Shown here: in pieces, positions 1 to 64,000 of the stretch
How the letters are laid out: every line of letters begins with the position of its first letter
Position numbering within the stretch: position 1 is the stretch's first letter
IMG/VR virus record: IMGVR_UViG_3300034073_002585
Span: 1 to 64,000 of that record
Source: a virus
Reading direction: 5' to 3' (one strand)
Length of the DNA: 64,000 nt
The notes under the pieces: generated by a model
Database searches by the model: none
Seen by the model: the letters and a program-made list of their open reading frames with translations, nothing else
What the model was told of the DNA's origin: nothing
Position numbers and translations under genes: made by a program

Positions 1-168
1 TGGGAAGTAAGGTGGGAAGTAAGGTGGGAAGTAAGGTGGGAAGTAAGGTGGGAAGTAAGGTGGGAAGTAAGGTGGGAAGTAAGGTGGGAAGTAAGGTGGG
101 AAGTAAGGTGGGAAGTAAGGTGGGAAGAAAGGAGGGAAGTAGGGCGGGAAGTATGGTGGGAAGAATGG
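1..168 (-). repeat. 12-bp tandem repeat (tgggaagtaagg): 10 perfect copies plus 4 degenerate, encoding PYFP
   Basis: Directly visible; in frame with the 798 ORF. Confidence 0.97.
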
Positions 169-798
169 AGCTACAGTAGTTACGCTATTAGTTACAGAGC
201 CTTCAGACGTTCCATTGGCGTTGACGTGATAGAGAGTATATGTCTGAGAAGAACCGCCATTTTCTGCTTCTGTCCAAGGGTTACTTGTCATCGTAACCTG
301 ACCAGGGTTGGTTACCTGGTCAGATGATACAAAATATGTGGAGGTAATTGCTTTTCCACCAGAGTTACCTTGTGACCAAGAAATGATATCCTGGTTAGCT
401 GTGGTGGAGCTTGCAGATGCATTTTGAGGAGCCTGAGGTACGGTTGTAACCGTTACAGCAGAAGCTGCAGTCGGGTCACCATCACCAGAAGCGTTTGTTA
501 GGAATACCTGAACCGTGTATTCTGTGGCAGACAGCAGCCCAGTTACAGTAACAGAATAGACGCCACTACCGTTTGGTGAAGGCAAAACGCCCGTAGAAAG
601 AACAGTATTGTCTGCTTTTTCTACTGTATAGTTTGTTGCTTCTGGAGATAGCTCATTAATTGTCCATGTGACAATCAGTGCACCATCATCGTAGGGTCTA
701 TCGGTTCCAACATCAGTAGCTGTTACATTTTCGGGCGCTAGCGGCTCTAGAAAGTCATTCTGTGAGGATGACCTTCCACCTGCTTCTTTCTTTGCCAT
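1..798 (-). CDS. FN3-domain virion protein with (Pro-Pro-Tyr-Phe)n tract; 3'-partial, runs off the window
   Basis: Not in the ORF track. ATG at 798 gives MAKKEAGGRSSSQNDFLEPLAPENVTATDVG...LIVTW...VTGLLSATEYTVQV...VPQAPQNASAS (FN3-like), ending TTVAPFFPPYFPPYFPPFF(PPYF)n. Confidence 0.85.
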   Translation of the reverse strand, partial: MAKKEAGGRSSSQNDFLEPLAPENVTATDVGTDRPYDDGALIVTWTINELSPEATNYTVEKADNTVLSTGVLPSPNGSGVYSVTVTGLLSATEYTVQVFLTNASGDGDPTAASAVTVTTVPQAPQNASASSTTANQDIISWSQGNSGGKAITSTYFVSSDQVTNPGQVTMTSNPWTEAENGGSSQTYTLYHVNANGTSEGSVTNSVTTVAPFFPPYFPPYFPPFFPPYFPPYFPPYFPPYFPPYFPPYFPPYFPPYFPPYFPPYFP

Positions 799-817
799 GA
801 GTTACTCTCTCTTAACT

Positions 818-3187
818 TTATGCTGTTAGGTCGCCGTATAGAATCCAGCTATCAGTTCCACGCTTCATTATAGTACAGCTTGACCACTGTGTTCTGAGCT
901 TGTTCCCTGGGGTGTAGTTCAAGGTTACGCCTACTGCATTTGCAATAGTTACCTGTCCAGCACCAGTCTGAATGATGTCCATAGATGCACCGATTGGCCA
1001 CTCTAACGTAGAGTTAGTTGGGATGGTGAAGGTTAGAGCGCTTCCACTGTTCATCTCAACTACGTTGTCCTTGTGGTCGAGGGTGTCTAGGGTGTAGCTT
1101 GCAGTCTTTTCGGTGAAGCCAGTCAGCGATGCCACACCAGCAGAAGTCTGGATGGTGTTGTCTGGGAACACGATTCCAGTGGTAGCAATCAAGTTGGCTG
1201 CAGTAACTTCTGAAGCCTGAATTGGTGCCAAAGCAAAAGTGTTTGCCGAGGTGTCGATAAATACAGACTCGTCTGGCTCTGGGACGTAGCCGTCGAAGAA
1301 CTTGAAGACTCCGTCAGTTGCATCACGGAATACACCAGCGTGAGCATAGGTGTTGTCTGCGTAACGACCAGCTGCCCAACCAAGGTCTGGGTTTGAGTGG
1401 ACCTTACCGCGAGCAGTTCCGCCAGACACATAGGTGTCGGTTACGGTGCTGGCAACGGTAAAGGTGTTGCTGGTAACTGCAATGATTTCTAGGCCATCTG
1501 AATCAAAGTCAAACGAGCTAGGAGTAGTGTTAGCTACAGTTACAAAGTAACCAACCTCAAAGCCATGAGCGTCTTCAGTGGTGTAAACAACGTTAGTTCC
1601 GTCACCAGTTGCGTCGGTAACTGTAGCAAGGCCAGCCTGGTTCAAGTAAACCATGTTGTCTTGAAGCTTTAGGTTTGATGTGCTAATGGTGGTAGTGGTT
1701 CCCTGAACAATCAAGTTACCAGTAATGGTCACATCTGGTGCCTCAACAGCGCCAGTGAATGTTGCACCAGCAAGAGCTGCCTTTGCGTCCAACTGAGTCT
1801 GAAGGTTGGAAGTTGCTCCTGCCAAGTAGTTTATTTCGGTAGAAGTTACGTTAGCAGTATCCACGCCATCAAGAGTTGATAGCTGAGTGTAGGTAACGTT
1901 TCCGATGCCAATCATTGGCAGCGGGTCAGTTGACTCGTCGTAGTAGAATGCGTTATCTAGTCTCTGCTTAACATTACGGTCGATGTCAGCTAGGTAGGTA
2001 GAGATTTGCATACCATCTAGACCAGCAATATCAAAGTTGCTGTTAGCTGGGATAGTTAGAGATTCGGCGTTGCTGAATACAACATTTCCAGTGAAGTCTG
2101 GGCTTGCAATTGGTGCGTAGATGCTAGCAGCTGATGAGCTGTCTAGCTTTGCATCTAGCTGGTCTTGAATGTTAGAGCTAACGTTATCTAAGTGTCCGAG
2201 CTCGGTGCCAGATATGTCACCTATGGTAGTTCCAGTAGGTAGAGAAACTGTTCCAGTAAAGGTCGGGCTCTCTAAGGTTGCGTAATCTGCCAAGGTGGTA
2301 GATAGAGAAGTATTTGTTACCAGCTCTGCAGTGTTGTCAATCCCGTGGATTCCTGTAGTGTCGTTTGTGTGAGCAAGAACTGCATCAGACAAGTCACCTT
2401 GAAGAACTAGAAGAGCGGTGTTTGCAATACCGTGAACGTTTAAAGTTTCTCCGTTGTGGGTAGATACTGCGGAGCTAAGTGCGGAAGTGACTACCAGGTC
2501 TGAGGTGTCAGCAATCCCGTGAACGTTAACAGTCTCTAAGTCGTGAGCTGTTATAGCAGACGTTAAATCAGAAGTAACTACTAAATCAGCAGTATTTGCG
2601 ATACCGTGTACGTTGGTAGTTACAGCCTCGTGTACTGATATTGCTCCGTCTATCTCTAGAGTAACGTCTGCAGAGTATGCCAAGTTTGCAGTATTCGAGA
2701 TACCGTGCACATTTGTAGTGTCTTGGTCATGTTGAGATACCGCATTAGCTACGTAAGATTCAGTGGCAAGACCAACTAGGTCACCGCTAACAACTAAATC
2801 AGCAGTGTCAGCAATACCGTGAATATTTGTAGTTACATTAGAGTAGTCTGACACATATGTGTTTGTGTAGGAAATTGCGTTAGATTCAGCATTAGCAATA
2901 TTTCCTGAAATGGTAGTAAAAAAGTTTGCATCATCATTGATGGCAGCAGCAAGCTCATTGAGCGTATCTAATGCACCAGGGGCGGAATCAATAACATTTG
3001 CTATAGCAGCATTGATGTCATCTTGGTTAATTCCAGCATAATCTAAGGATGACCATGTATTGGCTCCATCACCTAGTTTAAACTTAGCGGTATCGGTCTC
3101 ATACCCAAGCTCACCTGCGGCGAGGGTAGGGTTTGCCGAAGTCCATTCTGCGGCGGTTCCTCGCCTAAACTGAATCCTGACTGCCAT
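818..3187 (-). CDS. Tail fibre-like protein with Mtd-N-type N-terminus and His-containing repeats
   Basis: N-terminus IQFRRGTAAEWTSANPTLAAGELGYETDT; six TxNVHGIxxTxxLV-like repeats; C-terminus ...WILYGDL typical of phage fibres. Confidence 0.8.
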   Translation of the reverse strand: MAVRIQFRRGTAAEWTSANPTLAAGELGYETDTAKFKLGDGANTWSSLDYAGINQDDINAAIANVIDSAPGALDTLNELAAAINDDANFFTTISGNIANAESNAISYTNTYVSDYSNVTTNIHGIADTADLVVSGDLVGLATESYVANAVSQHDQDTTNVHGISNTANLAYSADVTLEIDGAISVHEAVTTNVHGIANTADLVVTSDLTSAITAHDLETVNVHGIADTSDLVVTSALSSAVSTHNGETLNVHGIANTALLVLQGDLSDAVLAHTNDTTGIHGIDNTAELVTNTSLSTTLADYATLESPTFTGTVSLPTGTTIGDISGTELGHLDNVSSNIQDQLDAKLDSSSAASIYAPIASPDFTGNVVFSNAESLTIPANSNFDIAGLDGMQISTYLADIDRNVKQRLDNAFYYDESTDPLPMIGIGNVTYTQLSTLDGVDTANVTSTEINYLAGATSNLQTQLDAKAALAGATFTGAVEAPDVTITGNLIVQGTTTTISTSNLKLQDNMVYLNQAGLATVTDATGDGTNVVYTTEDAHGFEVGYFVTVANTTPSSFDFDSDGLEIIAVTSNTFTVASTVTDTYVSGGTARGKVHSNPDLGWAAGRYADNTYAHAGVFRDATDGVFKFFDGYVPEPDESVFIDTSANTFALAPIQASEVTAANLIATTGIVFPDNTIQTSAGVASLTGFTEKTASYTLDTLDHKDNVVEMNSGSALTFTIPTNSTLEWPIGASMDIIQTGAGQVTIANAVGVTLNYTPGNKLRTQWSSCTIMKRGTDSWILYGDLTA

Positions 3188-3205
3188 CTGTCTTAGTTCC
3201 TTATT

Positions 3206-3436
3206 CTAGAAACTGGATGGCCCTCCGCCATCCCAGTTAATGTTGTATGAGCTAGAGGCGTCGCCGCCATCTACGTTTGTGATGTCTCCTGCTGTCATGG
3301 ATACCCATGCTATTCCGTCATAGGTGTACATCGAACCTATGTCGGACCTGAAGAAGAGGTCGCCCTGCTCAGCAGTCGCTGGAAATGAGCTTCCTTGTAC
3401 GATATTGATTGGTGTTAGAAACTTCTTACTAGCCAT
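3206..3436 (-). CDS. Small virion/fibre adaptor protein (paralog of 41947-42222)
   Basis: KKFLTPI...FPATAEQGDLFFRSD, C-terminal DGG motifs. Confidence 0.7.
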   Translation of the reverse strand: MASKKFLTPINIVQGSSFPATAEQGDLFFRSDIGSMYTYDGIAWVSMTAGDITNVDGGDASSSYNINWDGGGPSSF

Positions 3437-3475
3437 CTCTAAGCGACCTCTTTCTTCTGTCCTATTTTACCCTAA

Positions 3476-5245
3476 TTACCCAACTACGACTACGCGGTAG
3501 CTGTTAGCAGCAACGGTGCTTGCAGCAGTCCAAGTAAGAGTAATCGTGTTAGCGTCGGTGTGTACAACATCAACCATAACTTCGGAGTCATCTGATAGGT
3601 CACGGATAGAAACAACCGTGTCAGAGGTGTTGAGGTTGTGAGATACGGTCCAAGTTGCGATGTTACTTGAAGGAGTGATTTCCGCGTTGCTTGCGGCGTA
3701 CTTGGTGGTTGCACCGAGGTTGGAGCGAGCTCCAGCAGCGGTTGTTGCACCCGTACCACCCTGGCTGATAGCGATGGTGCCATCAAGGTCAGCAACTGGA
3801 ATGGTGCTAGAAGCAGTGAATGCGCTAGTTCCGTTACCAGTAATGTAACCAGTTAGGCTGGTTGCACCAGTACCACCGTAAGGAACACCCACAGTAGTGC
3901 CGTTCCAAGTACCAGAAGTGATGGTACCTACAGTATCAATCGAAGACTGACCAGCGTAGTTGGCAGAAATGTCAATGGAATCAGCGTTTACGGTGATGCG
4001 GTCAGTGGTTCCACCAATGTTAAAGACGGTTCCGTCCTGAACAAGACCAGCACCAGCAGAGATAACACCTGCACCAGAGAACTGAGTAAAGGTTAGGTTG
4101 GTGGTACCAACTGAAATTACATCATTCGTTGACAATACCCAGCCAGTGTCACCCTGAGTAGTACCTTCAGATACGAAGGTAAACAGACCTGCTGTAACCT
4201 CTTCGTCTGAGTCAGAGTCAGCTGAACGGGTCCATGAACCACCATCAACTACATCGTAGATACCGTTCTCAGAAGCGTCGGTCTGGTTCTTTACAAGAAC
4301 ACGGTCGCCAGCAACAAGAGATACACCGTCAACGGTCTGAGTTCCGCTTAAGGTGATGTTGGCAGTGGTAGCTGCACGAACCGATAGCTTGACATCAAGA
4401 CCCTGAGCTGAAGCTTCAATCTGCGAGTCAACATAGCTCTTGAGAGCCAAGGTTGAGGTGTTAGCAGTGAAGACACCAGTTGAGCTGTTGTAGGTAAGAG
4501 TGTTGTCGCCAGCTGCTACAGCGGCACGAGCACGTGCGTCGGTGTAGTAGAGGTCAGTACCCTCTGCAATGTCGTTGGTGGTCAGGTTGTTGATAGTGTT
4601 GTCTACTGCCGAAATTTCACCGTCAACGTAAGATACAGTTGCAACATTTGCAGTGTCTACAGTGAATACACCAGTCGAGCTGTTGTAGTCTAGGTAGTCA
4701 TCACCAGAGCTAACTGCACCACGAGCACGAGCGTCAGTGTAGTAAAGGTTGGTAGAACCTTCAGTTAGGTCGTCGGTGTCAGAGTCAGCTACACCGTTCT
4801 CAGCGGTAATGGTAAGACCATCACCGTCACCAGTGATGGTGATGTTGGTTAGAGTAGCGTTGGTCAGCAGGTTAGCTGCGTCACCCTTTGCACGAGCGGT
4901 GGTGTAGTAAAGATTAGTTAGACCCTCTGACAAGTCGTCAGTGTCCATGCTTCCAGATACATAGCTGTCAACACGAGCATCGGTGTAGTAAAGGTTATTG
5001 GAACCTTCCTCGATGTCATCGGTGGTTAGTGCGTCGATTGCATTTGAGATTGCAGTGTCAACATTTCCACCAGCAGCCAAAGTAACCCAAGCGGAGCCGC
5101 TGTAGTACTTAAGGGTGGAGTCTGAGGTGTTGTAATAGAATTGACCAGTTACTGGGGACGAGGGCGCAGACGACAGGTTTTGAATCCTGGCATTGAGCAG
5201 CTCATTCTTATTGAGGTCAAGCCCTGTTAGGAATTGCTTTGCCAT
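3476..5245 (-). CDS. Tail fibre/virion structural protein
   Basis: Four TDDxxEGxxNLYYTxAR repeats; LSGTQTVDGVSLVAGDRVLVKNQTDASENGIY motif common in phage fibre proteins. Confidence 0.8.
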   Translation of the reverse strand: MAKQFLTGLDLNKNELLNARIQNLSSAPSSPVTGQFYYNTSDSTLKYYSGSAWVTLAAGGNVDTAISNAIDALTTDDIEEGSNNLYYTDARVDSYVSGSMDTDDLSEGLTNLYYTTARAKGDAANLLTNATLTNITITGDGDGLTITAENGVADSDTDDLTEGSTNLYYTDARARGAVSSGDDYLDYNSSTGVFTVDTANVATVSYVDGEISAVDNTINNLTTNDIAEGTDLYYTDARARAAVAAGDNTLTYNSSTGVFTANTSTLALKSYVDSQIEASAQGLDVKLSVRAATTANITLSGTQTVDGVSLVAGDRVLVKNQTDASENGIYDVVDGGSWTRSADSDSDEEVTAGLFTFVSEGTTQGDTGWVLSTNDVISVGTTNLTFTQFSGAGVISAGAGLVQDGTVFNIGGTTDRITVNADSIDISANYAGQSSIDTVGTITSGTWNGTTVGVPYGGTGATSLTGYITGNGTSAFTASSTIPVADLDGTIAISQGGTGATTAAGARSNLGATTKYAASNAEITPSSNIATWTVSHNLNTSDTVVSIRDLSDDSEVMVDVVHTDANTITLTWTAASTVAANSYRVVVVG

Positions 5246-5266
5246 TCTTTTTTATTCTTTCTTTTT

Positions 5267-5629
5267 CTAGGAGAGGTACGCTTTCCCCGAAATTGCTGCG
5301 GAGAAAGTTATTGTTATGTTGTTTGCGTCAGTGTGGCTGACAGCGCCCTCGACTAGGTTTGAAGCTGAGTCGAAGATTTGTACGGTCGGATAGAAGTTCA
5401 AGTTGTGGGCTATCGACCAGGTGTTGCTCGTAGCACCCTGAGTGTGAGTGTACGAAACTTGAGTGGTGTCTACACCAATATATTCAAGACTGTTCCATGC
5501 AGTAGAGCCGTCTCCAATTTTCATTAGACGAGTGTCTCGCTCTATCCCTACTTCGCCCCTTGCAAGAGTCGGGTTAGCTGACTCCCAGTTGGATGCGGTG
5601 TCATTTCTAAGTTGTATCTGTACGGCCAT
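5267..5629 (-). CDS. Small fibre protein with Mtd-N-type domain
   Basis: IQLRNDTASNWESANPTLARGEVGIERDT...KIGDG; WSIAHNL domain. Confidence 0.75.
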   Translation of the reverse strand: MAVQIQLRNDTASNWESANPTLARGEVGIERDTRLMKIGDGSTAWNSLEYIGVDTTQVSYTHTQGATSNTWSIAHNLNFYPTVQIFDSASNLVEGAVSHTDANNITITFSAAISGKAYLS

Positions 5630-5650
5630 AATGTATTTGCCTATCCTTTG

Positions 5651-6349
5651 TTAGAAGGTGGTGGCGTCTCCCCCCTCAATTGTACCTGAAATATTCTGTC
5701 CTGATATCTGTAGCTGTGTGCTGTGAATGTTTGTCCACATGTTGTTTGAAGAGTCGTAAGTTACGACATCTCCCTGTAACGGTTCATTAAAGTCAACGTC
5801 ATTTAAGTCTTCAAAATTGTTTACCGTACCAGCGTCACCAATAGGTGCAACAAGTAGCGAAACAGATTCATTGTATGTAAACTCTGTAGCCGTACCATCT
5901 AAGTAGACAAGAACAAAGGTTCTCCATCCAGAGCTACTAGTCACGGAACGGACGTAGTGCCTGCTCATATTTCTTGTGTTGTCGTTTGACTGGATAGTAA
6001 TAATAGATTTGTATGTGTTGGTCGACTGGGTCATTGCATTTAGCAGACCGAGCTGGCCGTCAGTTATCGCGTCTGTTTCTGAGATATATAACTCTGTTGC
6101 CAAACTTAAGTCAGCATTATTAAAAGCCATGTAGCCACCGCCAGGGTTAGCGGCTGAGACAGAGTTGTTAAATTTGTAGTTGGCACTAAGACCAGCGCCA
6201 GCCTCGCCTTGCGGACCTGTTGGTCCTTGCGGTCCCGCAGCTCCAGCTGGACCTACAGGACCCTGTGCTCCCTGTGGCCCAGCTGCTGCAACTGTGATTT
6301 GACGAGCATATCTACCAGAAGTAACTGTGCTAACTGTGTATCCTGCCAT
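5651..6349 (-). CDS. Collagen-repeat virion protein
   Basis: Gly-X-Y run GPQGAQGPVGPAGAAGPQGPTGPQGEAG; C-terminal EGGDATTF. Confidence 0.8.
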   Translation of the reverse strand: MAGYTVSTVTSGRYARQITVAAAGPQGAQGPVGPAGAAGPQGPTGPQGEAGAGLSANYKFNNSVSAANPGGGYMAFNNADLSLATELYISETDAITDGQLGLLNAMTQSTNTYKSIITIQSNDNTRNMSRHYVRSVTSSSGWRTFVLVYLDGTATEFTYNESVSLLVAPIGDAGTVNNFEDLNDVDFNEPLQGDVVTYDSSNNMWTNIHSTQLQISGQNISGTIEGGDATTF

Positions 6350-6711
6350 TAGTAAGTTACCTCCGACCTAACTGCAAAGTTACCTTGCAACAATTTATAT
6401 ACATATAAATCAGATGATGGTGCAACCAACTCCAGGTCATACACATAAAGACCTTCATCTATGTTTGCCATTTGAGAGTCGTCAACATAAATTGCAATGC
6501 TGCCATCACTATCCCCCAGTTCGATGCCACCATTTTCAGTAGTCAGATTCAAAACTACTGTTGAACTTTGTGCTGTGGGGCGTACTTGCATCCTTGCAGA
6601 ATATCCGTCAAACAATATTGGCTTATTAGCTGGGTCTTTGTAGTAAATGATGCGCGAAAGCGTAGAGCCTTGGTCGGCTACTATGTTGTATTGTCCAGCT
6701 GGTGTGCTCAT
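6349..6711 (-). CDS. Virion structural (baseplate/fibre adaptor-like) protein
   Basis: GYSARMQVR...LTTENGGI...YVYDLEL motif seen at the head of phage fibre operons. Confidence 0.65.
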   Translation of the reverse strand: MSTPAGQYNIVADQGSTLSRIIYYKDPANKPILFDGYSARMQVRPTAQSSTVVLNLTTENGGIELGDSDGSIAIYVDDSQMANIDEGLYVYDLELVAPSSDLYVYKLLQGNFAVRSEVTY

Positions 6712-6796
6712 TGGACTCTTTCGGCAGGAGAGGCAAAGATGTCTCTCTAATTTTACCTCACTTTAAATTAGACGATGAGAGAGGTATACTAGCTAT

Positions 6797-7018
6797 ATGA
6801 TTGCAACAGATACAGAGACAGAGCAGCAAAGTGAAACTTCTAGTCCAAAATATGCTCATTACGCCGAGTCAGTGTCTGTTACTGAGGGTTACATAATTGG
6901 TAGACCTATAGTGGCTTTGTGCGGAGAGGTATTTATTCCGTCTAGGGACCCTAAAAAATTTCCAATCTGTCCGATTTGCAAAGAGATTGTAGAAGCACTA
7001 TTATTGCCAGAAGAATAA
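6797..7018 (+). CDS. DUF3039-family protein (actinobacterial)
   Basis: HYA...ALCGEVFIPSRDPKKFPICPICKEI. Confidence 0.8.
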   Translation: MIATDTETEQQSETSSPKYAHYAESVSVTEGYIIGRPIVALCGEVFIPSRDPKKFPICPICKEIVEALLLPEE

Positions 7019-7025
7019 AAATCAA

Positions 7026-7047
7026 CCACTAGATTTTGTTCTATACT
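7026..7047 (+). promoter_or_regulatory. Putative NrdR box abutting the -10 (TATACT, 7042-7047) of the nrdHIEF promoter
   Basis: ccaCtAgATtTtGttc fits all conserved positions of the recalled consensus acaCwAtATaTwGtgt. Confidence 0.55.
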
Positions 7048-7133
7048 AGTTACCCAACCAGTCCTGACGGGGTCCTAAAAGACCTATTAAACGTCAGGAT
7101 TTTCCATCTTTATATTCGAAAGGTACCAACAAA

Positions 7134-7355
7134 ATGGTCACTGTGTACACACTCCCAGCTTGCGTTCAATGCGATAGTACGAAGAGGGTGTTGACCAAAA
7201 ATGCAGTTGAGTATGAAGAAGTAGATTTAAGCCAGAACTCTGAAGCTCTAGCTATGGTTCGCGACCTCGGCTATAGTGCTGCTCCTGTTGTAGTCGCGGG
7301 CGATGAGCACTGGAGTGGATTTCGACCAGACAAGCTTGCTACACTCTCTGAGTAG
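7134..7355 (+). CDS. nrdH: Glutaredoxin-like protein NrdH
   Basis: CVQC active site, APVV, WSGFRPD. Confidence 0.97.
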   Translation: MVTVYTLPACVQCDSTKRVLTKNAVEYEEVDLSQNSEALAMVRDLGYSAAPVVVAGDEHWSGFRPDKLATLSE

Positions 7356-7743
7356 TGTATGACATTGTTTATTTTTCTAACATCTCGAACAACACCCATC
7401 GGTTTGTCGAGAAGTTAGGTCTTCCTGCTCAGCGGATACCCGTCCGCTGGGACAGTGAACAGCCTTTTATGGCTAAAAGGGAGTATGTTCTCTTCGTACC
7501 TACTTATGGTGGGGGCAACGATGAGCACACAATTCCCAAGCAGGTCAAGAAGTTCTTGAACATCAAGACCAACAGAAACTTACTCAAAGGTGTTGTCGGC
7601 TTTGGCAACACTAATTTTGGTGACCACTATTGTGCGGCAGCCGAGATGATTTCAGCAAAAACTGGTGTACCTTTGCTGTATAAAGTTGAAATTATGGGTA
7701 CGCCATACGACGTAGAACAAGTACTAGAGAGGCTAGACAGACT

Positions 7744-7771
<28 letters not shown>
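7355..7771 (+). CDS. nrdI: Flavodoxin-like NrdI
   Basis: [25 protein letters not shown]. Confidence 0.97.
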
Positions 7772-10817
<3,046 letters not shown>

Positions 10818-10826
10818 GGAGGTATC

Positions 10827-10877
10827 ATGGACGACTGCAAGTGTGGCGGTAACTGCCCATGTGGTGGAAATAAGTAG
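10827..10877 (+). CDS. 16-aa Cys-rich peptide MDDCKCGGNCPCGGNK
   Basis: AAGGAGG Shine-Dalgarno overlapping the nrdF stop; lies upstream of the operon terminator. Confidence 0.6.
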   Translation: MDDCKCGGNCPCGGNK

Positions 10878-10889
10878 CCACTAAATAAG

Positions 10890-10916
10890 AAACCACCCCC
10901 TAGTGGGGTGGTTTTT
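10890..10916 (+). terminator. Intrinsic terminator of the nrd operon
   Basis: AAACCACCCC-ctagt-GGGGTGGTTT plus T run. Confidence 0.85.
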
Positions 10917-10944
10917 ATTTTTATATAGATGTATAGTTTTCTCT

Positions 10945-11355
10945 ATGTCATATAACCCAAACTTTGATGTTGACTTCTCTAGAGGAAAATTAGGAGAAGA
11001 TTTAGTGTCTGCATTGCCAGAAATGATACAAGATGGAAAAATTGAAGTTAAGACAGATAGTTTAGCTATAAAAACTGGAAATTTTTATGTAGAGACTTGG
11101 CAAAGAAATGTCTACGACATGGAGTGGAAAAAGTCTGGAATTAATGTGACTACCGCCGACTACTGGGCATTTGTAGTAGAACAAACTGGTGCTATGTATT
11201 TAATCAGTACGTCAGATTTGAAAGATTTGATTAGGAAAAATATAGATAAGTACAGAGAAGGGGAGCAGTCTATCGTTAACTATCAGACAAATGGCAGTAG
11301 AGGTAGACTTGTACCAGTATTAGACATTGCGACAAAAATGTTAGGTAAGAACTGA
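10945..11355 (+). CDS. PD-(D/E)XK nuclease-like phage protein
   Basis: GKLGEDLV...IEVKTD...TGNFYVE...SGINVTTADYW; start moved to ATG 10945. Confidence 0.6.
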   Translation: MSYNPNFDVDFSRGKLGEDLVSALPEMIQDGKIEVKTDSLAIKTGNFYVETWQRNVYDMEWKKSGINVTTADYWAFVVEQTGAMYLISTSDLKDLIRKNIDKYREGEQSIVNYQTNGSRGRLVPVLDIATKMLGKN

Positions 11356-11537
11356 TGCCAACCTATTTATATGTATGTGAGTCACATAAGCACCCACATG
11401 AAATTACCCATGGAATGAACGAAAAGCCAAACCAAACGATTTGCGGAAAACCTGATTGCGGTAGTAAACTAGTACGTAAATTCACCGCCCCCGCTATTGA
11501 ATTTAAAGGTACGGGGTTTAACGCTAGTAGAGGATAA
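11355..11537 (+). CDS. FmdB-family zinc ribbon protein
   Basis: MPTYLYVC...H...C..C...FKGTGF. Confidence 0.8.
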   Translation: MPTYLYVCESHKHPHEITHGMNEKPNQTICGKPDCGSKLVRKFTAPAIEFKGTGFNASRG

Positions 11538-11870
11538 ATGAATACTGGGTCAACAAAAAACCTAAAATTTGAAATTACAATCCCCGAATTTCTTAAAAAA
11601 GATGACCCAGCGTGTTCTACGGTTGACCCAGAGATATTCTTCCCTCAAGAAATCCAAATTGGCTCAAAGATAGTCTATAAATATCCAATGCTATCTAAAG
11701 CAAGAGGTATTTGCTCTGAGTGCCCCCTCAAACTTGACTGCTTAGAGTATGCAATGCGAAATGTAGAGTTTGGCGTCTGGGGAGGAACGACCGAGTCTCA
11801 GAGGGAGCAGCTTCGTAAATCCTCAAGAATTATAACTAATAGACGCAAGGCTAGTCCTGACTTCTGGTAA
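11538..11870 (+). CDS. whiB: WhiB-family transcription factor
   Basis: C-STVDPEIFFP...CSEC...C, GVWGG turn. Confidence 0.92.
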   Translation: MNTGSTKNLKFEITIPEFLKKDDPACSTVDPEIFFPQEIQIGSKIVYKYPMLSKARGICSECPLKLDCLEYAMRNVEFGVWGGTTESQREQLRKSSRIITNRRKASPDFW

Positions 11871-11936
11871 GTGGTAAAATAGAAGTGCCTAGGGAGAGAG
11901 GCGAGTTATATTAACCCGCAACCTAGGAGACAAACA

Positions 11937-12224
11937 ATGGGAGTATTCGCTGAAGTATTCCGTAGAACCGCAGCACTAATTATTCTTCGCGTAAGCGGAA
12001 CCTTTGCTGGTGGTTCTTTTGCTGGAGTAGAGCTCTGGCAAGCTGGCCTAATGGCAGCTTTCATCGGCGTAATGGACGTTGCAGAGAACCTGTCCCGTGC
12101 TTACATGATTGATGGAAAGCTTGACTTAGAGGAAATCAACACCGCTTTTGGCGGTCAGGCATACGCCGATGTTGACTCAGCTGCTGAATCTACTGTAGTA
12201 GATGAGGAAGAAGCTAAGGCTTAA
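11937..12224 (+). CDS. Small membrane protein, possibly holin-like (paralog of 49605-49898)
   Basis: Two hydrophobic segments then DGKLDLEEIN. Confidence 0.55.
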   Translation: MGVFAEVFRRTAALIILRVSGTFAGGSFAGVELWQAGLMAAFIGVMDVAENLSRAYMIDGKLDLEEINTAFGGQAYADVDSAAESTVVDEEEAKA

Positions 12225-12282
12225 TCCAAACTAATAAACGCCCCTACTGGACAACTGCTCTGGTAGGGGCTATTATTATTTT

Positions 12283-12537
12283 ATGGACATGAACATGGAA
12301 CGCGACTTTGAAGAGTGGCTAGCTGAGGGTATTAAGCACGGCTGGTGTGGCCCAGCGGTCTGCCACACCCATGACGGACTTCCAATGTCAGAGCCTGAAG
12401 AGGCCGAGTTTGGGGATGGCGGGGAACCCTGTCTTCACATTATTCGTCTATACGAAGACCACATGCATAAAAAGGCAATCGAAGCTAACCACGCACCGTC
12501 TACGTGGAGAGCAACAAATAGAGGTATAGAGGTTTAG
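12283..12537 (+). CDS. Hypothetical protein (paralog of 32781-33020)
   Basis: FEEWL...CHTHDGLP...C.H...P..WRA shared with the paralog. Confidence 0.7.
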   Translation: MDMNMERDFEEWLAEGIKHGWCGPAVCHTHDGLPMSEPEEAEFGDGGEPCLHIIRLYEDHMHKKAIEANHAPSTWRATNRGIEV

Positions 12538-13164
12538 CTATACCGCTAAACTTTGTTCTATCTTCGAGCAAATGTCCTTGTACGCTTCGTCGTAAGTTCG
12601 TGGCATATCTTTAACACCCTTTAGCGCATCTCTTTCGCTAAAGTGGTGAGAAGCAAAATCTAGTAAATCAGAGTTCTTAAACTTAGCTACTAAATTTCCT
12701 TCTTTATCTACTAAGTATTTTTCGAAGTTGCCGCCCATGATGTCTTTTCCATCTTGAAGCTCATTAAAAAGGTCAAATAGCTCGTGGGATGATTCTGGCC
12801 ATCCGTGAGGTGGCATAGGTGCAATACCCTCGGTTGGACGAGAATCTACCATTTCGGTGAAACTATAGGTAACACCATAAGTATTTTCAGCGTAAGTTTT
12901 GGCATCAGTAGCGCAGGAAATTCCATACTCCCATTCGCCATAAGTAACATTTGGACCACAATAGTTATTAGTAGGAACTGCTACTACTTCAAACCCTTGG
13001 TCCTTATATTTGTTATATAGCTCTTCTATTACTGCGTACTGGGGAGCATTTCCGCAGTCTGCGGTCACATTTATAAATAGGGTTACTTTTCCCTTGTAGT
13101 TAGACAGAAAATTGTCTTGGCCATCCCAAGATTTAATTTGTACGTCATACACAGATTTTGCCAT
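12538..13164 (-). CDS. Glutathione peroxidase-family (Cys-type) peroxidase
   Basis: YKGKVTLFINVTADCGNAPQY, NFEKYLVDKEG. Confidence 0.85.
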   Translation of the reverse strand: MAKSVYDVQIKSWDGQDNFLSNYKGKVTLFINVTADCGNAPQYAVIEELYNKYKDQGFEVVAVPTNNYCGPNVTYGEWEYGISCATDAKTYAENTYGVTYSFTEMVDSRPTEGIAPMPPHGWPESSHELFDLFNELQDGKDIMGGNFEKYLVDKEGNLVAKFKNSDLLDFASHHFSERDALKGVKDMPRTYDEAYKDICSKIEQSLAV

Positions 13165-13246
13165 TATTATCCCTAAATCAGACTTATTGGTCGATAGTTA
13201 GATTATACCGTAGGCACATTGTGTCGATTTTGTGTACTATTGTATT

Positions 13247-14683
13247 ATGAAAATTGTAGGTGTCAACGAGACCACCCATGATGCTGCCATAGCAATCATT
13301 GAGGACGGGGAAATCCTTTTTGCTGGCCACGCTGAACGATACAGCAAAGAGAAGAACGACTGGTTCCTCAATGACGAACTTATCGCAGACGCCCTTATTT
13401 ACGGAGGGTCACCAGACAAGGTGGCCTATTACGAGAATAGATGGCTTAAGAAATATAGAATCTATAAGCATGGTGGCCTTGGAGGCGGAAGGCCATACTA
13501 TCTAAACACTGAACTTGGCAAGCTACCTAAGAAGAGCTTCGGGCATCACTACTCCCATGCGTGTGCTGGTTACTACACGTCCAACATGACAGACGCCATT
13601 ATTGTTGTACTGGATGCGATTGGCGAATTCGACACTTCAACTATTTGGAGTGGACACGGGGAAAAGATTACAAAGGTCTGGAACCAGCAGTATCCAGTTA
13701 GCTTTGGGTTGTTCTACTCTGCTTTTACCAAGTTAGTTGGTCTCAAGCCGAACGAGGAAGAATACATCATGATGGGCATGGCTGCCTATGGGGATGAGAG
13801 ACGTTACTACGAGAAAGTCAAAGAGTACTTCCCTATCTTTAATCGTCAAAAGTATAACTTCCACGTTGGAATCATCGATTGGGGAGAGGCTGTAGATGGT
13901 CAAGCAAAATTTGATATCGCTGCTGCCGTGCAAAAAGTTCTAGAAGACAGACTTATTGAGTTCATGAAGTTTGCAAAAAACTTAACTGGAAAAGATAATC
14001 TGGTTTTTATGGGCGGAGTTGCCTTAAATAGCAAGGCAAATACTTTGCTTTGGGGACTATTCAAAAATGTATGGATTATGCCGAACCCAGGGGATGCTGG
14101 GTCAGCATTGGGTGCAGCTGCAGCTATGTATGGCAAGCACTTGAACTGGAAGAGCCCCTATTTAGGCCATGATTTGGGCGGCGAATACCCTGTAGACAAA
14201 ATAATAAACGCCCTTATTGAAGATAAAATAGCACCAGTAGCTAGTGGAAGGGCTGAGTATGGACCGAGAGCTCTTGGCAATCGCAGTATTCTTGCTGACC
14301 CTCGTGATGCTGATATTAAAGAAAAGGTAAATACAATAAAGAAGCGTGAGCTGTTTAGGCCGTTTGCTCCAGTGGTACTGGCTGAGGAAGCTCACAAGTG
14401 GTTTGATATGAACTACATGTCACCGTACATGCAATACACCCCTAAGGCATTGAGACCAGAAATGATGCCTAGCGTTGTCCATGCTGACGGAACTTCTCGT
14501 GTGCAGACTGTAACTGAAAGTGAGCACCCTGGACTGTACGCGGTTTTGAAGAAGTGGCACGTATTGACTGGCGTTCCAGTTCTTTTGAATACTAGCTTAA
14601 ACATAAAAGGTCAGCCAATATTGAATGACGAAAAAGACGTCTCAAGCTGGGAAACTTACTATAAGAAAGGAATCATCAGATAA
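13247..14683 (+). CDS. Carbamoyltransferase, NodU/CmcH family
   Basis: HDAA, ERYS, HHYSH, LDAIGE, GGVALN, GDAGSALGA, EYGPRALGNRS, FRPFAP, VHADGTSRVQTV, LLNTSLN. Confidence 0.95.
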   Translation: MKIVGVNETTHDAAIAIIEDGEILFAGHAERYSKEKNDWFLNDELIADALIYGGSPDKVAYYENRWLKKYRIYKHGGLGGGRPYYLNTELGKLPKKSFGHHYSHACAGYYTSNMTDAIIVVLDAIGEFDTSTIWSGHGEKITKVWNQQYPVSFGLFYSAFTKLVGLKPNEEEYIMMGMAAYGDERRYYEKVKEYFPIFNRQKYNFHVGIIDWGEAVDGQAKFDIAAAVQKVLEDRLIEFMKFAKNLTGKDNLVFMGGVALNSKANTLLWGLFKNVWIMPNPGDAGSALGAAAAMYGKHLNWKSPYLGHDLGGEYPVDKIINALIEDKIAPVASGRAEYGPRALGNRSILADPRDADIKEKVNTIKKRELFRPFAPVVLAEEAHKWFDMNYMSPYMQYTPKALRPEMMPSVVHADGTSRVQTVTESEHPGLYAVLKKWHVLTGVPVLLNTSLNIKGQPILNDEKDVSSWETYYKKGIIR

Positions 14684-14775
14684 TGAAGATTTACTACGAG
14701 ATTAGAATTTTTATACATAAAATTTGGAAAAAATTTTTTAAGAAAAATAAAGATTCAAATAAATTTATATACTAA
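14683..14775 (+). CDS. 30-aa basic peptide MKIYYEIRIFIHKIWKKFFKKNKDSNKFIY coupled to the carbamoyltransferase
   Basis: ATG overlaps the stop (TAATG); ends in FIY. Confidence 0.55.
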   Translation: MKIYYEIRIFIHKIWKKFFKKNKDSNKFIY

Positions 14776-14784
14776 AGTATACAC

Positions 14785-14858
14785 AGCGGTGTAGAGCAGT
14801 TCGGAAGCTCGCGTGGCTCATAACCACGAGGTCGTAGGTTCAAATCCTGCCACCGCAA
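14785..14858 (+). tRNA. tRNA-Met(CAT), initiator-like; CCA not encoded
   Basis: Cloverleaf; 1:72 mismatch and A11:U24 as in fMet; anticodon loop CTCATAA. Confidence 0.9.
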
Positions 14859-14880
14859 CTCACATAAAAGAAAGTGACGC

Positions 14881-15009
14881 ATGGCAAAGGGTAAGGGCGG
14901 AGCTCCAGCTCCTCAGAAGACAACTACTGACCGCAAGAACGGTAAAGCTTCAAAGAAGCGTCCGAAGATATTTGACCCAGTAAAGCGTCGTCTAGTTACT
15001 GGAAACTAG
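14881..15009 (+). CDS. 42-aa basic protein, possible divergent bL33-like
   Basis: MAKGKGGAPAPQKTTTDRKNGKASKKRPKIFDPVKRRLVTGN; purine-rich RBS upstream. Confidence 0.6.
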   Translation: MAKGKGGAPAPQKTTTDRKNGKASKKRPKIFDPVKRRLVTGN

Positions 15010-15599
15010 CCTTCTCTTTGTTTGTTTTCATATACTGAGTTATCTTGACCCAGCTCAAAAACAACTGCCATCCTAGGGGTAGGCATTCTTACTGAATGAT
15101 TCACTCCTCTGGGCAGATATATGACGTCCCCAGGCTCTAGGAAATGGCCTTGAGCGGGCTCTCTATCTCTCCAGTCATCATATATTTGCCACTCGGCGTT
15201 CCCCTGACATTGCCAATAAAATGTTTCTCTATCATCAGAGTGGACTGGTATAGGCTCTTCGCCACTCACATAGTTAACGATAGAATTCACCACTTTTGGT
15301 TTTACGCCTAGGGCTTTTTCTACTGAATTTTGTACCTGAAGAAGTTCTGGAAAATCCTCAACGTAGGGGTGTCTTACCATCATATAAAAGAGGTGGTGGA
15401 CAATTACTCCGTTAATTACTCTCTCGTTTAGAGGTTCCATTGGAATGGCTCCTGGGGGAGTGTGCATCTCTTTATCTACATAAGCAATTATTCTTTCCCA
15501 AGACGGTACCTCGGGCGCTAGATTTTTAAAAACTACTGCTCTGTTAGTTTCTCTAGCTTTTTCTATAGCTTCTTTTATAGATTCTGGTGTGTGCTCCAT
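15006..15599 (-). CDS. JmjC/cupin oxygenase (RoxA/YcfD-like core)
   Basis: HSD...YWQCQG...W...LEPGDVIYLPRG..H. Confidence 0.85.
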   Translation of the reverse strand: MEHTPESIKEAIEKARETNRAVVFKNLAPEVPSWERIIAYVDKEMHTPPGAIPMEPLNERVINGVIVHHLFYMMVRHPYVEDFPELLQVQNSVEKALGVKPKVVNSIVNYVSGEEPIPVHSDDRETFYWQCQGNAEWQIYDDWRDREPAQGHFLEPGDVIYLPRGVNHSVRMPTPRMAVVFELGQDNSVYENKQREG

Positions 15600-15670
15600 A
15601 GTTAAATTGTATAGCAGTATTTAGGGGTAAGTTTGAGTTGATATACTATGACTCATATAAAACTAAATAC

Positions 15671-15970
15671 GGGGCTGACTGGTTTCGACGGTATGTTTGA
15701 ATCTGGTGAAGCGTGCGGAGAAGCCTGTACCTCCTGAATCGGGCAAATCAATAACTGCAAACTCACGTTCTGCATTCGCTCTAGCTGCTTAGCTGAGCCC
15801 CGCTGGTAGATGTAGCTCTAACTAATCGCCACTGGGTTTAAATAAATAGAGCACTGTAACAAAGGTGGCGACCTTAAACGTAACCCGCAGTACCGTGGCT
15901 GGTAGAGCCTACGCACGTAGAAGAACAGAAGATGGCTTATCGGACGGGGGTTCGAATCCCCCCAGCTCCA
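15671..15970 (+). ncRNA. ssrA: tmRNA; tag reading frame 15757-15792 encodes ANSRSAFALAA
   Basis: 5' GGGGCTGACTGGTTTCGAC and 3' GGACGGGGGTTCGAATCCCCCCAGCTCCA; resume codon after ATAACT. Confidence 0.95.
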
Positions 15971-15972
15971 CT

Positions 15973-16590
15973 CTATTTGTTAGACAAGGATTTTATATAA
16001 TCCATGTTTGCCTGATGTATTTCTGACCTGTCTGGCTTAAAAGAGAAAGCAATCCCGCAGCGTGGTTGTCTAATTATTACGTTATGCTTAAGCTCTCTTG
16101 GTAGGTAGATAACATCCCCTGGATGTAGCTCGTTTGATTCTATAACTTTTGGAACTTCTGGCCAAACGGAATCATCTGAAATTTCCCAGATACTGGTGCC
16201 CTGGCACTGCCAATAAACTGTCTCCCTCATATCAGCATGTACTCCTATCGGAGGCTCTCCTCCGATGTAATTTATAAACGCACTAGTGGGTTCTATGGTT
16301 CCAGAAAGAGCGGAATCAAAAATATCTCTTATAAGCTTTGTTTCAGGGAAGGCCTCTAGGTCGGGGTCTCTTACGGCTAAGTAAAAAAGATTCCTAAGAA
16401 TAACTCCATTTATTGTTCTTTCTTCAAGTGGTATTAGAGGTATTGTGGCTGGAGGGGAATCAGCTTGCCTCTGAGCGTGCTGTATAAAGTCTTCCCATTT
16501 TGGGGTATCCTTTACTAGCCCTCTAAATACAGCTGCTCTTCTATCAGTCCGAGCCTGCTCTATTTTTTCTTTAATATTTTGGATTTCCAT
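15973..16590 (-). CDS. JmjC/cupin oxygenase (paralog)
   Basis: HAD...YWQCQG...LHPGDVIYLPRELKH. Confidence 0.85.
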   Translation of the reverse strand: MEIQNIKEKIEQARTDRRAAVFRGLVKDTPKWEDFIQHAQRQADSPPATIPLIPLEERTINGVILRNLFYLAVRDPDLEAFPETKLIRDIFDSALSGTIEPTSAFINYIGGEPPIGVHADMRETVYWQCQGTSIWEISDDSVWPEVPKVIESNELHPGDVIYLPRELKHNVIIRQPRCGIAFSFKPDRSEIHQANMDYIKSLSNK

Positions 16591-16634
16591 ACTTTTTACT
16601 TGCCTAATTTTAATTAGTGTGCTAGTTTCTACCT

Positions 16635-18551
16635 ATGAATAAAAAACTAATAGCAGTTTTTATAAGTCTATCAGTCGCAGTATTTGCCTTTTTTGGCCAA
16701 GCTGGGCCGCTTGCGGTGTCCTCTATCCCGAAGCAGAACATATTTGTAACCATGGAGACTCAGTCTGGCCCGACGTGGGGCTTAGATAGAGTCGACGGTT
16801 CCCTAGATGGAAAATACTCGTACATAAGTTCTGGTAAAAACGTAAAGATATATGTTGTAGACACGGGAGTAAATGCAGGTCATCCACAGCTGCTAGGTCG
16901 AGTCTTACCAGGGTATGACTCTTTCTCTGAAAATTTGCAGGGTAAGGATTGTAATGGCCACGGGACTCATGTTGCTGGTATCGTAGCTGGCTCTTATTAC
17001 GGAGTAGCAAAAGAAGCTACTATTGTTCCAGTTAGGGCATTGGATTGTTCTGGAAGAGGCACTACTGACAATATTGTAAAAAGTGTCGACTGGATTCTAA
17101 AAGACTACGACGGCACCCCCTCTATTGTAAATATGAGCCTCGGCGGGCCTAAAGATGTAGACGTAAATAATGCAGTACAGAAACTAATTTCTGCTGGAAT
17201 CATAGTTACGGTTGCAGCTGGAAACTCCAATGTAGATGCCTGTACCTTTTCCCCTGCAAGTGCTAATGGGGTAATATCTGTAGGCGCTACAGATAGCTCC
17301 GATAAAAAAGCATCATTCTCTAACTGGGGAGACTGCGTTGATATTTTTGCCCCTGGAGTGGGAATCAATTCAGCGAATTCTTTAAACTACCTCACTTCTT
17401 CTAAGAAGAGCGGTACGTCTCAGGCTGCCCCTTTTGTGGCTGGTGCGATTGCGACATACATCTCTAATGGGAAAGTCCAGAAAAGTGCCGATGCCGAAAG
17501 TTACTTATTGTCCGCGTCTGAGCTTGGTGTGGTGCTTGATGGGAATTCAAGGTATAACAACCTAGTAAATGTAGAAAAACTTGGCATTATCCAGGAGCCA
17601 CCTGTAACTGAACCTGAACCAGTTGTTGTAGAAAAACCTAAACCAATAGTTGACACTGCCCCCACGGTGTCTGCCCCCGCAAAGAGTCCTTCAGTAGAGC
17701 CTGTATATAAAATATCTCAGGACATACACATTATTAGTGTTCAACCTACTTCTGTGAAAATAGCTTGGAATGCGAATCAGTTGGCAAGGTACTACTCGGT
17801 CAGAGTATCTCTTGTAGGCAGTAGCGGTTATATCTACAAATCAAATACGTCTAACTTAGAAATAACTGTAAAAAATCTTCTAAGCAATAAAGATTATGTT
17901 TTGACTGTAGTTCCTGTTGCAAAAGGTGATTCTCAAGTAACTGATGGTGAAGTAGTTACGTTCTCTACACCTTACGGGGTACCTAGTTCGCCAAACCAAA
18001 TCACTATAAAAAATGACACATTGAATTGGAGCTCCCCATCCTATAACGGTGGGACTTACGATTTAACTTATGTAATTGAAAAGTACTCGAATGGAGAGTG
18101 GTCACAGCTAGCAACTACTAAAGAGTTGTACTATTCGGTAGAAAGACCTGATTTGGGTGTTACTCACATGTTCAGAGTTTCTGCTAAAACCCCTGCTGGC
18201 AGAGGTAAGGCTACAAAATCAATTTATTTGGTTGGTAATGGGATACCAAATGTTGTAGAGCCAGTACCTGACCTAAACCCAGAGCTGTCTGGGAGTGTCT
18301 CTGTATCTCAGAGGGCAGCTGGCTCAGGCCTTGCGACTGTCGAATGGTCTGCTTACGCTGGTGCTGACTCTTACTTGATTGAGAAATCCCCTCTGGGCTC
18401 TGAAAACCTATGGGAATCTGTCGGAATAACTACAAAAACAAGCAAGACTATTTCTCTACAGCCAGGTAAAAAATGGATAATTAGAGTGACTGCTAGGGGA
18501 GCTAACTCAGATGCCCTCCTGGGCACTGCTCAGTATGAAGGCCTAAGGTAG
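16635..18551 (+). CDS. Secreted S8 (aqualysin/proteinase K-like) serine protease with Pro-rich linker and FN3 domains
   Basis: Signal peptide; WGLDR, VDTG, HGTHVAG, NMSLGG, AAGN, SGTSQAAP. Confidence 0.93.
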   Translation: MNKKLIAVFISLSVAVFAFFGQAGPLAVSSIPKQNIFVTMETQSGPTWGLDRVDGSLDGKYSYISSGKNVKIYVVDTGVNAGHPQLLGRVLPGYDSFSENLQGKDCNGHGTHVAGIVAGSYYGVAKEATIVPVRALDCSGRGTTDNIVKSVDWILKDYDGTPSIVNMSLGGPKDVDVNNAVQKLISAGIIVTVAAGNSNVDACTFSPASANGVISVGATDSSDKKASFSNWGDCVDIFAPGVGINSANSLNYLTSSKKSGTSQAAPFVAGAIATYISNGKVQKSADAESYLLSASELGVVLDGNSRYNNLVNVEKLGIIQEPPVTEPEPVVVEKPKPIVDTAPTVSAPAKSPSVEPVYKISQDIHIISVQPTSVKIAWNANQLARYYSVRVSLVGSSGYIYKSNTSNLEITVKNLLSNKDYVLTVVPVAKGDSQVTDGEVVTFSTPYGVPSSPNQITIKNDTLNWSSPSYNGGTYDLTYVIEKYSNGEWSQLATTKELYYSVERPDLGVTHMFRVSAKTPAGRGKATKSIYLVGNGIPNVVEPVPDLNPELSGSVSVSQRAAGSGLATVEWSAYAGADSYLIEKSPLGSENLWESVGITTKTSKTISLQPGKKWIIRVTARGANSDALLGTAQYEGLR

Positions 18552-18560
18552 ACTTTAGCC

Positions 18561-19535
18561 ATGGGAAATGGAAAAATGTTTGTTGGCATAGCTGCCATGA
18601 ATGAGATTGATGTTGTTCAAACTATTGAAAATGCTTTAGATATGGCAAAAGACCCCCAAAGAATTAATTTTGGTGTGTGGAATCACAATACCTTTGGGGA
18701 AGATTTAATATACAAACACCCGCAGGTCAGGATTGTTAATGTGCACTACCCTATATCGCTTGGCTTAGGAGTTGCTAGGTCCTGCGTCTCTGCACTTTAC
18801 GATGGCGAGGAGTATTACTATCAAATAGATGCTCATATGCTGTTCCAGCAAGACTGGGATGAGATATTAGTATCCTCCCATCAAGAGATAGAAAAGACAG
18901 CAGAGAAACCTATAATTTCTTATTTTGGCCAAATGTGGTGGACCGATGAGGACAATCAAATACACGGCTATAATCCAGATGCGGACATAATGGGACACCC
19001 CATCACTTATTCTGAAGAACATAGGTCATTCGGGCTACCAATAAATATTGGTGACCCAAGAGCCGCAGAGTTGTGGAAAACCACAGATAAAAGCTATTTA
19101 GAGCATTACAACATTCAGGGTGGATTCCTCTTTACAAAAGCAACCTTCCTGACTGAAGTTGGTTATGACCCTCAGTTAATGTTTTTCGGTGAAGAACTGC
19201 TTCTAGCAATGAGAGCTTGGACCAGGGGCTACAGAATCTTTTGTTTAGATAAACCAGTGCAGTGGCATAAAGATAGATGGGGCAGCAAGAAACACCCACA
19301 AGAGAGGGACTTGGTAGAGAATGCTCAGAGGCCTGCTAAAATTCCAGAGGCTGCCGTCTGGGATAGAAGACAGGAGGAAAGCATGCGAAGAGTGCAGGCT
19401 ATCTTTAGAGGAGATATTTTAGGTTTTTGGGGTGCCCCCACTAGGCAGTTACTAGATGAATATTTGTCTGTATCTAAGTTAGGGGAGAGAATGGACTTAG
19501 ATGAATTCACGCCATTCACTAAAGACTTAGAATAA
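18561..19535 (+). CDS. GT60-like ([Skp1]-hydroxyproline-type) GlcNAc transferase
   Basis: FVGIAA...TIENA...P.RINFGV...G.GVAR...LYDGEEYYYQIDAHMLFQQDWD...GFLF...YDPQLMFFGEE...RAWTRGY. Confidence 0.8.
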   Translation: MGNGKMFVGIAAMNEIDVVQTIENALDMAKDPQRINFGVWNHNTFGEDLIYKHPQVRIVNVHYPISLGLGVARSCVSALYDGEEYYYQIDAHMLFQQDWDEILVSSHQEIEKTAEKPIISYFGQMWWTDEDNQIHGYNPDADIMGHPITYSEEHRSFGLPINIGDPRAAELWKTTDKSYLEHYNIQGGFLFTKATFLTEVGYDPQLMFFGEELLLAMRAWTRGYRIFCLDKPVQWHKDRWGSKKHPQERDLVENAQRPAKIPEAAVWDRRQEESMRRVQAIFRGDILGFWGAPTRQLLDEYLSVSKLGERMDLDEFTPFTKDLE

Positions 19536-19686
19536 TAAAGTACTAAATATAGCATATTATGTACCAGTATTTGCTTGGATAATGTACATAACGTTACGTA
19601 CAAATACGTCATACAAACTTAGACCTAAGTTTATATAAAATATAATTTATAAAACTACTTAATCCATTAGTTGATAAACTATATCT

Positions 19687-20277
19687 ATGGATATAAAGAT
19701 ATTGGACATTCTAGGTACAAGTGTTGTATATTACACTAATATTTTAGATAAAAATACCACTATTGACGCCATATCTGACTTTGAAGCTTTCAGAGAAAAT
19801 ATTGAAAAAGACGCTCCCGATGGGTCTAGCACTGGAGTAGATAACTATTTAATGTCTACAAGTCTTAGTAAATATGTAGGGGAAATCTTTAAAATTACTG
19901 GTGAGCACTACATGGAGATAAATAGTCTGACCAGCGGAACCTTTAACCCGTACTGCTCCATGGTGTGTAGAAATTTTCCTGGACACACCAATATGGCCCA
20001 CGTAGACAGCATAAATATGGACCACCAAATAACTCAACTGCTTTATGTAAACGGTGACTACGAGGGAGGGGAGCTGTCTTTTGTCGGCACTTCCGAGGGG
20101 CTGAACTCTGACCTGCCTCCCACTAGCGAGCTTAATGCTGACAAGATTATTAGCCACATAAAGCCAGAGTGGTTTAGTGTAGTTATATTCCCTGGAACTC
20201 TAATGCATAGCGCACATAAACAAAACATCAAAAGTAAGTATCTAGTAAAAAACTCCTGGGGTTCTGGTGGAAAATAA
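19687..20277 (+). CDS. 2OG-Fe(II) oxygenase, prolyl-4-hydroxylase-like
   Basis: HVD, LLYVNGDYEGGEL.F, IFPGTLMH. Confidence 0.75.
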   Translation: MDIKILDILGTSVVYYTNILDKNTTIDAISDFEAFRENIEKDAPDGSSTGVDNYLMSTSLSKYVGEIFKITGEHYMEINSLTSGTFNPYCSMVCRNFPGHTNMAHVDSINMDHQITQLLYVNGDYEGGELSFVGTSEGLNSDLPPTSELNADKIISHIKPEWFSVVIFPGTLMHSAHKQNIKSKYLVKNSWGSGGK

Positions 20278-20830
20278 CGAAAAAGTTCACGTCATAGAAG
20301 GCGCTATCTCTAGAGAGCAAGCTGAGTACTACAGAAACCTTTTCTGGGAAACATCTGTAGAAAACATAGAAAACCCTAGGCCACACTTTAAGTTTCAAGG
20401 CATTTCTTGGATTCCATTCGGGTCAAGAGAGCCAGTGGGCGATTCGTGGATGCCTGATATGACTATTTCTTCTTTAGTTTTTTGGATAGAAAAGTTTTTC
20501 TTATACCACTACGACATACAGGACAAATTTGACCTTAAAAGAATTTTTGTTCACACTATGAAGACTGGAGCAGAAATTGAGGCTCACGTTGATGACGGTG
20601 ATATTTACGAAGGTAAGCCAGAAATCGAGCGCCACTATTCTGGCATTCTAATACTGAACGATGATTATGAAGGCGGAGAGCTTTATTTTAGAGAACTAGG
20701 AATCAGCATAAAACCACCTGCGGGAACCCTCGTTTTATTTAGGGGAGATGCCGAAAGAATACATGGGGTAACAAAGGTTACTGCTGGATATAGAATGAGT
20801 ATGCCAATATTCTTCAGAGAATACAAATAA
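20267..20830 (+). CDS. 2OG-Fe(II) oxygenase, prolyl-4-hydroxylase-like
   Basis: HVD, LNDDYEGGELYF, KPPAGTLVLF, HGVTKVTAGYR. Confidence 0.9.
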   Translation: MENNEKVHVIEGAISREQAEYYRNLFWETSVENIENPRPHFKFQGISWIPFGSREPVGDSWMPDMTISSLVFWIEKFFLYHYDIQDKFDLKRIFVHTMKTGAEIEAHVDDGDIYEGKPEIERHYSGILILNDDYEGGELYFRELGISIKPPAGTLVLFRGDAERIHGVTKVTAGYRMSMPIFFREYK

Positions 20831-20847
20831 ATTACGGGAAGAAACCT

Positions 20848-21897
20848 ATGACCACCAGCACGGTTCTTAAAGATGCAATTTTTGTGTGCATGGCAGCTTT
20901 TAACGAGCTACCTGAAAATATGATTGACACTATCAATAGTGCTTATGGTATGGCATCTAACCCAGAGAATATATATTTTGGTGTCCACAACCAAAACTCT
21001 GAGTTTTTTAGGTTACCTGTAGATAACCCTAGAGTTAAAGTTGTAAACTCTGAATGCACTCAACCTGTTGGTATGGAACTATCTAGAGCTATAGCTGCCA
21101 CCTTACGTGGAGACCAAGAGTATTTCCTACAAATTGATGCTCACATATTGTTCCAAAAAGACTGGGACTCCATTCTTTTGAAATACATGGAAAAGTTAAA
21201 AAGGACTCATGAGCTACCTATAATCTCTCAAATAGGTTTCCCTTGGAGCAGAGTAAACGGAGAAATCATCGGTTACCCCGAAGACGGAATCCCTATCGAT
21301 GAAGTTAACGACAATACTCCATACTCTGAATCTCACCCGTGGAATGGTATGAGGGGGCTCTCAGAGACCGAAAGTTATGACGGTTTCCCTGCTTTTGCAA
21401 TGAGAAAAATCAAAGAGCCAGCATATAAAGATGATGACTATGTTTACTATGAAAACCACGTTAATCATGCTGGATTCTTATTTGCTCCGATGTCCTACAT
21501 CGAGGAAGTTCCTCATGACCACAAAATTAAATATTTGGGCGACGAGCACTTAAACTCTATGAGAGCTTGGACTAGAGGATATAGATTCTTTTCTATAGCT
21601 CACCCGTTGCACTGGCACTACAATAAGGGAGCCAGCGACCTTCACCCTCAGGATAGGCACTACTTTAATAGAAATAGTTCGACCACAAACGCTGAACTTA
21701 ACTTGTCCGACGTCGAGTCTCACAATCGCCAGGCAAGGGGATACTTCCCGACTATGCACCGATACATTTACGGTAAAGAGTTCGGTGTCCATGGCGCACC
21801 TAACGAAGAAAGATGGAAAGAGTGGGCAACGCATGTTGGAATCATTGACCATCTAGAGAATTACACTGGATACGTAAACGAGAATCTAGTCCCTTAA
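20848..21897 (+). CDS. GT60-like GlcNAc transferase (second copy)
   Basis: IFVCMAAF...ASNPENIYFGV...QEYFLQIDAHILFQKDWD...AGFLF...EVPHD...GDE...RAWTRGY. Confidence 0.8.
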   Translation: MTTSTVLKDAIFVCMAAFNELPENMIDTINSAYGMASNPENIYFGVHNQNSEFFRLPVDNPRVKVVNSECTQPVGMELSRAIAATLRGDQEYFLQIDAHILFQKDWDSILLKYMEKLKRTHELPIISQIGFPWSRVNGEIIGYPEDGIPIDEVNDNTPYSESHPWNGMRGLSETESYDGFPAFAMRKIKEPAYKDDDYVYYENHVNHAGFLFAPMSYIEEVPHDHKIKYLGDEHLNSMRAWTRGYRFFSIAHPLHWHYNKGASDLHPQDRHYFNRNSSTTNAELNLSDVESHNRQARGYFPTMHRYIYGKEFGVHGAPNEERWKEWATHVGIIDHLENYTGYVNENLVP

Positions 21898-22505
21898 TGC
21901 ATTACTTTGTTGGTTGAGTAGTCCCAGAAAAGCGGCACATGCCACTTGGTACCGTTTTCAGTTGCATCAACTCCATGCTCATATGTTGACGGAAATATTG
22001 CAATTGAGCCTGCAGATGGCTCTAGCAAAATGTTTTGTTCTGGGAAGTAAACACTTCCCCCAGAAAAAGAGTCATTTAAATATATAACTAAGCTATATCT
22101 ATAGTCTAATCCAGGTCCAGCGTCGATATGGTTGCCTAGACCAGCGCCACTCCTATACTCTCTTATCTGAAATCTTTTCACTATATCTGGCGTGTCTTGT
22201 ATCTGAAATGCTACTGAAAAGTCGTCTATAACTTCTTTAACTGAGTCCACAATCGGGGAAACAATCGAGTCTCGTATCAAAGAATCAGCAGTAAAAATGT
22301 CTTGATTCTGTCCCTCTGGATACTCTATGTCTACTTTGTACCCCCTAAACTGCCCCGCTTGATTCCATTCGTGGAGTTCTGTCATCAGTGGTCTAGTGGC
22401 TAAATTTGATTCTAGAGCTAGAACTGATTCAATTATGGTCTGTGGATTCTGGACTACGTTTTTATATAAACGTATTTGATTCCCGTAGTCGACAATTTCT
22501 AACAT
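21894..22505 (-). CDS. 2OG-Fe(II) oxygenase, prolyl-4-hydroxylase-like
   Basis: HID, SLVIYLNDSFSGGSVYF, PSAGSIAIFPS, HGV. Confidence 0.88.
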   Translation of the reverse strand: MLEIVDYGNQIRLYKNVVQNPQTIIESVLALESNLATRPLMTELHEWNQAGQFRGYKVDIEYPEGQNQDIFTADSLIRDSIVSPIVDSVKEVIDDFSVAFQIQDTPDIVKRFQIREYRSGAGLGNHIDAGPGLDYRYSLVIYLNDSFSGGSVYFPEQNILLEPSAGSIAIFPSTYEHGVDATENGTKWHVPLFWDYSTNKVMH

Positions 22506-22541
22506 TAATCAATAATATCAGGTTTAGTATAATTAAAATTT

Positions 22542-23240
22542 ATGGACGCCCCTACTAATAAAGCACTACTCTATGCACGTGTATCAACGCAGATGCAGGT
22601 GGAGGATGGAGTGTCCCTGGGTGCACAAGAAAGACAGCTGATTCAGGCAGCTGAGATGTATGGGTTCACCGAGCACGAAGTTGTGCTGGAAGAGGGACGC
22701 TCTGGGAAGAACGTGAGCGGACGACCGAAATTAATAGACGCCCTTAAGCAGTTAGATGAAGGAAAAGCAGACGCCCTTATTGTGACCAGGATTGACAGGT
22801 TGGCTAGGTCAACCAAGGACTTTCTTGACATCGTGGATAGGGCTGGCAAGAATGGGTGGAGGCTCATTATGCTGGACCTAAACCTAGACACATCTACGTA
22901 TCAGGGGAGATTTGTAGTGACAATCATGTCGGCGCTCGCTGAGATGGAGCGAGGCATTATCGCTGAGCGTGCTAAGGATATACACAAGGACCGCCGAGAG
23001 CAGGGTATAGTTTGGGGTAAAGATATGGGTCCGAGGCCTATGTACCCGCCGCAGGTTAGAGAGCAACTTTTGATTCACAGAAACAGAGGTTTATCATATC
23101 AAGCAATTGCCGACACGCTGAATGTGAACGGGGTACTTGCGCCAAGAGGCGGAACATGGTATGCTTCATCTGTACGCAACGCAATAAACGCGCTTACTAC
23201 TAAGGAAGGGGACCTCGATGGCGAGGAAGAAAAAGACTGA
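22542..23240 (+). CDS. Small serine recombinase (resolvase family) with C-terminal HTH
   Basis: YARVST, SG...RP, TRIDRLARS, LAEMER..I.ER. Confidence 0.93.
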   Translation: MDAPTNKALLYARVSTQMQVEDGVSLGAQERQLIQAAEMYGFTEHEVVLEEGRSGKNVSGRPKLIDALKQLDEGKADALIVTRIDRLARSTKDFLDIVDRAGKNGWRLIMLDLNLDTSTYQGRFVVTIMSALAEMERGIIAERAKDIHKDRREQGIVWGKDMGPRPMYPPQVREQLLIHRNRGLSYQAIADTLNVNGVLAPRGGTWYASSVRNAINALTTKEGDLDGEEEKD

Positions 23241-23571
23241 GCGTGAAGTAAATAGAGTCCCAGGCTCTATTGAAAAATGGATAGTAAACACCGAAATGCA
23301 GATTAATGGTAGATACGTCGAGCCAGGTACCGAGTTAAAGATTCAAGGGGAGCGGGGACGCTTTAGGTTTATGAAGCATGTATTAGCCCCGAACGGAGAG
23401 TGGATTGATGTTTGGGGAGGGCCTAAGGGGGCGGAGTCTATTAGAAGCTTTAGGTCAGATAGGGTGAAGCGTGTACACTACAAGAACATGACAGATAAAG
23501 CCATGGCCGAAGAGTACAAAGCCAAAAAGGCTGCCATAAAGGAAGAAAATGACAACGCCCAGGAAAGTTAA
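23218..23571 (+). CDS. Hypothetical phage protein
   Basis: Coupled ORF; IQGERGRFRF...WIDVWG. Confidence 0.7.
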   Translation: MARKKKTEREVNRVPGSIEKWIVNTEMQINGRYVEPGTELKIQGERGRFRFMKHVLAPNGEWIDVWGGPKGAESIRSFRSDRVKRVHYKNMTDKAMAEEYKAKKAAIKEENDNAQES

Positions 23572-23893
23572 AGTAGCTGGTCAGACATTTAGAGTTGAAG
23601 AACGTTATCCTAAAGATGACGGCATGTTGTCGGACGGCAACTATGCATACACCCTAGACACAGGGAACTTAATCGTAATTGACAAAACTTTAGGGTTAAG
23701 TAAAAAGCAACAAACGCTGCTACATGAAGTTATGCATGCAATACGTATGGTTCATGATGGCACAAAGAAGCCAAGCAAAAAAGATGGCTATGGGACATGG
23801 GAGCACCACTTCATTGGTATCTGGGAAGCTGGACTAATGGCTTTCTTGAAAGATAACCCTGAAGTTGTTGAATGGATTACATCAGATGAGTGA
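23549..23893 (+). CDS. HExxH metallopeptidase-like small protein
   Basis: QTLLHEVMHAI. Confidence 0.65.
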   Translation: MTTPRKVKVAGQTFRVEERYPKDDGMLSDGNYAYTLDTGNLIVIDKTLGLSKKQQTLLHEVMHAIRMVHDGTKKPSKKDGYGTWEHHFIGIWEAGLMAFLKDNPEVVEWITSDE

Positions 23894-24680
23894 TAAATAT
23901 AAAACATGTGTGGTTACAGCAATGGATGCAGATTTTATTGCTCCCACAGAAGTACTGTTGCGAAGCATAGACGATAACTATAAAGGTGAGCAACAGCTTG
24001 ATGTTTACATATTGGTACCAAAAAAACTTTTGTCTTTTACATTTGTTACCCAGTTTGAAAATATAAAAATAAATTTGATTGCTCCCGTCGGGGACGATAA
24101 CGAAGAAGTATCTTTTCTAATCCATAAGATATATAATCAGACCTACAAAAATAGAATTTCTGGTGCATCTATGTATAGATTCTTTATGGCGGATGTGATT
24201 AAGAACTACAAAAGAGCCGTCTACATAGATGCTGACTGTATAATTGCAAGAGACATTGACCCGCTGTTGGAGTACCCTTTAGCTACCCCTCTGGCTGCTT
24301 TCCCTGAAGTTCAGTTAGATTACGAAGACAACCCTAGTTTTAGCGGGGCATCCTATTTTAATTCTGGGGTTATGGTAGTTGATTTAAATTATTGGAGAAG
24401 CCACAGAGTAAGTTCGCGTTTAATTGAAATAGCAAATAAGTTCACTGACTGGACTGGTGCTTCAGACCAAGATATTCTTAATGCTTTCTTTAAGCACAAC
24501 TGGACACCGCTTCCCATGTCTTACAACTATTTAATTAATATCTACAAAAATATAGATTTAAAAAATCCTTTAGTAATACACTGGGCTGGCAAACAAAAAC
24601 CTTGGCTATCTAATACGCCAGACAATAAGTGGAAGCAGTTATGGAAGAAATACAGAGCTCTAGGCCCCACTACAGCGTAG
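23886..24680 (+). CDS. Glycosyltransferase family 8
   Basis: YRF, VYIDADCI, YFNSGVMV, DQDILN, IHWAGKQKPW. Confidence 0.92.
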   Translation: MSDKYKTCVVTAMDADFIAPTEVLLRSIDDNYKGEQQLDVYILVPKKLLSFTFVTQFENIKINLIAPVGDDNEEVSFLIHKIYNQTYKNRISGASMYRFFMADVIKNYKRAVYIDADCIIARDIDPLLEYPLATPLAAFPEVQLDYEDNPSFSGASYFNSGVMVVDLNYWRSHRVSSRLIEIANKFTDWTGASDQDILNAFFKHNWTPLPMSYNYLINIYKNIDLKNPLVIHWAGKQKPWLSNTPDNKWKQLWKKYRALGPTTA

Positions 24681-25321
24681 TTATAGCAACGCCAGGTAAG
24701 GAGCTGCATCAAGGCTATGTCTCAAGCTTGGTTGAAACTTTAAAATGGTTAACTGAGCAGGGCTTAACTTATAAATGGCTCAATAAGTCGGGGTCGTTGG
24801 TCTCGACGACGCGTGAACTGACCGCGCTTGATTCGTACACTCCTGATTGGGAGACTCGAGAGATTGGACGTGGCAAATTTACCTATGACAAAATCTTCTG
24901 GATTGACTCAGACATTGGCTGGGACATTGAGCAGTTTCAAAAACTGTGGCAGTCAGACCTAGACATTGTTGGTGGTATGTATCAGACAGCTCCTGATGGA
25001 CGCGTCGCTGTAGCAAAGTTTGACTTTGACGGGATGCCAACAGTTGTGCGTGAACAGGACTTTATTTTAGAGGAGCGCAGATATGTCGAGGTGTTTGGCC
25101 TCGGCTTCGGGTTTATTGCAATGAAGAGCGGCGTATTCGAAAAGTGTGACAGGCCATGGTTCTTGATGGAAAGAATTAGATGGCCGCACCTAGAATTTGA
25201 CTTGAATGTTGGTGAGGACTATTCTTTCTGTGTGAATGCTAGACGGAATGGGTTTAAGGTTTACCTGGACTCTGAAGTAAAAGTTAAGCACCACAAAGAA
25301 ATTATCTATGAAATTAGATAA
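24641..25321 (+). CDS. GT-A fold glycosyltransferase-like protein
   Basis: IATP, FWIDSDI, GFGF, GEDYSFC. Confidence 0.75.
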   Translation: MEEIQSSRPHYSVVIATPGKELHQGYVSSLVETLKWLTEQGLTYKWLNKSGSLVSTTRELTALDSYTPDWETREIGRGKFTYDKIFWIDSDIGWDIEQFQKLWQSDLDIVGGMYQTAPDGRVAVAKFDFDGMPTVVREQDFILEERRYVEVFGLGFGFIAMKSGVFEKCDRPWFLMERIRWPHLEFDLNVGEDYSFCVNARRNGFKVYLDSEVKVKHHKEIIYEIR

Positions 25322-25325
25322 CTAG

Positions 25326-25398
25326 GGTCCCATCGTTTAGTGGCCTAGGACGCCGCCCTTTCACGGCGGTAGCACGGGTTCGAATCCCGTTGGGACTA
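25326..25398 (+). tRNA. tRNA-Glu(TTC)
   Basis: Cloverleaf; CCGCC-CTTTCAC-GGCGG; GGTTCGAATCC. Confidence 0.93.
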
Positions 25399-25399
25399 C

Positions 25400-25473
25400 C
25401 GAGACTTAGCTCAGCTGGTCAGAGCAGCGAACTCATAATTCGTCGGTCGCGGGTTCAAGTCCCGCAGTCTCGA
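25400..25473 (+). tRNA. tRNA with CAT anticodon, probably Ile2 (lysidine) rather than elongator Met
   Basis: CGAGACT/AGTCTCG acceptor; GCGAA-CTCATAA-TTCGT; body resembles Ile2 tRNAs. Confidence 0.85.
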
Positions 25474-25474
25474 C

Positions 25475-25547
25475 CCCCGTGTACTCCAATGGCAGAGAGA
25501 GCCGACTTAAAATCGGTACAGTATCGGTTCGAGTCCGATGGCGGGGA
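25475..25547 (+). tRNA. tRNA-Leu(TAA) with short variable loop
   Basis: GCCGA-CTTAAAA-TCGGT; GGTTCGAGTCC; one G-G mismatch at the base of the acceptor stem. Confidence 0.85.
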
Positions 25548-25548
25548 C

Positions 25549-25722
25549 GTGGCTAAAAGAAAAACAAAAACAGTAGACGCCCCTATTAATGTAGCGCCAG
25601 GCGAAGAGAAGCTGGTCATGTTTGGGTGGTGTTCTACGGGACATCATGATGGGTGTAGGGTAGAATTTACTGGGCATAGGTGTTCGTGTGAGTGTCACGA
25701 GAGGAAAACGGATGGCGAATAA
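25549..25722 (+). CDS. Small Cys/His-rich protein
   Basis: GTG 1 nt after tRNA-Leu; WCSTGHHDGC...CSCECH. Confidence 0.65.
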   Translation: MAKRKTKTVDAPINVAPGEEKLVMFGWCSTGHHDGCRVEFTGHRCSCECHERKTDGE

Positions 25723-25888
25723 AGGCAAGTGGGTCTCGGTTAATCTGGTTGATGGCGTAACATATGAGGGCACTTTAGAAGAAGAGATGCCGTATGGTAT
25801 TTATATCCATATCGGCGGAGACAACTCTAGATTGTCTATGTTTCCGTGGCATATTGTTGCTAGAGTCATTTATAGGGATAACATTTAG
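25712..25888 (+). CDS. Sm/Hfq-like small protein
   Basis: VSVNLVDGVTYEGTL....YGIYI...MFPWHIVARV fits the Sm1/Sm2 pattern. Confidence 0.55.
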   Translation: MANKGKWVSVNLVDGVTYEGTLEEEMPYGIYIHIGGDNSRLSMFPWHIVARVIYRDNI

Positions 25889-25896
25889 GAACCAAA

Positions 25897-26496
25897 ATGC
25901 ATGACTTTAAAAAATTTGAGGGAAGCTATAGCGGTGGACTGGGTCAAGAATCTTTTGTTTTAAATATTCTTAAAGAAAAAACTGAAGGTTACTATGTAGA
26001 GCTAGGAGCTTTTCACTCTAAAAATGGTAGTAATACTTGGCTTTTAGAGAATAAATACAACTGGAAGGGTCTTGCTCTAGATGTTGTCCCTGATTTTGCT
26101 GAAGAAATTAATCAGAATAGAAAGAACGGCTGCGTTCTAGCAGACGCCACTACGTTTGACTATCGAAAGTATTTTGAAGAAAACAACTTCCCTAAGCAGA
26201 TTGACTATCTTCAGGTGGATATTGACTCTGGGTATGACGACAAAGGAAATCCCGTAGGGAACCCAAATCAGAGCCTGCTTGGCCTAATTGCTCTACCACT
26301 GAATGTTTACAGGTTTTCTGTAATTACGTTTGAACATGACTTAATTAGTGACTATAAGGCTGTCGCTATGCGGGATGCGCAGAGAGAAATACTTGGCTCA
26401 CTCGATTACAAGCTAATACAAAAACATGCTTTTGAGGATTGGTGGGTAGACCCGAATGTTATTCCGTACCAAGAATTCAAAGAATACTTTTTCTAA
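25897..26496 (+). CDS. FkbM-family methyltransferase-like protein
   Basis: GQE.FV...GYYVELGA...SNT..LE...WKG...IDYLQVDID. Confidence 0.8.
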   Translation: MHDFKKFEGSYSGGLGQESFVLNILKEKTEGYYVELGAFHSKNGSNTWLLENKYNWKGLALDVVPDFAEEINQNRKNGCVLADATTFDYRKYFEENNFPKQIDYLQVDIDSGYDDKGNPVGNPNQSLLGLIALPLNVYRFSVITFEHDLISDYKAVAMRDAQREILGSLDYKLIQKHAFEDWWVDPNVIPYQEFKEYFF

Positions 26497-26515
26497 TTAA
26501 GTAAAGGCCTCCTAG

Positions 26516-27382
26516 ATGAGATTTTTAAACAAAGACTTTAAAGACGCAAATTCAAAACAACTTTGGGAAAGATTTTACCCAGAGCACCCGAAGGACTTAA
26601 GCCGACATGTTGATGACCCATTCAACACATATGAAATGAATGAGATGGGCCACAGGGGTAAAAACATGACTTATGGTCATGAATTAGTTGTTAGCGGTTG
26701 CTCTGTGACTTGGGGGCTTGGCGTACCTGAAGAAGCTATCTGGGGCAATTTCTTAGCTAAAATGATGGGATACGATAGCTACACAAATCTGGGCCACCGA
26801 GCTGGGTCTGTCCAATCTATAGTCTATTCTTTGATGGCATACATACATAAGCACGGCAAACCAAAACATATTTTTTGTCTTTTCCCAGACCCATACAGGT
26901 TCTTATATGCCGAAGTGAAAGGGTTTAATAGAACAGAACATAGCTTAGATACTTCCCTTGCAAACGTATTTTTACGGCCCTCCTGGGCAGACCCTATCGC
27001 TCCGTACAGTAAAGCTCCTCATGCTTTGGAAGAAGTTGTTGCTGGAGAAATGGCGGTGTTCCACTCCGCTCAGGTCATACACATGTTTACTGACTACTGT
27101 AAAGCAGCTGGGATTAATTTTTGGTGGTCTACATATAACTCTGATATGTACGACCTGATAAAGCTTAACAACTATGAGCCAATGTTCGCGAAGTATGTTG
27201 ACTATAAAACAGAATTCCCTGACGCAAAGCAGGATTGCCACCACGAACTTAGGGACCGTCATGAGCATTGCTTCTATATAGGTAGCGATGTGTACCTAAC
27301 TGGTGGCAGTCACATAGGGGTGCACGACCACGTTCACATAGCTGAAAAATTTTTTGAAGTGCACAAAAAGCACTTAAAGTAA
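26516..27382 (+). CDS. SGNH-like hydrolase/acyltransferase
   Basis: GCSVTWGLGV, NLG..AGS, C-terminal HIG...H. Confidence 0.65.
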   Translation: MRFLNKDFKDANSKQLWERFYPEHPKDLSRHVDDPFNTYEMNEMGHRGKNMTYGHELVVSGCSVTWGLGVPEEAIWGNFLAKMMGYDSYTNLGHRAGSVQSIVYSLMAYIHKHGKPKHIFCLFPDPYRFLYAEVKGFNRTEHSLDTSLANVFLRPSWADPIAPYSKAPHALEEVVAGEMAVFHSAQVIHMFTDYCKAAGINFWWSTYNSDMYDLIKLNNYEPMFAKYVDYKTEFPDAKQDCHHELRDRHEHCFYIGSDVYLTGGSHIGVHDHVHIAEKFFEVHKKHLK

Positions 27383-27386
27383 TTTT

Positions 27387-28346
27387 ATGAAAGAAAACTA
27401 TTTTTTAGAGTACGGTCCTCACTTTCAGAGGTCAGTGTTCAGCAATGAGTTTACTTCTCACCCCTTAGAGTTATCTGCTCATGTGCATGAAGATAATATA
27501 AATAGCTATAGGTTGAATGCAGACGGGTATAGGACAGACGAGTTCATCAACAACAGTGACTTAGTTGTAGCTGGGTGTTCTTTTACTTTTGGGTCTGGAG
27601 TTCCTGAAACCGCAAGGTGGGGTGCACTAGTTTCTAGCGAGCTTGGTGTCAAAGAGACAAACCTAGGTGTCTGCGCTTGGTCTACTCACGCTATTATTCA
27701 AAACCTATACGCATACTTTAAAAAGTACGGACATCCTAAAAAGCTACTATGTTTGTTTCCTGACATAACCAGGCTACCAGTCCCGCTGGTAAAAGGTTTC
27801 TGGGAATACGATGACGGGTTTATCGAAGACGATAGACAAGTAGTTAATGTCATGTTGGATAGACTAGAAGATTATTCCTATAAAGATAAGCCGAAATACA
27901 GTAAACGCCCCTACCAAGTTTTAGAAATACTTCCTGTAGAGGTTTCATTATTTTTCTATATGAAGTATATACAAATGCTGGAAGATTACTGTAGTTCTGC
28001 TGGCATTGAGTTCTACTGGTCTACATGGGATAAACCAATGACGGAGTACCTTGAAGCCAGTACGCACGACTTCAACAATCCTAACTACACATTTCACGGT
28101 CTATCTAACTACGTGCCTATGAAGTATTCGGAGTGGGAGTGGGACACCAGCCATCACGGTGGTGGGATGACTTATGGCTCGATTGTGGAAGCAAGAAGTG
28201 CATACACGAACGAATGTCACGGAGCTCTATCGGATAAGGATGACAACTTTTTTATAGGGACTGATATCGAGGGAATTGTTCACTGGGGGACACATAAGCA
28301 TATGCACATAGCGGAAAGATTTATAGACGCAATTAATGCACAGTAA
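27387..28346 (+). CDS. SGNH-like hydrolase/acyltransferase (paralog)
   Basis: GCSFTFGSGV, NLG, HWG...H. Confidence 0.65.
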   Translation: MKENYFLEYGPHFQRSVFSNEFTSHPLELSAHVHEDNINSYRLNADGYRTDEFINNSDLVVAGCSFTFGSGVPETARWGALVSSELGVKETNLGVCAWSTHAIIQNLYAYFKKYGHPKKLLCLFPDITRLPVPLVKGFWEYDDGFIEDDRQVVNVMLDRLEDYSYKDKPKYSKRPYQVLEILPVEVSLFFYMKYIQMLEDYCSSAGIEFYWSTWDKPMTEYLEASTHDFNNPNYTFHGLSNYVPMKYSEWEWDTSHHGGGMTYGSIVEARSAYTNECHGALSDKDDNFFIGTDIEGIVHWGTHKHMHIAERFIDAINAQ

Positions 28347-28355
28347 ACTTATATT

Positions 28356-28973
28356 GTGTCTGTATATACAATAAATAACTTTATTTCTAGAGATGTTGCA
28401 TCAACTGTAGTAGACATCTTGCACCCCAGGATTGTAGCCACGCCTAGGGAGCATGTCAGCTCTTCACTAGGTTGGCCTAGTCCTGCTGCTGCTGCCAAAG
28501 TTGGTACAACTGAAGATTGCTACATAGATGACTCTAAAAAGACTGTAACTGGCGTATTTATCGACATATTAAAAAAGGTGGGGGAAACTTTTGATGAAGA
28601 CGTATGTCTAGTGAATGCTTTCTACAACGTGATGCATGAGGGAGCAGAGCATTCTCTACACTGCGATAACGTGAATCTTGATGGCTCTCCCCTAGAAGAA
28701 GGTGTAGAAGAACCTAATAAATGGTCAGGGGTGTTGTATTTAAATGATTACGGAATTGATTATTCTGGAGGGGAGATTAATTTCCCTAATCAAGAACTCA
28801 CTATAAAACCAGAAACTGGAACTTTTGTATATTTTAAGACAGATGTGGACCACCCGCATGAGGTTTTAAAAGTTCTATCTGGAGAAAGAAAATGTCTAGT
28901 TGTTTTCTTTGGAGAGCTCTCTGACGTTACAAGTAATAAATACTCTTGGAATGTTTTAAATGGGGAGAACTAG
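28356..28973 (+). CDS. 2OG-Fe(II) oxygenase, prolyl-4-hydroxylase-like
   Basis: HCD, SGVLYLND...GGEINF, HEVLKVLSGER. Confidence 0.9.
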   Translation: MSVYTINNFISRDVASTVVDILHPRIVATPREHVSSSLGWPSPAAAAKVGTTEDCYIDDSKKTVTGVFIDILKKVGETFDEDVCLVNAFYNVMHEGAEHSLHCDNVNLDGSPLEEGVEEPNKWSGVLYLNDYGIDYSGGEINFPNQELTIKPETGTFVYFKTDVDHPHEVLKVLSGERKCLVVFFGELSDVTSNKYSWNVLNGEN

Positions 28974-30016
28974 TGGAGCACATAAAAGTAATACCAGAGG
29001 TTGACCCAGAGATTCCGACTGTCGGAAAGTTTTGGAGTTCGGAACATATTGAAAAAATAGATGACCATCTATATAAGATAAGCAATCTAAAGTCAGAATG
29101 CGGTATTACAGACGCCCCCACTAACTCACTAAGCGGCAACTATTACATCACTGAATATAATAATTTCTACTGGCATTTTATACACGAAGACTTAGCTGGG
29201 TATGAGGGCATAAAGCAGCACGTACCTGATTTAAAGTTGGTATTGCTGGATAGCCAGGGATTTATGGCTGGCCCCAGGAAAACTAACTCTGGGCACAAGC
29301 ATTTTCCATACTTGGAGTATTTTGCCGAACTTTACGAAATCTCCAGTATCCCCAACATAGAACATGAGAACTGGGTATTTGAAACAGTGTATTTCACTAC
29401 AAGCAGCACTGAGTTCTTATCCGACCCGAGTTTTTGGGGAGATATGTTGCCTATGTCTGTTTGGCCATCAACTCAATTCGATGATTGGGATAAATCTGTT
29501 TGGACTAACAGGTCACCCTACTCTATAGAAGGTCTCAACAAACTGACTGAAAAAATTAAAAAAGATGTGTCACTTGATAAGAGTTTGCCAAAAAAGATAT
29601 TTATATCTAGAAAAGATGTAAATAAAAGACTTTTAGAGTTGGTTGGAAAACCTGGCTATGAGCATCTAGTAGAAGAGAGACTTTTTGAGGCCGAGTTTAT
29701 AGAGAACTATTTCTCGGCTAAAGGGTACCAAGTAGTCGCGTTAGAAGATTACGACTATAAAACTCAGATGCAGATGTTTATCAATGCAACAGACGTAGCT
29801 GGTACAGTCGGAGCTGGTTTCGCTAATCTACATATGAGCAGTCCTGGAACAAAACTTTACGAGCTTCATGTAATTCCGATATATGGCTTTGATTATGGTT
29901 ATTACAAAGACTATAGAAATATTGACTATATCCCCGTAGAGCTTAGAAATCTCTCTGAAGCTAGAACTCTCAGCGAAGATGAAATATTAGAGGTGCTAGA
30001 TGGCCTCGGAATATAA
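28973..30016 (+). CDS. Glycosyltransferase family 61-like protein
   Basis: NFYWHFIHE, KKIFISRKD, LEDY...Q..MF..A...G..GAGFAN. Confidence 0.75.
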   Translation: MEHIKVIPEVDPEIPTVGKFWSSEHIEKIDDHLYKISNLKSECGITDAPTNSLSGNYYITEYNNFYWHFIHEDLAGYEGIKQHVPDLKLVLLDSQGFMAGPRKTNSGHKHFPYLEYFAELYEISSIPNIEHENWVFETVYFTTSSTEFLSDPSFWGDMLPMSVWPSTQFDDWDKSVWTNRSPYSIEGLNKLTEKIKKDVSLDKSLPKKIFISRKDVNKRLLELVGKPGYEHLVEERLFEAEFIENYFSAKGYQVVALEDYDYKTQMQMFINATDVAGTVGAGFANLHMSSPGTKLYELHVIPIYGFDYGYYKDYRNIDYIPVELRNLSEARTLSEDEILEVLDGLGI

Positions 30017-30926
30017 AACTAGATACTTTAATACTATTGAAGAAGTAGAGTTCTTCGGGTATTTGAGAAAAATCTCTAAAGATAATGCAAAGCTAAAAGC
30101 AGAGTACGACTATTGGTACGAGTTACCAGACGCCATTAAACATTTTTTTGTTCAACCATTCGGGTTTTACCTTGATGGCGAGGTTGCTTACTACTATATG
30201 GAGCACTACCAAATAAAAAATGCAGCAGAGCAAATGGTTTTTGGTGAACTTTCTGATGCCGCATTTAGTCGACTAATGAGAAAGATAGCAGATTTCAGAA
30301 AAGTTTTACCCGATGAGCCAGCTCTAGACTCTCAGGTCGATGAGAATGCAAAATTATTAGTCTTAGAAAAAACTAAGCAACGAATTGAAGAACTAAATAA
30401 AACTGCTTGGTTTAAGTCAAAATACGCTTTAGCGCTGGAGTCTTCTCAGATAACGCCTGAAATTCTTTATAAAGAGCTAGAAGAAAAATTTAATGAACAC
30501 TATAAAAGAAGAACGCTAAAAAGGATTGTCTGTTCGCATGGCGACTTAGTTTTTTCTAACATTCTTTACGATGACCGAATAAGTCTTATGAAGTTGGTAG
30601 ACCCTAAGGGTAGAGACTTTATGTTTATGGATGAGTACTATGACTTAGCTAAATTAAGTCAATCTATCAATGGTAACTACGAGGACATCATATACGGACA
30701 GTATTCTCTCAACCTAGATAGCAAAAAGTTATTCATAAAAAGGCCAGAAAATCAGACCCACAGAGCTGAATTTAAGCAATACCTCATGCAACAAAATGTA
30801 GATTTAAAGCTCCTGAGGACATATGAAGCTAGCCTGTTTCTGTCTATGCTTCCGCTACACATAGATGATTTAGAACGAGTTGCTGCTTTACTGGTAAACT
30901 GTAACAAGATATTAAAATCTATATAA
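30000..30926 (+). CDS. APH/choline-kinase-like phosphotransferase
   Basis: HGDLVFSNIL, KLVDPKG, YYDLAKLSQS, LFLSMLPLH. Confidence 0.8.
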   Translation: MASEYKTRYFNTIEEVEFFGYLRKISKDNAKLKAEYDYWYELPDAIKHFFVQPFGFYLDGEVAYYYMEHYQIKNAAEQMVFGELSDAAFSRLMRKIADFRKVLPDEPALDSQVDENAKLLVLEKTKQRIEELNKTAWFKSKYALALESSQITPEILYKELEEKFNEHYKRRTLKRIVCSHGDLVFSNILYDDRISLMKLVDPKGRDFMFMDEYYDLAKLSQSINGNYEDIIYGQYSLNLDSKKLFIKRPENQTHRAEFKQYLMQQNVDLKLLRTYEASLFLSMLPLHIDDLERVAALLVNCNKILKSI

Positions 30927-30936
30927 GGAAAATCCC

Positions 30937-31677
30937 ATGCATGAGCGCGAAAAAATTAGTTTAGTAGTGTTGGCTGCAGGCCGAGGAACCAGATTTGCTG
31001 GTTCAGATTACACAGAGCACAAGACTTTAATACCAGTAAATGGTGAAAAGATGTCTGTATTTTCTATGAAGAACAGCGTAGAAAATATGAAAGACATGTC
31101 TTTTGACGTGCTATTCCTATCTTCTCCAGAAATTCTTGAAGAAGACGCATCACTGGAAAGTGACGTTAAAGCTGCAGTAGAGGGAGTAAGGTTTGTTGCT
31201 CAGGAAGGCTACCTAAATGGCCCAGGGCAAAGTGCTGGTTATGTTAGAAATTATGTAAGAGCCGAGGCTCCATTATTTTTAGTAAATGCTGACCAGTACG
31301 TAGTCGGTGATTATGTAAACGCACTAGACGAGGTTCTAGACTCTGATGACCTAGATGGAGCTATTCTCTGCTTCAACAGCTCGGAGGACCGCTACTCTTA
31401 TGTTGTAGTGGACGAAAACGGTGTAGCAACTGACATGCAAGAAAAAGTTGTAATCAGTGACACCGCCAGCGCTGGGCTTTGCTTTTGGAAGAAGGCTTCT
31501 GATTTCTATAGTACGCTAGACACCATGGACCTCTCTAAAGAAGTTTTTATTAGTGATGTTCATGCTAAAGCTATTCAAAATGGGAAAAAGTTCAAGGTGG
31601 TTCTACTCGATGCCTTTATCGACATGGGAACCCCTGCGGACTTGGAGGTATTTGACGAAAGATGGGCAGCGCTCTAA
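30937..31677 (+). CDS. Sugar-phosphate nucleotidyltransferase (GT-A fold)
   Basis: VVLAAGRGTRF...K.LI.VNG, NADQ, EKVVISD.A..G, MGTP.DL. Confidence 0.85.
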   Translation: MHEREKISLVVLAAGRGTRFAGSDYTEHKTLIPVNGEKMSVFSMKNSVENMKDMSFDVLFLSSPEILEEDASLESDVKAAVEGVRFVAQEGYLNGPGQSAGYVRNYVRAEAPLFLVNADQYVVGDYVNALDEVLDSDDLDGAILCFNSSEDRYSYVVVDENGVATDMQEKVVISDTASAGLCFWKKASDFYSTLDTMDLSKEVFISDVHAKAIQNGKKFKVVLLDAFIDMGTPADLEVFDERWAAL

Positions 31678-32261
31678 AAGTATTCTTTGTTGGTAATGAT
31701 TCAGTAAAGTCTGAAGTTTTAGCATTAACCAACAAAAGTGGTTTACCAATTGAAGAGGTAGACTTTCCCGACTGTGAAGTATTTATAGATTGTGGAGACT
31801 ATAGCTTCGGTAAACTTATATCTCTAATTGGTAGCGATAAAATTGGCATAAGTGGAGACAAAAAGCTTTTCTATAAGTTTGGTGTAGGAATCATCGAAAG
31901 AGTCCTATTCTGCTCCTCAAAGATGTACCTAAATGCTCTAGCTGCAAGTACAGAAAAAACAAAGTTTTCTTTTGTTAACATGACTTCATCTAACTACAAC
32001 CAATATGACAAAGAAGACTGGAACTCGCTGCCTGAAGTAGACGAGAAGACTTTAGCTAAATTTTTATACCAGGACATGGTTAGGGTAAATCACTTACTTC
32101 ACCCAGAGTACGAAAGCCAAAAGCAGGTAGAGCGAGACAAAAAAGCAATGGCTGCTAAAGAGAATATCTACGCAGTAGCTGCCAAACTTGACTTAGAAGT
32201 AGAGGCTCAGCCCTGTGGTATAGAACCAAAACTTGTAGAGAACGATGAAGTACAGGCCTAA
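31662..32261 (+). CDS. Hypothetical protein
   Basis: Coupled ORF within the operon. Confidence 0.6.
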   Translation: MGSALKVFFVGNDSVKSEVLALTNKSGLPIEEVDFPDCEVFIDCGDYSFGKLISLIGSDKIGISGDKKLFYKFGVGIIERVLFCSSKMYLNALAASTEKTKFSFVNMTSSNYNQYDKEDWNSLPEVDEKTLAKFLYQDMVRVNHLLHPEYESQKQVERDKKAMAAKENIYAVAAKLDLEVEAQPCGIEPKLVENDEVQA

Positions 32262-32784
32262 ATTAATTCCAAAGCCATTTAGTAAAGTGGACATGGATGA
32301 CATCTTTAGGCTTGTCAGAAGTGATGAGTACCAGAGAAAATACTTTGATGGTAGACACTCCAGAGATTTAGCTAGATTTAATGAGCTTGAAGTTTATAAC
32401 CAAAAGCTAGAAAAGATTGCTAGAGAAGTCTTTAATGACCCTACGCTAAAGGGTACTTACAGCGTATATATTGATTACGATAAAAAAGACTCGAATCTAA
32501 CAATGCATAAGGACCAGAACGCTTGCGTCTATACAATTGATTATTGCGTATCGGCTGATTTTGATTGGCCTCTAACTATAGAAGATGAAGATTTTGTCAT
32601 CCCTGTGGGACAAGCAATAGCTTTTATGGGTGGAGATGACCTTCATGGGAGAAAGCCTAAAACCAGAGACGGGAGGGTAGAAAACATAATGTTTCACTTT
32701 TGCCCTGCGGACCACTGGTACTTCACTGAGGGTCCTGACTACATTAAAGTTTTAGCCGCTGAGGGCAAGCTAGCCGAGTATTAG
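32245..32784 (+). CDS. 2OG-Fe(II) oxygenase-like protein
   Basis: HKDQNAC.Y...WPL...HGR...FHF. Confidence 0.75.
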   Translation: MKYRPKLIPKPFSKVDMDDIFRLVRSDEYQRKYFDGRHSRDLARFNELEVYNQKLEKIAREVFNDPTLKGTYSVYIDYDKKDSNLTMHKDQNACVYTIDYCVSADFDWPLTIEDEDFVIPVGQAIAFMGGDDLHGRKPKTRDGRVENIMFHFCPADHWYFTEGPDYIKVLAAEGKLAEY

Positions 32785-33020
32785 TCTTCCCATTCCAGTC
32801 CCCTGGTGTGAGCCCTCCAATATGCAGGGGGAAACTTATCCATCATGTCATCTGCCAACTCTAGGTTTTTATAAACTAAAATGTAGTGGACGCACCTATT
32901 ATCATCAGCTGGAAAACTATCGTGAGTGTGGCAGATGGGAGCTGAGTTCCAACTTCTAGTTATGTCATATGTAAGCCACTCGTCGAAAGTCATCTCTTCT
33001 TTGACTGGCGTTGGTTGCAT
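32781..33020 (-). CDS. Hypothetical protein (paralog of 12283-12537)
   Basis: FDEWL...CHTHD.FP. Confidence 0.7.
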   Translation of the reverse strand: MQPTPVKEEMTFDEWLTYDITRSWNSAPICHTHDSFPADDNRCVHYILVYKNLELADDMMDKFPPAYWRAHTRGLEWED

Positions 33021-33034
33021 GATAGAATTCTATC
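33021..33034. promoter_or_regulatory. Perfect 14-bp palindrome forming a bidirectional leaderless promoter
   Basis: GATAGAATTCTATC puts TAGAAT 6 nt before the start codon on each strand (ATG 33020 minus, GTG 33035 plus). Confidence 0.7.
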
Positions 33035-33577
33035 GTGTTTGAGCCAGTCACCATAGATAATGTTTTCGATAAAGAGGACCTACTGTTCCTCAGACTGATG
33101 CTTGCTGATAAAGATAAGTACTACAGATACTTTTACGACAATAATTGTAAACGCCACATGGGGTATCTAAAAGTTCTAGAAGGCTACTTTGGAAAGAAAC
33201 TAGAACCTCTTGCTAGGAAAATATTCAAAGACGATACTCTACAGACAACCTTTGGGGTTTATTGTAGGTATGACTCCCCAGAATCGTTCTTGCCTGAACA
33301 TAAAGATAAGCATGCCTGTACATACAATATAAGTTATTGTTTATCTCAGGATAAGCCTTGGTATCTAAAGATTGATGGAAAACTATATCAAATAGATGAG
33401 AATGAACTTGTTGCATACTCTGGTACTGATTCCGTTCACGGGAGAGGTCCTATGAGGGAAAGTGAAAACTCTGAAGTAGAGATGTTATTCTTTCATTTTG
33501 CCCCCAAAGATAGCTGGTACTTCGACCATTGCGAGGATTTTAGGTTAGACTATGACTATGTTCCCACTAGTAATTAA
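33035..33577 (+). CDS. 2OG-Fe(II) oxygenase-like protein (paralog of 32245)
   Basis: HKDKHAC.Y...HGR...FFHF. Confidence 0.75.
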   Translation: MFEPVTIDNVFDKEDLLFLRLMLADKDKYYRYFYDNNCKRHMGYLKVLEGYFGKKLEPLARKIFKDDTLQTTFGVYCRYDSPESFLPEHKDKHACTYNISYCLSQDKPWYLKIDGKLYQIDENELVAYSGTDSVHGRGPMRESENSEVEMLFFHFAPKDSWYFDHCEDFRLDYDYVPTSN

Positions 33578-34232
33578 AAACTTTGTGTCTAAAGAGGATG
33601 CAGAAACTATAATTAAGCATCTTGACCCGAAAACTCAGGAAACTCCGCGAGAGGGTATTGCTGTAGCTTTGGGCTGGAGAAACTCTATTGAGGCAAAAAA
33701 AGCTGGCATTTTTGAGCCAGTATGCGGTGACCTCCCTAAAGATGTTTCAGACATGTTAGACGATGTGTTTAACAGAACTAAAAGTAAATTTGAAGAAGTA
33801 TTTGGGCATGAGGCAGCTTTAACTCAGGCTAACTACCAAAACATGACTATCGGCGGTAAAAATGATTTACACTCTGACACCACTAACTTAGATGGAACTC
33901 CGCTACAACCAGACGGGACTCCTGAAGAGATGGAGTGGTCTGGCCTCATCTACTTAAATGATGCAAAGACAGACTACGAAGGCGGAGCTATAGTCTTCCC
34001 AAAGCAGGGCGTAGAGCTGTACCCAGAGACAGGAGATTTTGTACTATTTCCTGGGGACATAGACCACGTGCATCTTGTCACTACGGTAACTTCTGGTGAG
34101 CGCAAGAATCTAGTGTTTTTCTACGGAAGACCTGAAAACGTTGGCTCAGAGAAAAGTTTTTACAATTGGCAGGACCTCCCTCCAGAAGAGCAAGAAAGAA
34201 TCAGGAGAGAGTCTGGAAATGTCAACAATTAA
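33552..34232 (+). CDS. 2OG-Fe(II) oxygenase, prolyl-4-hydroxylase-like (paralog of 28356)
   Basis: HSD, WSGLIYLND...YEGG, HLVTTVTSGER. Confidence 0.9.
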   Translation: MTMFPLVIKNFVSKEDAETIIKHLDPKTQETPREGIAVALGWRNSIEAKKAGIFEPVCGDLPKDVSDMLDDVFNRTKSKFEEVFGHEAALTQANYQNMTIGGKNDLHSDTTNLDGTPLQPDGTPEEMEWSGLIYLNDAKTDYEGGAIVFPKQGVELYPETGDFVLFPGDIDHVHLVTTVTSGERKNLVFFYGRPENVGSEKSFYNWQDLPPEEQERIRRESGNVNN

Positions 34233-34917
34233 GTTTAGAGATGATGTAACCGTTGAACTTGTCCAATGGATGGGTGATGATGCCAGTGTAGTTAAAGCTG
34301 CACGAGTGTCTACTGGTGGTGGAACTTCTACTCCTGAAAAAGATAATGGGCTAATTAACTATTTAATGCGTGACCGCCACGGCACTCCTTTCGAGCACAA
34401 TGGCTTTACGTTCTACATCGAGGCACCTATCTTTGTTTTTCGTGAGTTCATGCGTCACAGGATTGCCTCATACAATGAGGAAAGTGGGCGCTACAAAAAA
34501 CTGGAGCCAGTATTCTATGTCCCAGATGAGAATCGTGGACTTATTCAGTCTGGCAAGCCAGGAGCCTATGAGTTCTATCAAGGCTCTCATAACCAGTGGC
34601 TAACGGTAAAGCAGGAGACAATCGAAGCTTGCAGGAAGTCATATGAAGCTTATGAGAACATGCTAGACGCGGGTATTGCTAGGGAAGTAGCTCGTGGAGT
34701 TCTCCCAGTAAATCTATACTCATCTATGTTTGTCACGATGAATGCCCGTGCTTTGATGAACTTCTTGAGCCTGAGGACTAAGCGTGATGGTACGCACTTC
34801 CCTAGTTTCCCTCAGCGAGAGATTGAGATGGTTGCGGAGAAGATGGAAGAGCTGTGGGCCAAGAAGATGCCTGTTACCTACGACTTATTCAACCAGCATG
34901 GTAGAGTAGCTCCATAA
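34219..34917 (+). CDS. thyX: Flavin-dependent thymidylate synthase
   Basis: AARVS, HGTPFEH, RHRIASYNEESGRY. Confidence 0.97.
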   Translation: MSTIKFRDDVTVELVQWMGDDASVVKAARVSTGGGTSTPEKDNGLINYLMRDRHGTPFEHNGFTFYIEAPIFVFREFMRHRIASYNEESGRYKKLEPVFYVPDENRGLIQSGKPGAYEFYQGSHNQWLTVKQETIEACRKSYEAYENMLDAGIAREVARGVLPVNLYSSMFVTMNARALMNFLSLRTKRDGTHFPSFPQREIEMVAEKMEELWAKKMPVTYDLFNQHGRVAP

Positions 34918-35681
34918 TGGATAAGAACGACTTTACACCTGAAGACATGGACCTCTTTACTCACAGCATTGCTGCTGTAATTGAGAAGCAAGAGGGAGCC
35001 TATAAAGCTATTAGTGCTTTAGTTGACGCTGCAGGGGAGTCATGGTTTGAGCTTGGTGAAAAGCTTGAGCGAAATAGGACCCTAGAAATACTTGACAGTT
35101 TTGAAGCAAAGCTAGTAGACTCTGAGGAAGATGCAAAAATGACGATTGCAATTCTTAGAAAGTTGATTTCAGATGGCGGGCAAGAAGAAGACGGAGCAGG
35201 AGAGTAAGTCTCCTAAAATAAAGCGGGTATTCAAGCCCGAACGTTGTACTAGCCACAAGTTTATTGTCGAATCTGATGGCCGCGTTGATATGGCCGCATC
35301 CCATGAAGTTACTGACGATTCAATTTGTTTTAATTGTGGACTTTACTTTTCTACTTGGACATGGTACAGTAACAAAATAAACGCAAGTTTTTGGAAGGGT
35401 GTCGACAATGAAGCTGGTCAGACGATTAATTACATCGCTCAGGACTTGGACTCAAACCTGGATAGACTTGCAAGCGATTGGGGAGCCAATCTACTCGAAA
35501 AGCTCCGAGAGAAAAGGAAGAAAAATGGAAAACGAATTCAACTATTCGACTGACCAGATGGCTGAGATTTTTGCTCGGCTAGAGGTTGCCAAGCTTCTTA
35601 TGAAGATGGGGTCAGATATGGCTAAGCAGGTCGAGACTGATATTAAGTTTTATCGAATGACCAATAATATGGGAATTGAAG

Positions 35682-35906
35682 ATGAGTAATGGGCCGCTCG
35701 TCACTATCGGTGATGCAGCCAAAATGGGAAACATTCACCGCGAGACTATCCGCAAATACATTGAGGCTGGATACCTAAAGACTTATATGGACGGATTTAT
35801 GGTCTACTACAGAGACGTACTTCGAGCTTCTAGAATTGCTGACCAAAAGCACAAGGCTAGCTCGGGGAAAGCGAGCAAAAACTACGGGAAGAGAAAGGAA
35901 GCCTAG
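35682..35906 (+). CDS. Excisionase/MerR-like HTH protein
   Basis: VTIGDAAKMGNIHRETIRKYIEAG.L. Confidence 0.7.
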   Translation: MSNGPLVTIGDAAKMGNIHRETIRKYIEAGYLKTYMDGFMVYYRDVLRASRIADQKHKASSGKASKNYGKRKEA

Positions 35907-36901
35907 TTATGGAAGACTTTATGAGAGACACTTTGGGGTCTGCGTGGGCGTACTACGTTGCGTTTGGCATCTTATTTATTTGGTGGATTGCAGAGAAAAC
36001 TAATAGAAAAAAGTAAGTTAACTATGAGATGGCAAGAAGAGTTAAACGCCAAGCGCCTTAAGACGAAGGGCTGGTATGGGTGCATCGCACCTGATGGCTG
36101 GAAGTGGATTATTGAAGATGCTGACAGGATACTGGCCAAGCTGGACCCTGAGTATGAGATTCACCAGGTCAAGGAAAAATTCGGAACGCTTCGCTATTAC
36201 TACGGAACCGTGGCTGATTGGGAAACTCAGGAGGTAATGGACGCCGTTATTGATAGAGCAGAGATGCTGTCGGCAAAGACATGCGATGTGTGCGGGAATT
36301 CGAGTGCAATGTCTAATTTGGATAGAGGGATTAAGTATGACCCTACTGCTGTACTTAAATCCACTGGTGGATGGTACAAGACTATCTGCGACAGCTGTGA
36401 TACTGAGGGTAGATACGTTAGCGTAGACGCCCTTAATGACAGAGCGCAATACGACGACCTAGAGTTTTATGCTGAGAAAGCAAGGGAGCAAGTTCAGGAG
36501 GGGCAGGATATTCTGGACGTGTTTCTAGCGATTGCAAAGAAAGACATGCTAGATGAAGATTAAGAATGGTGCTGCTCGGAACTCAATGAGCGAGTTTGAA
36601 CGCCAATGTTATGACTGGGGTTGGCGGGATGCCGAAGCTGAGGTAGTTAAGTATCTAAAGGAACGAGCTGAGGACCTTAGGGCATGCCACAAGAATGACA
36701 GTTGTTCAGATATTGCGTACGTTCTTGAGGGATGTATCGAGGATATTCAGGAAAATGTGGATACCGATTTTCAGGAAAACCTGAAAAGTGACCTGCCCGA
36801 TTATCACTGCCCGTCGTGCAGAGATATAAGTTGTATGCACTGTTTTTGCGTAGGACCTACAGCCTGTGAGTCTTGTAAAGAGTTTTCTGAAAAGGAGCTA
36901 G

Positions 36902-37081
36902 ATGAGTGACGAACTAGAAGAAGGCTACAAGCATCTTGCTAATGACCCTAAATTTGTTAGACCTAATAGAGGTAAGCACCACTGCGGATTTGACTTTGAA
37001 CTTGACAAAATGACTGCAGTATGTAAGTGTGGAGCTATAGCAACAAATCCGTTGTGGATAATCAAAGGAGAGCAGAAGTGA
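36902..37081 (+). CDS. Cassette mini-gene 1 (59 aa, ends IIKGEQK)
   Basis: MSDELEEGYKHLANDP...CKCG...WIIKGEQK; not in the ORF track. Confidence 0.7.
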   Translation: MSDELEEGYKHLANDPKFVRPNRGKHHCGFDFELDKMTAVCKCGAIATNPLWIIKGEQK

Positions 37082-37251
37082 GCAGAGAGGAACACCTAAC
37101 TGAAATGATTCGCCTTGAACAAGAGATTGTTCAGGAAAACGAGAGTCACGAATGGGCTGGCTTTGACTCAGGTTGGACAGACTGCACTTGTGGCGCAACT
37201 GTTGCCGACTTAGAGAAACACATTGAACAAATCAAAGGAGAGCAGAAGTGA
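37078..37251 (+). CDS. Cassette mini-gene 2 (57 aa, ends QIKGEQK)
   Basis: GTG start inside the repeat, AAGGAG SD. Confidence 0.7.
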   Translation: MSREEHLTEMIRLEQEIVQENESHEWAGFDSGWTDCTCGATVADLEKHIEQIKGEQK

Positions 37252-37391
37252 AACTTCACTATCACAAGCAACGCTGGCTGAAGTCCCAACGCAAAAAGCA
37301 AATCCTTAGCCTGTTCATTCCAATTGGTGGCGGCATTGGTCTAGTGGTATTAGGGCACGAAATCGCACTAATCAAAGGAGAGCAGAAGTGA
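37248..37391 (+). CDS. Cassette mini-gene 3 (47 aa, hydrophobic segment, ends IALIKGEQK)
   Basis: MKLHYHKQRWLKSQRKKQILSLFIPIGGGIGLVVLGHEIALIKGEQK; not in the ORF track. Confidence 0.7.
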   Translation: MKLHYHKQRWLKSQRKKQILSLFIPIGGGIGLVVLGHEIALIKGEQK

Positions 37392-37588
37392 CTGGCTCAG
37401 GAGCGAGGGCAAGGCAAAAGGCTAAGCGTGAAGCATGGCTAAAAAACATGCCATACCCTGGATTCACCTGCAAGGTTTGCAAACATGAGGACATGATGCA
37501 CTTTATGTGGGCAGGTTATTGCATTTTAGAAAACTGTGATTGCAAGAGTATGGATGGCATCGCACTAATCAAAGGAGAGCAGAAGTGA
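37388..37588 (+). CDS. Cassette mini-gene 4 (66 aa, Zn-finger-like, ends IALIKGEQK)
   Basis: CKVCKH...H...C...CDC. Confidence 0.7.
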   Translation: MTGSGARARQKAKREAWLKNMPYPGFTCKVCKHEDMMHFMWAGYCILENCDCKSMDGIALIKGEQK

Positions 37589-37734
37589 ATCCAGAAGACA
37601 TTGCAAAAATGATTGACGCAGTTGCTGCATATGGCGAACTGCTTGGCGGTATGAAAAAGAAGTTTATTGCAGAGGGATTCTCTGAGGAGACGGCAGAAGC
37701 TTTGGTTGTAGAGATTCTAAGGAAGATGAGCTAA
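37585..37734 (+). CDS. Small protein starting from the last junction repeat
   Basis: MNPEDIAKMID...GFSEETAEALV. Confidence 0.7.
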   Translation: MNPEDIAKMIDAVAAYGELLGGMKKKFIAEGFSEETAEALVVEILRKMS

Positions 37735-40468
37735 TGAGTTTTGAAAGATTTGCTAGCTCTGACATTTACATCTATGAGCATGTAGGCGGGTTTATCGAGT
37801 GCTGTGGATGCTCGATGGCTTTGCCAGATGATTTGGATATGTTTGGATTTGCCCACCTGAAAACTCCGCGTGAGGCGTTGGCGCACTTGGATTTGCATGA
37901 GGAGCGAGGCGACGACATCGGTGGAGCTAGGCGTAGAATTGAAAAAGAGTACGAAGATTTAGACGCGCCTATTGAACCTTACGTAAGGTCAGAGGAAGAT
38001 GAAGCTAGAATTAGAGCGATAATGAAGGATAGGTGGAATGCCAGAGAAGAAGACTCACACGGTTAAAGAGGTAGATAGGCTTACCGCTGAAAGTGTTATT
38101 GAGGGTTTTTGTATTGCATATGATGCGATGGATAAAACTCTTGACCAGATGATGCGTGGCATTAGTGAGACCATGAGCATCTACATGAGGGAAGACCTAA
38201 ACAGGTATAAGGACAAGGTCGATGAGCTACACCTTATGTATACGGTTTTGCAGGCAGTAGCTGAAAAGTATGAGGGAATCCACTACGAGAAGCTTCAGCA
38301 GTTGAAGTCGGACTTGAACATTGATGATAATTAAGACTGCTACTGGTTCTTGTTATGAAATTGATGAGCGTGGTATCTGCCGCAAGTTCGACAGTGAGGG
38401 CCGTGGAATAGACGCCTTTAAAGCTTTAATGATAAAAGGTGTGCCTAAAGATGTACAAACTTTTGCTGGAGCAATAGAAGCGCCGTTTTGTGAACCAGAA
38501 GTTGGTATGAGATTGTATGCAGCTGGTATTGATGGTTGGTGGTTGAGTACTGAGATTGTAGAGATTCTATCCGAAGAAGCCTGGCCACCACGTCGATTTA
38601 GAGATGCGAGCAACGGCGAATGATGTGGGCCATTTACTCTGGTGAAACTCCCTTTATATTGGGAGAAAATCTGCAAGACTTAACTCGTACTTGTGACGAG
38701 TTAAATAGTAAACTAGACTTTGAATTCACCATAAAAGAATGGATTGTGAATGGCTGATTGGGAACTAGACCCTGAGGATTACATAACTCTTCGTGATGAA
38801 GTCATTGAAGAATATGAAATTGACTGGTCAAATGGCATCAGTAATGATGAGATGACCCAAGAAGACTTTGACCGTCTATCAGAACTCCACGATAAAAAGC
38901 TAGTTTGGACTGAGCATGGGACCTGCGAGGACAACTGGCTAGCTGCTGGATTTACCCAGTATGGAGAATGCGAGCTGCTTGGGCACGAGTCGAGTGGTTG
39001 TGGTTGTTGGCAGTCTTACTCTTACTATGTGGCAAAGAAACCTTGGGTAAATGAAAATGAGCACGTACTTGTAACTGCAACGTTGCCTTGCTCTGTCTGC
39101 AATCCTGACGGAGACGGTGATGGCGTTGAAGGATGTGAAGGTCCAGAGGTGCCTGAGGGTGCAGATAGGTCCGAATGTTCATTCGGCACTATTAATTGGT
39201 ATTTCGACTAGGATAAACTAAGTACCGTTGTTTAGGAGGAACATGAAAATTATAGTTAATAAGTGTAACCACGGGTTCACTTTGTCTGAAGCTCAGAAGG
39301 AGCTGTTCCCAGACGGATATGTTGACAGAACAGACCCTCGCCTAATTGCTTCATTTGAAGCGGGAGATAATCGTGGAGATGGTGGTTCTACCTTAGTTTT
39401 AATGGAAATCCCTGATGAAGCTGATGGCTACCACATTGTAGAGAACGATGGAATAGAAACTCTCTACTGGATGTCTGGGTCTACCTTAACTGAAGTTGGT
39501 TAGACTTAGCTATGTCAGTTGAAGCTGTAGGAGAAACTTCCTGGGTAGATGACTACGGTCACATCATTGTAAATGTGCATAAGCGCAATCAGTGTAAGAA
39601 TGACTACTGCACAATTCACAATCAATCTAAACACCACATGGTTGAGTTCCCTCAGCGGTGGCGTCAAGATAAGCATATGATGGAACGAATTTGTCCACAC
39701 GGTGTGGGTCACCCTGACCCAGATGAGATATCATTGGACACGGTCCATGGGTGTGATGGGTGTTGTTCAGATGAGTTATGACGACGGATACGAGACTATA
39801 GAAATATCTGAAGAAGATATGTCTGAGGCTCAGAAGCTTATAGTAGAAGGCTTTATTCGTGAAGGTGAGTTCAAGACTAGAGCTGCTTTAATTAATATGC
39901 TAATCAAAGACATAGATTCTTATCTAGATGAAGTTGACTATGAACCTAATCTAGACTGGGTAAACGGTGTTCGTTATGCCATCCACATAATAAGAGAGGC
40001 CAAGCTTAATGGACTCGCAGGAGACTGAAAGATTTTTATATAGGTTTGAATATTATGAACCTGAAGATAACCGTACGTATGTAGACTGGATTTGGCTAAC
40101 TCATGAAGAGCTTAAAGACCATAAATCTAGCTACAATGAAGTAAAAATTCGTTTAGCCACAGAAGACGAGTCAGACCTCTATAACGAAGCCTATGCAGAC
40201 GGCTATGGTATAGCTGCAATGATGGAGTTTGAGTCTCAATACGACGGAATTACTTTCAGGGTTGAGTTGGGTAAAGATGGTCAACTCGACATGAATGGTA
40301 AAAAGATGTTTGAGTGCGCCATCTGTGAGAAGCATAAAGACTTTGAAACTGAAGTAGGAACTGCTGCTGGTCTATATTTGGGTGAAGTAAAGAATGACAA
40401 ATTGTGGCATGTGTGCTACGACTGTGCAGAAAACGCCGCTATGTTAAGGGCAATAGAGGATTCCATAG

Positions 40469-40747
40469 ATGACACTGAAGAACCGAGCTAAAAGAATTGC
40501 TGCTCCATATTTAGCTCAGTACAAGCGTTCGCCAGCCTGGGTTAAGGTCGCGACAGTAACACTGATTACACTTATTCTTTTACCAGACCCTTTTGATTGG
40601 TTTCCAGGAATAGCCTTCCTTGACGAGGTTATGTACGCTACTATACTCTTAAAGCTTCTTCATAAATATGGCGCTTTGCCTCACGAGGAGAAGAAGAGTG
40701 CTAAAGATTTGATTAAGGAGATATTCGAGAAAGATGAAGCTAGATGA
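40469..40747 (+). CDS. DUF1232/YkvA-like membrane protein
   Basis: LLPDPFDWFPGIAFLDE. Confidence 0.6.
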   Translation: MTLKNRAKRIAAPYLAQYKRSPAWVKVATVTLITLILLPDPFDWFPGIAFLDEVMYATILLKLLHKYGALPHEEKKSAKDLIKEIFEKDEAR

Positions 40748-41021
40748 TTTTAAGACGATTGCACACAGCTACTACGACTTTGCAGAAGATGTTCTCGTCA
40801 AAAAGCAAAACGACTACGGTCCTACTAATATTAGCCGCAGTCCTGGCGGCCCCCTTAATGGTCTTCGTGTTCGCATACATGATAAGGTATCAAGGATTAA
40901 CCATCTTATCGACTCGGGCGCAACGCCAGAAAACGAAAGCCTAAAGGACTCTTTTCTAGACTTGGCTAACTACAGCATTATTGCGATGATGGTATTGGAT
41001 GGCGAATGGCCAGAAAAGTAA
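40734..41021 (+). CDS. DUF1599 (nucleotide-modification-associated domain 1)-like protein
   Basis: KKQNDYG...RIHDKVSRI...ESLKDSFLDLANYSII. Confidence 0.75.
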   Translation: MKLDDFKTIAHSYYDFAEDVLVKKQNDYGPTNISRSPGGPLNGLRVRIHDKVSRINHLIDSGATPENESLKDSFLDLANYSIIAMMVLDGEWPEK

Positions 41022-41946
41022 ACGTATCTTACGAAAGCCTTCGCCAAGAGGGACGCGAAGAAGTTCTTGACTGGTTAGTTAAGAATGAGGTAATTGCCTA
41101 CAGTAAACCAGAAAACAGCTACTTTGTTTGGAATAGGCACACCGAGTGGTTACTGATGCTTCCCTGGAAAAAGGATGAATCCAAATAGCACTTAGTAGAC
41201 GTTGGTACGATTGTATAAGTAAAAACGTCGAAAGGCATTTATGGTTATGCATCCCCCTGCATTTGCATCTCAAAAAGAGGAGCAAGACAAGTGGAACGAA
41301 GGCTTTGTAGCTGGAGTTAAGGAAGTCCTACATGAGCTTGAGTCTAAACTTGACCCTAATGACCATGAAGGCCCTACCCGTAAATGGGTAGAAGAAACTT
41401 CTGCCAAACTTTTAAATAAGTACGCCTAGGCCCCTGATGGGGACACCCTTTAAAAATAATGACGTCCCCGAGCTGCTCGGTAAGTTCGTACACTTTGCTT
41501 CACCTAAATTCCCTAGTGACCCTCCATGTGTAAATGGTGAGGTAAAATATATACAAGCATCTAAAGAACCTCACGTAGTTTATTTAGAGCCTTTTGGTCA
41601 GAACTATTTGGTGCGAGTTGATGTACACTGTTACGAAATAGCCGAAAGGATTGCGGAACATGAGCAGCATTCGAGCCACTGAACGTCAGATGCGAAAGCT
41701 CCAGACTCAGCGTCATTTATATGACATTAAGATGATGGTCCTTGGTAATCCTCTATTTAAGAACCTGTCTGAGCGTGACCAGAAGAAACTTGTAAAGCTT
41801 ATCTATAAAGCTGAAATGATGGAAACTTATATGCGTGATAAGCAGATTATCCGTATTAACGATGACTTTGAAAGTATTGTCCAGAACGTAGCCGACATGC
41901 TAAATGATGCTATGCAGCAAGATGATGATGAAGAAGGCGAACGCTA

Positions 41947-42222
41947 CTAAAAGCTGTCTGGACCGCCACCACTTAGGGTAGCTCCATACTGAGTACTAGG
42001 GGTTCCGCCATTTATTGTGTTAGCTCCCCCCGCTTCTTCTAACATTCCTAACTCGATTAGAGCTTCGTTAATGTCTAAAGAACGCTGAGGAGTCCAACTA
42101 GAACCGTTGTAGGTGTAGATGTTATCTTCATCAGACCTGTAAAAAAGTTCTCCCTCTTCTGCGGTAGCAGGAAACGAGGTCCCAGCTGGGAGACCTATAG
42201 GGGTAAGAAACTTTTTTGCCAT
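41947..42222 (-). CDS. Small virion adaptor-like protein (paralog of 3206-3436)
   Basis: MAKKFLTPI...FPATAEEGELFYRSD...GGGPDSF. Confidence 0.7.
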   Translation of the reverse strand: MAKKFLTPIGLPAGTSFPATAEEGELFYRSDEDNIYTYNGSSWTPQRSLDINEALIELGMLEEAGGANTINGGTPSTQYGATLSGGGPDSF

Positions 42223-42240
42223 CCTTTAATTGTACAGCAT

Positions 42241-43173
42241 TTAGTAAAGGTTCTTATTAATAGCCTCGCGTAGAGCAGAGATTGTCTGTGGCCCCCATGA
42301 GCCATCGACACGACCTTCGTAAACACCTTTAGCAATCAAGCGACGCTGTACGCCCTTATAGGTGTTTGCTCCTGGAATTCCGTCTACTGCACCATTGTAG
42401 CCATTAGCAACCACTGAGCGCTGAAGAGCCTTGTAGGTCATAACTCCTGGCTCTCCGTCAATTGCTCCAGCGTAACCGTGGTCGCGCTTTAGAATTTCTT
42501 GGAACTTCTTCCAATCTTCTACAGTAAGTTCGCGAGAGGTGTCTGCAACTAAAGGCTTAACTTCCTCTACTTTAGCTACTGGCTTTTCTTCTACCTTTTC
42601 AGCTGGCTTTGGAGCTTCTCCCTTAATGATTGCCTTAGCTTCCTTCTTAGTTACCTTTGGAGCAACAGCACCGCCATTAGCAATGATTGCCTTCTTGAGG
42701 TCAGACTTGTCAGCAGTCATTCCGAAGACAGCCTTAACGGTCTTGCCCAAAGTTGCATGGAGGTGGGCGCCCGAGCTCGCTAGCCCTGTGTTCCCAATCG
42801 TCAGCCCGTGAGAAACATCGCCAGCTTTAACCTTGTCGCCAACCTTAACCTTTAGAGCGAGGTCCTCGTCGTGACCGCCTTTGCAGTTAATTCCGTGCTT
42901 TGCGCATGAAAGGTGGCAGTAGCCGATGTACCAGATTTTTCCGTTCTTGTCAGCTGCAGTCTGAACTACAACCCAGCCGAGGATGTCTGACCACTTTGCG
43001 AGCTTGATTGTGCCATCAGCGATAGCTGGGATTAAAGTCTTACCCTTGTTTGAGCCAGCTGGTGCCCAGTCGGTACCAGAGTGTGCTTGCATCTTGTTCT
43101 TACGTCGGTAGTCCGACATAGTTCCGTACTCGCCTGTGATTGATTTCTCAGGAAATGGCATTACCCAGGACAT
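42241..43173 (-). CDS. Endolysin: M23 peptidase plus peptidoglycan-binding repeats
   Basis: HSGTD, YCHL, GNTG.SSGAHLH; DG..G..T..ALQ repeats. Confidence 0.88.
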   Translation of the reverse strand: MSWVMPFPEKSITGEYGTMSDYRRKNKMQAHSGTDWAPAGSNKGKTLIPAIADGTIKLAKWSDILGWVVVQTAADKNGKIWYIGYCHLSCAKHGINCKGGHDEDLALKVKVGDKVKAGDVSHGLTIGNTGLASSGAHLHATLGKTVKAVFGMTADKSDLKKAIIANGGAVAPKVTKKEAKAIIKGEAPKPAEKVEEKPVAKVEEVKPLVADTSRELTVEDWKKFQEILKRDHGYAGAIDGEPGVMTYKALQRSVVANGYNGAVDGIPGANTYKGVQRRLIAKGVYEGRVDGSWGPQTISALREAINKNLY

Positions 43174-43396
43174 TTAGTTTCCTCTCGTTTAGCCTATTTT
43201 TGGCTGTTGTGTGGCAGTAATTAAGCATGTATGTTCTTGTAAATTGAAAGTACTCTTGCCAGTACCTATCCGTCCAGTGAGGATTGCGCTGGATGCACCA
43301 GTTTCGTGCAGCGATTTGTGCACGCTTGCGGGCCTCTTTAGTGTCTGCTTGGAAGAAGTAGAGCACGTAGAGGAGTAGGTGGGAGAGTCCTCTCAT
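43148..43396 (-). CDS. Hypothetical protein upstream of the endolysin
   Basis: TAAAAT -10 6 nt upstream; overlaps the endolysin start. Confidence 0.55.
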   Translation of the reverse strand: MRGLSHLLLYVLYFFQADTKEARKRAQIAARNWCIQRNPHWTDRYWQEYFQFTRTYMLNYCHTTAKNRLNERKLNVLGNAIS

Positions 43397-43488
43397 ACTT
43401 ACATTTTACATTAGGTGCAAAAAGATGATTTGATTTAAATATGTACAAGATACTTGACAAATATTTATTTTGTAGTATCGTATTCCAC

Positions 43489-44940
43489 ATGAACCGTTTA
43501 CTTAAAACAACCGCTACGGTTGCTGCCATATCATTACTAATCACTGCTTTGCCTGCGGCTGGGTCTGAGGTGCAGTCATCTTCTGTCGTACTTAGTGGAT
43601 TTACTAGTAGCTATGTGGGCTCTGCTCAGCGTTCTGAATTACAAAAAGTATCTGAGTTGTCGGACCAGTTAACTTCTGTCACGTGCTTGTCCTACCTGTC
43701 TAAAGGGAAAAAGAGTCTAGCTAAAAACAATAAAACTAAAAAGCAGGCTAATAGTGTGTGCTCATACATTAAATCACTAAGCCCTGACGTAACTGTAAAG
43801 CTATCTTCATGGTCTACAAATAAAACTTCTCTTGCTGGAAGAGTAAAAGTGTCATACACCTATACAGCTGCTGAGGGGGATTTAGTTGACAACTCCCTAC
43901 TTTCATCTTTAGATGTGTGCAGGCTTCAGAAAATAAAGATTAATGGTGGGGGAAATCAGGGACTACCTTGGGGCACCAGAAATACTAGGCAACCATTAGG
44001 CACTATCCCTATGCCCATCGTGTTTATAGAGTTCCCTGACGCAAAGGCGACTATGTCTGTAGAGGAGCGTGAGCCTAATCTAGAGAAGAACATAGAAGAG
44101 TGGAGCAGTTATATCTCTAGAGACAGGGTATTTTTTGATGTTCAAATCCACAAGCAGTGGCTGATGGCCCCTAAGCCTTATAGCTGGTACACCAGAGACA
44201 ACAACATGCAATCTCTACAACAAGCTGTTGACCAGTTAATTGCTGTTGCTGACCCTTACTATGATTTTTCTGGTGCCGAAATAATCAACTTTGTATTTTC
44301 TGATACATCAAAGAATGATGGTCTCTATGGAGATGCAATTGTAAAAGCTGATGGATTAAACGAAACTACATTTATATTTGGTGCCTACAACAAATTCTTA
44401 CATGAATCATTGTGGGACTGGATTATCCACGAAATACTTCACCCTCTAGGTTTTCTTGGGCATGGCCCAGATAACGGTGGAAAGCTCGGGATTCTAATGT
44501 CTCAGTGGAATGCTTCCGAGGCAGTAACTAGCTGGGAAGGTTTCTTGGCGGGCTGGTATAACGAAGAAGAAGTAGCTTGTGTGGACACAGAGTCCATGCC
44601 TAGTTCGTTTAACTTTAAGTTGAACTCTCTAGATAACTTTGCTGATGGATACGAAAGCTTGATTCTGAAACTAGATAGCAAGACTGCCATAGTTGTGGAG
44701 TACAGAAGTAGTGATAACTACGGCTATAAAGGACTGGCATCTCCTATTTTGACTGCTTATAGGGTAAACCAAGACAGAGATGCTATTAGGTGCGATATGT
44801 GCAACCAGCTTGAACTAGAGCAGAAAAACTGGTGGGCGTACCTACGTGACAATGGCAACATAGGAATAAAGACTCAGGTGGTATATGAAGGTATAACCAT
44901 TAAGAACCTGGGCAATGGCAACTTTGAAGTTTCTAAGTAG
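43489..44940 (+). CDS. Secreted M6-like zinc metalloprotease
   Basis: Signal peptide from ATG 43489; VFIEFPD, ADPYYDFS, HEILHPLG...H. Confidence 0.7.
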   Translation: MNRLLKTTATVAAISLLITALPAAGSEVQSSSVVLSGFTSSYVGSAQRSELQKVSELSDQLTSVTCLSYLSKGKKSLAKNNKTKKQANSVCSYIKSLSPDVTVKLSSWSTNKTSLAGRVKVSYTYTAAEGDLVDNSLLSSLDVCRLQKIKINGGGNQGLPWGTRNTRQPLGTIPMPIVFIEFPDAKATMSVEEREPNLEKNIEEWSSYISRDRVFFDVQIHKQWLMAPKPYSWYTRDNNMQSLQQAVDQLIAVADPYYDFSGAEIINFVFSDTSKNDGLYGDAIVKADGLNETTFIFGAYNKFLHESLWDWIIHEILHPLGFLGHGPDNGGKLGILMSQWNASEAVTSWEGFLAGWYNEEEVACVDTESMPSSFNFKLNSLDNFADGYESLILKLDSKTAIVVEYRSSDNYGYKGLASPILTAYRVNQDRDAIRCDMCNQLELEQKNWWAYLRDNGNIGIKTQVVYEGITIKNLGNGNFEVSK

Positions 44941-44949
44941 GAGGACAAA

Positions 44950-45459
44950 ATGACAAAAGTAGCAACCATATTGACAGACATAACCGAACTGGGTGTGGAC
45001 GTAATTGTAAATGCGGCTAATGAAGATATGCGTGGGGGTGGCGGAGTAGATGGGGCCATCCACGATAAAGCTGGACATGAACTTGTGTTGGATACTGTAC
45101 AGTACGCACCTTTATATGTATCTAGAGTTGCTATAACTTCAGGATACAAACTAAAGGCTAGGAACATAATCCACACTGTCGGTCCAATGTATGGCAGAGG
45201 AAACTCTGGTGAGTACATTGCTTTAGAGATGTGCTATCGAAATTCACTAGCTGCTGCGGAATCACTGGGAGCAAAAACAATTGCTATACCTGCAATTAGT
45301 GCTGGAGTGTATGGATTCCCCAAAGACAGAGCTGCAAAGATTGCAGTTACAACATGTCTAGATGTAGCTAAAGATAGTAGCTTAGAGGAGATACTTCTGG
45401 TTGCATATGACGAGACAACACTAAACCTATATAAGAAATACCTATCTGAAAATAGGTAA
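44950..45459 (+). CDS. Macrodomain protein (YmdB/MacroD-like)
   Basis: DIT...DVIVNAAN...GGGGVDGAIH, IIHTVGP, AIPAISAGVYGFP. Confidence 0.93.
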   Translation: MTKVATILTDITELGVDVIVNAANEDMRGGGGVDGAIHDKAGHELVLDTVQYAPLYVSRVAITSGYKLKARNIIHTVGPMYGRGNSGEYIALEMCYRNSLAAAESLGAKTIAIPAISAGVYGFPKDRAAKIAVTTCLDVAKDSSLEEILLVAYDETTLNLYKKYLSENR

Positions 45460-45464
45460 TAAAG

Positions 45465-45502
45465 AAAGACCCCACCTAGCCTTGATTAGATGGGGTCTTT
45501 TT
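45465..45502. terminator. Bidirectional intrinsic terminator between convergent genes
   Basis: AAAGACCCCA...TGGGGTCTTT with A/T runs on both sides. Confidence 0.75.
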
Positions 45503-45715
45503 ATTAAGTTATTTTTATACTCTAATATCCAGGTCCGTCATTGTCAAATTGAGATTTTCCCATATTAGTGACATAATCCCAGACGAACTCTTCGTATTGT
45601 TGTGGGGTCATCTTCTGGCCTAGCTTCTCTTCTACTTTGCAAGCAGCTATATCTGCCAGAACGAACTTCTCCTCATTAGATAAGTTGGGGAAGTGTGAAC
45701 CGTAGATGCCCAAGG

Positions 45716-45907
45716 TTACTCCTTGTCATCTTCCTTTTCATAGCGAAGCGGGAATGTTATAACCCAGATACCAAGAGTAATCCAGATGAGCATACCTACT
45801 ACGTCTTTAGCTGAACCCTCAAGAACAACCCATGCGACGAACATACCCAGTAGGGTCCATGCTTGGTCAATCATGTCCTTGAAGAGTGACTTAATGAAGT
45901 GAATCAT
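45716..45907 (-). CDS. Small two-TM membrane protein
   Basis: DQAWTLLGMFVAWVVLEGSAK. Confidence 0.75.
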   Translation of the reverse strand: MIHFIKSLFKDMIDQAWTLLGMFVAWVVLEGSAKDVVGMLIWITLGIWVITFPLRYEKEDDKE

Positions 45908-46304
45908 TTAGTTTCCTTTTCTGAAGTAACAGGTCAAAATCTTTGACCTTTGTGTCTCCCATGTATGACCATGCGTACCCTGAGGCAATCATGGCTTCGT
46001 TAACAGACAACTCTTCTGAATCTAAAAAGAGCCATCCCAGTACTCGCCCATACTTCTCGGACGAGTCAGGTTTTTCTGTGCGGATAACAACCGAAGTTGC
46101 ATCTGCAAGTCGATGCTTTAAGTAGTTCTTGACTTCTAGTCCTAAAGTTTTTTCATACTTGTCTGAAGTGCGGGACTCTGGAGTATCGATGCCTGCAAGA
46201 CGTACTCGCTTAGTGATGGAGATATCAAAGCCGAGGTCAATCTCGACGTCGATGGTGTCTCCATCTACAACCTTTAGGATTTGCTTAACTCGGTATTCGT
46301 ACAT
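45891..46304 (-). CDS. Thermonuclease (SNase-like)
   Basis: VVDGDTID, RVRLAGIDTPE, KYGRVLG. Confidence 0.92.
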   Translation of the reverse strand: MYEYRVKQILKVVDGDTIDVEIDLGFDISITKRVRLAGIDTPESRTSDKYEKTLGLEVKNYLKHRLADATSVVIRTEKPDSSEKYGRVLGWLFLDSEELSVNEAMIASGYAWSYMGDTKVKDFDLLLQKRKLNDSLH

Positions 46305-49300
46305 TATGGTCTCCTTGCTGCAGCTGCTGCTGCGCTGGTAGCGGCCGCAGTTGCAGTCATAGCAACCTGACCGACGATGACGGCAGCGATAACAACCTTC
46401 TCTGATTGCTCGCGTACCTCTGGTGACATGTCAGCGCCAGCGTTTCCAATGACGTTGAACGCTTCTACTGCTGCTCCAGCTACATCTCCTAAAAGTGGAA
46501 CTGCAGCTAAGGCTTCATCTAGAACGACGTCGTCCGCTTGAGCTGCAACTAGAAGTGCATCCAGAGCTGCTTCATATTCTGGGGAACCCTGCTCGGCACC
46601 AGAGTCAAATACTGCTAGAGCTGCCTCTTGGATAGCTTCTACCTGAGCTTCAGATAGCTGAGTTGGTTCAATCTTTACAAGTTCTTCAACTGCTGCTACA
46701 ATATTCTCAGGTGTGAGCTCTTCTTCTAACTCCACTGTTTCAGGTTCGACGGGAGATGGTGATGGAGTTTCGGACGGTTCTGGGGTTGAACTTGGCGCTG
46801 GCGTGGTCTCTGTGGGTGTTGGTGTCGGCGTCACTGATGGCGTGGGGGTTGGTTTCGGAGTTTCGGTCACTGTGGGAGTCGGAGTCGGAGTCGGACTTGG
46901 CTGAGCTGTCTCTGATGGAGAAGGAGAAGGCTCGGGAGTCGGCGTTAATGTTGGCTCGGGTTCGACAGATGGCTCAGGAGTTGGAGTTAGAGAAGGCGAC
47001 GACTCAGGAGTTGTCACAGGTTCGGGGGAAGGTGTACTGGAAGGGGTAGGTGATGGTTCTACTGTTGGCTCTGGTTGTGGGGTCTGTGTGGGGGTTGGCT
47101 CTGGCGTTACTACTGGGGCTGGAGCAGCGATAACAATATCTACAGTTGTAGAGTTGTCAGAGTAAACTGCTTGTGAGTCGTTGTCAGAACGAACACCAAA
47201 GGTATAAGTAGTATCTAATCCACCAGTTGCTTCAAAGGTTGAAGCTGGAATCGTAACTGATGTAGTAGTTGAAGCTACTGCCCAAGTGTTAGTTCCATCT
47301 GAGAAGAAGATTGCATAACGCTCTACTTGAACTGTATCTGTCTGTGGGGCATCCCACGTAACAGTCACAGAAGAGTCTTCATTCTGAACTGCTTGAATGT
47401 TTGTTGGAGGGTTCAGTGATGGGAAGATGTTATTAGTGAAAACAAAATCAGTTACGTTAGAAGTCTCGTCAACTGAGTAGCTCTGGTTGGTAGTTCCATC
47501 CCACTTGTAGTAGCGAACAACCATACCATTGTTTAGGAATGTGTTGTTGGTAAACGTTGACCACCCAGGGAACTTGTGACCATCGTTGTAACCGTCATCG
47601 TTGTAGATGGCAGTTCCATTGTTTTTGAAGGTGTTGCCAGAGAGTAGACGGTTGTCAGTTCCCATGTTAAACGTGGTTGGCATCCATACGTTGTTGTAAT
47701 ATGCAATTCCGTTTCCGATGAACTCGGTGTTGTAAATCTGAGTTCTGTTTAGTCCAGTGATTACTGCACCCCATGAGTTGTTCTCGAAGCGAGAGTTGTC
47801 GATGTAGGTGAACCTGTAGCTGTTAATAGCGTATGAGTTGTCAGTAAAGACTGAGTCATAGATGTAGGTTCTGTTCTGGAACAGAGAGTCTGGCTGTCCA
47901 TCCCAAGTAGTTACACCTGTAGGAAGCTGAGGGGTTGAACCCCAGTCGGCGGTAATACCTTGTCCATTGTGGTCGAAGGTTGCGCGAGTATAAGTTGCAA
48001 CACCAGAGTTACCAATGAAGACTGCAGAGCCACCATTCTGTCCAGTGAAGCGCATATCAGTTGATGTGAAGTTTCCACGGTTCTGATAAACCATTCCACC
48101 GCTTGATTGCTTACCATCTGAAAGAGTCAGGTCGGAAGCAGTCAATGTGATGTTCTGGTTGATGTTAAAGATTTGATAGGTGTCAGCACCAGAGATAGTT
48201 AGTACATCTTTACCTGGTCCGTCAATTGTCAGGTTCTGCGAAATGTTTGGCAGGTTGGAAGTTAGCGTGATGGTTCCAGAAACTGAAAAAGTAATCAGGT
48301 CGTAGATGCCGCCAGAGTTTGCGTTAGCCTGAGTAATCGCCCAGCGGAGTGTGCCTTGGTCTGCTGTGTCATCTAATGATGTAACTTGCAAAGATGTTGG
48401 CGGCGGAACAATTAGCTCCAGTTCTTGCTGAACTGCTAGGTCGTCAATGTATGCATCGTTGTAAGCAGTAGACAGATTAGTAGACGCAGTGTCATATGCT
48501 ACCTGCCAACCATCTACGGTGTCCTGCAAAGCTTGAGTGGTTGCTGGGTCAGACTCGTAGTCATAAGTTGCCTGCGCTGAATCCACAAGAGAAGACGCTG
48601 CTACTTCAGCTGAAAGGGCTGCATCGTAATCAGGAGCTAATAGGTCTAGGGCTGCTTGTGCGTCGAGGTAGTTTTGGTAGGCAGTTGGGTCATAAGAAGA
48701 TGTAACGAAAGTGAATCCATCTATAAGCCAGATGTCACCAAGGTTGCTGGTAACAGTGATGTACTGGATGGACTTGCCTTGAGGGGCAGTGTAAACGATA
48801 AAGCACTCGTAGTTCGGGCAGTTAGCATTTCCAACACCATTAGGGTTTACGAAAGTTGCAGTGGTGTTGTCAGTGAAGGTAACGGATATGTTCTCGTCAC
48901 CATTCTTTGCTGCTTGGTAAAAAGATAGCTGTGAAGCAGGTGAAGGCGGCTTAATCTGCAAAGGCTGTGATGTACCACCTATATAGATGACTCCACCAGT
49001 TACGTTTGGTGAGTAGTCATAGTTCTGAATTCTAGGGTCAGTGGCGTTGCTAATAGGGGTGGAGCCGTTTATGAGGAACTGAATGTTCGTGGTGATTGCA
49101 GGTCCAGTGAAAGTTTCAGTAATTGTTCCACCAGTTGCTGATGCCTGATAAGCATCGTAAGCATCGTTGCGGTCTTGTAGAGCTTGCTGGTAGTCAGGGG
49201 TCAGAGCAGACAAAGTGGCAGACGCTGAATCTAAAACTGCTTGGGCTACTTGTAAAGAAGTAGACGCTGCTTCAATAACTGAAGGCTGAGCTGCTAGTGC

Positions 49301-49621
49301 TTCGTTAGAAGTTGAAAGGTTGGTCTCTGCTTGGTTAAAAGTTTGGATGGCAGAAGAGTAAGAAGCAACTGAGTTAGCGAAACCGTTAACCGTTAGGGTT
49401 AGGGCATCTAGCTCCGAGATGGAGTTAGGTGCGTAAGTGTTGTAGTGAGCAGTGTAGTCAGCTAGGGTTTGGGTATAGCTGGCTAGGTTAGCTTGGTAGG
49501 TAGCTAAGGACTGGTTGTGGTCTACTGCTGAGGCTGGCAACATCCATGCAAACATTGGGCCAACTAGGGCCAAGTTTAATGAGATGAATGAGTGCCAGAA
49601 GACCTTATTTCTTAGGCGCAT
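46304..49621 (-). CDS. Large exported/virion protein: coiled coil, beta-helix, FN3, Pro/Thr-rich stalk, C-terminal anchor
   Basis: Signal-like N-terminus; GTLRWAI beta-helix cap; FN3 ([17 protein letters not shown]); ~125-aa PTP/PEP tract; hydrophobic C-terminus. Confidence 0.8.
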
Positions 49622-49898
49622 CTTCTCCTGCTTCTTTGAGTCGAACTACCTGAGAGAAAATCATGTTGACTTCTTCTTGGTCTATCTTTCCGTCCTCTAA
49701 GAAAGCGAGAGCTAGTTTCTCTACAACCTTTGCAACTGCTAGCAAACCACCAAGGGCAGCAGAGAGCCAGACGTCAATACCAATAATTGAGCCTGCTCCG
49801 ATAACGCCAAGGGCGCTGGCAATGAATGTTGCGATTACGCGATATGAAATATCTAAAGTTAACTTAAACTTACTGGTCTTACGTTTTTTCGTAGCCAC
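49605..49898 (-). CDS. Small membrane protein, possibly holin-like (paralog of 11937)
   Basis: Two TM segments, [10 protein letters not shown]. Confidence 0.6.
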
Positions 49899-49982
49899 TT
49901 GAGACTCCTAGATGAGGTGTCTCTCCCTTAAATATTTTACCAGATTAGTTGCATAGGGATAGGAAATGATATATACTGTAAG

Positions 49983-50076
49983 TGGTTCATATGTTGCTTG
50001 TTCATTGTGTGAGCCTCCTTTCTACTAAGTGAAAGCGGTCCAGGTTTTCTTGGTTGTTCTCCTGGGCCGCTTTTTT
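49983..50076 (+). ncRNA. Candidate sRNA carrying an anti-Shine-Dalgarno sequence
   Basis: TATACT -10 at 49972-49977; 5' hairpin; CCTCCTTTCT at 50014-50023; terminator 50032-50076. Confidence 0.55.
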
Positions 50077-50216
50077 ACTTTTGAAAAGAACTGCTATAGT
50101 TCGGAGAAAGTTTAATTATTTAAATAGTTTTTGTAGTTGACACTAAAAATAAAAAGTGTATACTCTGTAGCAAAGAAACTGCTTGACACCAAGCGGATAA
50201 ATGATAGGATGTAGTT

Positions 50217-50411
50217 ATGGACGCTATTACAATTACACTAAGTTGGAGCTGGTTCTCGTTCGCTATGGGAATCCTTGCAACTTTTGTTTTGATATTCTTC
50301 TTTGCTTTCCTGCAGTACCGTAAGCAACAGAAGGCAAAAGCTAAGTCCGACTGGGACAACATTGACAAGATGTTTCAACAGTGGGGTGGCAGAGACAACT
50401 CTAAATCCTAG
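50217..50411 (+). CDS. Small membrane protein
   Basis: One TM segment; TTGACA/TAGGAT leaderless promoter. Confidence 0.7.
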   Translation: MDAITITLSWSWFSFAMGILATFVLIFFFAFLQYRKQQKAKAKSDWDNIDKMFQQWGGRDNSKS

Positions 50412-50437
50412 GAGTTGCCAATTGGTATAGTTGACCT

Positions 50438-51040
50438 ATGGAAGAAAAAACCTTAGGTAGCTATGCTTACGGAGAAATCCGCCAACAGGTTCTTAAAGCT
50501 AGAGAACTAAAAAGCGCTGTCCTTTTTAAAAAGCTATTCACTGAAGTTCCAAACTGGGACGCCTTTATTAATCATTTAAACGTTCAGCTAAATAGAACTG
50601 AAGCTGCAAGTATCCCTAATGCTCCGCTGAAGGAGCATGTGCTTAACGGTGTAGTTAAACGTAACGATAGCTTCTTCTACTTTTACACGCATAAAGGCTG
50701 GTACTTCGAAGACTTTCCTGAGGTGGGAAAGATAATGGACGCCTTTAATGAAATCCTTTCAGAAGACTATGGCAGACAAGTATGTAATCCAGCTGGAGCA
50801 TTCATGAATTTTGCTGCTGAAGACTTTAAGGTTCCTTCGCATGGGGACGACAGGGAAACCTTGTTCTGGCAGTGCATTGGAACTACAACTTGGAACTTTA
50901 GGGAGCCAGATTCATTTGGAGCGGGAGAGCCATTCCTATCTGTGACTATGGAACCTGGGGATTGTGTTTATGTGGGCCACTGGGTTGAGCATGAAGTAAT
51001 CTTTAATGGTCCTAGGGCTGGCATCGCTTTTAACGTTTAG
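50438..51040 (+). CDS. JmjC/cupin oxygenase (third paralog)
   Basis: HGDDRETLFWQCIG...MEPGDCVYV...H. Confidence 0.85.
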   Translation: MEEKTLGSYAYGEIRQQVLKARELKSAVLFKKLFTEVPNWDAFINHLNVQLNRTEAASIPNAPLKEHVLNGVVKRNDSFFYFYTHKGWYFEDFPEVGKIMDAFNEILSEDYGRQVCNPAGAFMNFAAEDFKVPSHGDDRETLFWQCIGTTTWNFREPDSFGAGEPFLSVTMEPGDCVYVGHWVEHEVIFNGPRAGIAFNV

Positions 51041-51058
51041 AGCTACAATAGATATAAG

Positions 51059-51256
51059 ATGGAAACATTTCTTGGTTATCTGTATGTATTTGGTGCCATA
51101 CTTTTTGTGGTAGTTGTAAGCGGAATTCTCTACGCTTATCGAGGGGTCCGTAAAGAAATAGAAAACGCCCTTAAGAATGCAGATACAAAAGAGCAGGAAA
51201 TAATTCGTAGGAAAGTAGTGAAGGCTATGTTTCCTCCTAGATTCTTCCGAGACTAG
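51059..51256 (+). CDS. Small membrane protein
   Basis: N-terminal TM segment. Confidence 0.6.
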   Translation: METFLGYLYVFGAILFVVVVSGILYAYRGVRKEIENALKNADTKEQEIIRRKVVKAMFPPRFFRD

Positions 51257-51517
51257 TTAGTCTTCGTAGTCCTCGTCATCTTCGGCATAGGCCTTAATAC
51301 TTTTTTCTTCTTCCCCCCAGACGTAATAACGAACCGTCTGGTAGAGGTCGATTGTTTCTGATACAAGCTTCTCTGTTGCGAGGATAAGGTCTGCCTTGGC
51401 TTCTGGATTTAGTGGACGCTCCAATTCCATGTGAATTTCCTGAACGGCATAGGTGCAAAGTTCTAGACGCCTGAGAGTGGTCTCTAGGTTGCTAGTAGGA
51501 ATTCGTTCACCTGGCAT
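51257..51517 (-). CDS. Hypothetical protein
   Basis: TAAAAT -10 6 nt upstream. Confidence 0.6.
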   Translation of the reverse strand: MPGERIPTSNLETTLRRLELCTYAVQEIHMELERPLNPEAKADLILATEKLVSETIDLYQTVRYYVWGEEEKSIKAYAEDDEDYED

Positions 51518-51950
51518 GAGTCTATTTTACAGACAAATATTATCTATAAGAACTATGCTAAGATTCGAGCCTTGTTGGTGATTTTTATGTTGTGTTGGTG
51601 GGAAAGAAATAAGGGGTAAAAAGTTTTTAAAAAAGTTTTTCTTGATAATAAGGTAAGGAGTTATTATCAGATAAAACTAACGGAAAAGAAATATTTCTTG
51701 ATAATGACATTAGTTTATAATACATAATACATAATATTGAATAAGTTTTTGTGATACGCGTATAGAGTTGCCCTCTAGGCCTTACGTAAAAAATAATCGC
51801 TTATTATGTATTGTGTATAATGTATAATGTATTATGTAGAAGACCAATCCAGACTATTTGGAGTATGGAAGGAGAGGAGAAAATCGATAAAAATATATTC
51901 CTGTTTCTAGGGTTGAAATAATGGAACTTATGTTTTATGATTAATGTCTT
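51518..51950. other. AT-rich non-coding region with direct and inverted repeats (origin or terminus candidate)
   Basis: TTTCTTGATAAT x2; TACATAA heptamers at 51716-51736 inverted at 51802-51838. Confidence 0.45.
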
Positions 51951-53317
51951 ATGAGTATCTATGATGATGTTTCTACCTGGTACAAACAGCACTTATTGGA
52001 GACCCAAGGTGGTGAAGTATCAGGCAAATGGTCTGCTGAACTATTTATAGCAAAGACAAGTGTCCTTGCGTTTATAGACGTTCAACTTGCTGGAGATATT
52101 AAAAATATCTATACAGCAGATTCACACTTGAAGCAGAGATATAACAAACTTCAAGAAGTTGTCTTTCGTCTTGAGCAAGAAGCACAAGATTGTTGGCACA
52201 AACAAGGTTTACCAAGTTTGGAAGAGGTAAACCCTGAAGCTGAGAGAAAGTACAGAGAATTGGATTTCATAAAAAGTGAAAGAAGTAAATTTACTGAAGC
52301 CGTGATGGGCTGGTATCAGAATTCCGATGGTGATTTATTTCACTATGACGGAGTCATTTGGGACAAAATCCCAAAAGAAGCAATTCAAGAGCTAGAGTTC
52401 TTGGGATAGGAAAGGCAATAGATGATTAAAGCAAATGCAGGAAAGCTACGTGGAGTTCGCATTATGCGTGACCCAGCTGGAGTTCTGATTGACCCATTTA
52501 TCGATGACACTGGTATCCAGTATGGATATGTGATTGTTTATGGTGAAGAGCAGCCAGCGGTTTTTGATGGAACCGAGTGGCGTTCAATTATGGATGAAGA
52601 GGATTCGACTTGGGAAGACACCCTTGGCGACAGACTTCACACTCAGGCTCAGAAGATTATGGAGCTATCCACTACTGACCCAGTGTACGCTGAGCTAGCA
52701 AAGATTATGAATATCACTGTTAGTGTTGGTGCACCTGTTGCAGAAACAGTTATTGATTACGGAGCTAAGTCCTAATAATGTCGATTATCGATTCCTTTGA
52801 TTTCTCTGAAGAAGAGATTCAAATAGTTAACGAAGCGGTAAGTGAGCCGCCTCGTAGGAACGATAAGCGTATCTGTATCTGTGGGCATCCAATGTCTAGA
52901 CATGCTCTAGACTCTGGTAAGTGTAGACCTGCTCGCTTTGACTGTGACTGCGTAAGAAAACATCCAGTGTTAGAAGTACCAAACACTAAGTATTTCTTGA
53001 GCAGAAGTGTAGGTTCAGGCGAAAAGCATGCACTATCTCGTGGAATTGTCATGGCCCAGAATGGGATGGGTGATAATTTCAACGAAAGAGCTAAGTGGTT
53101 AGTTGACATGGTTTGTGAAAACCCAGAGTGCAAAAAGCCAACAAAGCTCTACCCCGTTCGGGTAAACCGACACGCTTACCGAATTTACGACCACGACAAG
53201 GATGAAGGCGTTACAATGTTCTTCTGCGAATCGTGTCGTGAAGTCTACTGGGACAGCGATGAAGCTAGGGAAAAAACAACCAAGCTTATTCGTAGCGTCT
53301 CACCACCAAGTAACTAG
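51951..53317 (+). other. Three hypothetical genes (51951-52409, 52422-52775, 52778-53317; the last is Cys-rich)
   Basis: Contiguous ORFs; CICGH...C..C motifs in the third. Confidence 0.7.
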
Positions 53318-53365
53318 CACATGCTAGTATTCAATAACCAAAACTAACGTTAGGAAAAATAAGTT

Positions 53366-53734
53366 ATGGCAAACATCTCAGCATGGGAGAAGTTCCGCAA
53401 GTCGGTAACTGGCTCCTACAGCGACAAGCTGAATCTGCAGATTGCTCAGGAGAAGGCAGCTGCAAAGGCTGCAACCATTGCGGCAGAACGAGCTAAGGCA
53501 GAAGCTGCTGCAAAGGCAAAGGCTCAAGCAGAAGCAGAAGCTGCTGCAAAGACCCCATCTCAGCCAAAGAAGCCAGCTGCAAAGAAGCTTCCAAAGGATG
53601 CCGATGGCGATGGAAAGATTTTTGATGGCACTGCTAAGGAGCAACCTGCTCCAAAGAAGCCAGCCGCAAAAAAGCCTGCTGCTCCAAAAACTCCAGCAAC
53701 TCCTACTAAGAAGGCAACACCTAAGAAGAAGTAG
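53366..53734 (+). CDS. Lys/Ala/Pro-rich histone-H1-like protein
   Basis: PAAKK repeats; DADGDG loop. Confidence 0.75.
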   Translation: MANISAWEKFRKSVTGSYSDKLNLQIAQEKAAAKAATIAAERAKAEAAAKAKAQAEAEAAAKTPSQPKKPAAKKLPKDADGDGKIFDGTAKEQPAPKKPAAKKPAAPKTPATPTKKATPKKK

Positions 53735-53747
53735 TGATAGAATAAAA

Positions 53748-53904
53748 CTCCCACTGGGAGGAGCGAGCGGGAAGCTCGGGAAGAACTCCTCCTGGTGGGG
53801 ACCTAAAACTTAATAGTTTTTACTACGGGAGAGGTAGTAGAAAATAACCCAAGCTAGGGTTAGAAAAGCCGTCTCAGCATGTTATAGTGTTGAGGCGGTT
53901 TTTT
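53748..53904 (+). ncRNA. Candidate multi-hairpin ncRNA ending in a terminator
   Basis: TAGAAT -10 at 53738; 14-bp stem with inner hairpin, three further hairpins, terminator 53864-53904. Confidence 0.5.
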
Positions 53905-53918
53905 GTTTGGAGGTGTTC

Positions 53919-54170
53919 ATGAAAGATGACTTAGTTAAGATTCAGCTCATTGCTGAAGAACTAGGGGTGACAGTCAAAACAATCTACAACTGGATATCTG
54001 TAAACAAACTATTCATGCCAAGACCAGGGTACGTTAGTCGAATCGATGCCTACGAAGTTTGGCTACAACAGCAGTCCTTAAAGAGCATCCGTTCATACTT
54101 CATGTCGGTTCAAGGTACTATTCGTGACCCTAATGGACGATTCAAATCGAAGAGGTCTAACGGGGAGTGA
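53919..54170 (+). CDS. HTH DNA-binding protein
   Basis: IAEELGVTVKTIYNWI; GGAGG SD. Confidence 0.75.
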   Translation: MKDDLVKIQLIAEELGVTVKTIYNWISVNKLFMPRPGYVSRIDAYEVWLQQQSLKSIRSYFMSVQGTIRDPNGRFKSKRSNGE

Positions 54171-54290
54171 AGTGGAGCAAAGTGGTTTCGTTGTTAATAA
54201 ACAGAGAAAACCCCCTCGCCCTCCCTCTCCTCGCGCAAAAAAACTTTTCAAAACAAATCAACAACTTTTCACTAACGTACAATAGTTGCT

Positions 54291-54893
54291 ATGTTTAAGA
54301 CTGATGACAGCGCAATTAAGCTTGCTGGAGAAATTTACCTATTTAAGAACTTTGCATCGCCCGAAGAATGTTCATCAATAGTCGCGTCGCTCGAAACATT
54401 CTCCCCAAACGGCTGGTCAAACGAAACAAACTACGACGAAACCTCAGAAGTTATCCCCCACCTTCAGGTAGTTAAGGGCGCTGACGTATTCGAACTGAAC
54501 AGGCGTCTATCAAATCTTGTTGCCCCAGACTTTGAACCACTACCCAATAGTTCCCTCAACCGACTATTAACTGGACAATCGCTGCAAGAACACTGGGACT
54601 CTCCTGGAGAGGACGCAGTTCTTCCTGACGATATCTCAGACCCATACCACACCTGCCACATAGTTAAGTACGGCGCAGTTGTTTATCTATCTGAATTTGA
54701 GGGCGGCGAGATTTACTACAGCGAACAAGGAATTGAATATAAACCAGAAGTTGGTGACCTGGTAATTCACTCCTCATTCCCAGACTATAAGCACGGTGTT
54801 CGTGAAGTCACTAGTGGCGTCCGCTATGTTTACTCAACCTTCCTAATTGATAAAGGGCGCGTAGAACTGCCGTCCCTAGCCAAGGAAGGCTAA
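54291..54893 (+). CDS. 2OG-Fe(II) oxygenase, prolyl-4-hydroxylase-like
   Basis: HWD, YGAVVYL.EFEGGEIYY, HGVREVTSGVRY. Confidence 0.9.
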   Translation: MFKTDDSAIKLAGEIYLFKNFASPEECSSIVASLETFSPNGWSNETNYDETSEVIPHLQVVKGADVFELNRRLSNLVAPDFEPLPNSSLNRLLTGQSLQEHWDSPGEDAVLPDDISDPYHTCHIVKYGAVVYLSEFEGGEIYYSEQGIEYKPEVGDLVIHSSFPDYKHGVREVTSGVRYVYSTFLIDKGRVELPSLAKEG

Positions 54894-54926
54894 TCAACCG
54901 ATGAAACTTACCCTACAATTGATGGA

Positions 54927-54974
54927 GAAGGCGGCCCGTTTACAGTCCTCTCCCCAGTTAAGCGGGTCGTCTTC
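54927..54974 (+). ncRNA. 16-bp hairpin with a CU-rich loop downstream of a TACAAT -10
   Basis: GAAGGCGGCCCGTTTA/TAAGCGGGTCGTCTTC; loop CAGTCCTCTCCCCAGT. Confidence 0.45.
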
Positions 54975-55028
54975 CCTATTGACGGCCGTTCGCTCTAAGA
55001 GAAATCACTTGACAGAAAACGGTTACAT

Positions 55029-55949
55029 ATGCTAGAATCTAAAAACGGCGAGCTACAACAAGTAGACCTCGATACTTTAGTTATCGACACCCCAGTAACG
55101 GCCCGCGCTGACTTATCCGAGCTCGGTATTGAAGAGCTCGACCGTGGTGTTTGTGAAGACACGTTCGAGAACCGCGCAATCCTTAGACGGTCTAAGCTCA
55201 TCTGGGAAGCTGTCTATACTCAAGACGGACAGATAAGCGGCCTGTTGAAGGTAAGGTCCGCTGATTCAGTCCGCGAGCGCCGAATCCAATCGTTGTCTGA
55301 GAAGAGACCGATACTGGTTACCCCATCAGACAATAACTCTGACTACCTAACGGGTCTTGACCTACTAGCTGAAGAAGCTTCCGACTACCTGGTTCCACCT
55401 TGGGTTGTACATGCCACACGGTTGTACTTGAAGGAACAAGAAGAAGGACACAACAACCCAAAGAGACAGCCGCTCGCTCAACCGCATCGCTGCAGATATG
55501 TGAAGCATGATGGAATCCGATGCATGCTTTGGGGTTCGGGGCGTCCAAAGGATGACGGCCTGTGCCGAGTACACTTAAGAAGTTCGAAGCACAAGACTTC
55601 CGACGACATCGAACGAGCTCGTGAAAAGTTGATGCAAGCTGCACCGTTTGCTGTTGACAAGTTGGAAGAGTTGATGGAATTTGCAGAGAGTGAGCCTGTA
55701 AAGTTAAAAGCAGCAACCGAGATTCTTGACCGCGCTGGAGTTCGAGGCGGCGTGGAGATTGACACCACGGTTAATGTTGACGTGCGGCCTGCTGCACAAA
55801 TCATTGCTGAACGGCTCGAGCGTCTAACATTAGGCGCTGCCACTGCAGCCAGACTTTTAACTAACGACGGCGTGGATGTAGTTGATGCTGAAGTTGTTGA
55901 AGAAACCGAGGAACGGCCCGCGGTACCTACAAACCAGGAAGAGAAGTAA
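55029..55949 (+). CDS. Terminase small subunit-like protein with CCCH zinc finger
   Basis: RC...C...LCRVH; SEPVKLKAATEILDRAG motif seen in actinophage TerS-like proteins. Confidence 0.45.
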   Translation: MLESKNGELQQVDLDTLVIDTPVTARADLSELGIEELDRGVCEDTFENRAILRRSKLIWEAVYTQDGQISGLLKVRSADSVRERRIQSLSEKRPILVTPSDNNSDYLTGLDLLAEEASDYLVPPWVVHATRLYLKEQEEGHNNPKRQPLAQPHRCRYVKHDGIRCMLWGSGRPKDDGLCRVHLRSSKHKTSDDIERAREKLMQAAPFAVDKLEELMEFAESEPVKLKAATEILDRAGVRGGVEIDTTVNVDVRPAAQIIAERLERLTLGAATAARLLTNDGVDVVDAEVVEETEERPAVPTNQEEK

Positions 55950-55952
55950 CGG

Positions 55953-56240
55953 ATGTCAAACGGGAGAGATTTCATCGCAATCATTGAAGCGGCCCGCGCT
56001 CACTACATAAACCTGACCGCTGACATCAGCAATGCTAAGGACCGCGTCGAGCACATTCGACTAACCGCTCTTGCTCAAGAAGCACATAACCTCCTGGGTG
56101 ATTTGCTAGCATTCGAAACGGGTCTCGTTTACACACACAGTGCAGGAAGAGTTCATGAGCAGATGGCTGAACGGGCGTCTACTGAAACGCCTCTAGACAT
56201 CCCAGACTTTAAATCTCCATATGACCCGAGGAACCTGTAG
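55953..56240 (+). CDS. Hypothetical protein
   Basis: Coupled ORF. Confidence 0.65.
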   Translation: MSNGRDFIAIIEAARAHYINLTADISNAKDRVEHIRLTALAQEAHNLLGDLLAFETGLVYTHSAGRVHEQMAERASTETPLDIPDFKSPYDPRNL

Positions 56241-56249
56241 ACTAGTTTC

Positions 56250-57104
56250 ATGAAACTCAGAAAAACTCAGGACCCAGCAGCTGCGGCAGAACTTTTCATT
56301 AAAACTGCACAGCAGTACTTGGGCTACACTGTTGACCTGGGCGGCCGAAACATCTTTGGCCAGAAGGTTGGTTACGACGCAGAGCCATGGGCTGGAGCAT
56401 TTGTTGATGTCTGCGCCAGGGAGGCAGGCCTCCAGCTGCCAAGTTTTACGTATACTGGAGCGGCGCTCGCAGAATTCATTCGCAGCGGAAACTTTTCACG
56501 AGAAGCACAGCCTGGCAGCATTGCTGTGTTCAACTTTTCATCAAATGTTGGACATGCGGCGGACTCTTTCTCAATGCCACACTGTGGGATTGTTGTTGAT
56601 GTCCGCGAGTTCCAGGACACTGGGAGATTCATTACTGTTGAAGGCAACACTGAAGGTAGCGGCGTTTATCAAAAGAAAGACGGCGTGCACCAGAAAGTGC
56701 GCAGCATCAACGATGTAATTATTTTTTGTTTACCGTACGCAGCGGGCGGCCAAACTTTTAACGAAAGATTAATTAAGCTCCTGGACCGCGGCCGCACAAA
56801 GTTTGACGGCTCGGATATCGAAGTCATCAACGAAGCGGCGAGCGCCGTTCAATCGCTGAAGCTTGATAAAGAGATAAAGCACGGTGACCGTAACAAGAAG
56901 ATAGAAATCATCCAGCTAGCGCTAGCAACAGTGACGGACCTGCGCGGAGCTGAACCAGGTAAGTGGGACGCAATAACAGCAGCGGCCTGCTCAAGGTATC
57001 AACGGATGATAGGATATGTAGGTAAAGACGCGAGCGGCCTGCCAGACGTAAACACGCTGAGACGGTTAGCTCGCGAGACAGGACTGTTCAGACTCGATGC
57101 TTGA
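56250..57104 (+). CDS. CHAP-like domain (catalytic Cys apparently replaced) plus PG-binding domain
   Basis: PWAGAFV, HCGIVV, TVEGNT; C-terminal PG-binding-like helices. Confidence 0.75.
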   Translation: MKLRKTQDPAAAAELFIKTAQQYLGYTVDLGGRNIFGQKVGYDAEPWAGAFVDVCAREAGLQLPSFTYTGAALAEFIRSGNFSREAQPGSIAVFNFSSNVGHAADSFSMPHCGIVVDVREFQDTGRFITVEGNTEGSGVYQKKDGVHQKVRSINDVIIFCLPYAAGGQTFNERLIKLLDRGRTKFDGSDIEVINEAASAVQSLKLDKEIKHGDRNKKIEIIQLALATVTDLRGAEPGKWDAITAAACSRYQRMIGYVGKDASGLPDVNTLRRLARETGLFRLDA

Positions 57105-57648
57105 CGACATAACGGGTACCAGGGAAGCTCATCACTACCCAGAGCATGGGAGTAATGTCATCATGACGGTGTACACCAAGTGCCCCACCAAGTGGTTGCT
57201 CGTCGACCGAGAGACTGGACAGGTCTACCAGGGGTCTCCTCATGGTGATTGGGACAAACTTATCCCGCGGGTTGATGAGACTAAAAAGAAGGATTTCAAT
57301 GCTTAAAGAATTTAATCTTGCTGACTACAAGTACGAAGAGAACGACATGCCATGGGAGGTGTGGAAGTCTTCCTTCTTGCCAACTAAGAACATCTTTAAA
57401 CCAGGCGGACCTCTAGATGGGTTCTTGTTCATTCATGAAGGCATTGACTGGAACTACGTTGTTGGCCAGTATGTTCAAAAGTTATGGACCCTCATCGAAG
57501 AAGATGGAAAGTTTTATCTGACTAATGGTCTCTACGTAAAGGGCCGAGTTGGCTACGTAGTGTGCGAAAGAATGCACAACCCTCGAGAAATCTTTAAAGT
57601 GCGGATACCAGAATCTTTCATTGAAAGTCTGCCGCCAAGGGAGCACTA

Positions 57649-58008
57649 ATGTCTGATGACCAGACCACTGCTGAACAGTTCGCGCAGCGACTGGAGACAG
57701 CAAAAGAAGTAAATCAAACTTTAGCTCAATGTTTAAAAGATGGCCTGGCGGCGGACAATGAACTAGTTCAGCAAACCATCGGCAAGCACTACGAGTGGAT
57801 GAAAGAAATCACAATCCACGGCGGGCCCACCATCTACCGTCTTCTTGCTAAGCACATGCGCAATGACGAGAGATACGCCAGGATTTACGACGAGTACTAT
57901 GCTGAAGGCCTGACCGAGTTCATGGCTGCAGCAATTGATGTCTTTGCTGAAACTCTTACGGAAGATGACAGCAGCGGCGTGCACACTTCTGACCATCAGA
58001 ACATATAA
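57649..58008 (+). CDS. Stand-alone TipAS-domain protein
   Basis: VQQ.I.KHY.W...Y..LA.....DERY...YD...GL.EFM..AI. Confidence 0.75.
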   Translation: MSDDQTTAEQFAQRLETAKEVNQTLAQCLKDGLAADNELVQQTIGKHYEWMKEITIHGGPTIYRLLAKHMRNDERYARIYDEYYAEGLTEFMAAAIDVFAETLTEDDSSGVHTSDHQNI

Positions 58009-58057
58009 CCGCGAGCGCCGATTTGCATCATCGGCCTGCCCTAGGTACACTAACGGC

Positions 58058-58477
58058 ATGCGCCTTGTTACCGCCCCTGAAGCAGCACGCGAGCTGTACA
58101 TCTCGATAGGCCTGCTCCACTACTGGATTCGAACGGGTCGACTCCAGAAGCACCCATACCCGCTAGCTGCGTCTACAGCAAAGGTCCGCAAGAAGACGGT
58201 GTCTCATCGACGCTTCATGGTTGATATAGACCAGGTCCGCAAACTCAGGCGGGCAGATGCTGAAGACCAGGTAAAACTTTTAAACAGTGATAAAAGATTG
58301 CTGCGGCCGCAAGAAGTCGCGAAGATTCTTGGCGTCACAGTTCAGAGGGTCTACCAGTGGGTGGCCCGCTATGAGCTAACCAAGTACAAAACAGGTTCTG
58401 ATACTTGCTACCTCGTTGATGGTGATGAGCTAGCTGACGCCCTTGAAGCAAATGGACTTGGTTATTTGGTGAAGTAG
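58058..58477 (+). CDS. Tandem MerR/excisionase-like HTH protein
   Basis: EAARELY...WIRTG; LLRPQEVAKILGVTVQRVYQWV. Confidence 0.75.
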   Translation: MRLVTAPEAARELYISIGLLHYWIRTGRLQKHPYPLAASTAKVRKKTVSHRRFMVDIDQVRKLRRADAEDQVKLLNSDKRLLRPQEVAKILGVTVQRVYQWVARYELTKYKTGSDTCYLVDGDELADALEANGLGYLVK

Positions 58478-59392
58478 TGCTATAGTTAACTTCATGAAGG
58501 AATTCAGATACAGACTGCTGCCCGAGGCAGCGCTCCAGGCCTACACTGAAAATGGAATGCCAATAACTTTTGATGAAAAGTTATTAAACGGCGAGCTCAT
58601 TATCCAAGCTGAAGACCAGGAAACTGCCGATAAGTTTCGGATGACTTGTACCGACATACGGATGTGGGTTACCTCAGATGAGTAGCTGCGGGTGCCAGGA
58701 CTATAGGTTCTTTAAATGTTTAGACTGTGCGGCGTGTACTCTGTGTATCGGCGAGTACTACATGGTGCACGACTCAGTCTGGGACCAGGTCGCTGACCGA
58801 GGTATGCTGTGTATCGGATGCCTAGAGGAACGGCTCGGGAAGCAGCTGAACGGTAGTGACTTTACGCTGTGCCCTTTAAATATAGGCAACATCTTTAACG
58901 GCTCGGCCAGACTCCAGGCCCGCATTGACATTCCACGAGAGTACCTAGTAGGGTAACTCTAATCGCATAACGGCGTGCGCTGTATCCTAGTAAGCATGCG
59001 CTCACTGGAAGTACACGTATTCGAAACCGACACGGACCTAGATAACGCATTGCGTGCTGGAATCGTGTTACCTGAACAAATAGCAAGAACCGCATGCGTT
59101 GAATGCGGCCAACCCATCTGCTTCTCGAGCACTCCGACCTTCTGTCCATTCGTACTCATCATTGACGAGAACGACCAAGACTGGACCTTGTGCGAAGACT
59201 GCGCTAGCCCAATCATTGACTACGTAGACGCCTTCTTTCCACCTGTAGTGAAAAGTCACTTCGAACCTCTCGACACTGACGAATACGATTTCTTTTAGTT
59301 GTATTTATTTTTTGTTCGACACGCCTAAAAAGATTTCATAATGTCTGCCTACCCTGCTATTGTTTAGGTAACAACCAAAGGGAGGTGACAAA

Positions 59393-59674
59393 TTGACAAA
59401 GCGAATCTACTGGGCAGACATCATTGAGTGCGAGGACCAGCTATTCGAGAGCCTTGACGCTCTTATCGCAGTAGCAACTGAAACACCAGAGTGTTTCTAT
59501 TCTTACTGGGACCACAACAACGAAATTGTTAGCGTTGGAGTAAACGACAACATGGAGTTGGAAATCACCTATTCATCTATCGAAGACGAAGATGAGGAAG
59601 GCAACGACATTCGAGTAGACACAACTGACACCTTCAGGTACAAACACTCTAAAGAACTAGCAGTTCTGGTTTAG
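59393..59674 (+). CDS. Acidic hypothetical protein
   Basis: GGGAGG SD, TTG start. Confidence 0.7.
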   Translation: MTKRIYWADIIECEDQLFESLDALIAVATETPECFYSYWDHNNEIVSVGVNDNMELEITYSSIEDEDEEGNDIRVDTTDTFRYKHSKELAVLV

Positions 59675-59681
59675 TTCTCCC

Positions 59682-60412
59682 GACCTGAGCAAGTCTATAA
59701 ACTGCTCACTTTTTCTATTCAGACTCTGTATTTATTTTTTGTCCAACACGCCGATAAAAAGTTTGACGATAAGACAGAATCTGGTAAAGTTTGATTACCA
59801 CAAAGAAAGGGGTTACCCAAATGGGTATGGATGTTTATGGGAAGAACCCAGCCAGCGAGGTTGGACACTACTTCCGCCGTAATGTATGGGGATGGCATCC
59901 TCTATGGGAGTTCGTAGAGAATGTTCACCCAGAGATTGCCGAGTTGGTAGAACACGCACACTCAAACGATGGGGATGGGCTTGATGCCGAGAACTCATCT
60001 GCTCTCGCAAAACTTCTAATGGAAGATTACGAGTCTGGCAAAGTTTCCGAGTATGTAGTGGAACGCAACAAGGCTATCTCCGAAATGGAAATGCCTACTT
60101 GTCACATTTGCGAGGGAACAGGTATTCGTTCCGACCAACTCGGAATCGAGAATGGGCAAACAGAAAAAGAGTTGCCTGCCGACATAGCCATAATTGTTGG
60201 TCGCACCAAGGGTTGGTGTAATGGCTGTAATGGCGTTGGCAAGACTGAGCCTTGGGAAGCAAGTTACTACCTTGAGCCTGAAGATGTAAAAGAGTTTGCC
60301 GAGTTCTTAGCAGAGTGCGGTGGCTTTGAGATTTGCTAACCCTAGCAACAGCCTGAGTATGCTGTAAAAACTTACTACCTCACCTGAGCCAAGTGAAGGA
60401 TAAACTGGCTCA
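59682..60412 (+). ncRNA. Three copies of a small H-type pseudoknot motif in 3' UTRs
   Basis: 59682-59708, 60348-60376, 60380-60412; covarying stems. Confidence 0.6.
59821..60339 (+). CDS. Hypothetical protein with DnaJ-type CxxCxGxG motifs
   Basis: CHICEGTG, CNGCNGVG; AGAAAGGGG SD. Confidence 0.8.
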   Translation: MGMDVYGKNPASEVGHYFRRNVWGWHPLWEFVENVHPEIAELVEHAHSNDGDGLDAENSSALAKLLMEDYESGKVSEYVVERNKAISEMEMPTCHICEGTGIRSDQLGIENGQTEKELPADIAIIVGRTKGWCNGCNGVGKTEPWEASYYLEPEDVKEFAEFLAECGGFEIC

Positions 60413-60571
60413 TTTTTTACTTCAATAGTTGTATTTATTTTTTGTTTAGTTAGAGCAGGGCGTTACCAATTTGTTATCAAACTTTTTACGAAACAATTTG
60501 ACATGATGTAAAAACTCTGATTTACTTTCCTTGTAGCAAACGCTACGACACAACACGAAAGGGGTAGCCAA

Positions 60572-61183
60572 ATGGCAACCACAGCAACACCAAAGATTGT
60601 AGGCAAGGCACTTTACCTTGAACTAATCGCAGACCCAAGCCTAGATTCAGAAAAGGCTCGTTCAATTCTTGGTTGGTATGGCGACAAGGCAACCAAGCAG
60701 ATTATCGTATTTCCGCAGTATCAGGACGACACAGGTAAAGTCTTTGAGGCGGTAGTTATGAGCAGGACGATTTCCGAATACTCGCCGAGGGCACAATGGG
60801 ACAGCACTTACTTGGACAGAGCCCTAGCCAAAGCAAAAGACCTAGAATCCACGAATCACATGGGATACACAGACTACCCAAACTATTCAAGAACAGAGTG
60901 GGATTCTGTAACAGAGCGAGAGAAGTATGAGGCACGCAAGCGTTCCCTTGAACTAATCCTACGCCGAGAGTTGCTTGGCACAACTTACGAGGGTGAGGGT
61001 GACGAGCGTAAGTCTGTCGCTAAGCAGGGTTGGGTAGTTCGTGACGACAAGCCATTCTCGGTAGAAGTTACTGACCAAGACCTACTTGAACTTCACAGGG
61101 ATTGGAAAACACCACAGGCGGTTATTCGCCGAATCAACAAAGTTCGTGATTCACTTGACAAGTTTCCTAAGAAACTAGCATAA
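60572..61183 (+). CDS. Hypothetical protein
   Basis: GAAAGGGG SD, TTGACA promoter upstream. Confidence 0.75.
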   Translation: MATTATPKIVGKALYLELIADPSLDSEKARSILGWYGDKATKQIIVFPQYQDDTGKVFEAVVMSRTISEYSPRAQWDSTYLDRALAKAKDLESTNHMGYTDYPNYSRTEWDSVTEREKYEARKRSLELILRRELLGTTYEGEGDERKSVAKQGWVVRDDKPFSVEVTDQDLLELHRDWKTPQAVIRRINKVRDSLDKFPKKLA

Positions 61184-61222
61184 TTCAAGTAGATACTGAC
61201 ACAACAGGAAAAGAGGGACACC

Positions 61223-62284
61223 ATGTATCTAAGAACAGAGGTCGCAGAGGCGACAGCACCAACACTAGCCACACTTGATTTTGACAAGTTGGTTGAACAA
61301 CTAAGCACCAGCCACACAAGTTCGGCGTTCGGAGTTACGACTTCCGTTCTTGACGACTTGCTACCAACAGAGGGTCGAGCCATGCTACGAACCAGAGGCG
61401 GTAAGGCAACCACTAAACTAGAGAGTGGAGAATCTGCCGAGGCAGAGCCAGTTCGACTAGAGGAAACTATGGAAACCACAACAGCCCTAGAGGGTGAGGA
61501 ATCCTACGCACGACCTAATGGCGACCTTTACTATGGTCGCAAGTGGGGCGACAATACAGATGTAGAAGTTCTACGCAAAGCCAGAGAAGCAGGGCAGTAT
61601 GTAATGCTTTATGGAGTTCCAGGAACAGGTAAGACTGCTATGGTCGAGGCTTCATTCCCAGACGAACTTTACACACTTCTCGGTTCTGGCGATACAGAGG
61701 TTGCCGACCTAGTTGGTTCGTATGTTCAGACCCCAAGCGGAAGTTTCGAGTGGGTGGACGGAGTTTTGACAAAAGCGGCTTCCGAGGGCAAGGTTCTATT
61801 CATAGACGAGGTTGGACTGATTGACCCAAAGGTTATGGCAGTTGTCTATGGACTTATGGACGGAAGAAAAGAGTTGGTTATCACAGCCAACCCAGAGCGA
61901 GGTGTCGTCAAAGCGCAAGAGGGCTTTTATGTTGTTTCGGCAACTAACCCAAATGTCGCAGGTGTCCGATTGAGCGAAGCCCTACTATCCCGATTCACCA
62001 TTCAGGCAGAACTGACGACTGATTGGAACTTGGCACGCAAACTTGGCGTTCCACAGACAGCAGTTGTCGCCAGCCAGAATCTCGCAAAGAAAATGGAAAA
62101 TGGCGAAACTTCATGGTCGCCACAAATGCGAGAACTACTAGCGTTTCGTGACCTAGCCAAATTGTTTGGGACGAAGTGGGCAGTTCAAAACTTGCTTGCT
62201 TCCGCACCAGAGATTGACAGACCAGTCGCTTCTGATGTCTTTACCAGAGTATTCGGAGAGGCGATTCTGCCAGCCAAGATTTAG
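61223..62284 (+). CDS. MoxR/CobS-like AAA+ ATPase
   Basis: GVPGTGKT, DLVG, WVDG, LFIDE, ATNP, LSEALLSRF. Confidence 0.92.
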   Translation: MYLRTEVAEATAPTLATLDFDKLVEQLSTSHTSSAFGVTTSVLDDLLPTEGRAMLRTRGGKATTKLESGESAEAEPVRLEETMETTTALEGEESYARPNGDLYYGRKWGDNTDVEVLRKAREAGQYVMLYGVPGTGKTAMVEASFPDELYTLLGSGDTEVADLVGSYVQTPSGSFEWVDGVLTKAASEGKVLFIDEVGLIDPKVMAVVYGLMDGRKELVITANPERGVVKAQEGFYVVSATNPNVAGVRLSEALLSRFTIQAELTTDWNLARKLGVPQTAVVASQNLAKKMENGETSWSPQMRELLAFRDLAKLFGTKWAVQNLLASAPEIDRPVASDVFTRVFGEAILPAKI

Positions 62285-62409
62285 TGGTAGTTGTGTCCCA
62301 CTAAAAAGTGGGGAGTGTCAAAAAAGTTTTTTTGGAAATGGACTTGACACTCCCCCAAAATCATGGTTCAATTAGACATAACAAAAAATGCCAGATGAAA
62401 GGGAAGCAA

Positions 62410-64000
62410 ATGGCACACTACAAAGTAAAAGGGAAGTCAAGACTTACCAGTCGCACAGCGACAACCAACCCAGAGTGGTTGGCAGTATGTTCACAGATTG
62501 GTCGCCTAGTCAATGATTGGTCGTGGCGTTCAGACCTAGTTGTCTATGGTGGCGAAGATTCTGCCGAGGGTAGAGCAGTCGCCGCTTTTTATTCAGAGAT
62601 TGCCGAGATTGAGATAAACATTCCAAAGGCTTTCGGCGAAGCAACACCAGCAGATTTTGTTGGCGACATGACCCAGAGGGCAACTCACTACGAGTTCCCA
62701 ATGGTTACAGGAATCCTATTCCACGAAGCCCTACACGCACGCCACACGAATTGGGACATTCCAAGATTGCTAGAGGCACTTGACCCGACAGAGAGCCAAG
62801 CCTTTATGTTGCTAGAGGAATCCCGTATCGAAGCAAAGGGTGTCAAAGAGCGACCAGAGAATCGCCTATTCCTACGCACTTCTGCCCTAGACATGGCACT
62901 AGAGGAAGTTACCAGCCAGACCCTAGAGAACTTGGGTAGCGACCTATGGCAGACAGCACACCTAGCAGGGTTGGCTATCGCCAGAGTAGATTCTGGCGTG
63001 TTAGAGGTTGCCGACATTCAAGAGATTTACAACTCGGTGGTTTCGGTTATGGGCAAGGAATTGTTTGACGAACTACGCAAAGTTTGGATTGAGTTTCAGG
63101 CACTAGGCGTTCCACAGATTGAGCGAGCGATTGAGTTGGCTAAGAAGTGGGTTGAGTTGCTACGACAGGCAGACCCAGAGGGCGAGCCTAGTGGTGGTGG
63201 ACACGCTTTTGAGGAATCAGAGGAATCTGACGAGGGCGAGGGCGAGGGCGAATCTGGCGAGGGCAAGTCTGACACCATGAAGCAGATGATTGCCAAGTTG
63301 TCGGAATCTGCCTTGACCACAGAACTAAACGCCAATGATTCTCTCGCAGACCTAGAAACCAAAGAAAAGTGGGACGAGGAATCAAAGGCACGCCAGAGCC
63401 AAGCCAAGCAGACCAACCAGCGCAAGCAACAAGCCAAAGAGGTTTTTCACAAGCAACACAACCAAGAGGGCGGTAATGGTTCAGGTTCAAGAGTGGACAC
63501 TCGCAGACAGCCCACAGGCGCAGAGCGAGCCAGCGCAGTCCAGATTGCCAAGTCACTTGAAAAGGCAAAGTATCGTGAGCGTTCGGTTCACACACGCAAG
63601 ACCCAAGCCCCAATGGGCAAACTGATTATGCGAAACGCAATTCAGAACAAGGCTATGGAAGCACAAGGCAAGCGTGGCGACTTGCCAGCGTGGAAGTCCA
63701 AGACCCGAAAGCACACAGACGACCCAACGCTAAGGCTCGGTGTCATGGTGGACATTTCAGGTTCTATGGGTTCGGCTATGGAATCTATGGGACAGACAGC
63801 GTGGATTATGAGCGAGGCAGGTCGCAGGATTCAGGCAGAAACAGCCATGATTTATTACGGAAGCGGAATCTTCCCGACCTTGAAGCGTGGACAGCGTTTG
63901 AGCGAGGTGACTATCTATACCGCACCAGACGGAACAGAAAAGTTTGGCGAGGCGTTTGAAGCACTTGACGGAGAACTTGGACTGACTTTCGGTGACGGAG
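62410..64000 (+). CDS. CobT-like HExxH metallopeptidase-VWA protein; 3'-partial
   Basis: Not in the ORF track. ATG 62410; FHEALH, LEESRIE, acidic linker, MIDAS motif VDISGSM at about 63748 in the same frame. Confidence 0.88.
   Translation, partial: MAHYKVKGKSRLTSRTATTNPEWLAVCSQIGRLVNDWSWRSDLVVYGGEDSAEGRAVAAFYSEIAEIEINIPKAFGEATPADFVGDMTQRATHYEFPMVTGILFHEALHARHTNWDIPRLLEALDPTESQAFMLLEESRIEAKGVKERPENRLFLRTSALDMALEEVTSQTLENLGSDLWQTAHLAGLAIARVDSGVLEVADIQEIYNSVVSVMGKELFDELRKVWIEFQALGVPQIERAIELAKKWVELLRQADPEGEPSGGGHAFEESEESDEGEGEGESGEGKSDTMKQMIAKLSESALTTELNANDSLADLETKEKWDEESKARQSQAKQTNQRKQQAKEVFHKQHNQEGGNGSGSRVDTRRQPTGAERASAVQIAKSLEKAKYRERSVHTRKTQAPMGKLIMRNAIQNKAMEAQGKRGDLPAWKSKTRKHTDDPTLRLGVMVDISGSMGSAMESMGQTAWIMSEAGRRIQAETAMIYYGSGIFPTLKRGQRLSEVTIYTAPDGTEKFGEAFEALDGELGLTFGDG

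What the first reader, a model, noticed from the sequence alone, without database searches (positions are those of the whole stretch)
18561..22505. Candidate phage Skp1-like prolyl-hydroxylation / O-GlcNAc glycosylation pathway
Seen: gene order GT60-like, P4H-like, P4H-like, GT60-like, P4H-like. Known: in Dictyostelium and Toxoplasma a prolyl-4-hydroxylase makes hydroxyproline on Skp1, a GT60 enzyme (Gnt1) adds GlcNAc, and further GTs (including a GT8 in Toxoplasma) extend the glycan. Seen nearby: GT8 (23886), GT-A (24641), GT61-like (28973), kinase plus nucleotidyltransferase, FkbM-like MTase and SGNH-like proteins. Plausible substrates are in the same window: the (PPYF)n FN3 protein, the collagen protein (5651), the PTP/PEP stalk (46304) and the Pro-rich linker of the adjacent S8 protease. 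Inference: the phage hydroxylates and glycosylates its own Pro-rich appendages, giving an extensin/mucin-like coat. Modifying host proteins or the host surface is the alternative.
Basis: partly seen in the sequence, partly recalled or inferred. Interest (0 to 1): 0.88.

Follow-up and report, generated by a model that had tools for sequence, protein, structure and literature searches.

The report
Phage protein hydroxylase and glycosyltransferase gene cluster
An uncultured 154-kb phage of actinobacteria carries two sugar-transferases of the family that glycosylates hydroxyproline in protists, interleaved with three proline-hydroxylase-type enzymes, and comparison with other phages suggests they decorate the phage's own proline-rich fibre proteins, which has not been tested in any phage.

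Summary
At 18561-22505 lie two PF11397 (CAZy GT60-type) glycosyltransferases and three PF13640 prolyl-hydroxylase-type 2OG oxygenases, in the stated order and with catalytic motifs intact.

- GT60#1 folds like polypeptide GalNAc-transferases, which act on proteins.
- The oxygenases resemble collagen-type, algal and chlorovirus prolyl hydroxylases, not clearly the Skp1 enzyme PhyA. No Skp1 is present.
- Among 52 phage GT60 lineages, a hydroxylase lies within 100 bp in 14 (1.9 expected). An aromatic-proline repeat gene lies within 2 kb in 9 (2.1 expected).
- Natural fusions exist: hydroxylase+GT60, and HPAT+O-FucT+GT60 directly after a hydroxylase.

Caveats:
- Orthologues of GT60#1 in sister phages keep an S8 protease, a carbamoyltransferase and a GT61 as neighbours. 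A hydroxylase is next door in only two of four.
- One GT60 clade with YYAPP-type repeats has no phage hydroxylase.
- No substrate gene adjoins this cluster.

So hydroxyproline as the sugar's attachment site remains unproven.

This scan has noted similar P4H/GT60 modules in at least 20 other genomes, and the hydroxylase array elsewhere in this genome. I found no paper describing such a phage system.

The parts
18561..19535 (+). GT60#1: PF11397 glycosyltransferase, 324 aa, DxH motif QIDAH at nt 18822-18836
   Evidence: Pfam 116.8 bits. AF2 pLDDT 90.3. Best folds are ppGalNAc-T1 (Z 21.3) and TgGalNAc-T3 (Z 20.0), against 16.7 or less for other GT-A enzymes. 81% identical orthologue in sister phage L088.
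19687..20277 (+). P4H-like 2OG-Fe(II) oxygenase a (196 aa), weakest member; HVD at nt 19999-20007
   Evidence: PF13640 24.4 bits, below cut-off. Triad kept. DSBH model matches P3H1, Dictyostelium PhyA, OGFOD1 and Cr-P4H, and also small-molecule oxygenases. Absent from sister phage L088.
20267..20830 (+). P4H-like 2OG-Fe(II) oxygenase b (187 aa); HVD at nt 20585-20593
   Evidence: PF13640 47.8 bits. PDB sequence hits: P3H1 1.8e-6, PiuC, B. anthracis P4H, PBCV-1 P4H.
20848..21897 (+). GT60#2: PF11397 glycosyltransferase, 349 aa, QIDAH at nt 21130-21144
   Evidence: Pfam 80.3 bits in 2 stretches. 33% identical to GT60#1. Groups with the genome's third copy at 81286-82269 (SH-aLRT 96).
21894..22505 (-). 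P4H-like 2OG-Fe(II) oxygenase c (203 aa), convergent; HID at nt 22122-22130
   Evidence: PF13640 41.7 bits. Positional counterpart in L088/L094 is only 30% identical, while the adjacent GT60 is 81%.
16635..18551 (+). Secreted S8 subtilase with FN3 domains and a Pro-rich linker; conserved upstream neighbour of GT60#1
   Evidence: PF00082 133 bits plus fn3. Signal-peptide-like N-terminus. Conserved in L088, L093 and L094.
13232..14683 (+). NodU-type O-carbamoyltransferase; in sister phages it lies directly upstream of GT61-GT60
   Evidence: PF16861/PF02543. NodU 163 bits. Synteny. A carbamoyltransferase also follows the distant GT60-like gene of Xanthomonas phage XacN1.
23865..24680 (+). GT8 glycosyltransferase
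   Evidence: PF01501 125 bits.
28356..28973 (+). Fourth P4H-like oxygenase, overlapping the start of the GT61 gene
   Evidence: PF13640 48 bits. Conserved P4H-GT61-kinase-nucleotidyltransferase block in L088.
28946..30016 (+). GT61-like glycosyltransferase
   Evidence: PF04577 34.7 bits. 47% identical to the L088 orthologue.
30000..31677 (+). APH-like kinase plus sugar-1-phosphate nucleotidylyltransferase (probable NDP-sugar supply)
   Evidence: Kinase has only weak hits. PF00483 40 bits and GlmU/RmlA-like NCBIfam hits.
1..798 (-). Candidate substrate: FN3-(FPPY/F)n fibre-associated protein, 314 aa, running across the record's ends
   Evidence: The 124-bp 'terminal repeat' lies inside the repeat tract. 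A GT60 copy and the P4H array lie directly downstream on the same strand.
5651..6349 (-). Candidate substrate: fibre-module protein with a short collagen-like G-P-X tract
46304..49621 (-). Candidate substrate: 1105-aa protein with a long Pro/Thr/Glu-rich linker and an FN3-like domain

Best explanation
The five genes belong to a genome-wide, phage-encoded protein-tailoring system. I found 4 GT60-type transferases and at least 17 prolyl-hydroxylase-type oxygenases. The window also holds GT8, GT61, an O-carbamoyltransferase and a nucleotidyltransferase with a weakly matched kinase, a probable NDP-sugar supply pair.

All the enzymes lack signal peptides, so they would act in the infected cell's cytoplasm.
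- Hydroxylation (inferred): the oxygenases use Fe(II), 2-oxoglutarate and O2 to hydroxylate prolines in extended, proline-rich stretches of the phage's own virion and fibre proteins.
- Glycosylation (inferred): the GT60 enzymes, retaining GT-A transferases with a DxH metal site, start O-linked HexNAc glycans on the same proteins. GT61 and GT8 would extend these glycans and the carbamoyltransferase would decorate them.

Shown here: family membership, intact catalytic motifs, a protein-transferase-like fold, and recurrent adjacency or fusion of GT60, P4H and proline-repeat genes in other phages.

Inferred only: the target proteins, the sugar, and whether the sugar sits on hydroxyproline (Skp1/extensin style) or on Thr, Ser or Tyr.

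The two GT60 and three P4H copies in this cluster are fast-evolving extra paralogues in a plastic island. They probably add acceptor or site specificities rather than forming a self-contained pathway.
For: Family membership and motifs:
- Pfam hits, DxH and HxD...H motifs.
- The GT60#1 model resembles polypeptide GalNAc-transferases well above other GT-A folds. Foldseek's top 50 hits are all GT27; VIA Z is 21.3 and 20.0 against 16.7 or less.
- The oxygenase profile hits P3H1 (3e-13), B. anthracis P4H (6.5e-9), PBCV-1 P4H and Chlamydomonas P4H-1.

Comparative evidence:
- In 52 phage GT60 lineages, a P4H lies within 100 bp in 14 (1.9 expected) and an aromatic-Pro repeat gene within 2 kb in 9 (2.1 expected).
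- The repeat types differ between lineages: FPPY, PPTFT, PPSFPI, PPPPRF.

Fusions:
- P4H+GT60, 555 aa.
- Bacterial giant proteins with multiple GT60 domains (8 matched stretches), a peroxiredoxin domain and two P4H-type domains.
- Phage protein HPAT+O-FucT+GT60, 3 bp after a P4H.

Location of other GT60 copies:
- Among Mtd_N fibre genes in other phages.
- In this genome, between terminase and portal.
- In this genome, beside the (FPPY)n gene.

Plasticity: sister phages with 93%-identical RNR differ sharply in these genes.

Background: GT60 enzymes of known function glycosylate proteins, on Hyp (Gnt1) or on the polypeptide directly (T. cruzi enzyme) (PMC6939170).
Against: - No proline-repeat gene adjoins this cluster. 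The nearest candidates are 12 kb or more away.
- Orthologues of GT60#1 have a P4H next door in only 2 of 4 sister contexts. Their constant partners are glycan enzymes and a secreted protease.
- A GT60 clade with YYAPP repeats has no phage P4H in 50-83% complete records.
- Adjacency to repeat genes may partly reflect shared residence in fibre modules.
- The fold of oxygenase a also resembles small-molecule and sugar oxygenases such as SptF, AviO1 and HygX.
- The chlorovirus review lists an unpublished observation that no hydroxyproline was detected in purified PBCV-1 particles, although that virus encodes a P4H (PMC7019647).
- Nothing here has been tested biochemically.
Confidence: 0.55

Rival explanations
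1. Mucin-style glycosylation without hydroxyproline. The GT60s put HexNAc directly on Thr, Ser or Tyr of phage proteins, as the T. cruzi GT60 and the structurally similar GT27 enzymes do. The hydroxylases act separately, for example to stiffen polyproline or collagen-like segments. The two enzyme types would share targets but not a sequential Pro -> Hyp -> sugar chemistry.
For: - The fold is closest to Ser/Thr-specific ppGalNAc-transferases.
- GT60 includes a polypeptide GlcNAc-transferase that does not use Hyp (PMC6939170).
- A P4H-less phage GT60 clade exists.
- The P4H neighbour of GT60#1 is variable in sister phages.
- Several repeat types near GT60 are Thr-rich, such as PPTFT.
Against: - P4H+GT60 fusions, and a Hyp-arabinosyltransferase-family domain fused to GT60 directly after a P4H, argue for coupled chemistry in at least some lineages.
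- FPPY and YYAPP units have no Ser or Thr.
Confidence: 0.25
2. Host-directed or secreted-protein modification. The enzymes modify host proteins or envelope components, or the phage's secreted S8 protease, rather than virion proteins. The purpose could be takeover, superinfection exclusion or protection of the protease.
For: - GT60#1 is always next to a signal-peptide S8 protease that has a Pro-rich linker.
- The cluster lies in an auxiliary region with RNR, tRNA, tmRNA and JmjC genes, not in the structural module.
- No hydroxyproline was detected in PBCV-1 particles.
Against: - Other copies of the same families lie in head and fibre modules.
- Phage-encoded repeat proteins track with the enzymes.
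- Seventeen paralogues are hard to explain by a few host targets.
Confidence: 0.12
3. Non-protein substrates. The oxygenases tailor sugars, other small molecules or DNA bases (TET/JBP style), and the GTs build a free or lipid-linked glycan or glycosylate DNA.
For: - Weak Tet_JBP hit for 20267-20830 (E 1.5e-4, below cut-off).
- Fold matches to sugar and small-molecule oxygenases.
- GT60 is linked to a carbamoyltransferase, also in Xanthomonas phage XacN1.
Against: - The best sequence matches are peptidyl-prolyl hydroxylases.
- The GT fold is closest to polypeptide transferases.
- The genome has no C5 DNA methyltransferase.
- The enzymes are linked to repeat proteins and to fusions with protein O-glycosyltransferase families.
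Confidence: 0.08

Closest known systems
Skp1 hydroxyproline-glycosylation pathway of Dictyostelium and Toxoplasma (PhyA prolyl 4-hydroxylase, then Gnt1, CAZy GT60; PMC6939170)
   Same: Cytoplasmic enzymes. A 2OG prolyl-hydroxylase-type enzyme is encoded together with a PF11397/GT60 transferase. A GT8 lies nearby; from memory, Toxoplasma's last pathway enzyme is also GT8.
   Different: - No Skp1 is present.
- By sequence the hydroxylases are collagen/PKHD-type, not PHD/PhyA-type.
- There are many paralogues instead of one enzyme each.
- The likely targets are repeats, not a single proline.
- The extension enzymes differ: GT61 and a carbamoyltransferase.
- The Hyp acceptor is unproven.
[quoted passage not shown]
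   Same: Same family (GT60), or the closest fold (GT27). DxH metal motif. Protein acceptors rich in Pro and Thr.
   Different: Those enzymes are Golgi membrane proteins that act on Thr or Ser. The phage proteins are small, soluble, lack a lectin domain, and are often coupled to hydroxylases.
Chlorovirus PBCV-1 prolyl 4-hydroxylase (PDB 5c5t) and Chlamydomonas/plant P4H with HPAT Hyp-arabinosyltransferases (extensin pathway)
   Same: - Virus-encoded collagen-type P4H. From memory, the PBCV-1 enzyme hydroxylates proline-rich repeat peptides in vitro (Eriksson 1999, title only seen).
- Sequence similarity to these enzymes.
- An HPAT-family domain is fused to GT60 in a related phage module.
   Different: Bacterial rather than eukaryotic virus. 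This genome has no detectable HPAT (uninformative control). The expansion to at least 17 paralogues is far larger.
Mimivirus L230 collagen lysyl hydroxylase/glucosyltransferase (PMC5802723, PMC9546862)
   Same: A virus encodes a 2OG hydroxylase coupled to a glycosyltransferase that modifies its own collagen-like fibre proteins.
   Different: That system hydroxylates Lys rather than Pro, uses other GT families, and belongs to a eukaryotic giant virus.
Mycobacteriophage virion glycosylation (Freeman 2023, cited in PMC12582341)
   Same: An actinobacteriophage uses its own glycosyltransferases to glycosylate virion proteins.
   Different: I could not read that paper, so the enzyme families are not compared here. 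I am not aware that it reports a hydroxylase step.

Membership tests
PF11397 / CAZy GT60 glycosyltransferases | Sequence match above Pfam's curated cut-off | tested here: met
   116.8 and 80.3 bits against a cut-off of 21. Four copies in the genome. CAZy/dbCAN's own GT60 model was not available.
PF11397 / CAZy GT60 glycosyltransferases | GT-A fold with a DxH/DxD metal-binding motif | tested here: met
   AF2 pLDDT 90.3. GT-A matches with Z up to 21.3. D and H of the QIDAH motif are invariant across 18 sequences.
PF11397 / CAZy GT60 glycosyltransferases | Transfers alpha-GlcNAc from UDP-GlcNAc to a polypeptide | not testable with these tools
   Needs an enzyme assay. The only support is the closest fold, polypeptide HexNAc-transferases.
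Skp1 Hyp-glycosylation pathway (PhyA/Gnt1) | Skp1 substrate present | tested here: not met
   No PF01466 match in the complete phage genome. Bacteria are not known to have Skp1 (general knowledge).
Skp1 Hyp-glycosylation pathway (PhyA/Gnt1) | PHD/PhyA-type prolyl 4-hydroxylase | tested here: inconclusive
   The sequence profile finds P3H1, bacterial, algal and viral P4Hs and PiuC, but no entry named as PHD2 or PhyA, at E <= 0.01. Dictyostelium PhyA (6t8m) is fold hit no. 2 for oxygenase a, at E 2.5e-6.
Skp1 Hyp-glycosylation pathway (PhyA/Gnt1) | GT60 strictly dependent on prior prolyl hydroxylation | not testable with these tools
   Indirect evidence for: fusions and adjacency. Indirect evidence against: the P4H-less clade and the variable neighbour.
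Collagen-type prolyl hydroxylases (P4Hc, PF13640) | HxD...H iron triad plus a basic 2OG-binding residue | tested here: met
   Present in all three cluster genes and all 17 paralogues.
Collagen-type prolyl hydroxylases (P4Hc, PF13640) | Pfam match above cut-off | tested here: met
   47.8 and 41.7 bits for two genes. The third, 19687-20277, scores 24.4, below the cut-off of 27, but has the DSBH fold.
Collagen-type prolyl hydroxylases (P4Hc, PF13640) | Hydroxylates peptidyl-proline | not testable with these tools
   Needs an assay. Relatives in the same superfamily act on other substrates.

The most novel reading that the evidence does not exclude
The phage runs an extensin-like modification system in a bacterial cytoplasm. 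An array of specialised prolyl hydroxylases writes position-specific hydroxyproline onto (FPPY)n, collagen-like and Pro/Thr-rich fibre proteins. Four GT60 paralogues then start HexNAc glycans on those hydroxyprolines, which GT61 and GT8 extend and a NodU-type enzyme carbamoylates. This would be the first hydroxyproline O-glycosylation shown outside eukaryotes. It would also be a rapidly diversifying virion sugar coat, used for host recognition or for evading defence or enzymatic attack.
Probability: 0.3. Interest if true: 0.85.

Novelty: new variant of a known kind. Interest (0 to 1): 0.6.

Why it matters
To my knowledge, hydroxyproline-linked glycans are treated as a eukaryotic trait (plant extensins, protist Skp1). 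Phage virion glycosylation has been reported for mycobacteriophages.

A phage that carries its own hydroxylases and GT60 transferases would extend both fields. It would offer a compact set of enzymes for site-specific protein hydroxylation and glycosylation in bacteria. It could also explain why prolyl 4-hydroxylase genes, whose role in viruses is called 'cryptic' (PMC9301287), are so abundant in viral metagenomes.

The strong gene turnover between sister phages suggests the modification is under arms-race pressure. That makes it relevant to host range and to phage stability.

This particular cluster is the less informative half of the genome's system, because no substrate gene adjoins it.

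Tried and rejected
- Nucleotide search of the cluster against 50,697 phage records found nothing. The protein search found only four jumbo phages of Xanthomonas and Stenotrophomonas, at about 24% identity.
- PDB sequence searches with both GT60s found nothing, so a fold search was used instead.
- Complex prediction on GT60#2 with oxygenase b gave no verdict (score 0.01; first attempt unanswered). This counts neither for nor against binding.
- HPAT and O-FucT families were sought in this genome with no match. The controls did not ring either, so this is uninformative.
- The TET/JBP-style DNA-modification idea was considered because of a weak Tet_JBP hit. I set it aside because there is no C5 methyltransferase and the better matches are prolyl hydroxylases.
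- The trees could not say which GT60 or P4H paralogue serves which substrate. The own copies sit on long branches with weak support.
- Freeman et al. 2023 is not held in the library.
- Literature searches for GT60 or PF11397 with phage found only a passing CAZy tally in one preprint.
- No placement relative to Gnt1 or the T. cruzi enzyme was possible, because no reference sequences could be obtained through the tools.

Full report
**What the record is.**
- The window is the first 64 kb of a complete 154,192-bp viral record.
- It encodes a WhiB regulator, as do its sister contigs. This points to an actinobacterial host.
- No record in the cultured-phage collection resembles the cluster at DNA level.
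- The 124-bp 'direct terminal repeat' lies inside a 12-bp tandem repeat, so the ends simply close a circle within the (FPPY)n tract.

**Observation.**
- The five ORFs are at the stated coordinates.
- Pfam assigns 18561-19535 and 20848-21897 to PF11397 'Glycosyltransferase (GlcNAc)', at 116.8 and 80.3 bits against a cut-off of 21.
- Pfam assigns 20267-20830 and 21894-22505(-) to PF13640, at 47.8 and 41.7 bits against a cut-off of 27.
- 19687-20277 scores 24.4 bits, below the cut-off.
- All three oxygenases keep HxD...H and a basic residue.
- The weakest oxygenase folds as a double-stranded beta-helix (pLDDT 79.6). Its top matches are P3H1, Dictyostelium PhyA, OGFOD1, PHD2 and algal and bacterial P4Hs. 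They also include small-molecule oxygenases.
- Both GT60s keep the QIDAH (DxH) and TRGYR motifs. D, H and TRGY of these motifs are invariant across 18 relatives.
- Genome-wide there are four PF11397 genes and 17 PF13640-type genes, 11 of them in an array at 142-152 kb.

**What kind of enzymes.**
- The AF2 model of GT60#1 (pLDDT 90.3) matches only polypeptide GalNAc-transferases in Foldseek's top 50 (E down to 3e-12).
- An independent all-against-representatives search gives mGalNAc-T1 Z 21.3 (273 residues aligned, rmsd 3.4) and Toxoplasma GalNAc-T3 Z 20.0. The next GT-A enzyme scores 16.7.
- The GT60 enzymes of known function, Gnt1 (hydroxyproline of Skp1) and the T. cruzi polypeptide GlcNAc-transferase, both glycosylate proteins (PMC6939170).
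- A profile of the window's oxygenases hits human P3H1 (3e-13), B. anthracis P4H (6.5e-9), PiuC, PBCV-1 P4H (4e-6) and Chlamydomonas P4H-1 (8e-6).
- By sequence they are therefore collagen/PKHD-type peptidyl-prolyl hydroxylase relatives rather than clearly the PHD/PhyA type.
- The genome has no Skp1.

**Comparative evidence for a functional link.**
- A pattern scan found 205 viral stretches encoding GT60 relatives, and 80 loci were kept.
- I used HMMs built from this genome's own paralogues and dereplicated the GT60s at 70% identity into 52 lineages.
  - A P4H-type gene lies within 100 bp of the GT60 in 14 lineages. For a random other gene of the same loci, 1.9 are expected.
  - A gene with an aromatic-proline repeat lies within 2 kb in 9 lineages, against 2.1 expected.
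- The repeats differ in sequence between lineages: FPPY/FFPFFPP, PPTFT, PPSFPI, PPPPRF and YYAPP. This argues for a shared physical property rather than shared descent.
- On the GT60 tree these features concentrate in the half that holds the window's copies.
- Natural fusions exist:
  - a 555-aa P4H+GT60 protein;
  - bacterial chromosomal proteins of 2,019-2,461 aa with multiple GT60 domains (8 matched stretches), a peroxiredoxin domain and two P4H-type domains;
  - a 1,039-aa phage protein joining an HPAT (hydroxyproline O-arabinosyltransferase family, 32 bits against a cut-off of 23.9), an O-FucT and a GT60 domain, 3 bp after a P4H gene.
- In a P4H-less clade the GT60 gene lies among Mtd_N tail-fibre genes.
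- In this genome, one GT60 lies between terminase and portal. Another lies between the P4H array and the (FPPY)n fibre-associated gene.

- Orthologues of GT60#1 (58-81% identical) sit in a conserved block in three of four sister contigs: S8 protease, NodU-type carbamoyltransferase, GT61, GT60. L092 lacks the S8 protease, and in L093 the GT61 follows the GT60.
- A P4H is next door in only two of the four.
- Where present, that P4H is only 30% identical to ours, while the GT60 is 81% and the RNR 93% identical.
- The segment 19687-21897 (P4H, P4H, GT60#2) is absent from the sister phage. The GT61 upstream of GT60#1 is absent from ours.
- The island therefore turns over quickly.
- A distant GT60-like gene in the cultured Xanthomonas phage XacN1 is also followed by a carbamoyltransferase.
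- The YYAPP-repeat clade has no PF13640 gene in records 50-83% complete. Its repeat units contain no Ser or Thr.
- Hydroxyproline made by a phage enzyme is therefore not a universal requirement for phage GT60s.
- No proline-repeat gene adjoins the cluster. The neighbouring S8 protease has a Pro-rich linker but also a signal peptide.
- The chlorovirus review lists an unpublished observation that no hydroxyproline was detected in PBCV-1 particles, although that virus encodes a P4H.

**Mechanism proposed.**
- Soluble oxygenases hydroxylate prolines of extended proline-rich segments of phage structural proteins before assembly.
- GT60 enzymes add the first HexNAc, to hydroxyproline or to another hydroxyl.
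- GT61 and GT8 extend the glycan and the carbamoyltransferase decorates it.
- The nucleotidyltransferase and the weakly matched kinase may supply a nucleotide sugar.
- Only family membership, motifs, fold and gene linkage are shown. The target, the sugar and the linkage are inferred.
- I put 0.55 on modification of phage virion proteins, and about 0.3 on true hydroxyproline-linked glycosylation by these GT60s.
- Rivals:
  - direct Thr/Ser/Tyr glycosylation with independent hydroxylation (0.25);
  - host or secreted-protein targets (0.12);
  - non-protein substrates (0.08). This one is weakened by the absence of a C5 DNA methyltransferase and by the protein-type matches.

**Novelty.**
- Full-text searches for GT60 or PF11397 with phage, and for bacteriophage with hydroxyproline and glycosyltransferase, returned no description of such a phage system.
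- A Baltic Sea virome paper calls the role of viral P4H 'cryptic'.
- The ESM Atlas shows that PF11397 clusters are common among Uroviricota, so the family's presence in phages is visible in databases.
- Closely related kinds are known: the Skp1 pathway, PBCV-1 P4H, Mimivirus L230 and mycobacteriophage virion glycosylation.
- This scan has already noted similar modules in at least 20 other genomes, and the hydroxylase array of this same genome.
- My results were obtained independently from the GT60 side and agree with those notes.
- I class it as a new variant of a known kind.
- It is of real interest if confirmed at the bench, but this cluster alone does not identify its substrate.

Noticed in passing
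G000 81286-82269 (L097:7287-8270): A third GT60 paralogue lies between the large terminase (L097:5498-6925) and the portal gene (L097:8585-10327), inside the head and packaging module.
   Followed up: partly
window 1-124 and G000 154069-154192: The record's 124-bp 'direct terminal repeat' lies inside the 12-bp (FPPY)n tandem repeat. The ends close a circle within the repeat, and the repeat copy number is uncertain.
   Followed up: yes
window 14785-16590: A tmRNA gene (15671-15971, tag ANSRSAFALAA) and a tRNA-Met lie between two JmjC-type oxygenase genes (15006-15599 and 15973-16590, both minus strand). This suggests a translation-related hydroxylase pair distinct from the P4H set.
   Followed up: no
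window 12538-13164 (-): A glutathione-peroxidase/peroxiredoxin-like gene. In bacterial giant proteins an AhpC-TSA peroxiredoxin domain is fused between GT60 and P4H domains (P0060-P0062). The peroxidase may protect or serve the oxygenases.
   Followed up: partly
L077:385-6486 and L083:5992-10948: A phage module with a 416-430-aa P4H followed at 2-3 bp by a large multi-domain glycosyltransferase, then a separate GT60. L077's is HPAT + O-FucT + GT60; in L083's only O-FucT + GT60 were detected. No proline-rich gene was found on these fragments.
   Followed up: partly
L021:1-1275, L028:2-559, L032:8828-9550, L020:8945-9550: Fibre-module proteins with YYAPP/YHAP-type repeats lie 0.4-0.8 kb from a GT60. 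No phage P4H is detectable in the two repeat-bearing records whose genomes were searched (L028/L032-type G004, 83% complete; L021-type G005, 72%). Tyr is the only hydroxyl in the repeat unit, which raises the possibility of Tyr glycosylation.
   Followed up: partly
window 28356-31677: A block of P4H (overlapping the next gene by 28 bp), GT61, APH-like kinase and sugar-1-P nucleotidylyltransferase. It is conserved gene for gene in sister phage L088 at 46-50% identity.
   Followed up: partly
L098 (Xanthomonas phage XacN1, AP018399.1 219791-223508): In a cultured jumbo phage, a distant GT60-like glycosyltransferase (ORF334) is followed directly by a 765-aa carbamoyltransferase (ORF333). This echoes the carbamoyltransferase-GT61-GT60 block of the sister phages.
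   Followed up: no
G000 142244-152053 versus L014/L023 3008-11475: The paralogues of the P4H array have one-to-one orthologues in a 112-kb phage (G002). The array is therefore old and each copy is kept, which suggests different site specificities.
   Followed up: partly
window 45891-46304 (-) and 34141-34917 (+): A staphylococcal-nuclease-like gene lies directly downstream of the 1105-aa Pro/Thr-rich protein. A ThyX thymidylate synthase lies at 34141-34917.
   Followed up: no

What the first reader, a model, noticed from the sequence alone, without database searches (positions are those of the whole stretch)
36902..37734. Mini-gene cassette array joined by an identical SD-stop-start junction
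Seen: four exact copies of AATCAAAGGAGAGCAGAAGTGA at periods of 170, 140 and 197 bp, with unrelated coding sequence between them. Each copy encodes the C-terminus IKGEQK, a Shine-Dalgarno (AAGGAG) and an overlapping GTGA start/stop, so any cassette placed between two copies is automatically translated and coupled. Two of the genes are missing from the ORF track. Inference: short-homology or site-specific recombination at the junction adds, deletes and shuffles small effector genes, like an integron without an adjacent integrase. The shared tail could also be a protein tag.
Basis: partly seen in the sequence, partly recalled or inferred. Interest (0 to 1): 0.82.

Follow-up and report, generated by a model that had tools for sequence, protein, structure and literature searches.

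The report
Shuffled phage mini-genes, shared junction
Four unrelated tiny genes of an uncultured 154-kb phage are joined by the same 22-letter gene end, which carries the ribosome-binding site and start of the next gene; the same mini-genes occur in other orders in related phages, so the junction probably lets them be swapped without losing expression.

Summary
There are four exact copies of AATCAAAGGAGAGCAGAAGTGA at window 37060, 37230, 37370 and 37567, and none elsewhere in the 154-kb genome.

The 22-mer is not private to this phage. It is the 3' end of an undescribed family of small phage proteins (helix ERERIIKLLE ... C-terminus IALIKGE[Q/N]K). The K-G-E codons of that tail are the Shine-Dalgarno site of the next gene, and its stop overlaps that gene's start.

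The peptide recurs in more than 120 viral contigs with free synonymous variation, except at the Gly codon, which is GGA in 114 of 122 (the GGAG core). The window's four identical copies are therefore copies by descent, not convergence.

The four gene bodies (A-D) resemble neither each other nor that family. Each recurs in other contigs with different neighbours and orders (D then B, B before A, C alone), and similarity stops at the flanking junctions. The locus holds 0, 5 or about 12 genes in relatives.

Best reading: a translational-coupling junction that doubles as a short-homology patch for cassette shuffling, like T4 PeSLs but at the translation level. Recombination at the junction is inferred, not shown.

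An integron-like site-specific mechanism is not supported. A tag function for the tail is untested.

The parts
35958..36563 (+). 201-aa gene, the conserved left flank of the variable locus
   Evidence: 83% nt identity to L032 5998-6530. In L032 it is followed directly by the gene E homologue.
36553..36909 (+). 118-aa Cys-rich ORF, the first gene of the segment that L032 lacks. It joins gene A through a different SD/ATGAGTGA overlap, not the 22-mer.
   Evidence: Its C-terminal 37 aa recur in L049/L130, and a 66-aa relative sits inside the L189 array.
36902..37081 (+). Cassette A, 59 aa (HHCGFDF...CKCG...TNP body plus the IIKGEQK tail)
   Evidence: Homologues occur in L028, L084, L020 (a longer protein), L023 (no tail), L164, L209, L210 and L221.
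37060..37081 (+). Junction copy 1: tail codons, SD AAAGGAG, 7-nt spacer, GTGA stop/start overlap
37078..37251 (+). Cassette B, 57 aa, GTG start inside junction 1
   Evidence: About 90% nt identity to L016 and L026 from junction to junction, and random outside both. Also found in L189 (twice), L209, L221, L247 and L253.
37230..37251 (+). Junction copy 2
37248..37391 (+). Cassette C, 47 aa, with a hydrophobic stretch that may span the membrane (read by eye, no prediction run)
   Evidence: 94% nt identity to L216 403-564, which runs exactly from junction to junction. The L107 orthologue carries another tail allele.
37370..37391 (+). Junction copy 3 (30-nt identity with copy 4 from 37362)
37388..37588 (+). 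Cassette D, 66 aa, Cys-rich
   Evidence: 88-98% aa identity in L266, L189, L193, L178 and L063, each with different neighbours. In L063 the body is 83% nt identical but the tail only 63%.
37567..37588 (+). Junction copy 4 (30-nt identity with copy 3 from 37559)
37585..37734 (+). Gene E, 49 aa, GTG start inside junction 4. It is the first gene of the conserved right flank.
   Evidence: The same gene with the same GTG start follows four different upstream contexts, in the window, L023, L032 and L033-36.
37734..38066 (+). 110-aa gene, conserved right flank
   Evidence: 74% aa identity in L033-L036, with synteny to gene E.
34917..35207 (+). 96-aa distant relative of the ERERIIKLLE/ALIKGE family, without the junction motif
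   Evidence: hmmsearch gives E 1.7e-4 with the full profile and 0.014 with the tail removed.

Best explanation
The 22-mer is a dual-coded gene end. Read as protein, it is the last seven codons (IKGEQK, usually preceded by IAL) of a widespread, undescribed family of small phage proteins. Read as mRNA, its K-G-E codons AAA-GGA-G are the Shine-Dalgarno site of the next gene, followed by a 7-nt A-rich spacer and a GTG start that overlaps the TGA stop. A ribosome that finishes one mini-gene therefore initiates the next one (translational coupling). This part is read from the sequence and from the Gly-codon bias; no experiment shows it. Many genes in these phages end in the same 22-30 letters. The junction therefore also offers a patch of identity where homologous or short-homology recombination, between co-infecting phages or between copies within one genome, can insert, delete, swap or reorder mini-genes while leaving every gene with an intact ribosome site, start and stop. 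That recombination step is inferred from comparative anatomy. In this phage, four unrelated mini-genes carrying one identical nucleotide version of the junction sit in a locus whose gene content differs between relatives.
For: (1) Four exact copies lie within 530 bp, and the genome holds no others.

(2) The tail belongs to a protein family. A profile built without the tail found 105 cluster representatives among 1.84 billion proteins, and most of them end in LIKGE[N/Q]K-like tails.

(3) The tail doubles as SD. Among 122 distinct contexts encoding [L/F]IKGExK*, wobble sites vary freely (Ile ATC 84/ATT 26/ATA 12; Lys AAG 66/AAA 56; Glu GAG 81/GAA 41; last Lys AAG 67/AAA 55, which gives GTG or ATG starts). 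Gly is GGA in 114 of 122, against 22% GGA in long ORFs of the same contigs. The L107 orthologue of C has lost the stop/start overlap but keeps the SD at the same 7-nt distance from a TTG start.

(4) The copies are identical by descent. The window's version is a minor allele among many synonymous ones, yet all four copies share it.

(5) The cassette bodies are unrelated to each other and to the family.

(6) The cassettes are shuffled. B, C and D match other contigs at 86-94% nt exactly from junction to junction. The orders differ: D-B in L189, A-B in L209, B..A in L221, and C alone in L216.

(7) The locus is hyperplastic. Between the same flanks there are 0 genes in L032, 5 in the window and about 12 in L023.

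(8) Tails are decoupled from bodies. For A against L028, the body is 52% nt identical and the tail 85%. For D against L063, the body is 83% and the tail 63%. A in L023 has no tail.

(9) In a second phage lineage, 13 of 40 junctions in the variable segment carry the motif, against 1 of 164 elsewhere in the same loci (Fisher p 1e-9).

(10) The junction RNA is no more structured than shuffled sequence, so the site should be accessible.

(11) The phage encodes an AAA_24 (Sak4-type) protein, a candidate recombination protein. That Sak4-type proteins act in phage recombination is from my own knowledge.
Against: No recombination event has been observed. Breakpoints at gene ends are expected in any viable mosaic phage. 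Among closely related pairs, most replacement boundaries lie at gene junctions without the motif, roughly 7 of 46 boundaries touching it. Where one tailed gene replaces another, a crossover inside the tail cannot be told from one just beside it. The left edge of the window's extra segment (the end of the 201-aa gene) has no motif. The greater similarity of tails within a locus than between loci is confounded by lineage. Translational coupling itself is inferred from sequence only. Most loci were collected through the motif or its peptide, so counts of motif-bounded cassettes are biased upward.
Confidence: 0.6

Rival explanations
1. The junction is only a translation signal. It is an optimised coupling site kept by selection, and the cassette turnover arises from ordinary illegitimate recombination filtered to gene boundaries. 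The junction then plays no part in recombination.
For: The SD core is under nucleotide constraint. Most mosaic boundaries between close relatives lie at junctions without the motif. The left edge of the window's insertion has no motif.
Against: Selection for SD plus start does not explain 22-30-nt identity, spacer and upstream codons included, on four unrelated genes when many synonymous versions work elsewhere. It does not explain tails that match the local genome rather than the orthologue. It also does not explain the 13/40 against 1/164 concentration in the variable segment.
Confidence: 0.22
2. The shared tail (IA)LIKGE(Q/N)K is a functional peptide tag, such as a degron, docking or oligomerisation motif. 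The mini-genes carry it because they need it, and the nucleotide conservation is secondary.
For: The peptide is conserved through synonymous change and across 50%-identity cluster representatives found without using the tail. The C orthologue in L107 keeps HEIALIKGE with different codons. In the model of the family, IALI ends a short C-terminal helix.
Against: K-G-E, the A-rich codon and the final Lys are what an in-frame SD, spacer and start would encode in any case. Orthologues do without the tail: A in L023 has none, and D in L063 ends in LIKKDTK. The model leaves KGEQK without helix or strand. The window's A-D lack the ERERIIKLLE helix that accompanies the tail in the family.
Confidence: 0.1
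3. An integron-like or other site-specific system: a dedicated recombinase, for example the serine recombinase at 22542, acts on the 22-mer.
For: Direct repeats flank promoterless cassettes in one orientation, and a small serine recombinase lies 14 kb upstream.
Against: The genome has no tyrosine integrase. The recombinase has no homologue in 6 of 6 near-complete genomes retrieved through this motif or its family, five of which carry the junction. It occurs only in two relatives found through the flanking 110-aa gene. The repeat has no dyad symmetry and no attC-like fold. It lies inside coding sequence.
Confidence: 0.04
4. The array is a set of tandem duplicates of one ancestral gene that diverged everywhere except at the 3' end.
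For: In relatives, many tail-bearing genes are true paralogues of one family and do stand in tandem (L025, L084, L186). A and B share a faint GFD...CxCG stretch (hhalign probability 9%).
Against: A-D show no significant similarity to each other or to the family once the tail is removed. Each has its own orthologues elsewhere in different company.
Confidence: 0.04

Closest known systems
PeSL regulatory cassettes of T4-type phages (Arbiol et al. 2010, PMC2839356; Comeau et al. 2014, PMC4122927)
   Same: A short conserved expression signal recurs between small ORFan genes in hyperplastic regions. Relatives differ by insertion, deletion and replacement of the genes flanked by the signal. The signal is proposed as the homology patch for shuffling and gives each moved gene its expression signals.
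   Different: PeSLs are intergenic elements of about 100 bp (early promoter plus terminator stem-loop) that act on transcription, and mini-circles were shown by experiment. Here the element is 22-30 nt, lies inside the upstream coding sequence, acts on translation (SD plus stop/start overlap) and encodes a peptide tail. No recombination product has been seen.
Start-associated sequences (SAS) of Cluster K mycobacteriophages (Pope et al. 2011, PMC3203893)
   Same: An asymmetric conserved repeat containing AGGAG sits a few bases before start codons of non-structural genes of different families. It is conserved beyond what rRNA pairing needs, and its function is unproven.
   Different: SAS is 13 bp, occurs in 11-19 copies spread over the right half of the genome, is mostly associated with ATG starts and is often paired with inverted repeats (ESAS). 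Here there are 0-5 copies per complete or near-complete genome checked and up to about 8 in partial contigs, clustered in one locus. The motif is in frame with the upstream gene as a conserved peptide, overlaps its stop, and is tied to cassette turnover.
Integron gene cassettes (attC/attI with IntI)
   Same: Promoterless small genes in one orientation, bounded by a recurring site, with variable content and order.
   Different: There is no integrase, no attC hairpin, no attI or Pc, and the repeat is coding sequence. See the membership test.
Ordinary translational coupling by overlapping stop/start (ATGA or GTGA) with an SD inside the upstream gene
   Same: The same anatomy at each single junction.
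   Different: Ordinary coupled junctions are not identical over 22-30 nt between unrelated genes. They also do not recur as one conserved peptide tail across hundreds of phage contigs.

Membership tests
Integron | Adjacent tyrosine-recombinase integrase (IntI) | tested here: not met
   PF00589 has no match in the complete 154-kb genome, while the control genomes all match.
Integron | attC site: imperfect inverted repeats that fold into a hairpin | tested here: not met
   The 22-mer has no dyad. The 102-nt stretches around each copy fold no better than shuffles, with z of +0.47, +1.37, +0.95 and -0.38.
Integron | Cassettes of variable content and order bounded by the site | tested here: met
PeSL-type modular shuffling (T4-type phages) | A conserved expression motif flanks ORFans in a region whose content differs between relatives | tested here: met
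   The same flanks enclose 0, 5 or about 12 genes. In a second lineage 13/40 against 1/164 junctions carry the motif.
PeSL-type modular shuffling (T4-type phages) | The motif consists of a sigma-70-type early promoter plus a terminator stem-loop | tested here: not met
   No excess of promoter-like or terminator-like sites in 32-44 kb, and no stem-loop at the junction.
PeSL-type modular shuffling (T4-type phages) | Recombination products between motif copies (mini-circles, deletions) can be detected | not testable with these tools
   This needs reads or PCR on phage DNA.
Start-associated sequences (Cluster K) | The 13-bp consensus GGGATAGGAGCCC | tested here: not met
   The motif here is AATCAAAGGAGAGCAGAAGTGA and shares only GGAG with it (PMC3203893).
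Start-associated sequences (Cluster K) | Many copies dispersed over the non-structural half of the genome | tested here: not met
   The four copies lie within 530 bp and the genome has no others. Eight other large (80-100% complete) genomes have 0-5 copies.
ERERIIKLLE/ALIKGE small-protein family (undescribed, defined here) | N-terminal helix with G...ERERIIKLLE | tested here: not met
   Bodies A-D give hmmsearch E above 1 and hhalign probability below 1% against the tail-less profile. Only the ORF at 34917-35207 matches, and weakly.
ERERIIKLLE/ALIKGE small-protein family (undescribed, defined here) | C-terminal (IA)LIKGE(Q/N)K | tested here: met
   All four cassettes end in IKGEQK, and C and D end in IALIKGEQK.

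The most novel reading that the evidence does not exclude
The junction is a true portable 'plug'. It is a unit of about 30 nt that gives any mini-gene a shared functional C-terminal peptide (tag or degron), a ribosome site for its neighbour, and a recombination handle, all at once. It would define a cassette system specific to these phages, working at the level of translation. Such a system would have no described counterpart and would be maintained by selection for evolvability of the host-takeover gene set.
Probability: 0.15. Interest if true: 0.85.

Novelty: new variant of a known kind. Interest (0 to 1): 0.62.

Why it matters
Phage genomes are full of tiny orphan genes that come and go, and how they move without breaking expression is known only for a few model groups (T4 PeSLs). 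This locus suggests another route in a large group of uncultured aquatic phages. A coding gene end that is also the neighbour's ribosome site is reused as the seam between cassettes, so every reshuffled gene stays translated. It also brings to light an undescribed, widespread family of small phage proteins. It gives a clear natural case of one short sequence constrained both as peptide and as ribosome-binding site. The recombination claim can be tested directly with reads or PCR, and the coupling claim with simple reporters.

Tried and rejected
- Megablast of the region, and tblastn of a family member, against GenBank phages gave no match.
- Pfam and PHROGs searches of A-E, the flanking genes and family members gave nothing above threshold.
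- A full-text literature search for the tail and helix peptides found nothing relevant.
- A genome-wide SAS-like signal was rejected, because the genome has only four copies and they are clustered.
- Promoter or terminator units around the cassettes were rejected.
- A conserved RNA or attC-like structure was rejected.
- An integron integrase was rejected. RecT and RecA are absent from the genome.
- The serine recombinase as partner was rejected.
- Tandem duplicates were rejected for this array.
- The search for related loci with the tail-less family alignment confirmed only 7 loci, because confirmation uses the first sequence alone.
- Several long contigs stop within 60 nt of the motif, which might indicate assembly branching at the arrays. 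Over all whole contigs this is not clearly above chance by a rough hand estimate, and I did not test it rigorously.
- The within-locus against between-locus tail similarity is significant but confounded by lineage, so I do not lean on it.
I re-ran it from coordinates.
- I did not test the host. The label 'actinobacterial phage' comes only from earlier notes of this scan.

Full report
**What is there**

The window is the first 64 kb of a complete IMG/VR virus record of 154,192 bp with direct terminal repeats. The 22-mer AATCAAAGGAGAGCAGAAGTGA occurs four times on the + strand, at 37060, 37230, 37370 and 37567. Shuffles give 0.01 expected matches. The whole genome has no further copy even at five mismatches. 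Copies 3 and 4 are identical over 30 nt.

Each copy ends an ORF in ...IKGEQK*. Each contains AAAGGAG, then a 7-nt spacer, then a GTG that overlaps the TGA stop. This gives a chain of five small genes:
- A, 36902-37081, 59 aa
- B, 37078-37251, 57 aa
- C, 37248-37391, 47 aa, with a hydrophobic stretch that looks membrane-spanning by eye
- D, 37388-37588, 66 aa, Cys-rich
- E, 37585-37734, 49 aa

The chain lies inside a long + strand operon with no excess of promoter-like or terminator-like sites. The RNA around the junctions folds no better than shuffled sequence, with z of +0.47, +1.37, +0.95 and -0.38. That fits an open ribosome-binding site. It does not fit a hairpin recombination site.

**Where the repeat comes from**

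In most of the IMG/VR loci it is the 3' end of one family of small proteins. These carry a conserved G...ERERIIKLLE helix, a variable and often Cys-rich middle, and the C-terminus (I)ALIKGEQK.

I built a profile without the tail (A1) and searched 1.84 billion cluster representatives. It found 105 proteins, and most of them end in LIKGENK, LIKGEQK, LIKGEK or close variants. The tail is therefore a hallmark of the family and not an invention of this array.

The family has no Pfam or PHROG model and no relative in GenBank phages. I found no mention of it in the searchable literature. An AlphaFold model (mean pLDDT 78) shows a long N-terminal helix and a short C-terminal helix over the residues just before the KGEQK tail. 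The last five residues, KGEQK, have neither helix nor strand.

**One sequence, two readings**

I scanned IMG/VR for any DNA encoding [L/F]-I-K-G-E-[Q/N/K/H]-K-stop. Synonymous sites vary freely:
- Ile: ATC 84, ATT 26, ATA 12
- first Lys: AAG 66, AAA 56
- Glu: GAG 81, GAA 41
- last Lys: AAG 67, AAA 55, which switches the next gene's start between GTG and ATG

The Gly codon is the exception. It is GGA in 114 of 122, against 22% GGA among Gly codons in long ORFs of the same contigs. GGA-G is the GGAG core of the Shine-Dalgarno site.

In the L107 orthologue of cassette C the stop/start overlap is gone. The GGGAGAG nevertheless still sits 7 nt before a TTG start.

My conclusion is that K-G-E, the A-rich codon and the final Lys are what an in-frame SD, spacer and start encode. 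The preceding IALI belongs to the family's C-terminal helix. That the junction actually couples translation is inferred from this anatomy and is not shown.

**Identity by descent**

The commonest version in the databases is CTT ATC AAG GGA GAG AAC AAG TGA (LIKGENK). The window's version, CTA ATC AAA GGA GAG CAG AAG TGA, is a minor one. Four unrelated genes sharing this one version over 22-30 nt cannot be convergence on a peptide or on an SD. The copies must share recent ancestry through copying, recombination or gene conversion.

**The cassettes are unrelated and mobile**

With tails removed, A-D show no significant similarity to each other. BLASTP finds nothing, and the best hhalign probability is 9%, for A against B. 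Their hhalign probability against the family is below 1%, and hmmsearch gives E above 1.

Each cassette has its own homologues elsewhere, in different company:
- B is about 90% nt identical to L016 and L026 from the left junction to the right junction, and random beyond both.
- C matches L216 at 94% over exactly 37230-37391.
- D matches L266 at 94% over 37371-37588.

Cassette orders differ between contigs:

| Contig | Order |
|---|---|
| Window | A-B-C-D-E |
| L189 | family gene, family gene, D, B, a relative of the 118-aa gene, x, B again, family gene |
| L209 | A-B |
| L221 | B-x-A |
| L216 | x-C-family gene |
| L266 | family gene-D-family gene |

Nearly all these joints carry the motif with 0-4 mismatches.

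Between the conserved 201-aa gene and gene E, L032 has no gene, the window has five and L023 has about twelve. L033-36 have about five unrelated genes before gene E but lack the 201-aa gene. Gene E keeps the same GTG start behind four different upstream contexts.

In a second phage lineage, 13 of 40 junctions in the variable segment carry the motif, against 1 of 164 elsewhere in the same loci (Fisher p 1e-9). Eighteen gene clusters occupy that segment across seven loci, and only two of them are common.

**Tails move independently of bodies**

- A against its L028 homologue: body 52% nt identical, last 27 nt 85%.
- D against L063: body 83%, tail 63%. The tail there reads LIKKDTK and has no SD.
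- A in L023 has no tail. A in L020 is the N-terminal part of a 131-aa protein that ends in LIEGDQK.
- In L084 the A-type gene carries the GENK version, like its neighbours.

Tails are more alike within a locus than between loci, at 1.70 against 2.94 differences (permutation p below 0.0005). That contrast is confounded by lineage.

**How it most likely works**

The junction couples translation of successive mini-genes. This is read from the sequence and supported by the codon bias. Because many genes end in the same 22-30 letters, it also offers a patch of identity at which mini-genes can be exchanged, deleted or reordered with every gene keeping its SD, start and stop. This second part is inferred.

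The genome has a candidate recombination protein of the AAA_24 (Sak4) type at 118911-119546, and no RecT or RecA.

This closely parallels the PeSL model for T4-type phages, where promoter/terminator cassettes flank ORFans in hyperplastic regions and recombine to give mini-circles (PMC2839356). There the signal is intergenic and transcriptional. Here it is coding and translational.

It also resembles the start-associated sequences of Cluster K mycobacteriophages, in being a conserved RBS-containing repeat of unproven function (PMC3203893). It differs from them in copy number, dispersion, reading-frame coupling and its link to gene turnover.

**Limits**

- No recombinant molecule has been seen.
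- Between close relatives, most replacement boundaries lie at gene junctions without the motif, with roughly 7 of 46 boundaries touching one. The motif is at best a preferred seam, not the only one.
- The left edge of the window's extra segment has no motif.
- Most loci were collected through the motif or its peptide.

**Rejected readings**

- Site-specific, integron-like recombination is not supported. The genome has no tyrosine integrase and the junction has no dyad or fold.
- I searched 18 large records for the serine recombinase at 22542. Six of them are at least 90% complete and were reached through the motif (five) or through the tail-less family profile (one). None of the six has a homologue. 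Only two relatives found through the flanking 110-aa gene have one.
- A tag function for the tail is possible but unsupported. The peptide is conserved, yet its conserved letters are largely those the SD dictates, and orthologues do without it.

**Verdict**

The 'cassette array' reading is largely right, and the 'integron' mechanism is not. I class it as a new variant of a known kind, namely shuffling of phage ORFans mediated by a regulatory motif.

Earlier notes of this scan call the phage actinobacterial. I did not test that. The scan had noted this same stretch once before, on this same genome, and not on other DNA.

Noticed in passing
window 1-170: A 12-nt tandem repeat, TGGGAAGTAAGG, in about 14 copies. 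It encodes (PYFP)n on the minus strand, inside the ORF that runs off the window start.
   Followed up: no
window 34917-35207 (+): A 96-aa ORF that is a distant relative of the ERERIIKLLE/ALIKGE family (GEKLERNRTLEILD ... TIAILRKL). It lacks the junction motif and is conserved in L023 and L032-36.
   Followed up: partly
G000:C1:118911-119546 (+), outside the window: An AAA_24 (Sak4-type) protein scoring 64.8 bits, a candidate phage recombination protein. RecT, RecA and tyrosine integrase are absent from the genome.
   Followed up: partly
L084 1-930 (IMG/VR contig of 93,561 bp): Another array: five junction copies within 850 bp at the very start of the contig. It mixes two family genes, an A-type 37-aa gene and an unrelated 77-aa gene, and is followed by longer ORFs of 105 aa and 208 aa that I did not identify.
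   Followed up: partly
L162, L193, L225, L233; L101: Several long contigs stop within 60 nt of the junction motif. This may reflect assembly-graph branching caused by cassette variants in the population. Over all whole contigs it is not clearly above chance by a rough hand estimate.
   Followed up: no
window 12227, 14197, 22535, 23177: Four copies of a 23-nt repeat resembling CAAACTAATAAACGCCCCTACTG (family D6). One copy lies just before the serine recombinase gene.
   Followed up: no
L032 6505-6545: In the nearest relative, the 201-aa gene ends in ILGEENK* with an ATGA overlap onto gene E (GGAGAAGAGAATAAATGA). This looks like a degenerate version of the junction, possibly the scar of a deletion of the whole array.
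   Followed up: partly

Follow-up and report, generated by a model that had tools for sequence, protein, structure and literature searches.

A candidate small RNA that exposes a copy of the 16S rRNA tail in an uncultured lake phage and its relatives

To our knowledge, little is known about phage-encoded regulatory RNAs outside the enterobacterial phages. In the literature that we searched, no regulatory RNA of actinobacterial phages is described, and Rfam has no family that matches the one reported here. The c4 RNA is cut out of the message that it regulates, and two of its loop sequences act on one defined target (ant). In phages P1 and P7, this antisense RNA binds around the ribosome-binding site and blocks the translation of a phage gene (PMC12197685). 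The candidate small RNA (sRNA) described here resembles c4 in being small, structured, and phage-encoded, but it differs from c4 in having its own promoter and terminator, and a seed that lies in a linker and is identical to the 16S rRNA tail; our target search, moreover, found no single conserved target. In Firmicutes, exposed C-rich motifs of the RsaE/RoxS RNAs pair with the G-rich Shine–Dalgarno (SD) regions of several targets. Those RNAs are cellular, belong to other sequence families, and use short CCC motifs, in contrast to the 9–10-nt copy of the 16S tail in our candidate.

Two further systems are close in one respect each. The 6C/B11 sRNA of Actinobacteria uses exposed C-rich single strands to bind several mRNAs and does so without a chaperone (PMC6486639). 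Our candidate is likewise an actinobacterial-type sRNA with an exposed C-rich single strand; however, 6C is cellular and presents C-rich hairpin loops, whereas the candidate is carried by a phage, with a single CU-rich seed in a linker and a different fold. The RegB endoribonuclease of phage T4 cuts within GGAG and so inactivates early T4 messages (PMC1702504). It is a functional analogue only, a phage device directed against the SD of one class of the phage's own mRNAs: RegB is a protein nuclease, whereas the sRNA would mask the site by pairing. Both 6C and C4 are included in Rfam 15. A cmscan search of positions 48000–52000 against that release, with E-values of up to 10, assigned no family to the region, neither c4 nor 6C, and returned only three chance-level matches (17–19 bits, compared with gathering scores of 45–86).

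The window, by which we mean the whole stretch of DNA analysed, corresponds to the initial 64 kb of a virus record of 154,192 bp (G000; G+C content of 45 per cent). Its source is an uncultured lake phage, probably with a host among the Actinobacteria. A blastn search of GenBank phages found no DNA-level match for the region, and the 97-aa membrane protein encoded to the left of the sRNA (Table 1) has a single, distant match there, in the metagenome-assembled phage DSL-LC01, for which, and for which alone, an Actinomycetia host has been predicted (PMC10611076). This 97-aa protein is itself extremely conserved: over 60 residues do not vary among eight sequences. It matches phrog_26427 (a PHROG annotated 'nuclease') and, weakly, a holin PHROG. 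In the leader of its gene (the 5' UTR, 49899–49930), a GGGAGAG..CUC hairpin is kept in all relatives.

Table 1. Positions of the candidate sRNA gene, its parts, and its neighbours in the window.
Feature	Position	Strand	Description and basis
Minus-strand operon left of the spacer	49898..49605 (97-aa protein)	-	97-aa membrane protein, 1105-aa protein, SNase-type nuclease
Divergent intergenic spacer	49899-50216		
Extended -10 of the divergent 97-aa operon	49934..49942	-	TGGTAAAAT; consensus match; back to back with the sRNA promoter
22-aa ORF	49937..50005	-	AGAAAGGAGG-N8-ATG; mirrors the anti-SD and CAU of the sRNA; judged non-coding
sRNA promoter (predicted)	49949..49977	+	TTGCAT 49949-49954, 17-nt spacer, TATACT 49972-49977; read from the sequence
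sRNA gene (candidate), ~93 nt	49984-50076	+	5' hairpin, single-stranded UCCUUUCU, terminator
5' hairpin	49984..50015	+	GGUUCAUAUG/UGUGUGAGCC, 10-bp stem with 4 G-U pairs; MFE fold; starts at or adjoining the predicted +1
16S-tail copy	50014..50023	+	CCTCCTTTCT / CCUCCUUUCU; like the last 10 nt of the Actinomycetota 16S tail
Exposed invariant seed	50016-50023	+	UCCUUUCU; alignment of members
Intrinsic terminator	50031..50076	+	14-bp stem 50031-50044/50061-50074; T-run 50071-50076 (six T)
Two strong sigma-70-type promoters of downstream genes	50137..50210	+	TTGACA-16-TATACT and TTGACA-16-TAGGAT; consensus scan
Plus-strand genes right of the spacer	from 50217 onward	+	

The candidate sRNA gene lies between two divergent transcription units. 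An initial annotation of this DNA had described a TATACT -10 element, a 5' hairpin, and a terminator in the spacer, and all three lie where it placed them. In the promoter, a TG at 49967–49968 precedes an overlapping TATATA, and a layout of TTGCnn-~17-TGnTAynAT that matches the consensus is found at an equal distance in all 12 members of the family described below. Our consensus promoter scan did not return this promoter because its weak -35 element matches at only three of six positions. In the minimum free energy fold, the first two C of CCTCCTTTCT close the 5' hairpin and UCCUUUCUACUAAGU is unpaired. The terminator consists of a GC-rich stem followed by a U-run on the transcribed strand, and its stem includes the pairs U50039-G50066 and G50031-U50074; the consensus scan missed the full stem because the scan's loop limit is 8 nt. 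A 97-nt stretch folds at -36.3 kcal/mol, compared with -18.8 ± 2.7 kcal/mol for 200 dinucleotide shuffles, none of which equals it (z = -6.49), and for the reverse complement of the 93-nt RNA the value is only -18.5 kcal/mol. The sense strand holds a single ORF of 20 codons, which begins upstream of the predicted +1.

With the 97-aa protein as an anchor, we fetched 12 IMG/VR loci and 57 metagenome loci. Eleven of these (L008, L010, L011, L018, L019, L020, L027, L031, L035, L040, and L041) carry a homologue of the sRNA element in the equal slot and orientation; the window and these 11 metagenomic phage loci are the 12 members referred to throughout. In about half of the assessable loci, the spacer is at most 150 nt long and leaves no room for the element, although the intergenic lengths behind this estimate are rough, spurious ORFs having shortened some of them. 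Because about half of the loci lack the room and a few hold other modules, we regard the element as an accessory cassette. One such module is a hairpin–terminator without the anti-SD motif, which occupies the same slot at L004:2700–2990 (minus strand) and also in L022, L029, and L048. The slot between the divergent promoters looks like a place where small RNA cassettes are swapped.

When IMG/VR was scanned with a relaxed pattern, L122 and L125 emerged as two more possible members, both in other contexts. The one at L122:740–839 (minus strand), which scores 45.8 bits but was preselected by the pattern, belongs to a 67-kb phage contig that is otherwise different. It immediately follows the stop codon of the ORF that closes an endolysin–holin cassette, and an extended -10 lies within the end of that ORF. 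L015, a candidate from the first viral pattern scan, was rejected as a high-GC coding false positive. In a pattern scan of 185,579 cellular genomes, we accepted none of 17 matches as a member, the best covariance-model score among them being 34 bits for a pattern-preselected Firmicute MAG.

The terminator is the most strongly covarying part of the element. In a model-based alignment of the 12 members, 97.8 per cent of the cells of its 15 pairs are paired and eight pairs are changed on both sides, values that none of 500 shuffles reach, while controls with a slid register give 38–60 per cent pairing. G-U or U-G pairs occupy 22 of the 180 stem cells (summed from the pair types in the alignment), and the position of the wobble shifts between neighbouring pairs from member to member. 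On the other strand, these 22 wobbles would be A-C mismatches, and the plus strand is therefore the functional one. In all 11 members that were folded both ways (the window and 10 others), the sense strand folds better, by 6–18 kcal/mol. The remark of the initial annotation that the G-U pairs of the terminator fit the plus strand only holds across the family. The 5' hairpin starts at the predicted +1 in every member, with sequences that vary by subgroup: the window, L010/L011, L019, L031, and L041 have one such hairpin and the L008 group has two. The hairpin shared by the window and L010/L011 is kept through one-sided changes (U-G in the window becomes U-A, and G-C becomes G-U).

Could the element be a bare terminator, or an insulator between divergent units, with the promoter-like and CU-rich sequences being incidental? 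The terminator is indeed the best conserved part, and in the possible distant member L122 the module directly follows a protein gene. However, the window has no upstream plus-strand gene that would need termination here, and eight invariant nucleotides beside variable flanks, a hairpin at +1, and a promoter at a fixed position would all be unexpected in a bare terminator. We therefore consider this explanation very unlikely. It is instead well supported, from the sequence comparisons, that the element specifies a structured plus-strand RNA, independently transcribed as predicted from its promoter, and that this RNA has been selected for its exposed copy of the 16S tail.

A role in cis would be a different matter, with regulated read-through of the terminator controlling the plus-strand genes downstream, as in a leader or attenuator. 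The element has the same orientation as those genes, and CUUUC of the seed can alternatively pair, as judged by eye, with GAAAG at the base of the terminator; such pairing would fit the unpaired probabilities, which are lower in L010, L011, and L040. Yet the GC-rich core of the terminator stays intact under this alternative pairing, and the downstream genes, which have strong promoters of their own (Table 1; one -10, TAGGAT, is 6 nt upstream of the ATG at 50217), are independent of read-through past the sRNA terminator. A separate promoter directly follows the terminator in all 11 members with sequence beyond it. Moreover, the downstream gene varies among members, being a 64-aa membrane protein gene in the window and another gene in L010/L011, and both of these genes fill the slot directly in relatives that lack the sRNA. 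With the core intact under the alternative pairing and the downstream genes self-promoted, we rejected a riboswitch or attenuator and consider control in cis highly improbable.

The initial annotation had offered, as its alternative, a type-I-like pair in which the plus-strand RNA is the antisense antitoxin of a minus-strand peptide (22 aa in the window) encoded behind an SD. The ORF and its SD exist as described: a perfect SD lies 8 nt before the minus-strand ATG, and an ATG is found 4–12 nt past the SD in 11 of the 12 members. The equivalent ORFs, however, are 22 codons long in the window and 5, 5, 6, 16, 17, 2, 2, 2, 2, 2, and 0 codons long in the 11 relatives, and they have no sequence in common. 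In addition, the stop codon of the 22-aa ORF is inside the -10 of the minus-strand operon, so the ORF lies upstream of the predicted transcription start, and only a weak 9-of-12 promoter match precedes it. That -10 is a recurrent feature, as an element like it is found ~35–50 nt before the start of the 97-aa gene in 11 of the 12 members and in the inspected loci without the sRNA. The wobble pairs, too, speak for selection on the plus strand. Because the ORF is not conserved and lies upstream of the minus-operon promoter, we rejected the type-I reading, which we find barely credible: there is no conserved small toxin ORF opposite the sRNA. The annotation had itself made the choice depend on whether conservation follows the peptide or the RNA structure, and it follows the structure.

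Outside the terminator, no stretch other than UCCUUUCU is unchanged across all 12 members, and its flanks vary. CUCCUUUCU is present in 11 of the 12, and the full CCUCCUUUCU in the window only. Opening the 8-nt seed costs 0.36 kcal/mol in the window and 0.05–2.2 kcal/mol across the family. The seed is the end of the 16S tail GGAUCACCUCCUUUCU. The 16-mer GGATCACCTCCTTTCT, which we take to be the 3' end of 16S rRNA, occurs in 80 of 121 sampled genomes from the phylum of a Solirubrobacteraceae MAG (Actinomycetota), compared with 0 for the reversed control; without the four genomes flagged as unpublished (G125, G006, G053, and G023), the count is 76 of 117. Identity with the Actinomycetota 16S tail, which would be that of the probable host, extends over 10 nt in the window, 9 nt in 10 members, and 8 nt in L019. 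The claim of a 16S-like stretch between the two hairpins is thus borne out, with 10 nt in common with the tail found in those 80 genomes. The 10-mer is present in the window in two copies (0.26 expected), the second at 126–135 on the minus strand, inside a purine-rich tandem repeat.

An exposed piece of the 16S tail might also act on a protein. In that case, UCCUUUCU would be a decoy occupying a protein that recognises the tail, for example a host endoribonuclease toxin that cuts the anti-SD, a maturation factor, or an initiation factor. One such toxin, MazF-mt3, is reported to cut at UCCUU, which is present in every member, and a decoy would account for 8–10 nt of identity with the 16S tail held single-stranded between two hairpins. 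Against this, the likeness to 16S stops short of the upstream GGAUCA, the first C of CCUCC is missing from 11 of the 12 members, and the complementary class of SD sites in the phage offers a simpler reading. We judge a protein decoy to be quite unlikely and rank it, like the bare terminator and the cis leader, lower than the blocking of SD sites by pairing.

We give an even chance to the proposal that the locus encodes a stand-alone ~93-nt sRNA that acts in trans by pairing with AGAAAGGRG SD sites and keeping 30S subunits off them. Underlying this proposal are selection at the RNA level, the strand on which it acts, an invariant exposed seed, a modular distribution, and a matching class of SD sites, all of which the analysis revealed. 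A host-type promoter of its own, back to back with that of the minus-strand operon, would drive transcription of the sRNA, which would stop at its own intrinsic terminator. The 5' hairpin and the terminator hairpin would then frame a single-stranded UCCUUUCU(ACUAAGU). As the seed has the same sequence as the 16S tail, it is complementary to long AGAAAGGRG SD sites. We infer pairing with such sites in vivo, the identity of the targets, and a repressive direction of the effect, as we do transcription itself. The best-matched partners in the phage would be strong-SD genes that head promoter–SD–gene cassettes at 59–74 kb (e.g. 65041, 67673, and 68705), and host messages with the same SD would be equally possible targets. 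Blocking of SD sites by pairing appears to be the simplest mechanism, with precedents in a phage (c4) and in Actinobacteria (6C).

The gene starts of the phage fall into classes that fit this proposal. Heuristic gene calling on G000 gave 198 genes covering 91 per cent of the genome. An SD that pairs with CCUCCUUUCU at -8 kcal/mol or below precedes 52 of the 198 starts (3.6 per cent in a random control), and one at -10 kcal/mol or below precedes 14 (0.6 per cent in the control), 10 of which are located at 59–74 kb. AAGGAG as such shows no enrichment across the genome (68 copies, against 73 expected). At the strong-SD genes, the sequence is A(A/C)AGAAAGGGG, and these genes directly follow promoters. 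Sixteen exact copies of the 16-mer TGTATTTATTTTTTGT at 59.3–72.6 kb of G000 mark the promoters of the cassette genes with the strongest SDs; the sRNA promoter does not have this 16-mer, and a variant with four mismatches lies ahead of the TTGACA promoter at 50137. A second class of 41 starts has a TAnnnT box 5–9 nt upstream (7.8 per cent at random positions). Since 40 of these 41 lack an SD, they look leaderless, and they include the starts at 50217 and 50438 beside the sRNA (box and start codon within 50204–50219 and 50425–50440). The two gene sets on which the initial annotation had built, one with AGAAAGGGG-type SDs and one leaderless-looking, are thus both present.

The search for particular targets gave different results in different genomes. 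A genome-wide duplex scan of G000 with the linker region of the sRNA placed the start region of 65041 as the third-best site outside the sRNA's own gene, at -28.0 kcal/mol (mean of -10.4, SD of 3.5). An equally good best site is obtained in 11 per cent of flank shuffles (P-value = 0.11), and the extra pairing in G000 is therefore not significant. In G001, pairing beyond the 9-nt seed is likewise not above chance (P-value = 0.78). In G002, a complete relative of 152 kb to which L011 belongs, strong-SD start regions make up the three best sites outside the sRNA's own gene (-31.3 to -31.6 kcal/mol). The fraction of flank-shuffled sRNAs that do as well is 0.01 when judged by the best site and 0.00 when judged by the mean of the top three. 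Across the sRNA variants, the target search found no single conserved target, each variant preferring another gene. As a partner, the 5' UTR of the neighbouring 97-aa operon does not stand out (-10 to -18 kcal/mol). Relatives without the sRNA, which are few and represented by incomplete records, have one to four AGAAAGGRG sites each. The 9-bp pairing of the seed contributes only about -12.5 kcal/mol, and, being identical to the 16S tail, the seed faces competition from many ribosomes; both points count against the pairing reading.

A broader effect would be global reprogramming, in which an abundant free copy of the 16S tail masks SD sites in general, in host messages as well as in the phage's own strong-SD genes, and ribosomes shift to the leaderless messages of the phage. 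The seed consists of the 16S tail itself and not of a sequence particular to one gene, the search for a conserved specific target was negative, and the gene statistics, with the leaderless-looking starts beside the sRNA among them, are compatible with such a shift from SD-led to leaderless translation. Nevertheless, amounts comparable to those of ribosomes would be needed, the phage's own strong-SD genes would be struck as well, and the sRNA is absent from about half of the close relatives. We consider this global reading unlikely. If it were true, the cell would be switched from SD-dependent to leaderless translation, with the leaderless genes of the phage continuing to be expressed. If, on the other hand, the sRNA acts on a few phage genes only, it would be an ordinary but new regulator of the antisense type. 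In either case, a small family clearly under RNA-level selection, with a seed that is the ribosome's own docking sequence and genomes that mix strong-SD and leaderless genes, raises the question of whether a phage can tune or redirect translation initiation by RNA instead of protein.

Several minor features of these genomes touch on the seed and its complements. In 11 of the 12 members, the seed is preceded, 4–12 nt on its 5' side, by a CAU (50003–50008 in the window) that in many cases is part of UUCAU and mirrors the ATG that follows the minus-strand SD. This CAU may be an anti-start-codon element, with the sRNA covering both the SD and the AUG of a target; we found no target that fits. Purine-rich tandem arrays of 12-nt units (GGGAAGTAAGGT and similar) occupy positions 1–170 of the window and 153,990–154,192 of G000, and arrays of the same type occur in G002 at 34.9 kb and 49.1 kb (L075 and L076) and in G003 at 54.6 kb (L086). 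IMG/VR classes the G000 record as having direct terminal repeats; because the arrays form both ends of the record, this 'direct terminal repeat' may reflect an assembly that broke off within repeated sequence. Within the arrays are exact copies of AGAAAGGAG(G), up to six in one G002 array, which, if transcribed in that sense, would be perfect partners for the sRNA seed or the 16S tail; alternatively, these copies may be located within a gene. Finally, at 37064–37600 of the window, four small genes have in common an identical AATCAAAGGAGAGCAGAAGTG junction, consisting of an SD and a GTG start.
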